In this document: positions 1-64,000 of the stretch, in pieces | Layout of the letters: every line of letters begins with the position of its first letter | Position numbering within the stretch: position 1 is the first letter of the stretch | From: Botryllus schlosseri | Lineage: Eukaryota | Assembly: GCA_051294905.1 (NCBI GenBank) | Contig: CM119371.1 | Location: forward strand, 23,376,001-23,440,000 | Direction: 5' to 3' | DNA: 64,000 bases | Position numbers and translations under genes: made by a program | Notes under the pieces: model-generated | Told to the model about the DNA's origin: nothing | Database searches by the model: none | Seen by the model: the letters and a program-made list of their open reading frames with translations, nothing else

Positions 1-1719
1 TCTAATAAATAGAAACTTACTTCTCCTGTAGCAAAGCGGTTACTGGCTGGAATTGAACCAAATTTTGTGTGTAGGCTTAAATTAGGTTACCTAACAATTT
101 TAGCAAGTAGCCAGTACGATTTGAGAAAAAAAGTCATTTTTGAAGAGCCCTAGAAGACATATGTAGTTCCGGTCAATATGGGACTCTTTTGACTACAAAA
201 AGATATCTTCCGAATATTTCTTCATCGTATCATACAGGATGATACTGTTTAATGTTGTGACCCGCATCATCACAGCGACGTTATATAATAGCCAATGGGT
301 TGCTTTTTATGGAATGCATTCATGCTAAACTTAATAACTGGGTGCAGTGCTAAACTCAATGAGGGCAAAGATTTCTATCACTATCTCAGTTGATTTAATA
401 TAGTCCAAGAAGGCAATAAAGCAAAATCCAATACAAATAACGTCACCGTATTGCCATCTTCAATGTTCCAAGAATAAATCATGGACATATCAAGGTCGTT
501 TGATTGTCATCTGCCGACGAGGCGACGAGAAAGAGCGCTGAAGTCAATGTACTAATAATTGTCCCCAATCGCACGATTTGTAAATGCAACCCCATCTTTG
601 CTGCACTGATGACCAGATTGCGTTGCAATTACAAATCGTCATACAGTGGAGCAAGTAATCTGTGTAGGTGTAGGCGCACGGCGGTTAACTCCAGGTATGC
701 TTTGTATCTGAAGAGATTTGATTTAGCCTGGGATGATTTCCTTATGGAAAGCATTTGCGACCGCAAATTTGCAGCATTCGTAAGTCTACTGGCTATGTAT
801 TATTTATAATTAATGATGCCGTCGTATGGGACATAACAGACGTTAGCAAAGTTAGCAAAGTCATTCGCGAGCCCCGACAGCAGATCTATTTAGTGTCTCA
901 GCTAGTTCTACCGGTATTGTCGCATCCATAGCAAGTAACCTAAGTTGTACTTATGAAACTGCTCGAGAGTGGAGAAATTGAGGCGCTTCAATACTGAAAT
1001 AAACCGGCATTTTACTATACAATGCATGACTATGACTAACGTTTGCTACGAAATGTGGGAAATCGGAGAGGGTAAGGAAGGAGTGAGGTTACGTTATCGG
1101 GTTACTGTTGCATGGTCAGCACGTTTGATGTCACAACGTCCTATCGCAAGATGGACTTGGACAGAGACAAAATCCCCTTGATTGCTCCTGTCTGCGCCAA
1201 ACAGCTGTATGTATTTTTCTTCAACTCGCCCACTATACCCTGCATCGTAGCATCTCTATCCATTTTAGTACAGATACATAATTGAATGGGTTCATACACC
1301 TCATATTTCATTCGCTCATCCACGCGCACTTTTAATAAATTTCTTATGTCATAGACGAGGTAAACACCGTAGATCGGTGGCTTATAACCCTTCTTTTGCC
1401 GTGGCCCATTTTCCGGTTTAAAAGTGTTTTGCGGCCCACCTCTTATAGAGTCATAGTCCTGTTCAATGCAGAGTAATCGCCAGTGCCAATATGCCTATTT
1501 CTCTAAAACATCCGCATTATTATCTTACTTTCATTAATGTTTTGATCCAGACAGTTGAGGGCGATACAATATCTGATTGTTGAAAGAAAAATGAGGTTGG
1601 AAGAGCTAGTATTGCATGGCTGTTTCTGGACTCATTATATTCCCTGTTTCTAGAATATAGATAAGTTTAATGTGTCGATTCTACGAATCTGGAGATATCA
1701 AACGACTGGCAATATTACC

Positions 1720-2682
1720 ATGGAAATCGAATGGATTCGAAGGAAATTGACTTATTTGATCAATCACAGATTCTTGTGGATTTTGATGTTAATGATTATG
1801 GATACCGCCACAAACTTATACGCCACCGTACGCTACTGTACGAGCGCAGACCTGCTTCAAGGAAAGCTACCATGTATGTTGGCAGCGTTCGGTGTCATAG
1901 TGGGTGTCAGCGTAAATGCAGAGGTCATTATCGACATTAATATGACAAAACGAGTGGAGAAAAGCTCGAAGGAGTGGATAAATTTGGTCTATCGTCATTT
2001 GATGACGTCGATGCTTGTCCGGTCTGTTTGTGAATCAATCCCGCACTTGTGCATCAGCCTCTATCTGCTGTCGACGAAAACGCGTCAGAAAATGGGGGAT
2101 AACATATTGACATATGCATCCCTAACGCTGTCCTTCTGGTCGATAATATTTTCGTTGCATTTACCGTACGAAGAGTATCTCAAAGCAAAAAGCATTCATG
2201 CAACTACCGCAGAGAGGTACTTCGTTTTCGTAGGAAGGCTGGGAATATTCGTTACGAGAATGGCTGTGCTCATTCATCTCACAGTGGTATTGGAATTGAT
2301 AGCCGCTATATTCATTTCTGTCCAATGGCTTGTTCGCTATTTTTTACTGCAATGCTGTAGGGATGAAGGTAACGCTACTTTTTCAGACTGGTTTCAATCG
2401 AGGACCGGTGGGTGTACAGCTACGACTTACTTCATGCTTACGCCTCTTTTGCCGCACAAATGTGATATCGCAGGTGTACTACGATTATATGTCGTCTTCC
2501 TCGATCAAATGGTGGTAGTAGTGATCTCGAATGTTCTTCACAGAAGTCCGTATGCTCGACAGCAATCGCCGTGTCTCATGAGTTTTGAACACGTTAAAGC
2601 AGGCAGTATCATATCTTTAGTTCATGTGATGTTGTCTATCGCTGTCAGATACGTTTCGTCTTGGATAGATCGCATGACGTGA
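1720..2682 (+). CDS. XK-related (Xkr/CED-8-like) multi-pass membrane protein, copy 1; intronless ORF
   Basis: ORF 1672-2682, first ATG at 1720 (accATGg), which aligns with the paralog start. Several hydrophobic helices. VCESIPHLCISLYLL resembles the XK-family E-S-x-P-Q-L-x-L-Q-L-Y motif, followed by SLTLSFWSI and GRLGIFVTRMAVL (XK R..R helix). AATAAA at 2715-2720. Upstream exons cannot be excluded. Confidence 0.7.
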   Translation: MEIEWIRRKLTYLINHRFLWILMLMIMDTATNLYATVRYCTSADLLQGKLPCMLAAFGVIVGVSVNAEVIIDINMTKRVEKSSKEWINLVYRHLMTSMLVRSVCESIPHLCISLYLLSTKTRQKMGDNILTYASLTLSFWSIIFSLHLPYEEYLKAKSIHATTAERYFVFVGRLGIFVTRMAVLIHLTVVLELIAAIFISVQWLVRYFLLQCCRDEGNATFSDWFQSRTGGCTATTYFMLTPLLPHKCDIAGVLRLYVVFLDQMVVVVISNVLHRSPYARQQSPCLMSFEHVKAGSIISLVHVMLSIAVRYVSSWIDRMT

Positions 2683-3096
2683 TTGCGAATCCGCTCTCAC
2701 ATCAGCATCATCAAAATAAAAGTTGTTACCAGCTTGAGTACGTTTGGCAGATGTGGAACAAGTGCGAAATATGTTGGGGATAACCAGAAGGAATAAATGA
2801 ATATTTAGGGCAGGGGTGGCTAATTATTTTTCCGCAGACCAAATGCGAAACAGCAAATACGTTAGCGGGCTGGGTCGAAATGTTTAGCTATATTCTACCG
2901 CGTATTAATTTTATTTCTAAATTGAAAGCAGTGAATTACATTGGTACTAAATGTTGCTCAGTAGATTCGTTGATATTAGATAATGAGACAATGATGGTTA
3001 TTAAACAAAACAAAAATAAGTTATTTATCTTCTGTCGTAATTCGAAACAAGACGCGTGTTATGACTATGAACATCACTCCAGTATTGAAAATAGTT

Positions 3097-3420
3097 CTAT
3101 ATAGATACGGGGACTTGCAGCTGGTTAATTTTATACATTGCTTTGGCTAGTCCAAAAATATAAATACCGCTAATTTTAGGAATGCGCAACTTTTTGTAAT
3201 ACGGAGCAAGTGGACTATAAAGTCGTATTCGAGCCATTACTCTTGATGCTTTGTTTTGAACGACGTGCAACTGGTTCAATAGGGTTTTCGTAGAAGATCC
3301 CTAAACTATAATACCATAATGTAGGTGTGAATGTATGGTAGAGAAGTAAACAATGCGGAGAAATAGGTTTGGAGCTATCCGGTGAAGCTTCCATAATACA
3401 CCAATATTACGTTTTGCGCA
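3097..3420 (-). mobile_element. Non-LTR retrotransposon (L2/CR1-group) ORF2 C-terminal fragment, degenerate
   Basis: Minus frame reads RNIGVLWKLHRIAPNLFLRIVYFSTIHSHLHYGIIV*GSSTKTLLNQLHVVQNKASRVM..., the typical post-RT Y..L.H..L.YG..VWG.....L..LQ.KA.R segment, with TGG>TAG. Confidence 0.8.
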
Positions 3421-3480
3421 TAAATTCGTGCCCTATTGGACCTAGATCTATATGAATTCCAATGTACAGACCGTATAATG

Positions 3481-3828
3481 CAGTGGTTCCCAACCTTTTT
3501 CGCCCCATCGCCCCCTTTTCAAGGTCAACACGGATCATCGCCCCCCAAATTTTGTGTACCGAAAATTGGGCATACAAACTGTAATCACCGGCGGGTTGAC
3601 TAAATGTCTAAATGTCTAGTTTGACACACTTTTGTAACTAAATTTCCGTGGGTTGACTGAAAAAAAAGAAAAATAAGGTCAGCCGTTTTGGCGCGTCATC
3701 GCCCCCCTATCGCCCCATATGCTATTTTCGCCCCCTTTGTCCTTTTACGCCCCCCTGTCGCCCCCTTCGTCATTTTCGCCCCCCTAGACCGCGAAATCGC
3801 GCGATATCGCCCACGTTGGGAACCACTG
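3481..3828. mobile_element. hAT-type MITE
   Basis: TIRs CAGTGGTTCCCAAC / GTTGGGAACCACTG; 8 bp TSD GTATAATG / GTATTATG (7/8); many internal CGCCCC subterminal repeats. Confidence 0.85.
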
Positions 3829-6401
3829 GTATTATGCATAATGTGACAATGGCAACAACAAAGGTTTGAGCAAAACTATATGGAAAGCGTGACTTTGCTA
3901 CGTTGGCTTTATTTTGAATGTGGATTATGCATGCGACGTACGTAGATTGCGTAATGGCGTGATTTTCGCTGCCAGCAATCCTATATTTAGGATTTTACAC
4001 AATCCCAAAAAGTGCCAGTGATCCTATATTCATAATATTTTTTCAAATGGGCACAGTAAAGCCCGGAATTGGTTTCAACTCCGGATCACGGCTGTAACCG
4101 AGGCTACTCAATAAACTTGTTGTCATGAACAAGCATTTTCGTTGCCAGAAGTATTTTTTAAAATTACATCTATATACAATTGGACAACCTTGTTTTGGTT
4201 TGACAACTAGGTGGCTTTTCATAAAATGAGCAGCAAAAAAATTGCAATATTTTTATAATTCCTTGATAATGAAAAAAAAAATTTGTCATTAGATGCACAA
4301 AATTACTAGTTATCAGCATGACCAATCCCTTCCAGATTTGCAACTAGTCATTCTCAACTAGTCAAATTCATTGTTTACTGGCATTTGCTGGTAATTCCTA
4401 TAATAGGCCTTGGCAGCCAAAGTGTTAATGAACACTAAACAGGCTTCAGACTACCAGTTGAACGCAATGCAGTTCTGTGAAATGTGTGTGTGACGCACCC
4501 AATTTTAAATCGCGTGCATTATTTTCACAGGATCACATTTGAAGTGCGGAGCTAAGATTACAAGGACGAGACTATTCGGTGCTGACCATTTCGAAGCTGG
4601 ACAATGTCCAGTGGACATATACTATTGAAGGTTTTGGCCAACCAGCAACGATCATTTCGGGCCAAGGTTTTATCGCATTATTACAGCGTGTTTCGCATTG
4701 CATTTTGACCGCATGTGCATGTAGGCGAAAACTTCATGTCCTCATGTGTCGGCACGGGCGCAAAGAGCAACCTCAAAATACCACTGCACACCCCAAGTTT
4801 TAAGCAGCATAACAGCGTCCGGTGTCATTAAGCAATACTAGCAATATTCTGCTCTACCGTAATTGAGAATTAAGTTGGTTCTGTTAATTATGCATATACA
4901 AAAAACAATATCGGGTGCGGAAATTACGGCCGCGCTCTTTCCTTCCATCTACCATGCCCGAGTATTACACGCGCCTTTCCAGTAAAATCAATGTCAGACA
5001 AATCTTATCATGACTTTAAACCAATTTGTGTGATACAAAGATCGGCACATTTTCATGATCACTACTTTTCTGCGTGTCTCGCTTATCGGCTGGAGTACTC
5101 AACACAGCGACCTTGCATATCTATAAACCAATCACAGGAAATTGCGCCAAGCTCGTAAAAATTTTGTTGTGTCAAGAAATGTTTGGTTCGCAACTCGCGA
5201 CCAATACTTTAAGAATCCACGTAGTAAAGCAATTAATATACTCTGTACCTATATCAATACAACTTGAAAATATAATAAAGTTGCAATACGTGGATTCTGT
5301 TCGCCCCGACTCGGTGATGTCATTGTAAGGCACCGACTTGATGTCAATGCAGTTTATAGCCAGCAGTTCCAATTGCAATATTCCCTACCTCATGTTTCAA
5401 GTCAAGCAAATTGTCAACGACAAATCGATAAGCATTTCCGATCTTCACTCAATTTGAAGTCACCTATTATTATTCATATTTCGTCTTGCGTGATGCTAAA
5501 TGTGGATGCAGATGTACATGCATATCGGAAAAAGCTTGACAAACTCGTGAAACTTGCTACATAGTTCATGCTTTATATACTATTGGTGCGATTTTTAAAG
5601 CAACCACATAGGACTTAACTACTACATGATACTAGCTTTATTATACTTTTTCATAACTTCAATGTGTACATCCAATATCGCTAGTTCTACTATATAGTAT
5701 AAGAGTATAAATTGGGTCGAAGTCTACTGGACTACCAACACTGACTATCTTGACCACGTCAGTACCTGACAGACGCAACTGAACGTGAAAGCTGGACTCG
5801 ATATAGCTGAACTCATATTATGCGCACAGCTGCCATAGACGACTGTGTCGAAAAAAATTATATCAGAAATAATTGTATTCAGATGTAAAATGCTATGGCA
5901 ATGACATGTCAAGTATTATAAATACCGCACTATATGTATTCTATCAACAAAATGGATATCATGGGATCAGCAAAATTAGTATGGCGGAGACAAAGGATTT
6001 TCGATAGCTTATGTAAATGAGAGTAAAGGTATGGTATCACAGTAACTACAAAACGAGGAAAAATATTAAATTAACAAATCCGGCAGTTATATATGACTGT
6101 AAAATACTCAGTCACCATTGCGAACTATGGGCAATGTAACCGGAACATGATACGATCGGTTACAACATCCAGCCGGAGTATCGGGTCAGCAACGGAAAAT
6201 ACTTCCATATAGAATGAAGAATGGATTGGAAATTCGAAACTCATGCTTTGCGTGTGCGGTTGGATGCGGATCACACAATATTGGAACCAACTTGAATAAC
6301 CAATTGGATAGTCGTAACTAAAATCTATTCCGTTCAACTATGATATTACAATAAAATGGAAATTTAGATTCTTAACAAGTTGAGTTGTTTTCATGTTCAA
6401 A

Positions 6402-7502
6402 TTAAACACAGGCTTTTTCCGATTTTAACACATATTTTATGCGTTCGATCGTAGCACTCTCTAGATCGCCAAGTTCAAAAGACAAAACACCACCAGAAAA
6501 CGTGTTATTGGTGCATTTTGTGACAATATTAGATATCGTCAACAGCGTATTGAGGCTGCTGACCCGAGACAACCGTTCTTGCAACCATCGCAATTGCAAA
6601 TACGAGTCCTGCGAAACATGTGGCAGCGCTGACGCCGGCAGGACATCGATTTCCACCGATGCACAATCTTCATCGTCCGGGTTCGGCGGTGATCTGCGTA
6701 TCTTGGAGTCTGAATCGCGGTCATCCTTCTTATGATCAGTCATCATTACATTTTCCGTCTTGGACTTCCTCTGTATTCCTAATTTCGATCTCTGCATAAC
6801 GGACTTATGCAATTTTACTGTTAAGCGGGGAAACTCATCTGTTGCGGGTGTATGTTGCGTTACAAACAATCGTGAGCCCGAATCGAATTTCGCCTTCTTT
6901 TCATTCCAGCTTGTCGTACTTGTGGACCCTGATTTTCGTGTTCCATGGACACGTTTTTCGAAACCGTGGTGGGCAGACTTGACCAATCTTCTCGTGTTGA
7001 CTGGGTCTGCGTCCTTGTCGGCTACGGACTTCACAGCAGTATCGCGATACGGCGAAAATATCCTCCTCTTGGGTTGATCACCAATGCATTGTAATACGGA
7101 ATTATGCGGTGGTCCAGTTGTCAACATTTGCAAACTCGATTCGGTGCAATTTTTTAGGTTACGGTCTTTCTTTGCAGACGTTGCAGGCTGTGCCTTCTCT
7201 TTATTATTGTCTCGGGTGTATTTTCCAAAGTCTACTCTTTTGCGTTCCGACATTATCCTATCAGAGACGCTAGACTCCCCCGTTTTTCTCTTCTTAACCT
7301 TCGGTGCCGCTGCGGTTTTAGTAAGCCAATTTAGCATATTTACTCGAAGTGGCGATAACTTCCTTTTCCTTGTCCCATTCGATTTCGCGTTTTCTTCTGT
7401 CCACTTACGAAGGTCTGGCTTTATCACTTCGTGTATAGGCCCTTTAGGCTTGTGGGCGATAGGAACTCTCGGCCGATGAGCAGCTACTACGATACCTTCC
7501 AT
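6402..7502 (-). CDS. Basic low-complexity protein with C-terminal AF9/ENL-type AHD (ANC1 homology / ET-like) domain; no YEATS domain seen
   Basis: 380 aa open frame (6402-7544), first ATG at 7502. C-terminus YLQLRWLQERLSRVSSLNTLLTISNIVTKCTNNTFSGGVLSFELGDLESATIERIKYVL follows the AF9 AHD pattern (L..L..RL.....L..I..I........F.F.L..L...T...L). NLS-like RKRK and KVKKRK. An upstream in-frame ATG (7604) is cut off by TAG at 7545-7547. Confidence 0.65.
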   Translation of the reverse strand: MEGIVVAAHRPRVPIAHKPKGPIHEVIKPDLRKWTEENAKSNGTRKRKLSPLRVNMLNWLTKTAAAPKVKKRKTGESSVSDRIMSERKRVDFGKYTRDNNKEKAQPATSAKKDRNLKNCTESSLQMLTTGPPHNSVLQCIGDQPKRRIFSPYRDTAVKSVADKDADPVNTRRLVKSAHHGFEKRVHGTRKSGSTSTTSWNEKKAKFDSGSRLFVTQHTPATDEFPRLTVKLHKSVMQRSKLGIQRKSKTENVMMTDHKKDDRDSDSKIRRSPPNPDDEDCASVEIDVLPASALPHVSQDSYLQLRWLQERLSRVSSLNTLLTISNIVTKCTNNTFSGGVLSFELGDLESATIERIKYVLKSEKACV

Positions 7503-10500
7503 TTTAAATCCTGTGCGTGCGTTTTGATACTTCCAGCTCGACAACTATTTGGTAAATGCGAGCAAATCGCCATCATCACAAGGCAGTAATTCCTCCATTG
7601 TCATCGGATTTTTTTACTTTCTGTTTGACTTGAAATTCACTCTCATATAGCGCTCATTGAGATATTGCTAATTGGATATTCAATTTTAAATATGATCTTA
7701 GCTGATAAGATCGGAATGGAATCAATTGTTATATGTCCAGTCTGTGGTACGTATAAGCTATAAAGAGATTTTTTCTAACAGACATTAGCTGACAAGGTCG
7801 GGATATATCCAATTGTTGTCTGGCCAGTCCAGTTATAACGAGAGGATTATGAGTAATTGGGTGTACTGTTATCGCCATAATTTAACGTTCGCGGTTTATG
7901 AAGAAGATAGGCTTGAAAAATTCAATTACATCTTTATCAGATAGATCATGGCCGAGTAATTGACGGAACACTTTCAATGGAATTAAAAATGCTAAAGGAG
8001 TAACTAAACCAGAAGACACCAAAGCGGTACCCGTGGACGAGAATCAAAGGAATCGCCCGCGATCGCAATAACAAATGTTCAAATGAAATGTTTGAAAGTC
8101 GAAGCGGAGACGGTTTTCGTATGAACAACAGTTGAACATGGTTCAGTCGACCCTAAGAAACGTATTAACACAGTTTTTCATCGGGGCTTTGCTCGTCTTC
8201 ACCTACGCGGAAGCTTAACGGGAGTATAGTATCCCTTGTCTCGACGCCGAGATTGGCGCTTAGGCGTGCAGCTCGGCATAGCAACTTAACCGGCAGACCG
8301 GGTATGAGTCCCGTCGACTGTGAGTTATCTGTTCTTGGTAAGTGGCCGAAACCCTGTTCAATGCTCTGAATGTCCAAGTCTGTGGTTCCTACCAATTCTC
8401 GAGTCATCGCCTCTCATCATGCTCGATACAAATTTTCACCGGCCCTCTATATTTACGGATCCCAAAAGAAGACATGCAAACGGATTGACTAAAAAAGGGT
8501 CATCTTTTCGACACGATGCTCGGAAAATCGACTTCAGGGACTTTATTTCTAGGGATGGTCGGAACCCCTGAAAGGTTGCGGTTCGTGTTAACGCGAACCT
8601 CTTTGAAAGGTTCTCTGTGAACGCGAAAGTGAACACGTATCCATGACGTCACGTGACGTCATATTGCTATATCCAGCCCTACATTTCGGTATTATTTTAA
8701 ATGTTATTACTAAGTGCACGATTCCTAGTGACGACTAAGGCTACGTTATGCAACAATGCTGAAGCGCATACAGACGGTTCCAACGGCTCCAAATTAATAA
8801 ATCGAACAATGAAATGCTATAATAATTCTATAAAATCAAATCTTCCGTCGTCTTGCAAGAAATTTAGACGAGGACTTGCAAGGGGATTATAAGCTTGCGC
8901 CTTAACCGCAAGCGCTGGACCGGTAAATGTTTAAGGCGTATAGTCAGACTATTGCGACATTGATCCTGATCATGGTGGAAAAACGGTTTCTATACTTGCG
9001 ACAGATATTACCCCAAAAGCAAGTTATACAGTAGCCATCACCCCAACCGGACGGATTCGGTATTTTATGATTCAATAAACATATCAAATCAAGATAGATC
9101 CCGTACGCCTGAGTGATGTATTTTATTAGACAACGATTAATTCTTTATATCAATTTCGTTGATGTAAATAATTGATTGGTTGATTCGGTGACTACCTACA
9201 TGTAGTGTATTTCATTATTGCCATTGTCTGATTGTGGGCAACGCTCACATCAGAGAGTCACTATGACTAATGATAAACGTAAAACTGATTATTTCGAGCA
9301 ATCCTTCGTGCCAATAATTTTCAAAGTTGGCATTGTGCATGCTCGTTTAGTGCAATGAGTTTCAAGGAGTTTCAACCACAGATGATATATTGACAGGAAA
9401 TATTGTAATACATGGGAAAGGTTCTCAATGCATAACCTACGAAGGTTCGTTTGTGAACGTGAACCTCTAAATATATGAAGATCACAGAACGAATGCGAAC
9501 GTGAACCTTCTTCCGTTCACACCATCCCAATGATATATATACAATGATTGGAAACTACCGTGAGCTCTGCGTTTCAGCGTATTCCTGGTCACGCTTCACC
9601 GCATACACAGTTGTGCTGTAAACAAAGGCTTCCTCAGCACTACTTCTTTGAGGAACTAGCAATAATATATAATTTATTGGGTATATTTATCGGTGGCAAT
9701 TAGCGTTAACGTGTTGAATAGTTTTCGAAGCGCATTTCTTTCTCGCGTCTGGGATTTTTTTTCTGATTATGCTAGCGGACCACTGCCATATAAACGTGGA
9801 TTCACGCACACGTACTCCGTACAGTCGTACACCCATGCTCACAAGTTAAATTTCGCGCGTCATGCTCGTATCGCAAATCCAATTCACACATTGACGACTC
9901 GCGATTATACGCAATCCCCGTGATGTAGCTTTGTGGCGACCAACGAGGCCTATGTTCACACAGTCACGGACGTTCAACCACTGTTGCAAGTGACGCAACC
10001 TTCATTACAACTTGAGGTATCGTTTTTCCATCCTATTGCTACATCAATAACATCATTATAAATAAATATCAAGCGGAGGTAGTTTTTAGAGAAGTAATTC
10101 TAGTTATTCTGAGCACTCGAGTAGGTTTGCCTACTTCCTCGCGTAATTGTGTTTTCATACTACTCACCAACAAAAAACATCACAACTTTATTTTTGCAGA
10201 TATCCCTGGGTTGTGAATGTGTTTGAAAATAGGACCCACATATTCAAATGGTCATTTTGCGATTTCAGAAGTGAATATTTCCAACGGACTGCGAGCAAAC
10301 AACCAAATCTACTTTTATAACTTTGTAAAAATACTCTACAGCTTTATATTTTCGCTACTTCTATTTGATTTTCGCTATTTCTATTTGAACCTGAGTAAAT
10401 CATTGTAGCAATACTTTCACTACTTCAGTAGCAACGCTGCATACATCAACCACCTCTGAAAAAAGTCACCTATCCATGATCATTCCACAAAGTCCTGATT

Positions 10501-11125
10501 CCTTACAATACAGAATTGAATTTTCATGATCCCATCATGTTATGTAAAGAAATGAGGAATGATGAAACAAGATACATACACTTCACAGATTAAACATTTA
10601 CGAATACAGAATTTAATCCTCAAATCCCTAATTCGTGTCTATATAGACGAAATAATGATGCATGCATTTGAAAAAAAAAGTAACATTAATATGCAACTGT
10701 ACAAAAATAGATCGATGCAGAAACAACAATGTGAACAACAAAAACAGTTTGTACGTGATTCTTTAAGCAATAACAGTGCTAGATATCATTTTTTTTCATC
10801 TTCAACTTGGGAAAAATATTTGGATGATGTCCTTAAAAAACGCAGCGGTACACCCGCTTTCCATGGATCAAAAACGGCCAATTACGACCCGAATGATGCC
10901 GTATCTACTCTTGATGAAATCTGCCTTGTTTAGATGTTTGTTCATTTTTGCTTGCTCTTGCCCGAATCAGTGGTAGGATGGGGAACATCCTTTTTCTGTA
11001 ATTTTATATGATATCAAAGTGTCACCAAATTCATTAACATCTGCAGTGCAGAATAAGGATTTTGGCCATTTGACCGTTATTAAATGCATTCATGGTTATC
11101 GAGACTCAAGAATTTTTTGGTTTTC

Positions 11126-12500
11126 TCAGTTGCTCTTCCTCCAGCACAAGAAATCTATCCATTTTCGCATTTGAGGCAAGAAATCATTTTCCAGCCAGTC
11201 CAATCGTGAATCGTCTGGGCTGCAATATGGCTTCAAGTCGGCGTTGTAGCTGAAGTTGGTTGATGTATTCATAATGTCTAACCACTTGTTGAAAATACCG
11301 GCAAACCATGCAGAAGCTTCCATATCGTCACCTCTCATCGCTCGCATAATACGCGCAACACTATTAGACCAAAGCTGAGCAGCAAAAATCACCCGCATCT
11401 TTGCAAAGCTTTGCATACGAAAATCTGCATCCGTCAATTTGCAGCATCTCAATTCCGTCGTTTCAAACAGTTTGACAACAGCCGTAAAATGCCGCCATCG
11501 AATAAATTTACCATCCTTGATGAGAAGTTTCGTACCACCAGTGCGGATGGCGTAGATGTCGTTGCGTACGGTTTTTAACAAATGGGGAGGGTCGAAAATC
11601 AAAAATATCTCATGCTGAGGGTTGAATATATTTTTGCATTTGTAAGGATAGTATAAGTTCAAGTTATTCAGCTCTTGGAACATCTTGCGATTTGCACTGA
11701 GTCCATCAGCAACAAACGCAGCTACCCGAAATTCACAGTCCTCCAAGATGCCGACTCATTCCCAGAATAAACTTGAAAGTTGAAATGAAGCCAGCGACTT
11801 TTTGCGTAGTATGCCAAGGGTTTGGAAAAATACGTTACCAGGCCCCTGGCATAAACTTGAAGAGCATGTGAAGCTGGTCACCACCATATACAGGTCTCGA
11901 CTCCCCAAGATCAACAAATCCTACAATTATGTCTTTCGTTGTACTGAATAAAAAATTCTCTTTCACTGAAAATGCAAAAAATCAGAAGTAGTTCGACACA
12001 TTGAACAGCATTGCTGAAATATTTGCAATGAAGTTTTCGACAAAGCTATAAAGTCATGAGAACACAATCTAGCCAATTTACAGGCAAATTTAAGGTTGGA
12101 ATTGCTCCAATTTTCAAATTGATCGATTTGTGTCCTGTCCGCAAAAGCAAATGCATTAGACATTAAAACGAAATTCGTTTTGTCTGTTTTACCAGTCAAC
12201 TACCATGGGAATCAAAATATATAGTCAAGGTAGCCTACCACTCTGTAGTGTTTAGTTAGGCAATGATGACGCGTACAGTATAGAATCATTTCCTCACCTT
12301 TCAACATATCAGATGACGTGAATGAAGTTCGCAAATCTTTAAATCGTCTTTTTTGTACAATTGATCCAGCCACGGATCTTGACGCATGCTCCTTATAAAT
12401 TTCTCAAGGTTTTCCGCCCATTCATATTTTGCGCCAGTGCAAAAACGTTTTGCTGGAACTTTGAACAAATGTGCAATGACTGAGGTATTCATCTATCAAC
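11126..12500 (-). pseudogene. P-element/THAP9-like transposase, frameshifted, intron-containing
   Basis: Motifs ADGLSANRKM, FDPPHLLKTVRN, KMRVIFAAQLWSNSVA, FNKWLDIMN. A THAP-like exon (F.VP...W....ICELH) at ~12299-12500 is bounded by a minus-strand acceptor (ttctcactag) and donor (gtgagg). Frameshifts occur near 11750-11960. Confidence 0.88.
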
Positions 12501-12800
12501 CTAGTGAGAATAAAAGAGTTATAAATATTATTGTAGCCTTCAATAAAATTGCTTTCTATTAAATGGGTCTCATCGAATTTTCAGGTTGGCCACCCACCAG
12601 CAATAAGATTACTCACACAAGCATCTTATTCAGTTTCACTTTCAAGATACCAGATGGCGTATTTGATGCTTACAAATGTTCGAATCTCAATCTGTCTTAA
12701 TTTTCCAAGCTTTTTTACGCTCATACACAGATGCAAAAACCTAAGCAGTTATAGTCACTACCTGAATGTTGCGCATTGGCGAAAGTTTGATTAGTTAGAC

Positions 12801-13996
12801 CAGAGGTCTTAAACACGCGGCCCGCCAGGGCATTTTGTGCGGCCCGCGACGACATTTTAGATTTTTAATAATTTGCAATATATCAGTGTCACATATATCT
12901 TTTCAGGTTATAAAGTGAAAATTCCCTCTTAAATTGCCACGAAAGCCTGAAACTATTCATCAAACTTCACTATCACATCAATTGTAAACGCTACCATGAA
13001 GTGGAAGATTTACTATTTCGCCACGTTTCCAATTCATGATGACAAAACCTGACCCTTAGACGATTCGTGACTGAAATTTGTGAGTTGGACTTAGACGCGA
13101 CCTTTCTTAGAATTACTCACACTCGGGCTAACTCGATGGCAAAATGAAAATGAGACTCGAGTGGACTGGGAGTGACTCGGAATGCCGTGAATTTATTAGA
13201 AGCATGGACGCAACGAACTAATCGCGTATCAGGGGAATGGTAATAGATCAGAAGGTCGCAGCTTGGTATTTCGCAAACTAAGCAAGTATTTATGGCCACC
13301 ATTGGCAATCTGTTAGTTACATCTTTGGTCGCTAAACCATGTTATTAAGGCCAATTAAAGGTACCGAGTACCGAAGTGGTACGCTCCAACGATATAACAA
13401 CAATGGGCCGTTCGGCGTTCGGACATTTCAATCACTAGGACACATTTATTAATATATTTATATTATATTTATATTTTTTATGGTCCTATATTTGAAGATA
13501 TTTGGCCATGAGATTAATAGCCTACTTATCAGAAGTATACCCGAATCCTATATCGGAATTACAACGCCCAACCTAAAAATGTTTTAATTTCAGATCAGTC
13601 TATTATCAATCTGTTAGATTCAAAATATTCACAGTAACTGCAAAATTATAACCCGATAGCTTTTATGATGGCATCTTACATTTGTCTGCTCATGGTGTCT
13701 ATATCTTATAATTAAATATCAAGCATACAACAACAATTATATTCAAAAAGTTGAAGATGTGATGATTCTTTTCGTGCCAGGCCTAAATTGAAACAGGAGT
13801 AAATCACATTTTGTGATTTTGACGATGTGTGTTTACTGGCAGTCTGCTTGATCGGCTTACTTTCCACAGGACAATTCATTCCCGCCAAATAAGGCCTACT
13901 TGGAAAGACATAGAATACCCCTATAAATGCTGCGGCCCGCAGCGTCGTCAAAACTGGAAAACTGGCCCGCGAGCACATTTGAGTTTGAGACCTCTG
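12801..13996. mobile_element. hAT (Charlie-like) MITE nested in the P element
   Basis: TIRs CAGAGGTCTTAAAC / GTTTGAGACCTCTG; perfect 8 bp TSD AGTTAGAC; GCGGCCCGC subterminal motifs. Confidence 0.9.
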
Positions 13997-15959
13997 AGTT
14001 AGACCTTAGTATGCAGTACTGTCTCACTATGCTCGCAAAACCTATTAACAATCAACCAAAAGACAAATAAACAGTGAAATATCTGCCAGCAATGGTGATA
14101 GCAATGCTCCACCACGGTCAACATTACTCAATGAAGTGTATGCAGTCAACCTTGTCCGCGAACACGCTGATTTCGGCGGGAGTAATCCTTACAGTGTTAG
14201 GGGGCGTGGCAGTTTCCAATCATTGTATATATATCATTGCACCATCCCTAATACTTTCCGCTCGGTCAATTTTCGTGTGATACGCAAAATACCGTCTTCA
14301 CGTGCATTTTTGGTCGTGTTAATTTAATAAATCTCACTGGGCGTTGTAACATCCCCTCAATTGAACCCTTCTGAATTTTCGCCTCCTTGATATTTAAAAT
14401 CGCCAGCGTTTGAAACCACTGGTCTATAAGTGAGGCAATCCAACTGAGCATGTATGAACGGCCGGAGTAACTGGTAGTCCGTCGCATTAATCAGTACCCA
14501 TGAAGTAGCTCTAGGGAACTTAACAGTGTAAATTAGTTTTCAAATGCATTCTACCTGAACTGTTGAACTCTTTATTTCTGATTATTTCAACATTCTTAAC
14601 ACAAGATAACCCTTTTCAAAATTTCAATCATTTATTTACAAGTGAGGAGTTTACTCGCGACGAATGTATGATTCGTTCTGCTTCGTGAATACTGTCAGTG
14701 TGCAGTTAAACAATGTATATACACATATAGTCATAGCTTTACATTAATTCCAACTTTACAAAATTCTAATTTGTCCCATCCGTCGCGCCCCGATAGTGTT
14801 TATGGTATTTAAAATGTTTGTAATGTGCTTCTGCAAGCGGCAGTTCTAACGAGAATTTGTCTTTATGGCTTAGTTTCCAGGCATGTTACAACCGAAGTCA
14901 CGCAAATTTAAAAACATATACAAGTGGAGTCACTTCCAAGAGTGTGATTTTGACTAAATTTCCTGTCACCAAAAATAATAATTTCTGTCCTTTGATGTAA
15001 TTTGATACATACGATTGTGCGCATATATGGAGAGACCTCGAAAACATTTAGACTTTGGTTGCATACCATTTCACAACTGAGACGAAAGGAGTCACAGGTT
15101 AATCATTTAGGTAGCTAATAATACTTTCAGCTGAGTATACTGAGTATGAGTATAATTCAATATAAGCGATGTTTATAGACCGAAATACTGTACGAAAGAT
15201 GCATAAGAAACTGCTACCGTATATATGTAGAGTAGAAATAAGTTTCAAGTCGTGGTGAGTTTGGTAGCTGTTAAAACCGTAAATTGGACAATAAAGGAGT
15301 TATAACATTTAGTCCTTAATATTACATTTAGTCCTTAATATTAAATAACAGAGAAAAATACTTTCAGTTGAACATGTAGTATTTCGTATTTTAGAATTGT
15401 ATGCACGCAAACGTCTAAAACACATGGTGGTCCCCGGCTTGGGTTCGACTTTTACGATCCCCTTCCGAAACAGCCTGTATAGAGTGCCTCGTCATTCCAA
15501 AGCTAATCCATGCTTTATTTTGGCATTCCCGTACGTAGCCCATTTGAAATTCGGGCATGTACACTATAAACTTCAACGCGTTGACTTTGATCTGACAATT
15601 GATTTTGACTAAATTTTGGGCGCTGAATTCAAAAACGACTTCCGTATTTCTACATCCCGTCAAGTTTTTGGGTTAGGCCCCCACCACCATGTCTCATCAT
15701 AACCAACACAATAGCACTACTTTAATATTTTGTGTATTTTGTATCAAACCTCTCAAAAACCACCAGTAGTCGTAAGTCAATCAATAGAATTCAAATAATC
15801 ATTTGCGCTGCTTTATTTGGTTGATTTAAAACTGATATATTTCTACAGAACAAATGAACTGCGAGTTTCAGGGTCCAAATTTACGCTAATAGCCAATAAT
15901 TCTATTGATTCTAGCAATAGTCAGCTAACATATATAATCTCCAATCTACTCTGAGACCT

Positions 15960-17010
15960 TACTCCAATCATCTTCAGATGTTGGGGACATTTTCTCCTTG
16001 CCAATCTCTGATTATGTCAAGGTTTTCAGGGAAATTATTTAAATATTTTAGCTTTTTTTAATATCTGGTGTCCGACATAAACATAAGGCCGTGACACATG
16101 TGTATCAGGGTTACATGTGCATCCTTGTTGTCTGGCCACTAAGTAACACATAATATTTCAAAGCTGACACACATGATCCAATCGTGCTCTTGGTATTGCA
16201 TCAATTCAATGTTTCTGTATTCTTAATGTTCTGTATAATTCACGAAGACTGACTGAGTGTGCAATTGTTACTGCTCCTACGACGTCGGCATTTTGGAGAA
16301 TGCCACACTTTAGGATTCTTTTTGAGCTACCTATAGGCATCTGCCATTCACTTGAGTTGTAAATCGGGATTCCCAACTCGTCCAGTAATCCATGGTAACA
16401 GTATCACGGCAATACAATAAGCTACGGAAAGTAGTAGGCCTACGAAGAAAAGGCTGGTTCTCCTGACTGAAAGTTACTATCTCTAAGATACTATCTCTAC
16501 TTTGCCAAGTAATCTTTTCTCACTTCCTGAGGATGCTAAAAGTTCCGAAGATTTCTATCCCAAGTTCCAAAGCCTATTTCAGATCAATAACTTGTCTTTA
16601 TAAACTACTCTACGTTCTGAATCATCTTCGATTTCAAAATCTTCATCAGCATTATTAGCCTGCTATTCCTAAGATATTCATCTTGATCCAAATTATCGTA
16701 TAGGAGTTTCAAGTTACACTGGATAACCTGAATGAGGCATTGAATGTATAGCTGATAGTAAATGTTATGTTTATTTGCCTTAGCATATCCTGCAGTTTAC
16801 ATCAAATATGTGTGTGACATATCCTCGGATGATTGCATCCTCAACCAAAAATGATTGAAAGCATCTGCCTAGGTCGATACCAGTACCTGTTTTCTTGATA
16901 ATTCAATTGAGCCCTTGCCTAACTTAATTTGTTCTAAAAGTGTGGATTAAATATATGCCATCGAAAAGTGATATGGCTAAATTCCTGGAAATTTGCATAT
17001 TTTGGCGAAC
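15960..17010 (-). pseudogene. Decayed DDE transposase fragment (same family as 46770-47731)
   Basis: Nucleotide similarity to 46770-47600. Minus frame HGLLDELGIPIYNSSEWQMPIGSSKRILKC resembles the EWRLFIDSSKRSLKCVLLHNG transposase motif. Many stops; boundaries approximate. Confidence 0.65.
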
Positions 17011-17726
17011 TAATCTTCTTTTGAAAGGATGCCGCGAGGTCCCAAAAGTTGAAAACCACTGTAATAAACCATAATTAGCAAGGATAAGGCCGAAGTTTCC
17101 TCGCTATTTATAAAATCTGAACACCCCTAATTGGCGTCGCCGTTATTCCAGTTTAATCTTCGACAATATCAAATATATATATCGTTCAGTGAATTCTCCC
17201 GGTCTATATTGCGCATGAATTCGTTTTGCAGTGTTACGGTGAATCTTATTTGCAAGTTATTGTAATGACATCTTCAATGTTACAAGATTACTATATCGAC
17301 AGAGCAATGCCGTTAGCTGTCTCTAAACGCCACTTGTAGCAGTAGAGATCGACGATAACTAGCGTTACAATCCAAATACTAATAATTGGTTTCAATCGCC
17401 GGATTACAACGTAGCCACAGGGTTACTGCACTGGTTCCCAGATCCCGTTTTATGAACGGTTCTAGACGCTAGTAGCACATGCAGGGGTACGGAGGTTAAC
17501 CAGAAATATGCTTCATGTTTGAAGCGATTCGCTGTAGCCCGACATGATGTATTTTTGGAGTGGATTCGCGTCCGTCAAATTAGAGATTTTGTAACGGCGA
17601 TGCATGATATTTTTATTGTTGTTGCAGGTTTTATTATACTCTTTAGAACCAGAATCAAGATCGTTTACTCTGTCGTCTTTAAGGTGACCCGTAATATAGC
17701 GATACCAAACGCTCAGCTATATTATT

Positions 17727-18692
17727 ATGGAAATCTACTGGATAAGAAGAAAATTAACTTATATCAGTGATCGCAAATTCCTGTTGATTGTGGCGTTAAT
17801 GTTACTGGACACCGCTGCAAACTTCTACTCCACCATACAGTACTGTACCCGCAATGACCTGATACAAGGAAAGCTACGAGGCATATTGGCGGCGGTGTGT
17901 GTCGTTATTGGTGTCTGCGTAAACGTCGAGTTCATTAAACAAGTCCGTGTGGCCAAGCGAGTAGCTAAGAGCTCGAAGGAATGGAAAGATTTGGTTTATC
18001 GCTATTTGATGACGTCGAAACATGTACAAACCATTTGTGAATCAATCCCTCACTTGTGGATCAGCCTCTATCTGCTGTCGACGAAAACTAGTATGGAAAT
18101 ACAGGACAATCTGTTGACCTATGCATCGCCCGCGATATCCTTCTGTTCCATATTATTTTCGCTAAATTTGCCGTACGGAGAGTATCTCAAGACCAAAGGC
18201 ATTCAGGCATCTTTAGCAGAGAGGTACCTCGTATTTGTGGCCAGACTAGCAGTATTCGTTACGAGGATGTCAGTTTTCATTCATTTCACAGTGGTCTTGG
18301 AATTCATAGCCGCTTTTCTACTTTTCGTTTTGTGGTTTGTTCGCTATATTTTACTACAATTCTGGAGGGGCCAAGATAAAGATAATTTTTTAGACTGGTT
18401 TCATTCGAGGAACGGCGGGTTTACAGTGGCAACTCATTTCCTGCTTACCCCGTTTTTGCCGCATAAATGTAGCATCACAGGTGTACTACAAATGTGTGTT
18501 TTCTTTTTCGATCGAATAGTTGTAGTGGTTATCTCTAATGTTCTACATAACAGTCAGGTTGCTCTATATCAACCGCCAGGTCTGATCAGTTATTAAGACG
18601 TTAAAGTTTGCAGTATTATATCTATGGTTTACGTGATATTTTCCATAGCTGTCAGTTAGATGTCCTCTTGGATAGCCCGCATGACACGATAG
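17727..18692 (+). pseudogene. XK-related membrane protein copy 2, truncated by premature stops
   Basis: Colinear paralog of 1720-2682 (MEIYWIRRKLTY..., ICESIPHLWISLYLLSTKT). TAA at 18594-96 replaces GAA. Homologous coding continues as DVKVCSIISMVYVIFSIAVS to a second TAG at 18657-59. AATAAA at 18725-30 sits in a homologous 3' UTR. Confidence 0.7.
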
Positions 18693-19590
18693 CGAATTCG
18701 CTTGCACCATGTAGCATCTCCGGAAATAAAGTTGATACCAAGCATGTGTATACGTTTTTTCAGTCTGTGAGTAAAAAGTAGAATGAGTTTCAAATATGTT
18801 GGCGATGATCAGAAAGCATATTTGACTATTTACAGAGTGGCCGCCTCATTCAAGTTGTAAAAAATGCAGGCATACATGATACTGCGAAATATTCACATGT
18901 TAAATTTTATTTTCACAGCGAATAATAACGGGAATGCGGCACATAACACTGTGCTGCATTAATTTTAAGGTTACTCAAGTATTGAAGGGTCTTAGTGTAC
19001 TTTTTGAGGCTGAATCCAAAACTGTTATCCGTTTTCTTCAATCAGATCTATTTTTTTGGCAAATTGCATTGGTATTTTCGAAAACGGCAGTTTTCAGCGT
19101 TATGCGATTAAGACTTGCGACGTCATGAATAGGATTTAGCAATGATGTTTTGATGAAAAGTTTTGTAAATATTTCAATGATGTCGAAGACGATTCCATAT
19201 AGCAGTAGTTCTCAAAGTGGGGGGGGGGGCGTGAAGCCGCTGTTACCGGACAAATTTTGCGCGTTTTGCGCGATTTCTCTCCAGTTCATGGTAATTATAT
19301 CGCCTGTTGTCTATTGCAGTGCTCCTAAACCTTTTTCGTCGTTGTACACCCTCGTACCTCGTACACTCGTACACCCATGACCATACAATACACCGATAAC
19401 GCAGAAAGCCGCATTTCGATTACCTATACAGTACGTCCGCATTCCAGCGGGGAGTCGCCATGACCCATGGACGACAAATACTCACATGAAATTTGCTACT
19501 GGAAACGTAACGCCGCGGAGATCCCTTGCGGTGTTCTGTGCCTTCACTTATTTCTTGAGATATGCTTCGCGTAAATTTTCTTATTGTAGA

Positions 19591-19854
19591 GCGAGATAGT
19601 GTAATGGTTATGCGTCCGGCTTCTCGAGCGGTAGGTCGTGGGTTCGATCCCCGGCCGGGTCATACCAAAGACTCGAAAAATGGTATCCGCAGCTATCCTG
19701 CTAGGCGCTCAGCAATCACGGATAGCATGTAGGAGAAAAAAAACGGGGGCGCAGACTAGATGACCTCATGGGGCCGTATCGCAACTCCGTCGCCAAAGCA
19801 TCTCGATGGTGCAGGCGAGAAAGAATATCATCTCTCTCTCTCTCTCTCTCTCTC
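19591..19854 (+). mobile_element. tRNA-derived SINE with (TC)n tail
   Basis: Pol III A box (TAGTGTAATGG) and B box (GGTTCGATCCC, 19641-51). Core GGTCATACCAAAGACT...AAAAATGGTA...GGCGCTCAGCA resembles the Meta-type SINE domain (from memory). TC microsatellite tail; 8 bp TSD ATTGTAGA on both sides. Confidence 0.85.
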
Positions 19855-20428
19855 ATTGTAGAAGCAAAACATCCCAGCCGGCTTACAATATATAATATAT
19901 GTACCAAAATAGCGACTATAAATGTGAAGAAAATATACTAGCATTACGTGTGTGGTCGCGCGGGGTGCGAAAATTTTGCCTCTGGAATGGATTTCGTCGA
20001 AAATGTGTTTAGTTTTATATATTACTATCAAAAATCTATTCATTCTCAGCTCGCGTGATCTGATTACCTCATAGAACTGATGGAGGAGTGCCTTCGAAAA
20101 TTTTGGGCACAAAATTAATGTTGATTCATCTTCCGGTTTTTATTAACCACTTTGTTGCATGTTGTGATTTCTTGGCCTCCCATCAGGATTGTTCGGATTA
20201 TTATCAATATTATTTTTATTACACATCAATGACAATGGCGCTAACCGCCTGTTTAGGATTTGTGCGCCGCGACGGGGCATTTTTTAAAGTTCAGGGTCTT
20301 TGCTTTGGGTAATGAGGACGACTTTCGCTTGCGCGCGCACTCATACTCTTCATTATCTATCGCTTACGTGCGTCCACTTTCAGGACTTTGCTGTCGGCCT
20401 TGGAGCTTGGCTCACTCTTCTTCTAGGT

Positions 20429-21236
20429 CAGTGGTTCCCAACCGGTGGAGATTTTTAGATTTATAGGGGGGAATCTGGCTTCAGGGTAGTGACGCAAGAT
20501 GCTCTAGGTTTTCAAGATTTTTCGACTTTTATGGAAGAAATGTAAAGTATGAAACTAGTTATTTACGATTGTAGGTTTCTTTTGGTAGATCCTTAGCTAG
20601 ATATATGTTTAAATGTTTCTTAAAATCCTTCCTTTCCGTACAAATTCCACCCCCTGAAAACGTGAGGCTCACGAGACGATTTCGCTTGGCCCGCGACAGC
20701 TTCTCGACCAAATTGTCACTAAGTTGGGAAAAGTCATGCCGAATGCAGCACAACAAGGGCGCTTGGGAAATTTTTCATCTTTTTAAGCCAACATCTGAGC
20801 TAACGTGAAAAACATTCGAAGTCATCGATTCAACCGAAGGCAATCGCGAAAGCGAGCTTGGGGATTTATTTGAAGTCAGGAGCTACCTAAACGGCAAAAA
20901 ACAGGTCAAATATAGAGCAATGGTTCCACAACGGAAGTGATGACCTAATATCTTTTGATTTTGTTAATTTCTAAATAACAATAAACATAGTGTTAAATAA
21001 TTGATATGGAAGTAGCCCGCGGTACTTGACCAAAGTGTAATGCGCTCCGCATCCGACATAGTTTGGGCATGCCTATCGGAATATGTGTGGGCATATGTTG
21101 CTCAATGCTCACACAACAAATGGTTGTGCGTTGAAAAGCACCATTTTTAGTCACCGGGCAACTTTTTCTAAGAGGGGGATTTTGGCTTAAATATCGGCTG
21201 AGGGTTTCCTGAGACGAAAAAGTTTGGGAACCACTA
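20429..21236. mobile_element. hAT-type MITE, degenerate
   Basis: CAGTGGTTCCCAA ... TTGGGAACCACTA ends; no clear TSD. Confidence 0.5.
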
Positions 21237-21357
21237 GACTTTTCAAGATGCTACGTTAACAGGGGGTCGGCGATGAGGAGCTCAGATAAACCTCTGACAC
21301 ATAGAAACATGGCAGAGCCGAGACTAGCACCAGCAAAAAATTTAGATATGTGTAGAC

Positions 21358-22498
21358 CAGGGGTGGGCAAACTTTTGAGCTCGCGGGCCGCATTCAACAT
21401 CTGAATCCATTCGCGGGCCGCATTATATTAAATTGGGATCATAAACCAAAATTCAATATTGGTATTTTATTACAGTAAGGACATGGAGATAGTATATGTG
21501 CTTATTTAAAACAAACCAAACATTGCTTTGATGATATCATACACGTGTCAGAAACAGTGCCGAGATTTCATAAGCTGGTCGACTTCAATGACCCATTTTT
21601 TAAAACTATTGAGAGAAAAGTCGGTCGTCCCGATTCTTAGAACAGGATTAAAATTTAAATCTGTGAGCAGCGATCTGTTCAGATTTACTAATTCCACTTT
21701 TGGTTCAGTTCCAGGACACACAATGCTGACAGCATCATAACCATGTTAGATTCAAACACGCTTCTACTATTTGCAAGTAAAATATAAATACCATAAGTCT
21801 ACGCATAGAACGAATCTATAAGCACATCACTAAAATAGTTAAAACTGGAGTGGCCAATCTGAAATCACACTCGCGATCAGATTTATTTCAATCTCGTTTC
21901 GGATTTCTGTCATTTTAGCAGTAGAAACCTTTTAAACTCTGTGGGCCTTGAGATGGTCGCGCCAGAAATCAAACATGAAAATAATATAGGGAGTATTTAC
22001 CGTAGAACTGTGGTTCCCAAACCTTTTAAGACACGCCCCCTTTGTGATGGTGAAAGATTTCGCGCCCCCTTATCGTCATATCTGAAAACGCCACCAGGAT
22101 GCTAAAAACCCTAACTGATCATTTGATGGCATGGTAGGTTACGACTGTGGATGAGAGATTTTTAGATATGAAATTGAGACTAAATACAGAGCAATAATCA
22201 GGAATTGTATGTAAATCGCGCGGAGCGCGAAAAATTTTTTCAGTTGAGCTCAGCTTCGTCCCCCATTCAGATGCTTTAACGCCCTCAAGGGGGGAACGCC
22301 CCCCAGTTTGACAACCACTGCCTTAGAATTATCAAGATTAAATATACTGAAAAAAAGTTTAATTAGTCCGTGCATTAATTCGATATTTAGTACGCATTTT
22401 ATCAATATTTTAAATAAGTTTCTTTAGACTCTCGCGGGCCGCACAAAACGGTGTTGCGGGCCGCATGCGGCCCGCGGGCCGTAGTTTGCCCACCCCTG
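21358..22498. mobile_element. hAT (Charlie-like) MITE containing a nested MITE
   Basis: TIRs CAGGGGTGGGCAAAC / GTTTGCCCACCCCTG; TSD GTGTAGAC / GTCTAGGC (6/8); GCGGGCCGC repeats. Confidence 0.8.
22008..22320. mobile_element. hAT-type MITE nested in 21358-22498
   Basis: Imperfect TIRs CTGTGGTTCCCAAAC / GTTTGACAACCACTG; TSD CCGTAGAA / CCTTAGAA (7/8). Confidence 0.75.
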
Positions 22499-23012
22499 GT
22501 CTAGGCAATACCGACAATGTATTCAACGCATGGGTATATTGCGACGTTGATATTGAGCAGATTGTAAAACGGGTTTCTTTACTTGCTACCGATATTACCC
22601 AATTAACAAGTTATACAGCAGTAGCTAACACCCCCAATCGCACGGATTTTGTTTTATGATACAATAAACATATGAAGTCAAGATTGACTCCGTCAACCTC
22701 TACATTTCTGAGGTTCACACACAGAACGCGAACGTGAACCTCACGTTCACAACATTCCTAAATTATACAGCCCAAGTTTCAGTACACATTCAAATGTATA
22801 ATTCAAAATTCCAAGCAACTTTTTGCCGTCCGTATTTGGCCTGCGGTTCGTAAAATGTCCAGATACACCCGGTGCTAATCTACAGCTCCCTCGGGGAGCC
22901 CCTAATTCTCAATGAGTCAGTAAATTAAAAGTCCACCACATTACACAATAACTACACACTAAATCCATTACTAACGTTGTGCGCCCAGAAACACCGCTCA
23001 AGAAACAATTAT

Positions 23013-23190
23013 CTAGTTGATAGTTGTGTTTTAGTTATAGTTGCGGATTTTTAAAGGTTGTTAGTTTTAGTTATAGTTTTGATTGCGGGTCTTGAAGAGT
23101 AAGGAGTTCTAGTTCTAGATACAGATTTTGAACATTGGGTAGTTACAGTTCTAGTTCTAGTTGCGCTTTTTGAAAATCCAGTAGTTGGTA
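23013..23190. repeat. Degenerate (TAGTTN)n hexamer repeat
   Basis: Repeated TAGTTG/TAGTTA/TAGTTT/TAGTTC units; probably subterminal repeats of a decayed MITE. Confidence 0.5.
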
Positions 23191-24271
23191 CAAGTCTGTC
23201 CAGGACATTATACTTTCTTAGATGTGATTTGTGTTCGTGTATTTCTACAGATCAAACTCGTCACATTTCCAGACGGACGTATTCTTTCCAAACGTGTGTC
23301 AGGATGGAGCAGGATTCGTAATTTTTTCAATATCAAGTGGAATTGAAGACGAAATATGAATACTCCATCGAAGCTACAAAGCTAAATGAACACAGTCTAT
23401 AGAATGTTTGAAGTAAAAAAAACGCAAGATGCGTGGAATGAAATTCCGCGAAGTAATTTCGAAAATAAAGAAACGGCAGAAGTATTGCTGTCTGCAGCAT
23501 TTTAAGTTTATCTGCAGCATTTTAAAATATACGATTGAACAATGTACATGAACGATAACTCCAGAAATGTCACTTCAACTAAGCTCAAACTTCCAGCCTC
23601 AGGACTTGAATGCTTACTGGTAAAAATGTTTCTAAATAAAGAATACGAGAAAGCAACATTAGAAATTTACTGTCAAATGATTGTTTAAAATGCTTATCAC
23701 TGTTACATGGACAAGACCCATGTCTATCCTTCTGAATCGAGAGTTAGAGAACTTATGCATCGAAAATAATTCCATCACGTGAAAATGACGTCGCGAACAC
23801 TGAAGACTGTATCATTGTGCAAGCGACTCATCATCATCAACAATTATTTATTTTTATTCGGAAAAGTGCATAGTAGTCTGATAATTGTGATACGGTAGTG
23901 TTTATTACTTTCTGTATCCTCTTGGACTCCATTGGATTTCTTTAAGGACTCCGTATATTCCACTACATATTGATTAGCTTACATGTCTGATATAAATTCA
24001 TGATCCCTTTTCGTATCGCAACATCATTGCAAGAATATTATCAACCGTGTGAAAATAACTAAAAAACAGCTTGATAATCACATTCAATGTTTTTCTCCCC
24101 TATACAACGGAGTCAGACATTGTCAGTATGTGTAATTTTTTATGCGCGTGTAGTACTATTATTGATATATATTTAGCTATTATAGTTGATATCCGTGTAA
24201 AATTGAACGGATACCATTGCCAGACCACATTCGGGTTCAAATTCCGAACGGGTTATCTTATTTGTATGATC

Positions 24272-25061
24272 CAGGGGTGGCCAACCTGCGGCCGTAGAAG
24301 GAAATTCGGGTGACCGTGGACACGTAATTTAATTCGTATGTGTTGGCGGCCGTCGATATGCAATTTGAATTTACAAATTGATTCCCGGTTTCTTGAGAGA
24401 TTTTAATTAATCTGGAAATTTTCTTCGCGCTGCGCGCGATTCAATGTGACTTCATTTTCGATTTGAATATAGAAGCCCACTTGGCAATCAGATCCCCACA
24501 GTACAGATACGAACAGCAGAGGAAAATTATGTGCCTCATATGTGGAAATACTAACTCGTAATCGTGTGTTCCTTCCTATACCGAAAATCCTGTTGGGAGG
24601 TCAACAAATAACAGCATTCAACAAAGTTACTAATACCAATTGCCACAGCCGAAGATGCATCATCATTTATAACTTGCCCTAAATTTTCGAAAACACCCTC
24701 TCCATCAACTCTACCAGTGAATCTGATCACATGGGCAGAGAGAGAGGATAAAGGTTTGATAGTAATGTGTAAAACTACTAATATTAATGACGAAATTTAT
24801 CAGTGAATCTCACAAACTTCCCGCGATTCTCGCGACTATCAACAATACCATTGCATGACCAGTGCTCACTCGCGATTTCGATGCGTATAGTAAGTATGAT
24901 GAAATAGATTAGTCCGGACTGAACCGAACATGGAGAAAGGCAGTTTAATATGGGTATTTGGCGTCCAGCTAGTTCATTGCGACTACGCCCTGGAATGCAG
25001 TCGTAGGCTGCATGAGTAGTCGAAATGCGGCCGTGAATGACAAAAAGGTTGGTCACCCCTG
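24272..25061. mobile_element. hAT-type MITE
   Basis: TIRs CAGGGGTGGCCAACC / GGTTGGTCACCCCTG; TSD GTATGATC / GTATGATT (7/8). Confidence 0.85.
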
Positions 25062-25114
25062 GTATGATTCCTAATAACCCGATAAATATACAATGCCTGA
25101 ACACAATTCATCAC

Positions 25115-25601
25115 CAATGTTCCCTCTAAGCTGGGCGCGTGCGCGGCCGCGCACTGCGTACAAAGTCTTCGCGCACAGATAAATCAATATATCTTTCGCA
25201 GAATGCCCTGTTGATCATTAAACCAAACTGACGACCATTTTAGATGTACAAATGTAGAAAATTAGGTAAACTGTGACGAAAAACTCGTCTCTGACGCAGC
25301 GAACGTCAAAGTTTCGAAAAAATCGGGGAATCTGGGAGTCGAGTTTTTTTTAGTCAGCACCACACATTACCGCAAAAATTCGGGTAAATCGGGAGTCCCG
25401 CCGAACTGGTGACCTTTTTTTAGTGAACACATTGCTACCTCTCGAAAGTTTCACAAAATCACCAGTTTCAACGGTTTTTGAAATGGGTTCTCTGTCTCGG
25501 CTCTCAAGATATGGTAAGCTTATGTTATGCACTGTTATCGAAGGGACCGCGCGGTGAGTTGGTGAGTTTGTGCAGACTCGTAAAAAACAAAGGGAACATT
25601 A
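25115..25601. mobile_element. hAT-type MITE
   Basis: TIRs CAATGTTCCCT / AGGGAACATTA; TSD TTCATCAC / TTCATTAC (7/8). A solo right end of the same family ends at ~46764. Confidence 0.75.
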
Positions 25602-27110
25602 TTCATTACAATATGTAACTTACATTTGAATAAATCACGAAGTTTCGTATGCAATTTATCACACATCATGTAAATGATATGTCGATTTATTTGCTCTAGG
25701 TTGAAATCGATTATTACAATATAAATCACGTAGATTGTAAGCAGACTTACGTCGCAAATACTAAATTCCTTTATTCAATGAACGTAAAATACTTAGAATG
25801 AACTGAACACAATTTATGTGTATTCACGTTGTGAGTTCATGAATCCATGTAAAGATGTCTAGTAAAACTTACTAATCAGTGTGTATCAATCAATAAATAA
25901 TTGGTCAACAACGCACTGACTTTTAAAATCGGATCTCATGGATTTAGGTTAGCCACTACAATGCCTGTAGTTACTTATTCAGCTTCGTAGTACATTGCGA
26001 TTCGGAAGTGAATGTATACCAGGAATGCCTCCATTGTGACCGAGTTTGGTTTTGTGACGTAACAATGCTGTCTGGCTCTTTCTCCTGATATACTGCCTCG
26101 ATATGCGTGGCAGAATTGTTTCTTCACGATGCCAAACTCGATCACATTGCAAACTTCGAGGCTGATTTTTGGGGGTTCCAGGGCAATGAGCGTAATACAA
26201 TTTATATTTACGGACTCAGTACAGCAGCAGCTTTCCATTGATCGTCGTCGCGTCGAATTTGGCGCTCGCAAAACCGTTCAAAAATGACCGTATAACTGCT
26301 TTTGGCCAAAAGGAAAATATGACGTTTCCCAAATGCAGTGAGCCGTTCAATCTCGCTGTGTCCACACCATTTCGGACACTATGGCTAACGGACGGTCGGA
26401 CCATATAGCAGTGGTTCTTAACCGGTGTTCCACAGAACTCAGGGTTCGGGCGGAGGTTAAGAGATACGGTCAAGTCATATATTAGTGGTCGGGAAATTTT
26501 TTCGCCCTAAGAGCCATATTGGCCCTAGATTTTCCATCCTAACTCCCAAAGAGCCATACATGTCAATCAACTGTTACGTCACGATTGAAAATTCCTGACG
26601 TCATGGTTGCACTAATTCGACCTCAGTACATGGGATTCGTCGTACGCGCCATATTTTATCTGCAAAAACTCGTACTAATCATGCTGGTTGCATTATTTGC
26701 GCATGCAAAACTTGAGTTACAGATTTTTTGCAAGCTACATCTTAGGTAACTTATATTTAGGGATTTCGAAAAGGTAGCCCGAGCCCCCAACCCTGAATAT
26801 GACACTGTCTTGACCTCTCAAAGACATGTTTGTACTTCTACGAGAATAATTATTTTTGTTGCGATGAAAATTTGATGCAAGTTGTTGCCATATTGGTAAA
26901 TGAAGTACAAAAATCAAAATTTAGCAAAGAGCCATATCTTATACCCAAAACAACAACAACAACAACAACATGCCGATTTTATCATCTCTATTACGTCGCC
27001 TTTCAGTCGTTTTTGAAGTAGATTCTGTCTTTTTCTGCGTGGGAAGAACGTAAAAACGTCTGCAGGAACGCATAAACCAACATGTCCACAGATTTATCTG
27101 AACACGCACA

Positions 27111-29495
27111 AAGGGTTGTTCAGAATTGACCGACTTTCAAAAAGTCCAGGTTTTCAGTCTGATTCCCATGCCTTATAACTTAAAAACATATTCTGGCTAC
27201 TTTTTTTTTGTAACTCGTCCCCTGCATCCGTGTGCACATTGAGCTGGAATAATAGCAGCTGAAAATAGGGGATTCCCCTAAAATCTGAGTGTCACGATTT
27301 TACCTAGCCTAGTTAAAGTGACATATAACATGGATTTATGCAGCTGTTGCGGTTTGGAGTGCTACAAAATCCCACTATATAAGGCATTCCTAGTTCAGGA
27401 TATCATTTCCATGTCCCACATTGCCTTAGAACTGCTCAAAACTACCTAAAACTGATAGTCATTTTGTTGGATCACATATCCTACACCCCTCAAACCTACC
27501 CGGCACTGTTCATCAATTTCCTGGATCCCCATGTGCAAGAATACAACTGTAAATGTAACATCCACTCACAGCCACATAATAAACATCACAGGAAACGAAA
27601 AATAAGGCAAAGAAAGAGATCAACTTGGCAAAATATTACATAAATCAGGTGGATGAAATGGTTGATTTCGAGAAATCTGCATATCTGTTCCGGTGATCTT
27701 CCACAGCTTGTAGGAGGCTCGCTCGCTGTTTTTTGTCATCCGTTATGAACTTTGGAATTTAACAAAATCTGTTAGAGCTTTTGTGTTTGACACAACATCC
27801 TCAAACACTGGTAAAAACAAAGGTGCGGTTCCGTTACTTGAAGAATTGATTAACAGGAAAGTTTTCTACAATGCCTGTCACCATCATATTTATGAACTGG
27901 TCATTCGAGAGGTTTGGAAGTGTTTGTTTGGATCGACAACCACAGGCCCTGAAAACACGGATTTTATTACCTTCAAGAAGAAGTGGAAACATTTTGATAA
28001 ATCAAGAAGCTATAAAACGCTGAAGTTTATTGAAGGCAGCTGGTTGGCGATGAAAGCTGATGAAGCAAAGCAAGAAATAATTCCACTGATGAAACCCAAT
28101 GATGGAAAGCAGAAAGAAGTCTTGATAAGAGATGACTACAGAGAGTGTGCAACAGGCACCTTGGCGATTTTGGATGACAAATATGTTGATCATCGTTTTC
28201 GCAAGCCTGGTGCTACTCATAGCGCTAGATGGATGAGTCAAGTCATGTACTGTCAAAAAATGTTCATGTGCAGTGAGCAAATGGACTATTCTGAAGAGTT
28301 CATTGAAAAGTTGGAACGAATCAATACATTCATTGCTTTGTTTTAAGTTCCAGCTTGGTTGAAAACTGGTATTGCATGTGACGCACCGTCGAATGATCTC
28401 AAATTCCTTCATGACATGAAAAATTTTTCATTATGCGATCTCACTGTTGCTGATGTGGCATACAAGAAATTGCGAAAACATCATTGGTATCTAACTGAGG
28501 AAATGGTGGTATTTACCACGTTCTCGGCTAATCCAAATATTCCTGGCAAACTGACGGAAGCGATGGCTGCTAAATTGCTGAAAATGCCAATCCCTGAAAA
28601 ATTTCGTAGAGGTAGCCTATGCCTCTCAGTCTGATCTCTGACTCTGTCTCTGAGTCAATGAGTATGGTCGATTTGAATGGGCCAGAATCCTTGTTTCTAT
28701 TTGATGCTATACATGTGGAACATGATTGGTTGAGTCTTCCAGTTTCGGAATGGCACATTGATCCGGATTTCGTGACTGCTCAAGAATTTGTGAATACTGT
28801 TGAAGTAGTTAATGATGCAGCAGAGCGTATGGTAAAATTGAATACCGACTATGCTGCGTTCATAACGGATGACAAAAAACAGCGAGCGAGCCTCCTACAA
28901 GCTGTGGAAGATCACCGGAACAGATATGCAGATTTCTCGAAATCAACCATTTCATCCACCTGATTTATGTAATATTTTGCCAAGTTGATCTCTTTCTTGG
29001 CCTTATTTTTCGTTTCCTGTGATGTTTATTATGTGGCTGTGAGTGGATGTTACATTTACAGTTGTATTCTTGCACATGGGGATCCAGGAAATTGATGAAC
29101 AGTGCCGGGTAGGTTTGAGAGGTGTAGGATATGTGATCCAACAAAATGACTATCAGTTTTAGGTAGTTTTGAGCAGTTCTAAGGCAGTGTGGGACATGGA
29201 AATGATATCCTGAACTAGGAATGCCTTATATAGTGGGGTTTTGTAGCACTCCAAACCGCAACAGCTGCATAAATCCATGTTATTTGTCACATTAACTATG
29301 CTAGGTAAAATTGTGAAACTCACATTTTAGGGGAATCCCCTATTTTCAGCTGCTATTCTTCCAGCTCAATGTGCACACGGATGCAGGGGACGAGTTACAA
29401 AAAAAGTAGCCAGAATATGTTTTTAAGGTATAAGGCATGGGAATCGGACTGAAAACCTGGACTTTTTGAAAGTCGGTCAATTCTGAACAACCCCA
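27111..29495 (+). mobile_element. hAT-superfamily (hATm-like) element with ~637 bp inverted arms, inserted in a Penelope-like fragment
   Basis: 27113-27750 is the reverse complement of 28858-29493. Termini GGGTTGTTCA match the element at 50928-53101. Flanked by duplicated ACGCACA, and the flanks rejoin into sequence colinear with 58210-58500. Confidence 0.88.
27751..28963 (+). pseudogene. hATm-like transposase, C-terminal half only, with a stop and a frameshift
   Basis: FDTTSSNTG, ACHHHIYE, PGATHSARWMS, HHWYLTEE, VVNDAAERMVKL, LLQAVEDHR motifs spread over ORFs 27783-28346, 28359-28634 and 28619-28963. Confidence 0.85.
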
Positions 29496-29900
29496 ACGCA
29501 CATCAATCTCCGTGAAAAGCTCACCCTTAACTCATCCGCTTAAGATTGATGCTGATCGATCAAAAGGCCGTTAATTCTGCCATCGGCAAACATCTGTTAG
29601 ATAATCCGATTTGTGGGAATAACTATCGAGACGACCGATTTCGAATCGGTGGGCGGGGCCGTTCACAATTCCATTTGTGTGCCTTGGAGTCTACTTTTTA
29701 TCAAAATACACCAACCAAAACTCTGTCAACAAAAGGAGTTCGTGTGCCACCTAAAAATAGTACATTGAACGCCCTCTCTTTCAGGCTGGTGACGTCATAT
29801 TTTGTGATACGATTGTTGATATACAATGTTCTTTCCAATCCTCTACTAGTTGCTGACGATTACCCCTGACGAGTGTCAGCCGAAATATTCGGGTTCATTT
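29496..29900 (+). mobile_element. Penelope-like element 3' fragment (GIY-YIG C-terminus); 5' part at ~27030-27110
   Basis: VGRT*KRLQERINQHV lies left of the hAT insertion and SAIGKHLLDNPICGNNY...FRI..RGRSQFHLCALES right of it; homologous to 58022-58500. Confidence 0.8.
29862..29894 (+). ncRNA. Minimal type I hammerhead ribozyme motif (Penelope-associated)
   Basis: ACCC-CTGACGA-GTGTCAGCC-GAAA-TAT-TC-GGGT: CUGAnGA and GAAA cores, UH cleavage site, stem I ACCC/GGGT, palindromic AATATT in place of stem III. Confidence 0.65.
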
Positions 29901-31889
29901 CAGGAGCCGAAATATAGGATATATAAACGAAATAACTAAAAAATTTAATTATTCCGAGACGGTGCTTGGAAAACCGGTTTCGGGGAGTACTTTCTATGGA
30001 TGGAGCGAACCCCTGAAGGGTTCCGGTTCGTGTAAACGCGAATATTTTCGAAAGTTTTTGTGTGAATCCGAAGGTGCACACTAATCCATGTCCATGTGCT
30101 TACCTTTACTCCTCTTCCTGCAACGTCATGGACGACTTTGACAGCACTTGCGAGTGAATCATTTTGCCGAAAGAGTCTAATAAATGCCCGGCATAAGCGG
30201 CTAATTCAGCCAATCCTTAGATCATTCAGAACTTGAATTATATACCACGACCGGGCCTAATAAAATCAGACATAGTGTCATTGTTAAGTTTTATATTTGT
30301 ATTCAATGATGATGCATCCCTTCTGAAACGAGACATTCGTTCGACACTTGCATGGGCGCCTTTGCAATATTTATCCATGTGTTCTGTGCTTTCCTCGGTC
30401 AAAAAAGGCATGTAAGATTCGACGGTTTCCTTCACAATAAGCAAGTCATGCTTCAAAATTTTATTTAAAGCTGCTGTTGTTTGTGCATCATCATGTATTT
30501 CGTATCTTAACATGTCCTGAATTAATCTTAAGTATTTATCTGCGAACCAACGTATAACATGCTTACAGAATCACCGCCCTTAGCAGACTACTTCAACAAC
30601 TAATCAGCAAGCAACCAACCACCGTCGAGATTATTGAAGCGTCGTCGATTAGCCAATCGAGATCCGTGATCTCGTGATTACTAGTCGTCTTGTCGCTGTT
30701 CTACGGTTACTTTTAATTGAGTATACTCCTTGCTGTCAATACCATGGAATTATAATTCAATGTAAGCGACGTCTATCGACCAAAATGTTGCAAGAGAGAT
30801 GTAGTCAATTCCGAACTTATATATGTAGAGTTGAAATAAGTGTTAAGTCGTAAGGAATTTGCTAGCCGGTAATACCGTCGAAATCGAAGATATAGGAGCA
30901 ACATTATTTAGTTCTTAATAAAACATAACATTTTAATCCACAAACCGAGTAGTAAGGGTAAGGAATTTTGTTGCCCGCCAATCAGAGTGCGCCACGTCAT
31001 CATAATTGCCACGCCCATTTTCATACCCTAAGGGTACATTCATCTGCTACGTCATCTGTGCCACATCATCAAGCGCCACGCTATAGTGCCACATCATCCA
31101 TCCATTGCTATATCATCGCTGCATTGATTGCCGCATCTTGATACTTTTCTCAGATATTGTATTATGTGTATTTAGGACTAATATCATCCGTCCATATTTT
31201 TTTAAACTTGATTTTATGTGTATAAGTTACGGTTTCTGCAGTTTCCACATTTTACGACTCATGATTGCCGCGTCAAAACTTACCTTGGCTAGAATCGACA
31301 GATTTTCTGTAATGTGTAAATTAATTACTTAAATGCGACTTGATAATAATAATCCCTAGAATAATATAAAATGCGATTTTGAGTGCAGGCAGATAGCGGT
31401 TTCGATTTCCGAGGTCTCCACATTTTAAGCCTTATTATCAGCTCGCAGTACAACCGCTACCCGTATGATGTTTGCATGTCGAGTATAAGGGTATTTACCT
31501 CAGCACTAAAATGCCAACGGACTAGCCGCAGGGGTCCGGTTCTCGTCGCTATAATTAAACGAACACCTTCGCCGCAGGTACGCGATCCCCGACGTTATAA
31601 TGATAGGACCAAATTAGCCGCATGAAAGCGAGTCTAATGAATATAACGGCAGACACCAAGTTAGTTGAAAAGTAAAACTAATCGTGACCGATGCAAGACG
31701 GATTGAAACAGCGCTTTCGCTCGATTCTTGTAGTGACCACATTTCATACGATTCAGTCCTTTTCGTGTCACTAGAATTAGGGTGATTAAACCGACAGTAT
31801 GAAACGCCGCCCGCGTCTTATAACGTAATAATGTAAGCTGCGTCGGGTGCCCGAATAGTCTTGTAGAATTTTCTAAAGTCGTAACAGCT

Positions 31890-32012
31890 TAGTAGCATAT
31901 ACGCGAATCCCAAGGCAAAAATAATCAAACGAACTATAGCCGCCGCCGTGCGAAGCTTCAGTAGCATATACGCAAATCCCAAGGCGAAAATAATCGAACG
32001 AAGTATAGCCGC
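31890..32012 (+). repeat. ~70 bp tandem duplication in left arm (mirror ~44977-45099)
   Basis: AGTAGCATATACGC(G/A)AATCCCAAGGC(A/G)AAAATAATC(A/G)AACGAA(C/G)TATAGCCGC occurs twice. Confidence 0.9.
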
Positions 32013-32621
32013 AGGCGCGAGATTCGCCGGGCTCTAATCATACAAACACTATCTCTGCCTGTACGCGAACCCTAGCGTTATAACGACATGGTCTAATTAG
32101 CGCATTCTGAAGCCAGAAATTTATTCAACTTCATTGAGATAGCCACGATTTAAAGATGGTTATCGAGTGAGACAATAGCACTCGTCAAGGTTATACAAAC
32201 ATAACCTTAAACTAATCTTTACTTCATAACATATAAGGTATGAAAGCACGCTACATAGAAGTGAAAGTAGTCTAGAAACATAACTACTTACTGAAAAATC
32301 GTTACGTAGAAGTGTACTTATATTGGAGCAGAATTGTGATCGATACATTAATGATTTTAATACTCTGTATTTTTAATTACCCACACCTATGAGTCGAAAT
32401 GTTCTTAAGTAACTCATGTTTACAATATCACCTAAACGCAAAGTTCCAAAATTTCCATGCTGATCAAATACCACAAACTTTGCTTGCTTTCAGAGTAAGT
32501 AACAAAGCGCATAACAGATTTCACCTAAATAAGTCGGTACTCCGAAAATTTTGTTAATTTTGATTACTATGTTTTGATGATAACTTGCTTCCGAGAAATA
32601 AATAACATTCATTATACGTTA

Positions 32622-34410
32622 GATGATACTTTTCCTTGATATTCTATTTTGTGTATTTAGGGCTAATTCGACATCACTATGTGGCGACAGGCCTGATTTG
32701 AACACACTAATTTTGCGAATTAAACTTATCGCCCAACACGGACACTCAATGAAGAGCACCCTGGAGACATACATAAATGCTCCACAATTCTTGACATATA
32801 TTATAATGAGCATATAATAAGCTGACAAAACCTATACTTGAGTACTCCGAAATGTACAAGTACTTAACCTTTACACGACGTTTTTGTAAAATGAATACTA
32901 ATTTTAATGAAAAATAAAAATTATGTACTCAAGTAGGTTTTTGTCTACACGCACCAACTACTCAAGTGTTTATTACACAGGAATGATTCATTAAGTATAG
33001 CGCAAGCAGGCCAAACCTATACTTGAGTCCTCCAAAATGTACAAGTACTTCGCTATGTACTCCCTCCACGTAAAAAGTGACTAGGTTTTAGACTACTTTA
33101 TCGATCTTCGATGTTGCGCAAATACCACAAACTTTGCTTGCTTTCAGAGCTGGCAACTAAATGCAAGACATACTTTACGCAAAAGTCTCTATTCTGAAAA
33201 TTTTATCAAGTTAATACTTTAAAAAGTTTTACTTGAGCACTACGGAATGTACACGTACTTTACCTTTACAGGACGTGTTTTGTAAAATGAATACTAATTT
33301 TATTGAAAAAATAAAAAATAAAAAAGGGCGAAAAATTACATTTTATCCCGGAACGCAACAAGATAAATCGTATGAATTTGTAAACTACTTATTCACGACA
33401 TAATAATTCTACTTGTATACTTTTTCATATTTTGTAACAATTTTAGTATTACTTAAATAAAATACGGAAAATATACTAATCGAAAAATTCGGTAACCAAT
33501 TTCGCAATGATGATACTTTTTCTTGATATTCTATTATGTGTATTTAGGGCTAATGCGTCATCACTATGTTGGCGACAGGCCTGATTTGAACACACTAATT
33601 TTGCGAATTAAACTTATCGCCCAACACGGACACTCAATGAAGAGCACCCTGGAGACCCACATAAATGCTCCACAATTCTTGACATATAATATACTGAGCA
33701 TATAATAAGCTGACAAAACCTATAGTTGAGTACTCCGAAATGTACAAGTACTTTACCTTTGCACGACGTTTTTGTAAAATGAATACTAATTTTATCGAAA
33801 AAGAAAAATTATGTACTCAAGTAGGTTTTTGTCTACACACACCAACTACTCAAGTGTTTATGACACAGGAATGATTCATTAAGTATAGCGAGAGCAGACC
33901 AAACGTATACTTGAGTACTCCAAAATGTACAAGTACTTCGCTATGTACTCCCTCCACGTACAAATTGAGTAGGTTTTAGACTACTTTATCGATTTTCGAT
34001 GTTGCGCAAATACCACAAACTTTGCTTGCTTTCGGGGCTGGCAACTAAATGCAAGTCAGACTTTACGCAAAAGTCTCTATTCTGAAAATTTTATCAAGGT
34101 AATAGTTTAAAAACTTATACTTGAGCACTACGAAATGTGCAAGTACTTTACCTTTACACGACGTTTTTTGTAAAATGAATACTAATTTTATTGAAACAAT
34201 AAAACATAAAAAAGAGCGTAAAATTACATTTTATCCCGGAACGCAACAAGAAAAATCGTATGAATTCGTAAACTACTTATTCATGACATAATAATAATTC
34301 TACTTGTACACTTTTTCACATTTTATAACACTTTAAGTAGTACTTAACAGTTTCAGTTTTAAATAAAATACGGAATATAAATATAATCGAAAAATTAGGT
34401 AACCAATTTC
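32622..34410 (+). repeat. ~888 bp tandem duplication, left arm only
   Basis: GATGATACTTTT... at 32622 and 33509 start two diverged copies. The right arm has a single copy (mirror-ORF coordinate sums shift from 76969 to 77857). Confidence 0.92.
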
Positions 34411-34549
34411 GCGTAGACTATGCATACAAATGAGGAAAGTTACATCAACGCGTGTTAACTAGTTGTATCGAGTTATCGAATGATTTTTTCCTTACATCAA
34501 AACAACTAGAATGTGTAACTACATTAAAAACGTATCTAAATGAGCTCCG

Positions 34550-36105
34550 GGGCATTGTGATTATGCAACATATCAAATTTCATCACACATTTCATGATGG
34601 AACAACTTTAAAACTAACGCAGTTCTATAGCAACTTTTGCCTAAATCTGTTTTCGGTAGCGTCTACATATACATAGTCTGCTTTAATAACAGAATTACCA
34701 TGGTAATATGTGACTCCTCACGTTGAAACTTGGTACGTAGTTGTAGGACATTGTGAATATGCAGCATACCAAATTTCGTCGCGCATTTCATAATGAAGAA
34801 ACTTTAAAACTAACGCGGCTCTACATCGACTTTTTGCGTACATCTGTTTTGCGGGAGCGTATAGCACGTACCTATACATAGTCAACTTTAATAACGGAAT
34901 TACCATGCTTAACATTGAATCCCAACTCTAAACTTGATACGTAGATGTAGGACATTATGGCAATGCACCATGCTAAATTTAATCACACATCTAATGATGG
35001 AACACCTTTAAAACTAACGCAGTCGATTACCGACTTTTACGCATATCTGTTTTGCGTGAACATAGCATATACCTATACATAGTCAATTTTAATAACAGAT
35101 TTACTGTGTTAAACATTGAATTCCTACCTTTATAGCTGGTACGCGGTTATAGGACATACCAAATCCAAATCCACCATACCACATCCCATCACACATTTCA
35201 TGATGGAACAACTTTAAAACGAACGCGGCTCTACATCGACTTTTTGCGTACATCTGTTTTGCGGGAGCGTATAGCACGTACCCATACATAGCCAACTTTA
35301 ATAACGGAATTACCATGCTTAACATTGAATCCCAACTCTAAACTTGATACGTAGTTGTAGGACATTATGGTAATGCACCATGCTAAATTTCATCATACAT
35401 CTAATGATGGAACACCTTTGAAACTATCGCAGTCGAATACCGACTTTTACGCATATCTATTTTTCGTGAACATAGCATATACCCATACATAGTCAATTTT
35501 AATAACAGAATTAGCATGCTAAACATTAAATTCTCACCTTGAACGTTGGTACGCAGTTGTAGGACATAATAACAATGGACCATACCAAATTTCGTCAGAT
35601 ATTTCATGATGTAACACCTTTAAAACCAACGCAGTTCTATACAGACTTTTGGCTAAATCTGTTTTTCCGTAGCGTAGCACGTACCTATACATAGTGAACT
35701 TTAATAACGGAATTACCATGTTAATAATCGACTCCCCACCTTGAAACTCGCTACGCAGTTGTAAGACATTATGACAATGCACCATGTCAAATTTTGTTAC
35801 GCATTTCATGATTGAACAACTTTAAAACTAACGCAGTTCCATACCGACTTTCGCAGGAGCGTAGCACGTACCTATGCATACTCAACTTTAATAACGGAAT
35901 TACCGAGCTAAACATTGAATGCGCAACTTGAAGATTGGTTCACGGGTGTAAGACATTATGACAATGGAACACATCAAATTTCATCACACATTTCATGATG
36001 AAACACCTTTAAAACTAACGCAGTTCTATACCAACTTCGCGTGAATCTGTTGCGGGAGCGTAGCACGTACCTATGCGTGATCAACTTTAGTGATGGAATT
36101 ACAGA
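34550..36105 (+). repeat. Tandem array of 8 x ~200 bp units (left arm)
   Basis: Anchor CTTTAAAACTAACGC (or variant) at 34606, 34802, 35006, 35212, 35416, 35618, 35820 and 36007. Confidence 0.92.
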
Positions 36106-36656
36106 TGTAATTAAGTTTCAACACTTTTACAATGATTCGTCTTGCTTCCTATAACATTCCACTTGATGCCCTCGTTATTAGGCTGCAATCTCAGGCTGGG
36201 CTATGTCTTGAAGCCTACCGGACTCTGCAAATTGTTTCGATTTATTCTGTCCGTTTCAATTTAAGATAAGGAAGCCCATTTCACTCAATGTATCGATGCC
36301 TACGGTACTCTACAAAATTTTCTGATTAATTCTCCCTATGCTTATTTATCATAAGAAAGATGATTTGACAACTAAGGTACGAAATACTTCTTCGCCTGAG
36401 CTAGGCCGCAGCGCTTGGAGTGGAATTTTACGGGGTATGTAGACTCATTTCGTAGGGCTCTATGCCATAGGAGCATAGTTTACGCTCCAATTCGATTCCC
36501 ACACATTCCATATAATTACTAACAGAACCATTGAGTACCAGCCTTGACATTTTCCGTAGTACTAGATGGGATGTATACAATTTCATGACATCCGACAGTA
36601 CGACGGAGACTATAAAAATATCGAAAGAAGCCCTCTATTCTTTTCTGAAATAATCA

Positions 36657-36782
36657 AGGTTTTATCAGGACTTCCCTTCATATAAACTCCTGCAGAATCA
36701 CTAATAACCTCTCAAGTTTAGGTTTTATCAGGACTTCCCTTCATATAAACTCCAGCAGAATCATTTATAACCTCTTAAGTTT
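36657..36782 (+). repeat. ~63 bp tandem duplication (mirror ~40990-41115)
   Basis: AGGTTTTATCAGGACTTCCCTTCATATAAACTCC(T/A)GCAGAATCA occurs twice. Confidence 0.9.
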
Positions 36783-38862
36783 ACTCACCTCGTTTAATCT
36801 GATACTCGTGTACCAAATCCCTATTTTCCGCAAGTATGATAGAGGCTATCGCTCGACACTCAACGATTCGTAATTTTGCTGGAATACAAGTACAATTGGG
36901 GTTGAAAAGTAACTGATATAGGTGGTTATGTTTGTAGGATATTTACACTTCTACTTACCGCTTTTCATGAGAAACTACCTACTTTTAGGACTTTATATTT
37001 CAAAGTAGTTTGAGGTTACGTTTGTATCACCTTGATAAGTGCTATTATCAAAAACTGCTTTTGCTAAACTCTTACACTTTCACTGAACTTCAACACTGAA
37101 TCTTGTATAGTAGATAGAAAAGGAACACTATTAACATAAGGTAAGTGAGAAGCACGCAAATGTCGATTGCATACAAACAAACTGCGCTAACTTTCATAGT
37201 TGTTAAGTATAGAAGTACTCGTACTTCTTGAGAATACTCAAGTAGGTTTTTTGCCTACATGCACCACATAGTCTCAAGTCCTTATGATATTGGAGTACAT
37301 CAACTTCATGATAGCTAGAGTATTAAACAGTAATAGACCTAGAGTACTAACGTTTTACTTACTCGGAAATGACTACTTCTACCTTATTTTAAAGGGTACC
37401 TCGTTCGAAGCGAAAATGTACGTGGTTTTGGATAACATCCAAGATGTAGGCTCACTTTGACGGTTACTTCGTAAAACTCAAATATTGCGCAGTGAGAGTT
37501 CGCAAATTCTCGAAGTATTTTTGTTATTTTTATTGCGATAAGTCATTCTGCAGCGCGAAAATGCGTCGTTGGATATAGATGAAACTAGCACCACTCATCA
37601 AGACCGCTGAAAACAGTACGTTTCAACATTTAGTAGCAGTAAATTTCTAGTAAAGTACAAGACGTGATGATTTCCGACTGAGTTAAAAAGTAAGTATTGC
37701 AGGTATAGTTTACCTGAAAACCGAATACTCTGAAATAGAAGTAGCTGCAGTGTAAATAGTTAATCACTTGATTAAGTTTAGTGCAAGCAGATAAAACCTA
37801 TACTTGAGTAGTACAAAATGCACGAGTACTTCGCTATCGCCTCCCTCCACGTAATAAGTGACTACGGTTTAAGACTGCTTTTAGCGATACTCGTCGGTTT
37901 CAGTTTTAGATAGAATTCGGAAACCAAATAATTTCATAAACATAAGCTAATTTAATGAATTTACTCGAATGTACTATGCCGCGCTGATAAGAATAATTAT
38001 AATATACTTATCATGTTACAGCGATTTTTCTAGCGTGGAAAATCTTTAAAATGTAGTAAGCAGGCCAAATGAAGATATTCGTTGAGCTGAATAAACATAA
38101 AAAATACTCTAGACTACTTTATCGGTACTTTACAGTTTCAGTTTTAGATAAAATTTGTCCCTTTCACCTATAATTACAACTTCTCGCTATCTAAACATGT
38201 TTAGAATATATTATTTGCGATGATACGAACCCGTGAAGTACTCAAGTAGCTTTTCGTAGGATATAGATGAAACTGACAACACTCACCAAGACCGCTGGTC
38301 CACTGAAAAAAGTACATTGTAACAGTAAAGTCCTACTAAAGTACAAGAAGTAATGATTTCCCAGTTAGTTGAAAAGTAAGTATTGAAGGTATAGTTTGCT
38401 CGAAAAAACGAAAAACTCTGAAATAGAAGTAGATGCAGTGTAAATAGGTAATCACTTCATTAAGTATAGCGCAAGAAGGCCAAACCTATACTTGAGTACT
38501 GCAAAATGTACAAGTACTTCGCTATGTTCTCCCTCCACGTAAAAAGTGACTAGGTTTTAGAGTACTTTATCGGTACTCGACAGTTTCAGTTTTAGATAAA
38601 ATTTGGTAAGACTTTAAATTTTAAAGTAGTTTGAGCTTACGTTTGTATCACCTTGACAAGTAACATTATCAGACATGAAAATGATACTATCACCTAATAT
38701 AGAAGTTAACACGCGTCAATGTGCTTCGGAATTCACGAGAAATTGCTTACTAAGAGAAGTATATTCTTGTATACACAATAGTGGAGAGAATCTTTAAAAT
38801 GTAGTGAGCAGGCCGATGGGTATTCGTTTAGTTGTATAGGCATAAAAAACAGTCCCGCGCGC

Positions 38863-38908
38863 GCGCCTTAGTATTAGGTGGTAGGGTTAGGAAGTATTTT
38901 GTTTAAGA
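38863..38908. other. Central non-palindromic loop of the giant palindrome, telomere-like and G-rich
   Basis: GCGCCTTAGTATTAGGTGGTAGGGTTAGGAAGTATTTTGTTTAAGA lies between AGTCCCGCGCGC (38851-62) and GCGCGCGGGACT (38909-20). Confidence 0.9.
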
Positions 38909-41437
38909 GCGCGCGGGACTGTTTTTTATGCCTATACAACTAAACGAATACCCATCGGCCTGCTCACTACATTTTAAAGATTCTCTCCACTATTGTGTAT
39001 ACAAGAATATACTTCTCTTAGTAAGCAATTTCTCGTGAATTCCGAAGCACATTGACGCGTGTTAACTTCTATATTAGGTGATAGTATCATTTTCATGTCT
39101 GATAATGTTACTTGTCAAGGTGATACAAACGTAAGCTCAAACTACTTTAAAATTTAAAGTCTTACCAAATTTTATCTAAAACTGAAACTGTCGAGTACCG
39201 ATAAAGTACTCTAAAACCTAGTCACTTTTTACGTGGAGGGAGAACATAGCGAAGTACTTGTACATTTTGCAGTACTCAAGTATAGGTTTGGCCTGCTTGC
39301 GCTATAGTTAATGAAGTGATTACCTATTTACACTGCATCTACTTCTATTTCAGAGTTTTTCGTTTTTTCGAGCAAACTATACCTTCAATACTTACTTTTC
39401 AACTAACTGGGAAATCATTACTTCTTGTACTTTAGTAGGACTTTACTGTTACAATGTACTTTTTTCAGTGGACCAGCGGTCTTGGTGAGTGTTGTCAGTT
39501 TCATCTATATCCTACGAAAAGCTACTTGAGTACTTCACGGGTTCGTATCATCGCAAATAATATATTCTAAACATGTTTAGATAGCGAGAAGTTGTAATTA
39601 TAGGTGAAAGGGACAAATTTTATCTAAAACTGAAACTGTAAAGCACCGATAAAGTAGTCTAGAGTATTTTTTATGTTTATTCAGCTCAACGAATATCTTC
39701 ATTTGGCCTGCTTACTACATTTTAAAGATTTTCCACGCTAGAAAAATCGCTGTAACATGATAAGTATATTATAATTAATCTTATCAGCGCGGCATAGTAC
39801 ATTCGAGTAAATTCATTAAATTAGCTTATGTTTATGAAATTATTTGGTTTCCGAATTCTATCTAAAACTGAAACCGACGAGTATCGCTAAAAGCAGTCTT
39901 AAACCGTAGTCACTTATTACGTGGAGGGAGGCGATAGCGAAGTACTCGTGCATTTTGTACTACTCAAGTATAGGTTTTATCTGCTTGCACTAAACTTAAT
40001 CAAGTGATTAACTATTTACACTGCAGCTACTTCTATTTCAGAGTATTCGGTTTTCAGGTAAACTATACCTGCAATACTTACTTTTAACTCAGTCGGAAAT
40101 CATCACGTCTTGTACTTTACTAGAAATTTACTGCTACTAAATGTTGAAACGTACTGTTTTCAGCGGTCTTGATGAGTGGTGCTAGTTTCATCTATATCCA
40201 ACGACGCATTTTCGCGCTGCAGAATGACTTATCGCAATAAAAATAACAAAAATACTTCGAGAATTTGCGAACTCTCACTGCGCAATATTTGAGTTTTACG
40301 AAGTAACCGTCAAAGTGAGCCTACATCTTGGATGTTATCCAAAACCACATACATTTTCGCTTCGAACGAGGTACCCTTTAAAATAAGGTAGAAGTAGTCA
40401 TTTCCGAGTAAGTAAAACGTTAGTACTCTAGGTCTATTACTGTTTAATACTCTAGCTATCATGAAGTTGATGTACTCCAATATCATAAGGACTTGAGACT
40501 TTGTGGTGCATGTAGGCAAAAAACCTACTTGAGTATTCTCAAGAAGTACGAGTACTTCTATGCTTAACAACTATGAAAGTTAGCGCAGTTTGTTTGTATG
40601 CAATCGAAATTTGCGTGCTTCTCACTTACCTTATGTTAATAGTGTTCCTTTTCTATCTACTTTTCAAGATTCAGTGTTGAAGTTCAGTGAAAGTGTAAGA
40701 GTTTAGCAAAAGCAGTTTTTCATAATAGCACTTATCAAGGTGATACAAACGTAACCTCAAACTACTTTGAAATATAAAGTCCTAAAAGTAGGTAGTTTCT
40801 CATGAAAAAGCGGTAAGTAGAAGTGTAAATATCCTACAAACATAACCACCTATATCAGTTACTTTTCAACCCTAATTGTACTTGTATTCCAGCCAAATTA
40901 CGAATCGTTGAGTGTCGAGCGATAGCCTCTATCATACTTGCGGAAAATAGGGATTTGGTACACGAGTATCAGATTAAACGAGGTGAGTAAACTTAAGAGG
41001 TTATAAATGATTCTGCTGGAGTTTATATGAAGGGAAGTCCTGATAAAACCTAAACTTGAGAGGTTATTAGTGATTCTGCAGGAGTTTATATGAAGGGAAG
41101 TCCTGATAAAACCTTGATTATTTCAGAAAAGAATAGAGGGCTTCTTTCAATATTTTTATAGTCTCCGTCGTACTGTCGGATGTCATGAAATTGTATACAT
41201 CCCATCTAGTACTACGGAAAATGTCAAGGCTGGTACTCAATGGTTCTGTTAGTAATTATATGGAATGTGTGGGAATCGAATTGGAGCGTAAACTATGCTC
41301 CTATGGCATAGAGCCCTACGAAATGAGTCTACATACCCCGTAAAATTCCACTCCAAGCGCTGCGGCTTAGCTCAAGCGAAGAAGTATTTCGTACCTTAGT
41401 TGTCAAATCATCTTTCTGATGATAAATAAGCATAGGG

Positions 41438-41612
41438 AGAATTAATCAGAAAATTTTGTAGAGTACCGTAGGCATCGATACATTGAGTGAAATGGGCTTC
41501 CTTATCTTAAATTGAAACGGACAGAATTAATCAGAAAATTTTGTAGAGTACCGTAGGCATCGATACATTGAGTGAAATGGGCTTCCTTATCTTAAATTGA
41601 AACGGACAGAAT
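41438..41612 (+). repeat. 85 bp tandem duplication, right arm only
   Basis: AGAATTAATCAGAAAATTTTGTAGAGTACC... starts at 41438 and again at 41523; single copy in the left arm (~36245-36335). Confidence 0.92.
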
Positions 41613-41751
41613 AAATCGAAACAATTTGCAGAGTCCGGTAGGCTTCAAGACATAGCCCAGCCTGAGATTGCAGCCTAATAACGAGGGCATCAAGTGGAAT
41701 GTTATAGGAAGCAAGACGAATCATTGTAAAAGTGTTGAAACTTAATTACAT

Positions 41752-43307
41752 CTGTAATTCCATCACTAAAGTTGATCACGCATAGGTACGTGCTACGCTC
41801 CCGCAAACAGATTCACGCGAAGTTGGTATAGAACTGCGTTAGTTTTAAAGGTGTTTCATCATGAAATGTGTGATGAAATTTGATATGTTCCATTGTCATA
41901 ATGTCTTACACCCGTGAACCAATCTTCAAGTTGCGCATTCAATGTTTAGCTCGGTAATTCCGTTATTAAAGTTGAGTATGCATAGGTACGTGCTACGCTC
42001 CTGCGAAAGTCGGTATGGAACTGCGTTAGTTTTAAAGTTGTTCAATCATGAAATGCGTAACAAAATTTGACATGGTGCATTGTCATAATGTCTTACAACT
42101 GCGTAGTGAGTTTCAAGGTGGGGAGTCGATTATTAACATGGTAATTCCGTTATTAAAGTTCACTATGTATAGGTACGTGCTACGCTACGGAAAAACAGAT
42201 TTAGCCAAAAGTCTGTATAGAACTGCGTTGGTTTTAAAGGTGTTACATCATGAAATATCTGACGAAATTTGGTATGGTCCATTGTTATTATGTCCTACAA
42301 CTGCGTACCAACGTTCAAGGTGAGAATTTAATGTTTAGCATGCTAATTCTGTTATTAAAATTGACTATGTATGGGTATATGCTATGTTCACGAAAAATAG
42401 ATATGCGTAAAAGTCGGTATTCGACTGCGATAGTTTCAAAGGTGTTCCATCATTAGATGTATGATGAAATTTAGCATGGTGCATTACCATAATGTCCTAC
42501 AACTACGTATCAAGTTTAGAGTTGGGATTCAATGTTAAGAATGGTAATTCCGTTATTAAAGTTGGCTATTTATGGGTACGTGCTATACGCTCCCGCAAAA
42601 CAGATGTACGCAAAAAGTCGATGTAGAGCCGCGTTCGTTTTAAAGTTGTTCCATCATGAAATGTGTGATGGGATGTGGTATGGTAGGTTTGGATTTGGTA
42701 TGTCCTATAACCGCGTACCAGCTATAAAGGTAGGAATTCAATGTTTAACACAGTAAATCTGTTATTAAAATTGACCATGTATAGGTATATGCTATGTTCA
42801 CGCAAAACAGATATGCGTAAAAGTCGGTAATCGACTGCGTTAGTTTTAAAGGTGTTCCATCATTAGATGTGTGATTAAATTTAGCATGGTGCATTGCCAT
42901 AATGTCCTACATCTACGTATCAAGTTTAGAGTTGGGATTCAATGTTAAACATGGTAATTCCGTTATTAAAGTTGACTATGTATAGGTACGTGCTATACGC
43001 TCCCGCAAAACAGATGTACGCAAAAAGTCGATGTAGAGCCGCGTTAGTTTTAAAGTTTCTTCATTATGAAATGCGCGACGAAATTTGGTATGCTGCATAA
43101 TCACAATGTCCTACAACTACGTACCAAGTTTCAACGTGAGGAGTCACATATTACCATGGTAATTCTGTTATTAAAGCAGACTATGTATATGTAGACGCTA
43201 CCGAAAACAGATTTAGGCAAAAGTTGCTATAGAACTGCGTTAGTTTTAAAGTTGTTCCATCATGAAATGTGTGATGAAATTTGATATGTTGCATAATCAC
43301 AATGCCC
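41752..43307 (-). repeat. Mirror copy of the 8 x ~200 bp array (right arm)
   Basis: Reverse complement of 34550-36105. Confidence 0.92.
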
Positions 43308-46300
43308 CGGAGCTCATTTAGATACGTTTTTAATGTAGTTACACATTCTAGTTGTTTTGATGTAAGGACAAAATCATTCGATAACTCGATACAACTAGTT
43401 AACACGCGTTGATGTAACTTTCCTCATTTGTATGCATAGTCTACGCGAAATTGGTTACCTAATTTTTCGATTATATTTATATTCCGTATTTTATTTAAAA
43501 CTGAAACTGTTAAGTACTACTTAAAGTGTTATAAAATGTGAAAAAGTGTACAAGTAGAATTATTATTATGTCATGAATAAGTAGTTTACGAATTCATACG
43601 ATTTTTCTTGTTGCGTTCCGGGATAAAATGTAATTTTACGCTCTTTTTTATGTTTTATTGTTTCAATAAAATTAGTATTCATTTTACAAAAAACGTCGTG
43701 TAAAGGTAAAGTACTTGCACATTTCGTAGTGCTCAAGTATAAGTTTTTAAACTATTACCTTGATAAAATTTTCAGAATAGAGACTTTTGCGTAAAGTCTG
43801 ACTTGCATTTAGTTGCCAGCCCCGAAAGCAAGCAAAGTTTGTGGTATTTGCGCAACATCGAAAATCGATAAAGTAGTCTAAAACCTACTCAATTTGTACG
43901 TGGAGGGAGTACATAGCGAAGTACTTGTACATTTTGGAGTACTCAAGTATACGTTTGGCCTGCTCTCGCTATACTTAATGAATCATTCCTGTGTCATAAA
44001 CACTTGAGTAGTTGGTGTGTGTAGACAAAAACCTACTTGAGTACATAATTTTTATTTTTCGATAAAATTAGTATTCATTTTACAAAAACGTCGTGCAAAG
44101 GTAAAGTACTTGTACATTTCGGAGTACTCAAGTATAGGTTTTGTCAGCTTATTATATGCTCATTATAATATATGTCAAGAATTGTGGAGCATTTATGTAT
44201 GTCTCCAGGGTGCTCTTCATTGAGTGTCCGTGTTGGGCGATAAGTTTAATTCGCAAAATTAGTGTGTTCAAATCAGGCCTGTCGCCACATAGTGATGTCG
44301 AATTAGCCCTAAATACACAAAATAGAATATCAAGGAAAAGTATCATCTAACGTATAATGAATGTTATTTATTTCTCGGAAGCAAGTTATCATCAAAACAT
44401 AGTAATCAAAATTAACAAAATTTTCGGAGTACCGACTTATTTAGGTTAAATCTGTCATGCGCTTTGTTACTTACTCTGAAAGCAAGCAAAGTTTGTGGTA
44501 TTTGATCAGCATGGAAATTTTGGAACTTTGCGTTTAGGTGATATTGTAAACATGAGTTACTTAAGAACATTTCGACTCATAGGTGTGGGTAATTAAAAAT
44601 ACAGAGTATTAAAATAATTAATGTATCGATCACAATTCTGTCCAATATAAGTACACTTCTACGTAACGATTTTTCAGTAAGTAGTTATGTTTCTAGACTA
44701 CTTTCACTTCTATGTAGCGTGCTTTCATACAAATCTGCTTACTTTTATAACCTTATATATTATGAAGTAAAGATTAGTTTAAGGTTATGTTTGTATAACC
44801 TTGACGAGTGCTATTGTCTCACTCGATAACCATCTTTAAATCGTGGCTATCTCAATGAAGTTGAATAAATTTCTGGCTTCAGAATGCGCTAATTAGACCA
44901 TGTCGTTATAACGCTAGGGTTCGCGTACAGGCAGAGATAGTGTTTGTATGATTAGAGCCCGGCGAATCTCGCGCCTGCGGCTATACTTCGTTCGATTATT
45001 TTCGCCTTGGGATTTGCGTATATGCTACTGAAGCTTCGCACGGCGGCGGCTATAGTTCGTTTGATTATTTTTGCCTTGGGATTCGCGTATATGCTACTAA
45101 GCTGTTACGACTTTAGAAAATTCTACAAGACTATTCGGGCACCCGACGCAGCTTACATTATTACGTTATAAGACGCGGGCGGCGTTTCATACTGTCGGTT
45201 TAATCACCCTTATTCTAGTGACACGAAAAGGACTGAATCGTATGAAATGTGGTCACTACAAGAATCGAGCGAAAGCGCTGTTTCAATCCGTCTTGCATCG
45301 GTCACGATTAGTTTTACTTTTCAACTAACTTGGTGTCTGCCGTTATATTCATTAGACTCGCTTTCATGCGGCTAATTTGGTCCTATCATTATAACGTCGG
45401 GGATCGCGTACCTGCGGCGAAGGTGTTCGTTTAATTATAGCGACGAGAACCGGACCCCTGCGGCTAGTCCGTTGGCATTTTAGTGCTGAGTTAAATACCC
45501 TTATACTCGACATGCAAACATCATACGGGTAGCGGTTGTACTGCGAGCTGATAATAAGGCTTAAAATGTGGAGACCTCGGAAATCGAAACCGCGATCTGC
45601 CTGCACTCAAAATCGCATTTTATATTATTCTAGGGATTATTATTATCAAGTCGCATTTAAGTAATTAATTTACACATAATAGAAAATCTGTCGATTCTAG
45701 CCAAGGTAAGTTTTGACGCGGCAATCATGAGTCGTAAAATGTGGAAACTGCAGAAACCGTAACTTATACACATAAAATCAAGTTTAAAAAATATGGACGG
45801 ATGATATTAGTCCTAAATACACATAATACAATATCTGAGAAAAGTATCAAGATGCGGCAATCAATGCAGCGATGATATAGCAATGGATGGATGATGTGGC
45901 ACTATAGCGTGGCGCTTGATGATGTGGCACAGATGACGTAGCAGATGAATGTTCCCTTAGGGTATGAAAATGGGCGTGGCAATTATGATGACGTGGCGCT
46001 CTCTGATTGGTGCGTAACAAAATTCCTTAGCTACACTACTCGCGCTGTTCGAGAAAACAGAGGATTAGTATCGCATTTCCGTATCAATGCTATCATTTTC
46101 ATCCCATGACGTGGACGAATACTTATGATATCGAAAATTGGATACCTGCTGGTATGTATCAACATGAATCAAGCTTGTAACCTATCGCATAGCTCAATTT
46201 GCACCTTTTTACAATCCATGTGAACGAATTAGGATCGTTTTCATAACTACTTACTTACTTGAGTACTTTTAAAGTCAGTCAATTCTACTTCAACTTCAAG

Positions 46301-46769
46301 TAGTTTTAGGTTGCTTTAGGTTGCTTATGGAAGAAGTACTTTTACATCATCATTTACATCATCATTTAACGAAGTCAATATACCAACGGGAACGCCCGAA
46401 GATGTTTTATTATTATTTATAGGGCCTATCTATTCCAACACACCTCAGTCGATGAGCTCTACCGGTAAATCTGATTATCTGAGCAGAGAGAGGATAAAAA
46501 TTGATAGCAATATATATGCAATTCCCGATCATATTGACCGATTCAATCATGAGTTATATAAATTTTTCGCGCTTCGCGCTATTAGGCGACACAACCACTA
46601 AACTGGCACCCAATGTAGATGATAAGTACCGGAAAAAAGCTTAGAGCTCTAGGGTAGTTAGTGTTATCACCCTATGGAGGGCCTGGTTGCGCACTGTTGT
46701 CCAAGGGCCTGCGCAGTAAGTTGGCGTGTTTTCGCAGACTCGTGAAAAATTAGAGGGAACATTGCTCGT

Positions 46770-47731
46770 GACATTGCAATAACTCAATGTTTCTGTATTA
46801 CTTCTAATGTTTCTGTATTATTCACGAAGAATAACTGAGTGTGCAATTGTTACTGCACCCAAGACTTTGCCATCTTGGAGAAAGGCACACTTTAGGATCC
46901 CTTTTGAGCTACCTATAGGCATTTGCCATTCACTGGGCTTGTAAATTGGAATTCCCAACTCCTCCAGTAATCCATGGTAACGGTATCATGCAAATGCCAG
47001 TATATCACGTCAATTCACAAAGCTACCGAAAGTAGGCCTGCGAAGAAAAGGCTGTTTCTCCTGATCGAAAGTGAGATACCGTACACTACCTTGCCAAGTA
47101 ATCTTTTCTAACTTCATAAGGATGTTCAAAGTTCCGAAGATTTCTATTCCAAGTCCCAAAGCTATGTCAGATCAATAACTCGTGTTGATGGACTACTTTA
47201 CGTTCTGAATCAACTTCGATTGCGACCATCCTCATCATTTGACCTGCTATCCCCAAGATCTTCATCTTGATCCAAATTGTCGAGCTTATGGGACTTTCAG
47301 GTTGCTCGGATAAGGTGAATGGGGCATTGGAACTATAGCTGTTAGCAAATGTCACGTTTAATTTCCCTGCCATATCCTGCAGTTTGTATCAAATATGAGT
47401 GTGAAATATCCTCGGATGATTGCATCCTCTAACCAAAAATGGGTGAAAACATCGGCCTAGATCGATACCAGTAGCTTTTCCTACATAATTCAATCGAGCC
47501 CTTGACTATATAACTCATTATATGGTAAGAGTGTGGATTTCTATATGGTATGGAAAAGTAATATGCCTAAATTCACGAAAATTTGCATATTTTGGGGATA
47601 TATCATAGAGCTAAAAGTTGACGTGATAGAAGAAAACCAGTGGCATTTTTGGAATCAGCACGCCAGAATTAGCCTAAATCAAGTGCAAAATCAAAGTCAA
47701 CAGAATTTTCGCTCAAAATTGTTGCCCAGTG
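46770..47731 (-). mobile_element. Decayed DNA transposon with one intact end (tentatively Tc1/mariner-related m44 type)
   Basis: Minus frame YHGLLEELGIPIYKPSEWQMPIGSSKGILKCAFLQDGKVLGAVTIAHSVILRE*Y; terminus ...AAAATTGTTGCCCAGTG followed by TA. Family name is from memory and tentative. Confidence 0.65.
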
Positions 47732-49986
47732 TAATAAGTCACACGTATAATAAAATGATATACGTGCTTACTCTGACCTATAACAGCTTATTCAAATTGT
47801 CCTCGCCCATGTGGCTAAACCCGAATGGTCTTTTCATAATATCGAATCAAATTACATCGTCTTTGTCTACAGTACAATATCCAAGCTGTCTACCCTACAA
47901 TGTATGCGCAGAGCGAACGTCGCATGATCACGACTAAACGAAGGGGGGCATAGAAATATGACTTATTTCGTCGTTAGATTCATGGTTCTAGCTGATTTTA
48001 ACTGTATTCAAGCTGTCAATCATCGCATTTTGGCGACTTCCGTTTTTTTTGCGGATGAAAGTGTTGCCCTATCACCCGCAAATATAATGTATATTGTATA
48101 TACATACTTGATAATGAAGGATTCCAGTGCAAAGCAATGGAATTCGGAATAATTTGGCTAGTCCGGGCCGCAGGCGGTCAAAATGTTTGAATCCGGCCCG
48201 CGAACCCAGTTGAGTTTGACGCTCCTGGTTTAAGGCGTAGTCAGACTATCGCTACATTGATATTGGACTGACTGAAAAACCATGGGAAAGATTCACAGTG
48301 CAGAATCTATCAAGGTTAGTTTGAGAGCGCGAAACTCTAAATTTCTGAAGACCACAAGTTCACTGGTGGGTCACGCTCACGACCCACTGGTTGAGAAGCA
48401 CTGATCGAGTTGATACATCTGTTGATGCTTAAAAAGTCAGCTTGTAGTTTAGCATTGTGGCATACTATTGCATGAGTCGTCGTGTATCGTGTTTATAAAT
48501 ATATTGCTTTATTGAAATGCAGGGTTCGAAGTGGCAATATGACGTCACGTGACGTCGCAGATTCGTGTTCACGTTCGCCTTTACACAAAACCTTTCTGGA
48601 GTTCACACCATTCCTACAGTGTAAAGTGGTTTTCGAATGGAGGATACATTTTACCGCCATTATTGAATTCTATAATGTTTATGTATTGTCAAGAAAACAG
48701 CCAAAAACTTCGTTCTCATTTCATGGCATCTATATCGGCGTTACAAAAATACTTTCAGATGTTAACTTCACACTTTTCTGAGTTTTAACCGCTTGTTCAT
48801 TCATTTTCCCTTCATAGTGAACGATTTCGATGTGGAAAGTATTTCCTGTTTTCTTCTTATTGCGCATGTGTTTTTGCAAACTCTCACTGGTCCGTGGCCA
48901 CTCACCTTCTAGTCACGCCTGGAATACGATAGTTGGTGATGGCGAATTAATATAATTTTCCACCTTAAATGCTGTTCTTTTATAATATGGTTTGTATTTC
49001 GAATTAAAATAACTCATTATAGTTACAATCTTTCGACATATGGTATACAGTCAAAATCGTTCGACATATGGTATACAGTCATTTTCTCAGGTAACCAAAC
49101 AATTAAATCATGGTACCGCCATCTCGCTATCTTGAGGGGTTTGTAATCGCACGCATTAGCATTTTATTATGATAAACGTTTGCCGTTATTTCAGGAGGTG
49201 CCGCATCCATCTGTCATGTTTTTATTCAAACAGATTAAGGATTTTTGAGTAAACAAGTGTTTACTGGATTCAAGCAATACAACGCACAATTCAATCGATC
49301 AAGTGGGATGTACGTTGCTTGCCTGATGGTATTTATTCACTAAAGCAATAACGGCTTAACGTAGACGGTACTATGCGGTAGTTTGTTAGATGTTCTCATA
49401 GCTGAGTGAATTGCTCGATCCACATTATCACCGTCTAATTTGTTTCGGGATGCTACTTATAGTTAGGTTATGAAGTTCATGTCAGTTGCCGACTATCTCA
49501 GAATATTAGTAGTTTTTTTAGGCATCAGGAAATATAGTTTGTGATTTGGGAGCTGGTAGTGAATGCACTGGAAGTAATTGGCAGTCAGGCAACCTTTTAG
49601 CAGCGTTAACTCATGTTAACCGCAATTTATTTTTGTAATGCTGTAAAATAATGGATGATGAAACTAAATATAACATTCCACAATCGACTCGGATCACATC
49701 ACCCTGGTAGTCACTAAAAAGGTGTGGTATATAATTATGAAATCAAAGTATATCCAAACAAGGGGTTCCAAAACTGCTTTTTGGTAGTTTGTATGTGATA
49801 TTCATGGTGCTTTTTGACTACAATGTTCGTGTTCATTTATATCACGCCAATACTCCTTATTATGATTAGCATTAGCATGGCTCACTTCTAGGCGTTTTAA
49901 GACACCGCTTTCGCGGATCAGATTGCTGGGAGAAGCATAGATAAACCTTCAACGTGTGGGAAGGGGTTCTAGGGTCGATCTAAGAC

Positions 49987-50491
49987 TAGGGTCGGGCAAA
50001 ATGATTCGAGTACTCGAATCTGAATCGAGTAATAATTTCAATGATTCGACTCGAGTAGTGAAATGCTATTTTTTCGAGTACTGATATTATACGCTCTTCG
50101 CCGCTTAAATTCAATTTATCAACGAGAATCAAAGTTACGAAATCATTTTCCACTGCGGTAGCCTTGAAATCTTAATTGGCCGTATCGCAGCGTACAAAAC
50201 AAAAATTGAAAGCGAAGAACGTTGCTAGAAACAACACATTTCCGAAGTCATGATCGTCCTACATCAATATCACAAAGTGTGATGGAATCGGTATGGTCGA
50301 AAAATACCGAAGTATTTTCAGTGTGATGGATAACAGGCATTATATTGCTCTTGGTCGCATAAAAGGTACATATTTGAACTTTGACAAAATGAATTTTGTT
50401 ATGACGTCATAATGAGATACTCGACTCGACTCGAAGCAAAATACGTGATTCAGAATCGAATCACTCAGGTACTCGAATTTGCCCAGCCCTA
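49987..50491. mobile_element. hAT-type MITE with CGAGT/ACTCG subterminal repeats
   Basis: TAGGGTCGGGCAAA / TTTGCCCAGCCCTA ends; TSD unclear. Confidence 0.6.
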
Positions 50492-50927
50492 TACTAGGAC
50501 TCGAACCAGGAACCATATAGTGTTGCAGCTGTAGATCATACCACTTCGCAATCTAGCCACTCTTTTGACTCATCGACCCTTGTCCAGGTAGACATATGTC
50601 GACTGACCTCGAAATGATAGCGGTCATCATTCATGATGTTCTTCGACTTTTCCGTCGTACTCGTGTAAGTAATCGACATTTATATGGCGGATGTCACAGA
50701 CCAGCTATTTGCTTGTTTGAGTGCAACCAAGATATCTGGAAGGACTTCTATAGGACACAATCTCTTTTTACCGTAACATCAAATTTCCAGTGTGCTGGTA
50801 ACACATGACATCCTCTGATAGTTTAATAACAAGACATCATACCTGTTTACGACGCTTTTGTAACGCCTTTATAGAGATCCAGAGTTTCAATTAGTTTTTG
50901 TGAACAACGCGCCATAAAATTGTCGAC

Positions 50928-53101
50928 TAGGGTTGTTCAAAATTTGTAAAATGTTAGGGATACTGTGAATCCATGGCTTATCATGTAGATTATTGCTAAA
51001 ACAAAAGAATGGGCCTGAAAGAAGCTCGCAGGAAAGCCGGTAAGATATGTCTAAATGCGTTAGAAAGTAGCCGTCGGCGAGTGTGCGGGGTATCGATGAA
51101 GTGGGCGGACAAACAGAAGTCGATCATCTCAATTGGTTGAAGCCGGTAATAATATGCTACTGATTGGCTGAAAGACCGACGTTGCGAACACTGCTGGTAA
51201 CGACTTATGTCTGCTGTTGTGCAGTCGTTTCTGTTGGTGACATTGCAGGCATGATATATTGCCTTCGGTAATGTTGTCATCGAGAGCCCATAGTACAACA
51301 TTGCAGCCCATTAAGTTATTATCTACCTGCATAATGTGTATAACAGTGTTGCTATGTATTGCACAGGCGCTCTCGCTAGTCGAGATGCGAATAAAGTAGA
51401 TGCGTGCATATTGCTACGTTCGACATTTCCAAAATTTACTGACAGTGAGTGAAATTAAAATTTCCCACCAGTAGTCAGCATCTCAGTAGTATTTGTTATG
51501 ACTAGTTGACACCTCATCCATAATCAAACGTATATTACAGTCTTTATTCACGATTGAATGAAGGCAAAAAGCAATATTTACAAAATATATTTAAAAAAGT
51601 ACGTTGAAGGATCAGTGTTGCATTGTCAGACACAAATTTCAGATTACGGGGTTTTCATAAGAGTTGACTTCCTGTTGTCCACAACTGTCTCTCTATGCTG
51701 TTCCAGGGCTTGAAGCAGACTGTCTGTCTGTTGTCCATTGTCAGTCAAGGTTGCAGCATAGTCTGTTGTTAGCTTTACATTAACACCTCGTCCTGCGGCA
51801 TCATTAACGACTTAGGCCAGCGGTTCTAAACCTTTTCGGACTTAAGCCCCACTTGGGGATGGTCAAAAAATTGCGCCCCCTGCACTTATCGTCATGTCAA
51901 AAAGAGCACATCATATAATAGTATACATATGGTATATCTTACTTCAAGTTTGAATCCCCATTCTAGTTGTTCAGTTTTTTATATTTCTAACAAATGTCTC
52001 CCACATTTGTTTGAAAATAACAAAAAAAAAACATTGAACAGGGCCTCAATTTATTTCAAGGTAGGTTGAACTGAGACTAATCCTAATGCCGGTAATGACT
52101 ACAGAGAGCACGGCGTCGTTCTGTCCTGACATGATACATTTGATCAGTTTTGGAATTGAATTAAATTGTGTTTATTTAGGGTAGCCTAATTGAGGGCGAA
52201 AACGGGCAACCTATATTGCATCTAAGTCAAATAGTTATTAACTGTCATTGCTGCTCGTTCTTTAAAACATATAGCAATAGTCAGAGTCTTGAATTGCTGT
52301 TTTCTGTCAAGACTGATCAAGTTCTTCTTAAGGTGGGCATGGCATGTGATCACGCCATGTTTCGTACAGGTTTTGAAGTGATCGCACAACATGTGATTTC
52401 TGCATTGTCGCAATTTTCGCCATTCCCCTCACTGTCATTATATCAACAACCACAATACATAGTTAATGAGTAGGGGTTGACTGAGGACACTGCCATTTCA
52501 GATGCAGGAAGTTACTAATTACTTCTCGTATAGTACGTAGTCTCGAACAACAGATGTAATCGCAAGTATATCCTACCAAGCACTGCTTAGATTTGGATCT
52601 TGTTCTTCCGTGCGGCATGTGTTGTACAATCTTTCGCCGTTTTGCATATGCCATGACTGCAATATTGCTGCTGCAAATCATCAACTACTGCTATCGACTC
52701 TAAAGCATTCGAAGAACACGTGTTACAGTACTACCAATGACTCGTCAACCCACAACGCGCTTGTACAGAACGACAACAGCTACTAACAGACTCGACCTCA
52801 GCAAAACATACTTACAATTTAGTCAAGCGAAGCACCCGAATCCGAGTCAGCTGTCGCAGTAATCATTGAAGCTTAGCCGATTGCCCAATCAAGAACAGTG
52901 CTTTCGTGATTGCCCACCTTTTAGCCACTCTGCTGTCGATGGCCCGCCCACTCTTCAACAACGAATTTCAAACGCATTTAGACATACTTACCTACTTTCC
53001 TGCGAGCTTATTTCAGGCCCATTATTGCTTTAACAATATTCTATAGAATAGGCCATGAATACGCAGTATTCCCAACATTTTCCAAATTTTGAACAATCCT
53101 A
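50928..53101 (-). mobile_element. hATm-like internally deleted element
   Basis: TIRs TAGGGTTGTTCAAAATTTG / CAAATTTTGAACAATCCTA; perfect TSD TTGTCGAC; extended subterminal IRs. Minus-strand remnant VVNDAAGRGV..KLTTDYAATLTDNGQQTDSLLQALEQHR at ~51690-51812 is homologous to the C-terminus of 28619-28963. Confidence 0.88.
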
Positions 53102-53124
53102 TTGTCGACGGATACAGTCCAGAG

Positions 53125-54135
53125 TAGAGATGGTGTGAACGTGAGGTTCACGTTCGCGTTCTGTGTGTGAACCTCGGAAATTTAGAGGTTCGCGTTCACA
53201 ACAGAACCTTGGTAGGTTCTGCACTGTGAAATTTTTGGTAAATTGTGATTTTGACTCCATTATAGGATCTTTGGCTCAAATTAATTGCATTTGAACTGCG
53301 GGCCACTCAATGCATGGTGCTGGCTGCATAAAAAAATCAACACTAAACGAGCATGCACCATGCACTTCGAAAACCTTAAAAGTTTTACTTGCTTTGTTGC
53401 AAAAATTTTCCCGGAATATCCAGCTTTCCGTTTGTGAATATTTAGTCACTCTCTTCTGTGAGTTTGACCCGCAATCACACAACATCACGAGCGATATACG
53501 TAGTCAGCGAATGATGCTTATTCAACCAATCAATGACATTGATATCGTCTTCTGATGTAAAAAATCGAACGGTCGTACGGGGTCAATCTTGACTTCATAT
53601 CTTTAGTGTATCATTATAACCAAATCCGTGCGATTAATGTGCTTGCTACAGCTGCATAACTTGTTGTTGTTTGTGGTATCCGTAGCGAGTATAGAAACCC
53701 GTTGTACACTCTGCTCAATATCAATGTAGCAATACTCACACTCCGAACACATTGTCCAGTCTGGCTAAGACCGTTAAGGCGTAAGCTTATATTCTTTGGT
53801 AAGTCCTCGTCGAAATTGTTGGCAAAGCGACGAAATTTACTGATTTTATGCAATTATTATATCCTTTGATTACCGCGGTTGACACATTTAGCGACGTTTA
53901 AAACGCCGATATGTACTTCAGCATTATGGCATTATGTGGGCCGAATCTTCGTTAGGTATCGTGTAGGCTACATCAATATTGCGCATAGGCTATCACTTCA
54001 TTGAAAGATAGGGTTGGAATTAGCAATATGACGTTACGTGACGTCACGAGGTTCACGTTCGTGTTCACACAGAACCTTTCAAAAAGGTTCACGTTCACAC
54101 GAACCTGAACCTTTCAGAGGTTCACACCATCCCTA
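53125..54135. mobile_element. hAT (Ac-like) MITE with GTTCAC/GAACC subterminal repeats
   Basis: TIRs TAGAGATGGTGTGAAC / GTTCACACCATCCCTA; perfect TSD GTCCAGAG. Partial copies at 8550-9527, ~22500-22760, ~29990-30080 and ~48230-48610. Confidence 0.9.
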
Positions 54136-54528
54136 GTCCAGAGTACTGGACGTCTAACTGAAATCGAAGTTTAGCGCTTCTCATAACCAAGATCAACGCA
54201 AATGTTTGAACGCGCCAGGTAACTAGAAAAATTAGTTGTTGGTTATTAAGCGAATACTACAATCAGGGAAGACATCAAACTGCTGCAATGGCAGAAGGAG
54301 GTTACGACTCACGTCCTCCTGAAATGAATCCATCATTGGAACCTACTATCGCAAGTGAGTGCTTATTTTCACAACTTTCGTGTAACAGGAAATATCATTC
54401 ATTTGCGAATATCTTCATAGCATGCAGTTGCGACAAAATCGCCAAGTGATCTCCGAGCAGATTGCGATGTACAATACTGCTTGACCTACTCCACATTTTC
54501 GCCAATAGTTTATATAAATAGGTTGTTG

Positions 54529-55481
54529 CAGTGTTGGGACGACTCGAGTCATGACTTGACTCGAGTCAGACTCGAGTCACCTTTTTCGTATGACTTGACT
54601 TGACTCGAGTCACTTTGCTAAAATGACTTGACTTGACTTGACTCGACGTATCAAAAATGTGGATTGACTCGTGACTCGGAGCAAAATTCACGAGTCAATT
54701 TCAAGTCATCAAGTTATCGGTGTCGATAAAAATCACTGTATCTTGCATATCTTCGGATTGTTCGCGAAGCGCTACTGGAACCCGTGACAGCAACCAATCA
54801 TTTAATGATAGTACATTTTACTGAGCTTTCATTGTTCTCTCACAAATAAATTGACCACAAACGAAGTGATCGAAGCTTACAGCTTACGTTGTTGTAAGCT
54901 ATAGTAGTAAAGTCATTTATTAACAAAATATCCATTTCTGTTCTCTGTTCTTACCTAAACCAAACCTCTTGTTTTATTGAAATTTTACAGGGATATTTAG
55001 ATTTAATAGATATAGTTTATATACTCCTCAACCATTGGCGCAGAATCGAATTGTATCATCTCAATGTGTGTAAATGGGTAATGTATTGCATCTTATCAAT
55101 TCGTATATATCTATTCTCTATTTTAGCTGGCAGTTCTACGTATATGTAGGCGATACGGCGCCGTTGCGTGTATATTTGAGTCTGTATTCTTTCGTCGCTT
55201 TAGAATCAATGACCATCCAATCTGTAATTCAGACAGCTAGAAAAATGCAATGACGTAATCATGCTTCATACTTCGAAAACGCAACTTGACTTGAATTGTG
55301 ACTTGACTCGTGACTTGACTTGACTTGACTCGACTTGACTCGGGTCACCTCTGAAAATCGAGTGACTTGACTTGACTCGAGTCACCTTCGAAAATCGATT
55401 GACTTGACTTGACTCGAGTCAAAATGTGCAATGACTCGAAATGACTCGCGACTCGAAGGTAGTGACTTGATCTCAACACTG
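54529..55481. mobile_element. hAT-type MITE with (GACTT/GACTC)n subterminal arrays
   Basis: TIRs CAGTGTTG / CAACACTG; perfect TSD GGTTGTTG; pentamer repeats at both ends. Confidence 0.9.
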
Positions 55482-55529
55482 GGTTGTTGTGCGGTATGCG
55501 GGGATTTGAAATATCGGTATTCTGTTAAG

Positions 55530-55727
55530 CTAATTAAAAACGCTATCAACACGACTCATACGAGTCGGTGGGTATTCAGCATCGTTTATTTTCTCCGGTA
55601 CGTCTTCCGATTCGCCGATTTCGTCAATAATTTCACCAGATTCTTTCCTCTGAGCAAAATTAATATTGACCAGTGTCAAGACAGTGACCAAAACCACGTA
55701 GAACTTGACACACACGACGAGTCACAT
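55530..55727 (-). pseudogene. Possible small secreted-protein gene or first exon with a stop at codon 2
   Basis: ATG(55727)-TGA-LVVCVKFYVVLVTVLTLVNINFA-QRKESGEIIDEIGESEDVPE...: signal-peptide-like stretch then an acidic segment; TATAAAT on minus strand at 55785-55791. Confidence 0.35.
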
Positions 55728-58021
55728 ATCACCAACTTCGATTTTTTGCTCGATTACGTAATGAATCACCAATTTGGCGTCATAATTTATAGACCTTTTC
55801 AAATAGATCCATCGACACAGTCCACCATAATATTGATATTACGACCAGCCATATTGTCAAGGAAGATTTATCTCCGCCGCCATAAAGTTCTCATCATTTG
55901 TAATGAAAATCGTCATTCTGCATTGGGCGGGATAAGAAGGTTCAAATCTTTAATCGCTCGAATGACTGTTCTCCTGTATTGATAACTTCGCCTCGAAGCA
56001 ACGATCAAACTGCGTTTACACAGTAAACATATTGAAAGCGAAACGTAGTGGTGATTATCATCAGCCTCTTTTAAGAGCAAGCGGTATCAGCTGATGACCA
56101 GAAATTGCGCATATGGCGGTTGCTTTCGCAATCGCTATGTAACATCGAACAACAACTAACTATACCAATATATAATTATTATGTGACGCAATGACGAGCA
56201 TATTTAAAACTTTTGAAGTAATAATTAACAGGGGTTATTTATGAATCCGAAGTCACTACTACATAGAACTTGATACAATGCAATATTTAAGTGTATTTAG
56301 TAGTCCCAATTGAAGTAAACCGTTCAGTAATCGCATTTTTACAAAGAAATGGACTATAACTAGATATGTAACATAATCTATTACGCCTTCGATTACTGTG
56401 TATTATATTCGAATGCAATGGATTACGATCACTATTGCTTGAAAATGCTTTGATAGTCGCAATCGAGTCGCATTACAGATAAGGATTACCCCATGTGTGA
56501 TATATAGAAAAACGATTGTTAAAAATTAATCATTATTCAATATGTGAGCGAAATTCCAACTAGAATGCGATTCCCTGAGATTTGTTTGTATTGATTGAGG
56601 TTGAAAGATACCCTATTACATTTCATTAGCTATAAAAATCGTCTTCGCCTCAGAAAAGTTCGTATTAACGCTTTGTTTGCTCTACTGTAAGCGATATTAG
56701 AGAACAGAAACGATATAAATGTACAGTTCTTTTAAAATCTATCCGCGGGGATAGCAGATAGCATGACTTCAAAACCCCTTCCCTCGGCGATCGTATATGT
56801 GTGCTTAGTAACAATATGTGACTTAGCGATCAAAGTTGTTGCCTTGTCGTACATCCGTCATAGTATTATATATTCAAAAAGTCGGCGCTATCGATTCAAA
56901 ATGCATTCGATCAACAATTGACGAGCTCCACCGCGCCTTTTCTCAACCGATGTAACATGGCAGTAAAAGTACTTTAATAAGCTACCTCGCTACGGTAGTG
57001 ACTAGTAGAGATTCGCTACGTACACGCGCACCAAGTCAAGTGAATGCGAAAAAGGACTTCTCAAAATCGAGTAGACTGACTATATGATTAATTCGATTCT
57101 ACGTCAAGTGTTCATCAATGAGTCAGCTCGAGTATTTGACTACTCCCTGTCATGACGCCATAACAGTGAAATTGACTTTTCACGTCGAAATATGTACCTA
57201 ATTCAGCGGCCACAAGGAAAATGATGCCTGTTAAACAATATCTAGATTTTCTTTTGATCTCTTCCCCATCATAATTTCATGGCTATTTGTAACAATGCGG
57301 CGATCACTACTGCAAATAAACGTCGTTCCATTAATAATCGTAATAGCAGAAGAGCATGATAATTCGTACATCATGTTTGGATGCTCATTTATGCACAGGT
57401 ACGGCCAATCGATATTACGGGGTTGTTATATGCCTGCACCCTGAGTACGTTCACCATAATGTGAAAAATAATTGGAAATTATATTTTACGTTGATAAATA
57501 AACTGCAAGTGTAAAGCACGCAACAAAAATCAAGACTCGATGCCTTATGATTCGATCACTCAAATCGTTATGCCCATCTTTAAAACTAATGCGGACATCA
57601 GATAAAATATGCATAGTTAATATCCAAATATACATCGATCACCCTGAGTTACTCTCGGCATATTTGGTAACCTGATTGAATAAAAATGGGTCGTTAATTC
57701 CGCTACCATCCTGTGAAGGGATCTCGTAGGTGCGTTAGACCACGAGAAGATATATTTGTTTTGACAAAATTTCAAGTTACTTTCGTCGCAGTCTAGAATC
57801 TACTTGAAACGCCCGTCAATCGTTATTCCGTAGCCGTGGCTATTGAATTCAACGCTACCGGTACTTAACGAATGCTCCTCCCACAATTACAATTAAAACT
57901 GCTCCCCTTGCCGCCTCCCCTGCCGTTAGCGTAGCTGGGTATAATCTATACCAAACCAAGGACTCATCGGTGCTTCCGATAGCAGAAGCACCCAGGAAAT
58001 TGCTGTTCAGAAATAGTTACT

Positions 58022-58505
58022 GTGTGGTGCTGTGATTTCCGCACTGCGTGCCGCGGCACATTTGTGTGTAGCAACAGATTCGACGACACAGTGAAGACCA
58101 ACGTGATTTTCACGACATCGCAACTGCTCCCTGCAACACGTAAAGACGTGCTTCCCGCACTTCAGCAAAGCAATGTAGTTTACGAATTTAAGTGTCACTG
58201 TGATTGTGGCTACGTGGGAAGAACGCCAAAGTGCTTGCAGGAGCGCATAAATCAGCATGTCCCTAGATTTATTAGAACACGTTCGGTGAAAAGCTCACCC
58301 TTAACTCATCCGCTCAAGATTGATGCGGAACAATGAAAGGCCATCTAAAAATAGTATATTGAATGCTCTGGTATTCGTCATTTCGTGCTGGTGACGTCAT
58401 ATTTTTTGTTACGATTGTTGACATACGCTGTTCCTTTGAATTCTCTACTAGTTGCTGACTATTACCCCTGACGAGTGTCAGCCGAGAATATTCGGGTTCA
58501 TTTCA
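58022..58505 (+). mobile_element. Penelope-like element 3' fragment (GIY-YIG endonuclease)
   Basis: KDVLPALQQSNVVYEFKCHCDCGYVGRTPKCLQERINQHVP matches the PLE GIY-YIG pattern VVY...C.C...YVG.T...L..RI.QH; internally deleted relative to 29496-29900. Confidence 0.85.
58464..58497 (+). ncRNA. Second hammerhead motif copy, GAAA core mutated to GAGA
   Basis: ACCC-CTGACGA-GTGTCAGCC-GAGA-ATAT-TC-GGGT. Confidence 0.55.
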
Positions 58506-58857
58506 ATATGAATATACTCTTCAATTTCGTAATTTTGGAAATAATCTTCATATTTTCAATGGGGCATGAGGCAATTGAGGCATGCATGCTAGCTTAGTCG
58601 ACTTGAAACCGCTGTAACTGCTTAATAGCTGATGTGACATTGTAATGAAACCAGTCATGGTATTGCCGATGAGTTGGGAAATTGTTATCTCATAAATGGG
58701 CTGTTATGTGTCGGCGAAAGTCTTTCATTCTTTTCACGCACCTAAAAAATCATCTCATAAACAAAAAAAACTGTATTGTCCGGACTTCAACTGGCAATGC
58801 AATATTACTTCTCAGGATTTTTTTGGTCACAACTTTAGATGGGTAGCTCGTCTATTT

Positions 58858-59212
58858 TAGGCTTACCATATTTTGGAAATCAAAAAAGAGGACCCTTTTA
58901 CAGAAATTTGCAACTGGCAAATCCGGAGTGAAATTCTCAAAAACCGGTTAATTTTTCCCACTTCGTGGTCGGTTGATTAAAAAAAAAAAAAAAAGGTCAT
59001 CACTTCTGCTCAGAGCTAAAATCACCGTTTTTCACTCCGAAATACCCGCCAGAGCTTCACTTCTGTGCTACTTTGCGGCATATCACTCGCAATTTGCTCT
59101 AAATCTGCCTAAATTTTCAAAAAAGAGGACAAAAGGGCGTCCTCCGAGGACACTTTCAAAAAAGTCAAGAAAGAGGACAAATCCTCTTAAAAGAGGACGT
59201 ATGGTAAGCCTA
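58858..59212. mobile_element. hAT-type MITE
   Basis: TIRs TAGGCTTACCATA / TATGGTAAGCCTA; perfect TSD GTCTATTT; GAGGAC repeats. A related left end starts at 63980 and runs off the window. Confidence 0.9.
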
Positions 59213-59854
59213 GTCTATTTGGATGCAGTGTGTCAATCAAGCACTTATTCTGAAGAAAATCAGCTCATTGATTTACAAAATTGGATCAGATATGGTCGTT
59301 TTCTTCCAAATCATTTACCATGGGTACAAAAGAAATCAGGTATCAATTGCCATGTGCATTGTGCATGTGAACATAGTAGTTATTTTGTTCAATCTGAAAG
59401 CAAATACTGTAAATCACGCCATATCCCTCAAGACTTCATATCAAATTTGATAGCTTTTCTTTGGTGCCTCATTTTTCCTCACACTGTCTCTTACCATTGT
59501 TCCATGTCCCTTGAAGTTTCCGGTATGTGCACAGTGCGAGTAGTTCAGAACGAGTTGGTGCGCTCGTTGCTATTATGACTGCGCAGTGTGCAGCGCAACT
59601 TCGCTTGGATTCCTAACCATTTCTCAGCAAACTTTTTTGAAGATTTTCATGATGCTGTATTGAAGACAATCGGGTAGTTGTCGAAGTCGGATATAGTTTT
59701 AGGTATTGAGTTGGGTCTTGTAGGGGAACCATATTTTGGAATCGGGAAAGTAGGACACTTTTCGAAATTTTCAAACTTAGAATACTGGAGGGAAATCTTG
59801 AAAAAAATGGTAACCTTAAGTCTTGGAAAATATTTTGGGCTTCAATCTGGAATG

Positions 59855-60402
59855 CAGGGTTGTAATGACTCGAGTCATGACTCGACTCGAGTCCGACTCG
59901 AGTCACGATTTTCTGATGACTCGACTTGACTCGAGTCATTTTCTCAAAATACGGAAATGACTCGACTCGAGTCGAGTCAATCCGTGAATTGACTCGACTT
60001 GGACGCGAGTCATTGCGCATGACTCGAACCAAGTCATATGACGCGAGACTAAGACTGCCAAGATCGACATTTCATTGTAATTTCGAATACTTGAAAAAGC
60101 GATTAGAAAATGCTAAAAATGAGGAAAATTAGCATAGTATAAATGCGAAGTATATGATAACACCAGAGTTATAAAAAGCGGGTTTAACAAAACTTTGTCT
60201 GGAAACTGAGCAGTCAACACAATGACTTGGACTTGGACTCGAGTCATAATACCATGACTCGGACTCGACCCTCTGCTCGATGACTTGGACTCGGACTTGA
60301 GTCGGTGGTGAAGTGAAAATGACTCGACTTGACTCGAGAGTCAAAACTATAAAAGTGAGATTGGCTTGTGACTCAGAGCCATGTGACTTGGTTACAACCC
60401 TG
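59855..60402. mobile_element. hAT-type MITE with GACTC(G) arrays
   Basis: TIRs CAGGGTTGTAA / TTACAACCCTG; perfect TSD CTGGAATG. Confidence 0.9.
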
Positions 60403-61029
60403 CTGGAATGACATGTGTACTATTATACTCAGTACCGTAACTGCCGCAACCCAAACCCTCAATTGGTGGGGAGGCGAGATCAAAGGGGGCCCAAATTTAT
60501 TTAGAGAATAAGCATAAATTATGGACTATTTTCAAAAAATTTTCGCGCTTCGCGCGATTTCAAGTTGCCAAACATCTTGATTTTGGGGTACTCTTCCCCA
60601 AAGAAAAAATAAACAAGATTTATAGAAATGGGCATATCGGCGCTCGCCATTATCGCGCCACGATGCCCCAAAACATATAAAGTTTCAGGCCATGTAGCAT
60701 GTGACTGCAAGAAGTGTACTAGAACGATCGGCAGCGAGAAAACCTTTGCCGAAAAGGACTGCCCATATGCTGACCGAAAACTTCGTTATATTTACAAAAT
60801 ACATATAGGTTTAATTGTCCACATAGGCGCCTAAATGACTGGCACCGAATGTTCATATCTTGGCAATCTGAACCTTACAAGACAAATACCATCCCACAGG
60901 GAAATATATGCCAGTAAAGAAATAGCAGTTTGAAATCGCGTGGGTCTTTTAGTTTTGTAGCCTACGTTTGGACGATTCTCCATTTTTTGATATAGCAGAC
61001 AGGTCACGAAATATCATGTTGCGGAGTCA

Positions 61030-61470
61030 TACCAACGGGCCCTACAGTTTCCAAGCCACCTCACTCAGCTCTACCGGTAAATCTGATTAAGTGAGCAAAG
61101 AGGATAAGATACTGGTAGCAATATATATGCAATTCGCGATCTTATTGACCGACTTTATCATGAATTATCGATAATTTTCGCGCTTAGCGGTGGCTCACTG
61201 CGGACGAAGTGTTGTTTCGTTCCAGCCAACAGGTGCCCGAAGATGTTTAATTATTTTTGAGGGGGTCCTACCTTTTCAAACACACCTTACTCAGCTTTAC
61301 CAGTAAATCTGATTACGTGAGCAGAGAGGGGATAAAAATTGATAGCAATATATATGCAATTCCCGACCATATTGACCGATTCAATCATGAATTATAGAAA
61401 TTTTTCGCGCTTGGCGTGCATAGGCGAGAAAAACTGACACAGCAAACGGCTCTCAATGTAGATGATAAGT
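61030..61470 (+). repeat. Two adjacent copies of a dispersed ~170 bp repeat (also ~24680-24830 and ~46390-46630)
   Basis: Shared CTCTACCGGTAAATCTGATTA..GAGCAGAGAG.GGATAAAAATTGATAGCAATATATATGCAATTC...TTTTCGCGCTT core. Confidence 0.75.
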
Positions 61471-64000
61471 AGTGGCTAACAGCCCGCAGCCTGAGAAGTT
61501 CGGTTTATCATCATATGGGGGGCCCAAGACCAACGTTTTTTGGGGGCCTGAGGAGGAGCTGTTACGGCCCTGATTATACTATTTACGGAAACTAATCTAT
61601 GCGTGGTATTTAATTCTTCGGGTACGGTCCTAAATCTGTCAGACTTGCGTCCCGTGTAGGTTGGCACATCTTGATTTCACCTCTGTGATCCAGGCGATAC
61701 GGTGATTTTGCCTTTGGCTTCGTAATATTATTTTCTGACATTGAGATTGGTAAATTAACGTATAGTGTAGCATATGCAATATAAGCGTGGAATCCAGTAT
61801 ATTATGAACGAGAGGGACTTGATAACATTCAAGTCGTGTTCTAAAAAATGACTTTAACAGAACTTGAACTCGGGGATGTATGGTGAATACTATAACTTGA
61901 AGTCAGACTCAAGACTCAGCACTATGATTGGGGATGAGGCTTGACTAGGTGATAGTTATAGATAGACTTTTTACTCGGAGCCTTATTAATAATTATAGCT
62001 CTAATCCATGTCGTTTGATATTTGACAGTGAGTCTATTTACTCATTCATATTAGCTGACCACTGCTCTCATCGCATCCACCACACCAACTTACGATTTTT
62101 TTTCACTTTTTAGACAAGCAAAATATGATACATACTGGAAGAAGACGAATAAGAGAACCGACAGATTGTGTAACAACGCATGGTACAGGTAATACATTCC
62201 TAAATTACTCCCCCTCCAGTCAACTGGATTATCACACATATGACTTGATACATTCGTAAACTCTATATGATTTGAGTGTACTGTACGCAGGGAAAGGTTG
62301 CAGTAATACTTGTACGTCGTAATAGCAAATTATTGAACATTCAGTAAATTGGATATTACACTCGGAGGTGGTGATTACCTCTTCTTTACTCTTTATTTTT
62401 ACTGACTGGTTTTACACCTTGTTGTACAGTAACGAAATAATAACCAAAATTGCTTATAGTAGTAGTGTTATCATTCATATTAGTTTGTTGTAAAGAAGCG
62501 TCCACCGCAGTTTTAAAAGCATCCTATACACTGTAAAAAATCTGGTAGATTTACTGGGAATTCTCTGCAAATTTTACAACGAATTACCGGTCGCAGCCAA
62601 TAACTGTGCGTAGCTTTTAATTTTACATTTTGATATGTAATATTACCTTAGTTTAGCTGTGAAGTCAAGTTACCAGAATTTCTTCGCAAAATTACTGACA
62701 GTTACTCGTAACTGCAGTTTACCTGACTATTGGGAAGATGGATTAGCTTCACAATCGCTGCAGCCAATATATACGTGGAACTGAATGTTACTGATATATC
62801 TATAGAAATTAAACATGGAACCATAGTGTCATATATGGTGTCGACACAGCCAAATCTCACAGTTCAGTGAAATTGTAACACGTGACAATTTCCATTTGGC
62901 TACAGGCAATTTGACAGCCATTTTTGACCGGCTTGCCAAGCATTAAATTTGGTAAAACGGGTATCAATCGAAAGCTGGCTCTGCACTGATTACGAAAATA
63001 TAAATTTTATTCCGCTCGTGGCCCTGGAACTCCCACAATCAGCCTCGAATTTTTCATTGTTATGAAGATTTGCATTGGGACGCAACAATGCTGAACAATG
63101 CTGTCTTGCTCTTTTTCTCTTGAGCTACTCTCTCGTTTCGCCAGACAGCATTGTTGCGTTCCAAGGGATGAGTCGCGAAGGGAATAATTCTGGAGCGAGA
63201 CGGCACCAGAGCAATCTTTTACTGTATATCTAATATTTGGTGAATTTGTTGCAATCATTATTTTTTCGCGCCAGGCGCGATTTCATGTGGATAAAAGTCG
63301 TTACCATACGATATGGCTTGATCATGAAAATGTGCCGCATTGCCGCAAGTTGGTTTGGATTCGTGATAAGATTTGTCCAACATTCTTTTCTTTAAAAAAC
63401 ACCGTCGGGGACCGTTACGATTCTTTGGTGTGCCGGTGTGCAACAAGCGGGTGCGGGAATATGATAGATTGGTATTTCGATGCCAACCCCTTCCGCCCCG
63501 GACACACGAGAACGCGAAGTTTTGGTCAGCATACCGATGGGATAAGTGCAGTGCCAAAAAGTTTGGAAGCAAAAAAATCCGTCATTAGTTGGTCAAAACC
63601 TTCTATATTGTATGTCCGGTAGTACCTATGTCCGGCAACAAATAGCCACGTCCTTGCAATCTGAGTAGACAGTAGTACAAATGCGAACCTAGTGGAAAAA
63701 AGATGTACTCCAATTTGGAATCGCGTGCACATGACATGATTCAAACGACTGCGTTGAGAACAACTGCTATCTGTGTGTTCTATGCCTGTAAAACGTTGCA
63801 TGTTAATATTAAAATTATTTGGGTCGCGGTCTGAAATGTTTAAGAACCACTGTTTGGCGGTTATTGAACTGCTATGAGCTTCCATTTCAACAATTTTCGG
63901 TTGGCGTGTGCGGATGGGTGCTCAAAAAGGTTAATAAGCATTGGTAGAGGTTATGTTAGTTCGTCCAGTGCTCCTAAATTAGGGTTACCATATTTTTGTT

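Follow-up and report, generated by a model that had tools for sequence, protein, structure and literature searches.

A 15-kb palindrome with Maverick-type ends

The window analyzed here, a 64,000-nucleotide stretch of Botryllus schlosseri DNA, contains a 15,093-bp element whose two arms mirror each other around a short central loop. The element and its parts are as follows.

30948..46040, no strand: whole element, a 15,093-bp palindrome and member of a multi-copy family
30948..38862, plus strand: left arm, 7,915 nt
38863..38908, no strand: central loop, 46 nt, asymmetric, on the palindrome axis
38909..46040, minus strand: right arm, 7,132 nt
30948..30953, plus strand: (AGT)2 end motif, with its mirror (ACT)2 at 46035-46040
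30954..30977, plus strand: hypervariable 24-nt left terminal module, in a version unique in the genome
30978..31015, plus strand: near-invariant subterminal block, nt 31-68 from the end, with its mirror at 45973-46010
30992..31098, plus strand: three inward-facing copies of CCACRTCATC, at 30992, 31061, and 31089, with mirror copies on the minus strand at 45890-45996
32838..33725, plus strand: 888-nt segment of the left arm only, an additional copy of a direct repeat 888 nt long
34563..36102, plus strand: tandem array with a 202/410-nt unit, with its mirror at 41820-43294
41438..41643, minus strand: 85-nt repeat in 2.4 copies, the left arm having one unit fewer
46011..46034, minus strand: hypervariable right terminal module, unlike the left one and common to other palindrome families

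As a sequence-only reading of this DNA had proposed, the element is a single inverted repeat around a 46-bp loop: collinear inverted-repeat blocks span 30946-46042 and meet at the loop. In a global alignment, the left arm and the reverse-complemented right arm are 99.3% identical, differing by 8 gaps and by 47 mismatches over ~7,024 aligned positions, with an extra stretch of 888 nt at 32838 in the left arm only and extra stretches of 85 nt and 21 nt in the right arm only. Twelve of the 47 mismatches sit in the first 500-nt bin, and elsewhere they are evenly spread. Internally amplified repeat modules had also been reported for the element, and the 202/410-nt array and the 888-nt direct repeat are indeed present. 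The element opens with AGTAGT and closes with ACTACT, both of which were read at the ends. The motif CCACRTCATC has six matches in the 64-kb window, compared with 0.18 expected, and all six lie at the two ends of the element.

The earlier claim that the window copy has no credible gene was upheld. Its longest stop-to-stop ORF does not exceed 95 aa, and Pfam returned no match at E ≤ 0.01 among 40 left-arm ORFs of at least 50 aa. Rfam detected no match in the element at gathering thresholds, and ARAGORN detected no tRNA. Neither an ORF/Pfam scan nor a tblastx comparison with a resident Polinton revealed polymerase, integrase, ATPase, or capsid genes in the window element. Whereas an autonomous Maverick/Polinton is described as having "by definition" a protein-primed PolB and an rve integrase (PMC5499653), the window element encodes neither.

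A large family of palindromes

The family to which the element belongs comprises well over a hundred copies. Its 24-nt subterminal core occurs at 251 sites (124 forward and 127 reverse) in the 495-Mb genome, and the backwards control occurs at none. With the first 303 nt of the window element as query, 58 matches were obtained from 1,022 candidates, mainly as inverted pairs. Among the first 100 motif sites we identified 39 inverted pairs with a median size of 15.6 kb, 33 of which fall within 12-18.5 kb; short copies of 5.1, 7.0, and 9.1 kb are also present. The central 200 nt found full-length matches of 95-100% identity at all 40 scored places (611 candidates), compared with only 81-84% for the opposite strand. 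Judged from these comparisons, the loop and axis are inherited in common by many copies. The genome search for the termini and the center that had been proposed for this element thus yielded many copies, each in different flanks, which excludes a one-off inverted segmental duplication.

A one-off duplication, or an artifact of assembly, would be in keeping with the lack of a target-site duplication (TSD) at the window copy. In addition, assembling palindromes is difficult, and in one relative a 100-N gap lies ~500 nt away from the midpoint. Against both stand the 251 termini and up to 611 candidate centers (40 of 40 scored ones matching) in unrelated flanks on many contigs, as well as the TSDs that most copies possess. 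Furthermore, the private arm indels and the 47 substitutions of the window copy would not be expected from a fold-back read artifact. We find either explanation scarcely credible.

Of eight other elements examined in full, six are palindromes over their entire length or the greater part of it. Palindromic members of the window family were found on C7, C6, and C4 (the last one mostly palindromic), and members of sister families on C15 and C5. In the copy at C1:24.6 Mb, to which the left arm of the window copy is 98.7% identical over 6.7 kb, the palindromic arms are interrupted by a nested 9.5-kb middle, and the copy at C8:26.8 Mb is palindromic in part only. At least three families with unrelated interiors are whole-length palindromes.

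Polymerase, integrase, and capsid genes are absent from the elements of this family. Both arms of some relatives, however, contain an Mcl-1/Bcl-2-like gene, and the gene or its remnants were detected in the arms of nine of 39 paired relatives. In the closest relative, a decayed Bcl-2-like gene lies at the site that the 202/410-nt array occupies in the window copy. When the Bcl-2-like ORF was searched by tblastn, neither the window nor the Polinton loci gave a match. The description "non-coding" given earlier is correct for the window copy and fails for the family, because nine of the 39 have the gene or its remains.

Target-site duplications

The window copy is flanked by AAACCG on the left and CGCGCT on the right, which match at one of six positions, in line with the earlier caveat that its flanks do not match. 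A comparison across copies, which had been suggested as a check, established that the family makes 6-bp TSDs: these are perfect in 10 of 15 copies, match at five of six positions in two, and are missing in three. All four sister palindromes examined have a perfect 6-bp TSD, one of them only if its right end is taken to have three AGT repeats. Duplications of 6 bp are what the rve integrase of the Polintons resident in this genome would make.

The left flank of the window copy is close to unique in the genome, and the right flank (46041-46345) is a high-copy repeat. Beyond the right-flank repeat no displaced duplication was seen, and no second copy of this repeat was found in the genome stretches examined. 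An inversion with a partner element could account for the missing TSD. A search for a partner bearing the left-end module found none: the module has one exact match in the genome and three within two mismatches, none of which is such a partner. The exchange of one end module together with the missing TSD would fit a crossover that took place later, within the conserved subterminal block, between this copy and another.

Resident Polintons and their link to the palindromes

A search for gene-bearing elements with the same termini had been suggested, and Polintons with (AGT)2 ends and 6-bp duplications are abundant in the same genome. The Polinton at C1:5.92 Mb is 18,263 bp long, has AGTAGT ends and a perfect 6-bp duplication (GCCGAG), and encodes an integrase with rve and chromo domains, an A32-like ATPase, a 1,214-aa pPolB, and a DJR-like capsid candidate. 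With a protein query, 34 of 38 scored pPolB matches in the genome had open frames (438 candidates). A genome search with Pfam PF03175 gave no matches, a false negative, because the protein query recovered 38 polymerase loci.

The link between Polintons and palindromes runs through one of the sister families of giant palindromes, which carries the full 450-nt terminal repeat of the C1:5.92 Mb Polinton. The sister palindrome at C15:0.75 Mb is 13.9 kb long and gene-less, and its arms are 99.88% identical. Its terminal 442-457 nt show 95-96% identity to the terminal repeat of the C1:5.92 Mb Polinton, with the first 32 nt identical, and are followed in the arms by ~230 nt with 71% similarity to the sequence just inside that repeat. 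What the window arm has in common with the same Polinton is limited to an iterated motif of related sequence and the outermost 6 nt, or 11 nt at the right end; blastn and tblastx detected no further match between the two. The related core, CAC[AG]TC[AG]T, is present in six inward-facing copies in the Polinton terminal repeat and was picked after viewing both sequences. In a by-eye comparison, none of 16 scored pPolB loci on C1-C7 lay within 20 kb of a listed zero-mismatch motif site. Resident Polintons match the window family in end motif and TSD length, and none of those found has the subterminal sequence of the family.

That the search turned up no helper with this subterminal sequence would suit a foldback transposon from an unrelated cut-and-paste superfamily whose ends resemble those of Mavericks by chance, and the long arms, internal tandem sub-repeats, and almost absent middle give the element a foldback look. 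TSDs of FB/Galileo-type superfamilies are 7-9 bp long. In contrast, the duplication here is 6 bp, and it fixes independently the ends at which an exact (AGT)2 is found. Moreover, a sister palindrome family bears the 450-nt terminal repeat of a Polinton, and the same terminal module is common to these palindrome families. A chance resemblance of this kind appears improbable.

Matched arms and hypervariable ends

AGTAGT was invariant at all 37 family ends inspected. Mavericks are defined by this very motif, with (AGT)2 or (AG)3 at one end and (ACT)2 or (CT)3 at the opposite end, together with 6-bp duplications (PMC8097293). The following 24 nt (nt 7-30) are hypervariable and fixed in length, with a mean entropy of 1.08 bit; 22 distinct ends carry 21 different modules. 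Within a copy, the two ends nonetheless agree over their first 35 nt in 11 of the 12 cases compared, though the module varies between copies. In the window copy the two ends differ at seven of the first 35 nt, and the identical 32-nt end of its right side was found joined to three different, unrelated interiors. Of its 12 arm mismatches in the first 500-nt bin, most fall within the first ~45 nt when the end sequences are compared by reading. The number of AGT repeats, two or three, can differ between the two ends of one element. Pairing of the hypervariable module with an interior stretch of its own element, or repetition of such a stretch, was considered and rejected, since its longest matches there (6.8 and 7.3 nt) equal those in other copies (6.9 and 7.3 nt).

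The arms are matched as well. Of 12 copies compared, 11 have arms that are 98.9-100% identical to each other, and in 11 this identity is higher than the closest match to another copy; the two arms of a copy are sisters in the tree in all 12. Arms within a copy are thus more alike than copies are between themselves, indicating that they are kept matched.

Such matching could be the work of the host. A Polinton integrase might do no more than insert the elements, the palindrome and its matched arms being made by fold-back repair of chromosome breaks and arm-to-arm gene conversion, as happens in large palindromes of other genomic origin, with no protein priming, hairpin, or packaging. The ends and 6-bp duplications require nothing beyond an integrase, and the arm mismatches of the window copy are even outside its ends, as slow drift predicts. 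Furthermore, the elements are known here as integrated copies, and their subterminal motif had no match in viral_contigs or metagenome_contigs. However, end modules that are identical within a copy differ between near-identical copies and shuffle onto unrelated interiors; to match them in the chromosome, two coordinated conversions of ~25 nt at sites 15 kb apart would be required. Host processes also sit poorly with whole-length palindromes in at least three families with unrelated interiors, and with an AGT number that varies between the ends of one element, a slip expected from jumping back. We consider it unlikely that an integrase is the sole contribution of the Polintons.

Origin and maintenance of the palindromes

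We regard it as likely that the window element belongs to a large non-autonomous family of the Maverick/Polinton type, with a body that is palindromic throughout, and that this copy is old and probably no longer moves. The sequence-only reading is supported in part: the copies, the TSDs, and the resident Polintons bear out an element that is Maverick/Polinton-related, non-autonomous, and multi-copy, but "non-coding" does not hold as a family trait. The two identical origins of that reading do not describe the window copy, whose ends differ, and the snap-back or hairpin replication and the padding to helper-genome size that it suggested may apply. Resident Maverick/Polinton elements probably mobilize the palindromes. 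Points against a Polinton derivative are that the window copy has no TSD, that its ends are unmatched, and that no Polinton was found with the subterminal sequence of the family. The clustering of sizes may simply go back to the founder element, and the matched arms may come from ordinary chromosomal gene conversion.

Maverick end repeats have been read as templates for jumping back (PMC8097293), for which there is a precedent in adenovirus (PMC5175343). In the mechanism that we propose, the palindrome would be copied extrachromosomally by the terminal-protein-primed polymerase of a helper, which would start at the AGT repeats by jumping back. A displaced palindrome strand could then snap back into a full-length hairpin and be copied again. 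Recopying of the hairpin, or repair of one end from the other, would renew the matched arms and ends in each cycle, and the linear duplex would be inserted by the integrase of the helper. The ancestral arm may derive from a terminal part of a Polinton in which an accessory Bcl-2-like gene was included; the window copy would have lost this gene, with the tandem array in its place.

A more far-reaching reading, which we put forward tentatively and hold to be possible rather than probable, is that the palindromes are the genomic record of a satellite of an animal Polinton virus, resembling defective-interfering genomes and replicating through a 7-8 kb hairpin, with protein-primed recopying at (AGT)n, a length near that of the helper for packaging, and integration by the helper. 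If the satellite reading is true, the hypervariable 24-nt module of fixed length would be a recognition site of the priming complex, swapped between co-replicating elements, and the Mcl-1-like gene that full relatives carry would prevent the death of the co-infected cell. The matched arms and ends would then be the first trace of protein-primed Maverick replication to be recognized in a genome.

The view that Mavericks/Polintons replicate in the manner of adenoviruses, from protein-primed ends, has been argued from their gene content and end motifs. To our knowledge, protein-primed Maverick replication has never been directly observed. Hundreds of helper-dependent elements offer sequence-level footprints of this life cycle, namely arms and ends re-matched in each lineage, end modules hopping between unrelated elements, and sizes near that of the helper. 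The family also suggests that non-autonomous derivatives of virus-like transposons need not shrink and that they can carry a gene of the anti-apoptosis type in duplicate. An animal genome, in turn, can tolerate near-perfect 15-kb palindromes in the hundreds, with loops down to 46 nt.

Comparison with known systems

Like Mavericks/Polintons (adintoviruses), the palindromes have (AGT)2...(ACT)2 ends, terminal inverted repeats, 6-bp TSDs at the level of the family, and a size within the 12.7-24.6 kb described for intact vertebrate Mavericks (PMC8097293). Bcl2 homologues have been reported in adintoviruses (PMC8502044), a likeness to the accessory Bcl-2-like gene of the palindrome relatives. In contrast to Mavericks/Polintons, the window element lacks genes for pPolB, integrase, ATPase, and capsid, and the palindromes have a hypervariable 24-nt module behind the end motif. 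Inverted repeats of vertebrate Mavericks measure 46-1,447 bp, whereas here they take up whole arms of 7-8 kb.

The palindromes may resemble snap-back defective genomes and the hairpin or palindromic deletion derivatives that arise from protein-primed linear replicons, which are helper-dependent inverted duplications of one terminal segment, with the same origin at both ends. Unlike the palindromes described here, which are known from integrated copies, those derivatives are extrachromosomal by-products in cultures. The palindromes further differ in having been amplified to hundreds of genomic copies with one shared axis, and in sometimes bearing genes. Kapitonov and Jurka reportedly mentioned non-autonomous Polintons in 2006. 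A search of freely accessible papers turned up no account of Polinton derivatives that are palindromic over their whole length or of the snap-back type.

In foldback transposons such as Drosophila FB and Galileo (PMC3573991), as in the palindromes, the inverted arms are very long and contain tandem repeats, and the middle has little unique sequence. The arms here are several times longer, however, and the 6-bp duplication, the (AGT)2 ends, and the link to a Polinton terminal repeat point to different mobilizing machinery.

In the Lepidoptera Polintons described in 10.1101/2025.02.07.637071, terminal repeats of ~2 kb double the hexon and adenain genes. On that description, Polinton terminal repeats can expand toward the interior and duplicate genes in doing so, a parallel to the Bcl-2-like gene of the palindrome relatives. 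The Lepidoptera elements so described have kept a unique coding core and are autonomous, whereas the repeats of the palindromes reach the center.

Structure of the palindrome

A repeat search of the window found inverted-repeat blocks that run collinearly across 30946-46042 and close on a 46-nt loop (38863-38908). Alignment of the left arm (30948-38862) with the reverse-complemented right arm (38909-46040) gave 47 mismatches over about 7,024 aligned positions and eight gaps, with arm-specific extras of 888 nt on the left and of 85 nt and 21 nt on the right. The sequence-only reading of this 15,093-bp element as one 15-kb palindrome around a 46-nt loop is thus borne out, as are its AGTAGT start and ACTACT end, its amplified internal modules (a 202/410-nt tandem array and an 888-nt direct repeat within the arms) and its mismatched flanks, where the six bases on the left (AAACCG) and on the right (CGCGCT) form no duplication and agree at one position. 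That it lacks a credible gene was likewise confirmed: the longest stop-to-stop ORF is 95 aa, none of 40 left-arm ORFs of at least 50 aa matched Pfam, and scans of the element found no Rfam family or tRNA. The two ends show seven differences in their first 35 nt, and 12 of the 47 arm mismatches fall in the first 500-nt bin, most of them within the first ~45 nt as judged by eye from the end sequences.

Other features of the window are as follows, Pfam support for the XK-related ORFs, which point to an animal genome, being weak, above the cut-off:
27203-29405: separate small foldback with 548-nt arms (98%) and a 1.1-kb centre; a 210-aa ORF that it overlaps lacks a Pfam match
1654-2682 and 17700-18596 (+) and 11126-11755 (-): two XK-related protein ORFs and a TNP-like transposase domain fragment

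A large family of giant palindromes

The genome searched comprises 495.5 Mb on 219 contigs (C1, which carries the window, C3 and so on); counts from these searches are lower bounds, and scoring covers the best candidates. A search with the element's first 303 nt recovered at least 58 matches among 1,022 candidates, most of them in facing pairs spaced 10-26 kb, and a 24-nt subterminal motif occurred at 124 forward and 127 reverse sites, with none for its backwards control. Among the first 100 listed motif sites there were 39 adjacent plus/minus pairs, whose median size was 15.6 kb (interquartile range 14.6-16.9 kb); 33 of the 39 measured 12-18.5 kb. The central 200 nt, loop included, was matched over its full length at 95-100% identity in all 40 scored sequences (best 40 of 611 candidates); one axis has therefore been inherited by a very large family. 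Given that both termini and centre recur, the element is not a one-off.

Eight other elements were compared whole: one Polinton and the following seven members of the window family or of sister families. The largest ORF in any of these palindromes is at most 281 aa.

Palindrome-family elements compared whole
C7:19.36 Mb: window family, end-to-end palindrome, arm blocks 99.5-99.8%
C6:1.60 Mb: window family, end-to-end palindrome, arms 99.4%
C4:9.62 Mb: window family, palindrome for the most part, arm blocks 98.7-99.2%
C1:24.6 Mb: window family, 9.5-kb middle flanked by 6.8-kb arms
C8:26.8 Mb: window family, palindromic in part
C15:0.75 Mb: sister family, end-to-end palindrome, arms 99.88%
C5:5.76 Mb: sister family, end-to-end palindrome, arms 99.8-100%

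The C5 element (C5:5,758,528-5,776,108; 17.6 kb) represents a third palindrome family, with an interior unrelated to that of the window family. Its terminal module is that of the window copy's right end with one mismatch in 32 nt, and its duplication AGTACA fits only if three AGT are read at one end and two at the other. A 5.1-kb element (C3:14,195,667-14,200,777; duplication CACGTG) ends in precisely the terminal module found at the right end of the window copy. Judging from how its two arms match the window arm in parallel, they look near-identical for roughly their first 1.5 kb, so palindromes of this kind can also be much shorter. In a 9.9-kb copy (C8:19,518,934-19,528,810), which has no target-site duplication, inverted identity extends 262 nt past both AGTAGT ends into the flanks (99.6%); either a smaller palindrome received this insertion at its axis, or the copy may be a larger inverted duplication. 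Same-strand copies of the central loop 7-10 kb apart (C13:14,011,155/14,021,540; C5:26,379,906/26,388,140; C5:21,060,313/21,067,173; C11:23,472,052/23,479,436) suggest tandem or nested palindromes. In a 21.5-kb family copy, a 100-N assembly gap (C7:19,371,259-19,371,358) sits about 500 nt off the midpoint, a case of the assembler in difficulty at a palindrome centre.

AGTAGT begins all 37 family ends examined. Ten of the 15 window-family copies scored have perfect target-site duplications, two further copies match at 5/6 positions, and three have none (the window copy, C13:24.8 Mb and C8:19.5 Mb); duplications are perfect in four of four elements from other palindrome families. A 6-bp duplication is hence found across the family, but not in the window copy itself.

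Resident Polintons and a shared terminal repeat

On the same contig we delimited a Polinton of 18,263 bp (C1:5,923,771-5,942,033) with 443-nt terminal repeats (99.5% identity), AGTAGT ends and the duplication GCCGAG. Its ORFs include:
rve+chromo integrase
A32-like ATPase
1,214-aa polymerase, passing PF03175 on direct scan
432-aa protein, nearest to Atlas clusters with a DJR-like domain (score 0.98; DJR-like family in 14-30% of cluster members), a candidate lead only

The polymerase has 38 scored relatives at 92-95% identity (best 38 of 438 candidates), of which 34 have open frames; the genome is thus rich in plausible helpers. A whole-genome Pfam search with PF03175 found nothing, despite the at least 38 polymerase loci recovered by protein query.

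Genome-wide, this Polinton's terminal repeat yields 1,303 candidate matches; many of them pair at a spacing of 11-15 kb and enclose none of the 38 scored polymerase loci. One such palindrome (C15:753,707-767,608; 13.9 kb) has arms 99.88% identical over 6,786 nt, the duplication GACGAT and no ORF that reaches 120 aa. Over its terminal 442-457 nt it matches the Polinton repeat at 95-96% identity, with no difference in the first 32 nt, and a further ~230 nt are 71% similar to sequence just inside the Polinton's left repeat. The two make a textbook autonomous/non-autonomous pair, the latter a palindrome over its whole length.

With its different subterminal sequence, the window family makes a second family of this kind. 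Its end motif (11 nt at the right end of the window copy) and duplication length are those of the C1 Polinton; blastn and tblastx of the window arm against that Polinton found nothing beyond the shared end features. Inward-facing CCACRTCATC has six occurrences in the window (0.18 expected), every one of them at an end of the element, and a related core motif, picked after both sequences had been seen, occurs six times in the Polinton repeat versus 0.07 expected. None of the 16 scored polymerase loci on C1-C7 lay within 20 kb of a listed subterminal-motif site, and no Polinton carrying the subterminal block of the window family was found. Gene-bearing elements with the same termini, for which the earlier reading proposed a search, were found for the C15 sister palindrome through the Polinton repeat, and none was found for the window family's own block.

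Matched arms and shuffled end modules

Own-arm identity over 1.7 kb was 98.9-100% in 11 of 12 copies, the twelfth having one disrupted arm, and in 11 of the 12 it was higher than the identity to the most similar other copy; in a tree, the two arms of one copy were sisters in all 12. Simple faithful copying would leave arms at least as diverged as any two copies, and the opposite is seen.

Within family ends, nt 1-6 are invariant, nt 31-68 almost invariant and nt 7-30 hypervariable (mean entropy 1.08 bit; 21 modules among 22 distinct ends), and the distance from the end to the conserved block is fixed at 30 nt in 36 of 37 ends. The first 35 nt are identical at both ends in 11 of 12 copies. One 32-nt end is found on three interiors, those of the window family, a diverged-core subfamily and the C5 family, which has an unrelated interior, and the AGT repeat number can differ between the ends of a single element (three against two). 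The Polinton-repeat family is alike: 16 of 40 scored matches, counted by hand among the best 40 of 1,303 candidates, begin only at query nt 32-49.

Matched arms together with matched yet shuffled ends thus suggest that ends were exchanged between elements and then copied end to end, which is our main argument for a replicative reading. In a free linear replicon, the displaced strand could pair end to end or fold into a hairpin, copying one end onto the other. Such exchange and copying would be easy for a free linear replicon and hard between sites that lie 15 kb from each other in a chromosome. That the elements replicate, form hairpins and are packaged is what we infer from sequence patterns.

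A Bcl-2-like gene in the arms

Each arm of the C5 element holds an intact 220-aa Bcl-2-family ORF (PF00452, E 9e-22) whose closest solved relative is Mcl-1 (E 4e-12):
C5:5,764,905 (+): Bcl-2-like ORF
C5:5,767,986 (-): Bcl-2-like ORF

The best 150 of 583 candidates matched this ORF; most lie in facing pairs separated by 3-10 kb, some copies are 99-100% identical, and many giant palindromes carry an intact Mcl-1/Bcl-2-like ORF of 193-220 aa once per arm. The window family's central loop lies midway between several facing pairs. The description of the element as non-coding holds for the window copy, which retains no trace of the ORF, but not for the family, as 9 of the 39 window-family pairs, on C1-C7, carry it, with open frames in four. 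C7:19.36 Mb, to which the window copy is most closely related, has the gene in decayed form, with a stop and a frameshift; the 202/410-nt array takes its place in the window copy, and the array unit sits just downstream of the gene region in the C7 copy. The C1 Polinton examined lacks the ORF. Adintovirus accessory genes include Bcl2 and IAP homologues, according to passages of Starrett et al. (2021, PMC8502044). These observations fit an arm that combines one end of a Polinton with an accessory gene and has been doubled into an inverted repeat.

History of the window copy

Arm identity in the window copy (98.9% over 1.7 kb) is the lowest among 11 intact pairs, its end modules are mismatched and its target-site duplication is absent. 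Its left end module is unique in the genome, and the 238 nt of flank that directly precede it are nearly so. The right flank starts inside a repeat with 4,359 candidates: positions 46041-46345, directly after the right end, are a very abundant ~305-nt repeat (91-95% identity in the best 40 of these candidates). A crossover with another copy within the invariant subterminal block would explain the swapped end and lost duplication alongside an otherwise uniform 0.5% arm divergence; a genome search did not find the reciprocal product. The window copy is best viewed as an old and rearranged member of the family that is probably immobile.

Comparison with known elements

The founding paper by Kapitonov and Jurka in 2006 reportedly mentions non-autonomous Polintons. 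Protein-primed plasmids are already known to have hairpin or palindromic derivatives, snap-back defective genomes are likewise on record, and a section of a 2026 preprint (10.1101/2025.02.07.637071) describes Polinton terminal repeats growing to ~2 kb and duplicating genes. In full-text literature searches, we found no description of whole-length palindromic Polinton derivatives, matched arms, a variable end module or Bcl-2-like cargo. As described in portions of Barreat and Katzourakis (2021, PMC8097293), intact Mavericks measure 12.7-24.6 kb and have terminal repeats of 46-1,447 bp, and the short repeats of the end motif are interpreted as templates for jumping-back in protein-primed replication, a step described for adenovirus in part of another source (PMC5175343). 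The same portions give Mavericks (AGT)2//(ACT)2 or (AG)3//(CT)3 end motifs and perfect 6-bp duplications, and this signature of end motif plus 6-bp duplication is exactly that of the window family.

Follow-up and report, generated by a model that had tools for sequence, protein, structure and literature searches.

A conserved stem-loop at the centre of gene-less palindromic elements with Polinton ends in Botryllus schlosseri

The GC-rich stem-loop located in the window, i.e. the whole 64,000-nt stretch of B. schlosseri DNA that was analysed, marks the middle shared by hundreds of 15-kb mobile elements, which lack genes, are mirror-symmetric and have Polinton ends. This apex is probably the point at which a Polinton satellite turns back on itself in a snapped-back hairpin intermediate, in which one arm would be recopied from the other before helper-aided reinsertion, and a hairpin turn is likewise the best among the readings offered by the original prediction, which had not placed the site in a mobile family with Polinton ends. 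That the apex is a defined structural site and not a random breakpoint, as had been claimed, was borne out by its presence in hundreds of copies and its survival where the arms were deleted or replaced up to about 20–45 nt from the loop.

The palindromic element and its family

Self-comparison delimited the element in the window, with the following parts.

30948–46040 (no strand): complete palindromic element, 15,093 bp, without genes and with ends of Polinton type
30948–38862 (+): left arm, 7915 nt, a mosaic of non-coding modules repeated internally
38909–46040 (−): right arm, 7132 nt
30942–30947 (+): left flank AAACCG, no match to the right flank CGCGCT (46041–46046)
30948–30953 (+): AGTAGT, left terminus, end motif of Mavericks as given in PMC8097293
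46035–46040 (−): AGTAGT, right terminus (ACTACT on the + strand)
30954–30977 (+): subterminal 24-nt stretch, variable from copy to copy, 7 differences from the right end (46011–46034)
30978–31140 (+): subterminal sequence in common with the ends of Polinton family C (76% in the first 68 nt and 87.5% at element positions 105–191)
32622–34412 (+): tandem duplication of ~890 nt, confined to the left arm
34563–36102 (+): degenerate tandem array, unit 187–202 nt, mirror at 41820–43294
38851–38920 (no strand): apex, centre of the palindrome
38851–38862 (+): GC clamp, left half AGTCCCGCGCGC, alternating CG
38863–38908 (+): 46-nt non-palindromic loop, G/T-rich and C-poor on the + strand, with TAGG units
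38909–38920 (+): GC clamp, right half GCGCGCGGGACT

No stop-to-stop frame of at least 100 aa was present within 30948–46040, and neither a protein-primed PolB nor an rve integrase is encoded by the window element. Across 30000–47000, Rfam returned no match at gathering score. Ten other copies (20 stretches) held few frames of at least 150 aa, none of which was identified as a Polinton gene. The arms, described originally as very AT-rich, are only moderately so (33% GC beside the stem, 36% across the arm), whereas the GC-rich stem was as claimed. The window copy is atypical for the family in its unequal ends, its arm-specific 888-nt duplication and its missing target duplication (the flanks AAACCG and CGCGCT are unlike), and no reciprocal partner for its unequal ends was found among 8 matches.

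In the 495-Mb genome, a 20-nt stem motif gave 243 forward and 232 reverse exact matches, with 0 and 0 for the control. A first-look search returned 619 candidates, and all 40 that were scored were at least 95% identical. Among 26 paired elements, the 6-bp target duplication was perfect in 20, had one mismatch in 2 and two mismatches in 2, and was missing from 2; 13 of the 26 were 14.0–16.2 kb long. The elements carry the AGTAGT...ACTACT ends of Polintons/Mavericks, and these ends are homologous to those of resident gene-bearing Polintons, i.e. of family C, or of family B in three relatives (84–94% over 205–350 nt). Because Polinton ends and target duplications occur together with an absence of genes, mobilisation would take place in trans by helper enzymes. 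The assembly breaks within these palindromes, and one copy, at C8:19.52M, has mirrored flanks. Double-apex elements were considered as rolling-hairpin concatemers and rejected, as each of the six compared contained a 100-N gap along with direct copies that were 100% identical; these copies are assembly artefacts.

Candidate helpers were located via PF04665 and a capsid-like query, the PF03175 genome search being blank, as was its control. The capsid-like matches numbered 97, in several identity classes. One family C copy of 17,590 bp, the end of which matches the window element, carries rve integrase and A32 ATPase together with a capsid look-alike (0.98; DJR-like family on 24–30% of members) and a 1211-aa PF03175 look-alike (0.97), in which Pol A, B and C motifs are recognisable by eye and were missed by strict motif patterns. 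For the helper polymerase, an insert resembling a Vsr nuclease was considered and rejected, as it was suggested only by RAP (E-value 1.6e-4, below cut-off) and DUF559 (E-value 0.059), with no PDB match. The apex was not found in helper Polintons (best E-value 0.35 over 23 stretches), and comparison with 7 family C stretches gave exact matches of at most 11 nt or 19-nt matches of 84%.

Sequence and variation of the apex

Coordinates and sequence of the apex agreed with the original prediction of a GC-rich stem closing a 46-nt loop with four GG tracts, which lie at 38877–38891. The spacer opens with two extra GC units, and the arms flanking the apex are 100% complementary over 1177 nt. The folding z-score was −14.4, with none of 200 shuffles equally stable.

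The degenerate telomere-like repeats reported for the loop were recovered as 10 nt (38882–38891) that match the TTAGGG repeat exactly, the complete hexamer being absent from the window loop. Such a match was present in 1 of 1391 window tiles of 46 nt and in 8 of 5000 loop shuffles; the telomere likeness of the window loop exceeds chance. Host TTAGGG arrays are present at 7 of the 12 contig ends examined. The suggested scar of a fused telomere end is nevertheless unlikely, because the repeats are one-stranded and the apex is central to an interstitial mobile element; head-to-head TTAGGG/CCCTAA arrays were not found, and none of the 63 loops of symmetric copies holds the hexamer. A telomere-like tail that later folded back may be the origin of the apex.

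As the mark of a stable G-quadruplex, four G3 tracts or a G4Hunter score of at least 1.2, the cut-off for such structures, was used. The window loop scored 0.92 and has a two-tetrad pattern at most. Among the 63 loops, the three-tetrad pattern occurred in none, a score of 1.2 was reached by 12, and the two-tetrad pattern was present in 55 and missing in 8. The predicted G-quadruplex potential thus fell short: the loops point only weakly to a G-quadruplex at the apex, and its role probably does not require one.

The 89 apex-like contexts comprised 63 symmetric copies, 23 one-sided family copies and 3 chance matches. Symmetric copies share as little as ~20–45 nt of arm with the window, and the part retained in the most divergent of them is ~38840–38862 (the A-run and the left GC clamp). 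A homologous apex is retained in three elements that have family B ends, one of which shares just 234 of 7962 arm bases with the window. Collecting the genomic stem matches, as had been proposed, revealed a stem and a C-poor, TAGG-rich loop that are conserved across copies (no more than 3 C together with 2 or more TAGG in 62 of the 63 loops; GGGTTAG in 52), the loop sequence itself varying by indels and substitutions into 35 types. In two elements, C3:14.20M and C9:1.37M, the loop is missing from the fetched stretch, which is read as deletion after insertion. No convergent apex was seen in any independent family. Two loop-like matches outside the family (L254 and L255) belong to another repeat and occurred at about the control rate, and of the 63 stem-pattern matches in viral contigs, none had a TAGG-rich loop and none exceeded 6 additional paired bases.

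The possibility that the loop was a library adapter or barcode was also checked and excluded, given the 35 loop types and the occurrence of the loop in independent runs. It is covered by contigs in X2, X14, X6 and X15, four further public runs, and one contig holds both arms; it was not fully covered in X12 or in two raw RNA runs. The latter, from single cells, gave 40 and 51 reads, none over the loop, and are uninformative on expression either way.

Arm symmetry and the role of the apex

In 28 copies (378 pairs, ~575 columns), copy-specific differences were in both arms in 5040 cases, arm-specific in 2, flipped in 0 and single in 347, individual mutations being counted in more than one pair and the copies having been selected by similarity. 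Counted by column, 36 substitutions private to one copy sit in both arms and 11 columns are asymmetric. Whole-arm symmetry counts were 44/0/13 and 41/0/36, in a scoring that left out the C2b and C3b pairs. The symmetry reaches the ends, as the 24-nt subterminal stretch is unique in each of the 27 elements listed and the same at both ends in 24 of 26 satellites. The arms differ from each other at 1–27 sites per 7–7.8 kb in the copies compared; in the window copy there are 47 substitutions in 7024 aligned sites and indels of 888, 85 and 21 nt. New mutations thus appear in both arms of a copy, and the arms have therefore been recopied from each other. With respect to loop orientation, 2 differences were same-side, 0 flipped and 5040 symmetric, the arms holding no fixed or stable arm-specific variants against which flip/flop would show.

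In the preferred reading, the protein-primed polymerase of a helper would start at an AGTAGT end and displace one strand, which would fold into a 7–8-kb hairpin; the GC clamp would close it, and the C-poor loop would stay single-stranded. Of 23 one-sided truncations, 17 stop less than or up to 60 nt from the stem, which fits with folding of the site in chromosomes. The arms would be equalised in the hairpin form, most likely by a new strand that doubles back at the GC clamp once past the loop and serves as its own template, or alternatively by nick-directed mismatch repair; the two routes are not distinguished by the data. The helper integrase would then insert the full-length, two-ended duplex, and the ~40-nt spacer probably also reduces instability of the inserted palindrome. 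A panhandle model has been put forward for protein-primed replicons and Polinton-like elements (PMC11886824, PMC4046053), direct evidence for panhandles being lacking according to PMC11886824.

All apexes are homologous, and common descent alone therefore accounts for part of their conservation. Extended to the whole, this would make the apex the mere scar of one founding fold-back, kept by descent and as a tolerable ~40-nt spacer whose sequence is irrelevant. The variability of the loops accords with such a scar, as do one full-length copy with a perfect target duplication and a 27-nt loop without the G-rich core, and the stalling of eukaryotic forks reported in PMC7999016 with a 12-bp and not a 52-bp spacer. 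However, symmetric deletions and module swaps approach the stem to 20–45 nt and yet spare it, and the stem and the C-poor TAGG character outlast near-total arm replacement and two helper end types. In one loop class the loop also differs less between copies than the adjacent 200 nt (1.0% vs 2.2%, a weak indication from 23 copies chosen by similarity), and a mere scar is considered unlikely. A site recognised by protein for nicking or resolution, or one that mimics a telomere through a G-quadruplex or a telomere single-strand binding protein, comparable to poxvirus and parvovirus hairpin ends, would be in line with the 10-nt telomere match, the frequency of GGGTTAG and of the two-tetrad pattern, and the clustering of one-sided truncations at the stem. 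It is improbable in view of the absence of the hexamer and of three tetrads from all 63 loops, the few high G4Hunter scores, the C-rich loop that a hairpin of the opposite strand would present, the lack of concatemer junctions in the six double-apex stretches, and the absence of a nuclease encoded by the element.

The origin of the apex may be asked separately, since a small free mini-transposon, inserted in the element with the apex as its middle and seeding the fold-back, would be compatible with the hairpin turn. The stem-loop does look added, because the arm beside the stem is paralogous to an internal module without the stem (38044–38109), and the genome commonly holds a separate family that combines short inverted ends with TTAGG-type minisatellites (most of 30 loci). 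Against this very improbable origin, none of the 89 contexts was a MITE-like solo copy flanked left and right by unrelated sequence, where part of a set of 403 matches was inspected and a divergent or extinct family may have escaped. The shared-arm boundary varies between subfamilies, so that a fixed end of such an element is lacking, and the GC clamp was absent in the two minisatellite elements examined. Gap-associated false duplications at these sites and the single copy with mirrored flanks could further suggest that arm identity arose by gene conversion after insertion, or by assembly or polishing, and not by a replication route. This can hardly be the case when 20 of 26 elements are flanked by direct, unmirrored duplications of 6 bp, when the arms still differ, when the variable 24-nt stretch, which lies at the outermost edge of homology, is the same on either side, and when the loop recurs in independent runs, including a contig with both arms. 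The hairpin turn thus remains the likely reading. On a more speculative level, the elements could form a gene-less hairpin-satellite lineage with the stem-loop as its sole lasting identity, which would swap ends with at least two helper families, rebuild the second arm by self-priming at the GC clamp, keep a near-helper length (perhaps for packaging) and shield the hairpin from host processing by its telomere-like loop.

Relation to known systems and significance

Like autonomous Polintons/Mavericks as described in PMC8097293 and bioRxiv 10.1101/2023.08.22.554363, the satellite has AGTAGT...ACTACT ends and a 6-bp target duplication, and it is similar in size to the 12.7–24.6 kb given there; the inverted repeats measure 46–1447 bp in those elements, against 7–8 kb, up to the 46-nt loop, in the satellite. 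It shares subterminal sequence with the resident families B and C; unlike autonomous Polintons, it lacks genes and has a conserved central stem-loop, which was absent from the helper stretches searched. Non-autonomous Polintons include Tlr1 (so labelled in PMC5499653), Polinton-N1A_NV (PMC11296320) and zebrafish Polinton-1N1 (named in PMC9341505), and have helper dependence and Polinton-type ends in common with the satellite, whereas those described in PMC5499653 and PMC11296320 are gene-bearing, with no palindrome mentioned in these descriptions. In the literature searched for palindromic or non-autonomous Polintons, with Repbase outside its scope, none of the titles listed was on an element of this kind. 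In Repbase, the inverted repeats of some of the non-autonomous Polintons of zebrafish are very long, and a published precedent for a palindromic non-autonomous Polinton is possible.

Snap-back (copy-back) defective genomes are self-complementary, with an unpaired loop able to exist in two complementary forms, and poxviruses and parvoviruses have hairpin ends with flip/flop, concatemer junctions and a cognate resolvase or nickase. The satellite resembles these in self-complementarity and an unpaired loop, but differs from poxviruses and parvoviruses in having no resolvase or Rep gene and no genuine concatemer junction, and in its chromosomal integration, putatively by an integrase. For adenovirus minichromosomes and PRD1, panhandle repair of ends is cited in PMC11886824; protein-primed strand displacement, self-annealing of the displaced strand and restored end homology would, as proposed here, be common to both, while only terminal repeats pair in those panhandles and the whole element would pair in the satellite, which is an integrated natural family.

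Polinton replication rests on a model, in which the single-stranded fold-back intermediate has not been directly shown (PMC11886824, on panhandles generally). The hundreds of natural copies record arm-from-arm copying that extends inwards as far as the loop and outwards to the terminal bases. Natural deletions narrow the needed centre to a short stem-loop. A defined target molecule, the 7–8-kb hairpin, and a defined test oligonucleotide are thereby provided. In the genome of B. schlosseri, the family marks hundreds of fragile, assembly-breaking sites; it parasitises virus-like transposons and appears to pass from one helper family to another.

The palindromic element and its central stem-loop

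Self-comparison located a palindrome centred on the apex, in which neither a reading frame of 100 amino acids nor an Rfam match was found.

30948-46040, palindromic element, opened at both ends by AGTAGT
38851-38862 and 38909-38920, stem halves of the apex, enclosing a 46-nt loop

The apex stem-loop is a real feature of this DNA. Stem, loop and the four GG tracts were present as described in the original prediction, and hairpin stability was well above random expectation (z -14.4). On the minus strand, an additional short helix reduces the loop to 33 nt with a 3-nt bulge. The telomere likeness held in part: over 10 nt the loop matches the TTAGGG repeat exactly, a length attained by 8 of 5000 loop shuffles and by one among 1391 tiles from the window, but it has no complete TTAGGG unit. 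TTAGGG is the telomere repeat of the B. schlosseri genome, found at 7 of 12 contig ends examined. The proposed G-quadruplex potential was weakly supported, with a G4Hunter value of 0.92 for the window loop and the three-tetrad pattern in none of 63 symmetric contexts. Most of the assembly loci L281-L309 represent a common short element with ca. 50-nt inverted ends and TTAGG-type minisatellites, which may be a source of the apex loop units.

First-look searches of the 495-Mb genome returned 619 candidates for the apex and 1020 for the element end; 40 apex candidates were scored, all at least 95% identical. A 20-nt stem motif had 243+232 exact matches in the genome (control, 0+0). The loop was covered by contigs from four other public runs, one of which spans both arms. 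Target duplications of 26 two-ended elements were perfect in 20, had one mismatch in two and two mismatches in two, and were lacking in two. Thirteen of the 26 were 14.0-16.2 kb long, one 17.1 kb and five shorter; four gap-duplicated ones and three others were longer. That copies without genes are nearly as long as a helper may point to a constraint from packaging. At C1:10.29M (L356 2282-9266) and C1:13.57M (L234/L202), terminal-like sequence abuts the stem-loop almost directly and one arm is absent; the former copy is 6985 bp long with a 5/6 target duplication.

The arms of the window copy differed by 47 substitutions in 7024 sites and by indels of 888, 85 and 21 nt. Its ends showed seven differences in the 24-nt stretch inside AGTAGT and no target duplication, and a partner end was not found among eight matches compared; the window copy probably arose by recombination between two copies or through a mis-join. 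Genuine double-apex elements were rejected: all six such stretches (L157, L158, L162, L163, L101, L094) had a 100-N gap and 100% identical direct copies, and are therefore assembly artefacts. These scaffold gaps duplicate palindrome centres, inflating copy numbers and lengths there. At C8:19.52M (L039/L045/L169) the flanks are mirrored as well and the inversion extends past the element, so that either the chromosome has folded back here or the assembly is at fault.

Other features were observed elsewhere in the window:

1654-2682 and 17700-18596, pair of frames of intron-less appearance with 74% DNA-level likeness, the first matching the XK-related family
11126-11755, P-element-like transposase fragment (PF21788)
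27113-29493, decayed element with ca. 640-nt inverted repeats (97.6%) flanking transposase-like fragments

Conservation of the apex and symmetry of the arms

Non-coding modules make up the arms in a shuffled, mosaic order, and the arm sequence beside the stem common to the window and its symmetric relatives was limited to ca. 240, 85, 47, 40, 30 or 25 nt, or to an A-run only. One family B-ended element had 234 of 7962 arm bases in common with the window and kept a homologous apex. After merging of identical 120-nt contexts, the 63 symmetric contexts contained 35 loops of 27-45 nt: at most three C and at least two TAGG occurred in 62 contexts each, GGGTTAG in 52, a two-tetrad pattern in 55, a G4Hunter value of at least 1.2 in 12, and the TTAGGG hexamer in none. 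The G core was absent from one intact copy. One-sided truncations stopped within 60 nt of the stem in 17 of 23 cases, and no solo mini-transposon was found among 89 contexts (403 matches inspected in part).

Of 30 apex loci, two were excluded as truncated; in the other 28, symmetry was counted over ca. 575 columns adjoining the stem. By column, 36 single-copy private substitutions occurred in both arms and 11 columns were asymmetric. Over whole arms, two related pairs gave 44/0/13 and 41/0/36 symmetric, arm-specific and single differences, and within single copies the number of sites at which the arms differed, per 7.0-7.8 kb, was 1, 3, 7, 9, 10 and 27. The 24-nt stretch was distinct in 27 of 27 listed elements (mean of 12.7 differences among C-type), yet 24 of 26 satellites had the same version of it at either end. 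Large rearrangements were likewise mirrored. Every copy was therefore symmetrised, from end to loop, after divergence from its relatives. Pairwise differences, in which the same mutations are used repeatedly, were copy-specific in both arms in 5040 cases, arm-specific in two, single in 347 and flipped in none; arms symmetrised in this way offer loop orientation no reference for the proposed flip/flop comparison.

Element ends and putative helper Polintons

According to an excerpt of PMC8097293, AGTAGT is the most frequent Maverick end motif and accompanies 6-bp target duplications. The 24-nt stretch (window 30954-30977, and all element ends) has a fixed length between AGTAGT and CCAAT with nearly invariant flanks. 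It is a mosaic of short blocks, varies among family C helper copies too, and could be a sign that strands are often exchanged at the origin, or of conflict between helper and parasite. CCAAT-N9-CCACG, spaced as in the ER stress response element, follows in the window element (30978-30996) and in family C; in families A and B an E-box comes after CCAAT in its place.

A capsid-like query produced 97 genome matches in several identity classes. One family C copy of 17 590 bp had integrase and ATPase domains and look-alikes of capsid and protein-primed polymerase, the polymerase motifs being recognised by eye and named as in bioRxiv 10.1101/2023.08.22.554363. The ends of this copy were 76% identical to the window element over 68 nt, and its right end 87.5% over a further 88 nt; other palindromes have instead 540-740 nt of its left end, and three have family B ends. 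The apex was not detected in the helper stretches searched. Residues ca. 700-790 of the helper polymerase (L106, frame 3-3635) form an insert that weakly matches RAP and DUF559. The insert may be a nuclease domain of the Vsr-like type, which certain marine pPolB2 proteins contain. A family A Polinton (L084) has a caspase-domain frame (2795-3565) and a ubiquitin-conjugating enzyme frame (4263-4778) near its right end.

Proposed replication and relation to known systems

In protein-primed replication the displaced strand can self-anneal via terminal repeats, a model invoked to account for restored end homology, for which PMC11886824 notes that direct evidence is missing; a looped-out single strand is likewise modelled, as adopted from Polintons, in an excerpt of PMC4046053. 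The whole displaced satellite strand would pair with itself, leaving only the loop unpaired. We favour copying of this hairpin from its open end, with the template re-zipping behind the polymerase; past the loop, the new strand would fold back at the GC clamp and copy itself, giving both arms from one. Occasional complete read-through would supply the integrase with a two-ended duplex. The same symmetry pattern would follow from nick-directed repair within the hairpin; the nuclease-like nature of the insert in the helper polymerase is weakly supported. In eukaryotes, fork stalling has been described for a 12-bp spacer and not for a 52-bp one (PMC7999016, excerpt), and a spacer of the loop's length may also lower stalling in chromosomes.

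Excerpts of PMC6431247, PMC11296320 and PMC5499653 did not mention such a palindromic element. Literature searches yielded no title describing a palindromic non-autonomous Polinton. Long-repeat non-autonomous Polintons exist in zebrafish. By hairpin-telomere criteria the element was either negative or gave no score. Its end motif and target duplications are those of Polintons, which carry genes, whereas the palindromic element has none; it is thus a non-autonomous derivative and not an autonomous member, and with the favoured copying of the hairpin it would operate in the manner of a snap-back genome.
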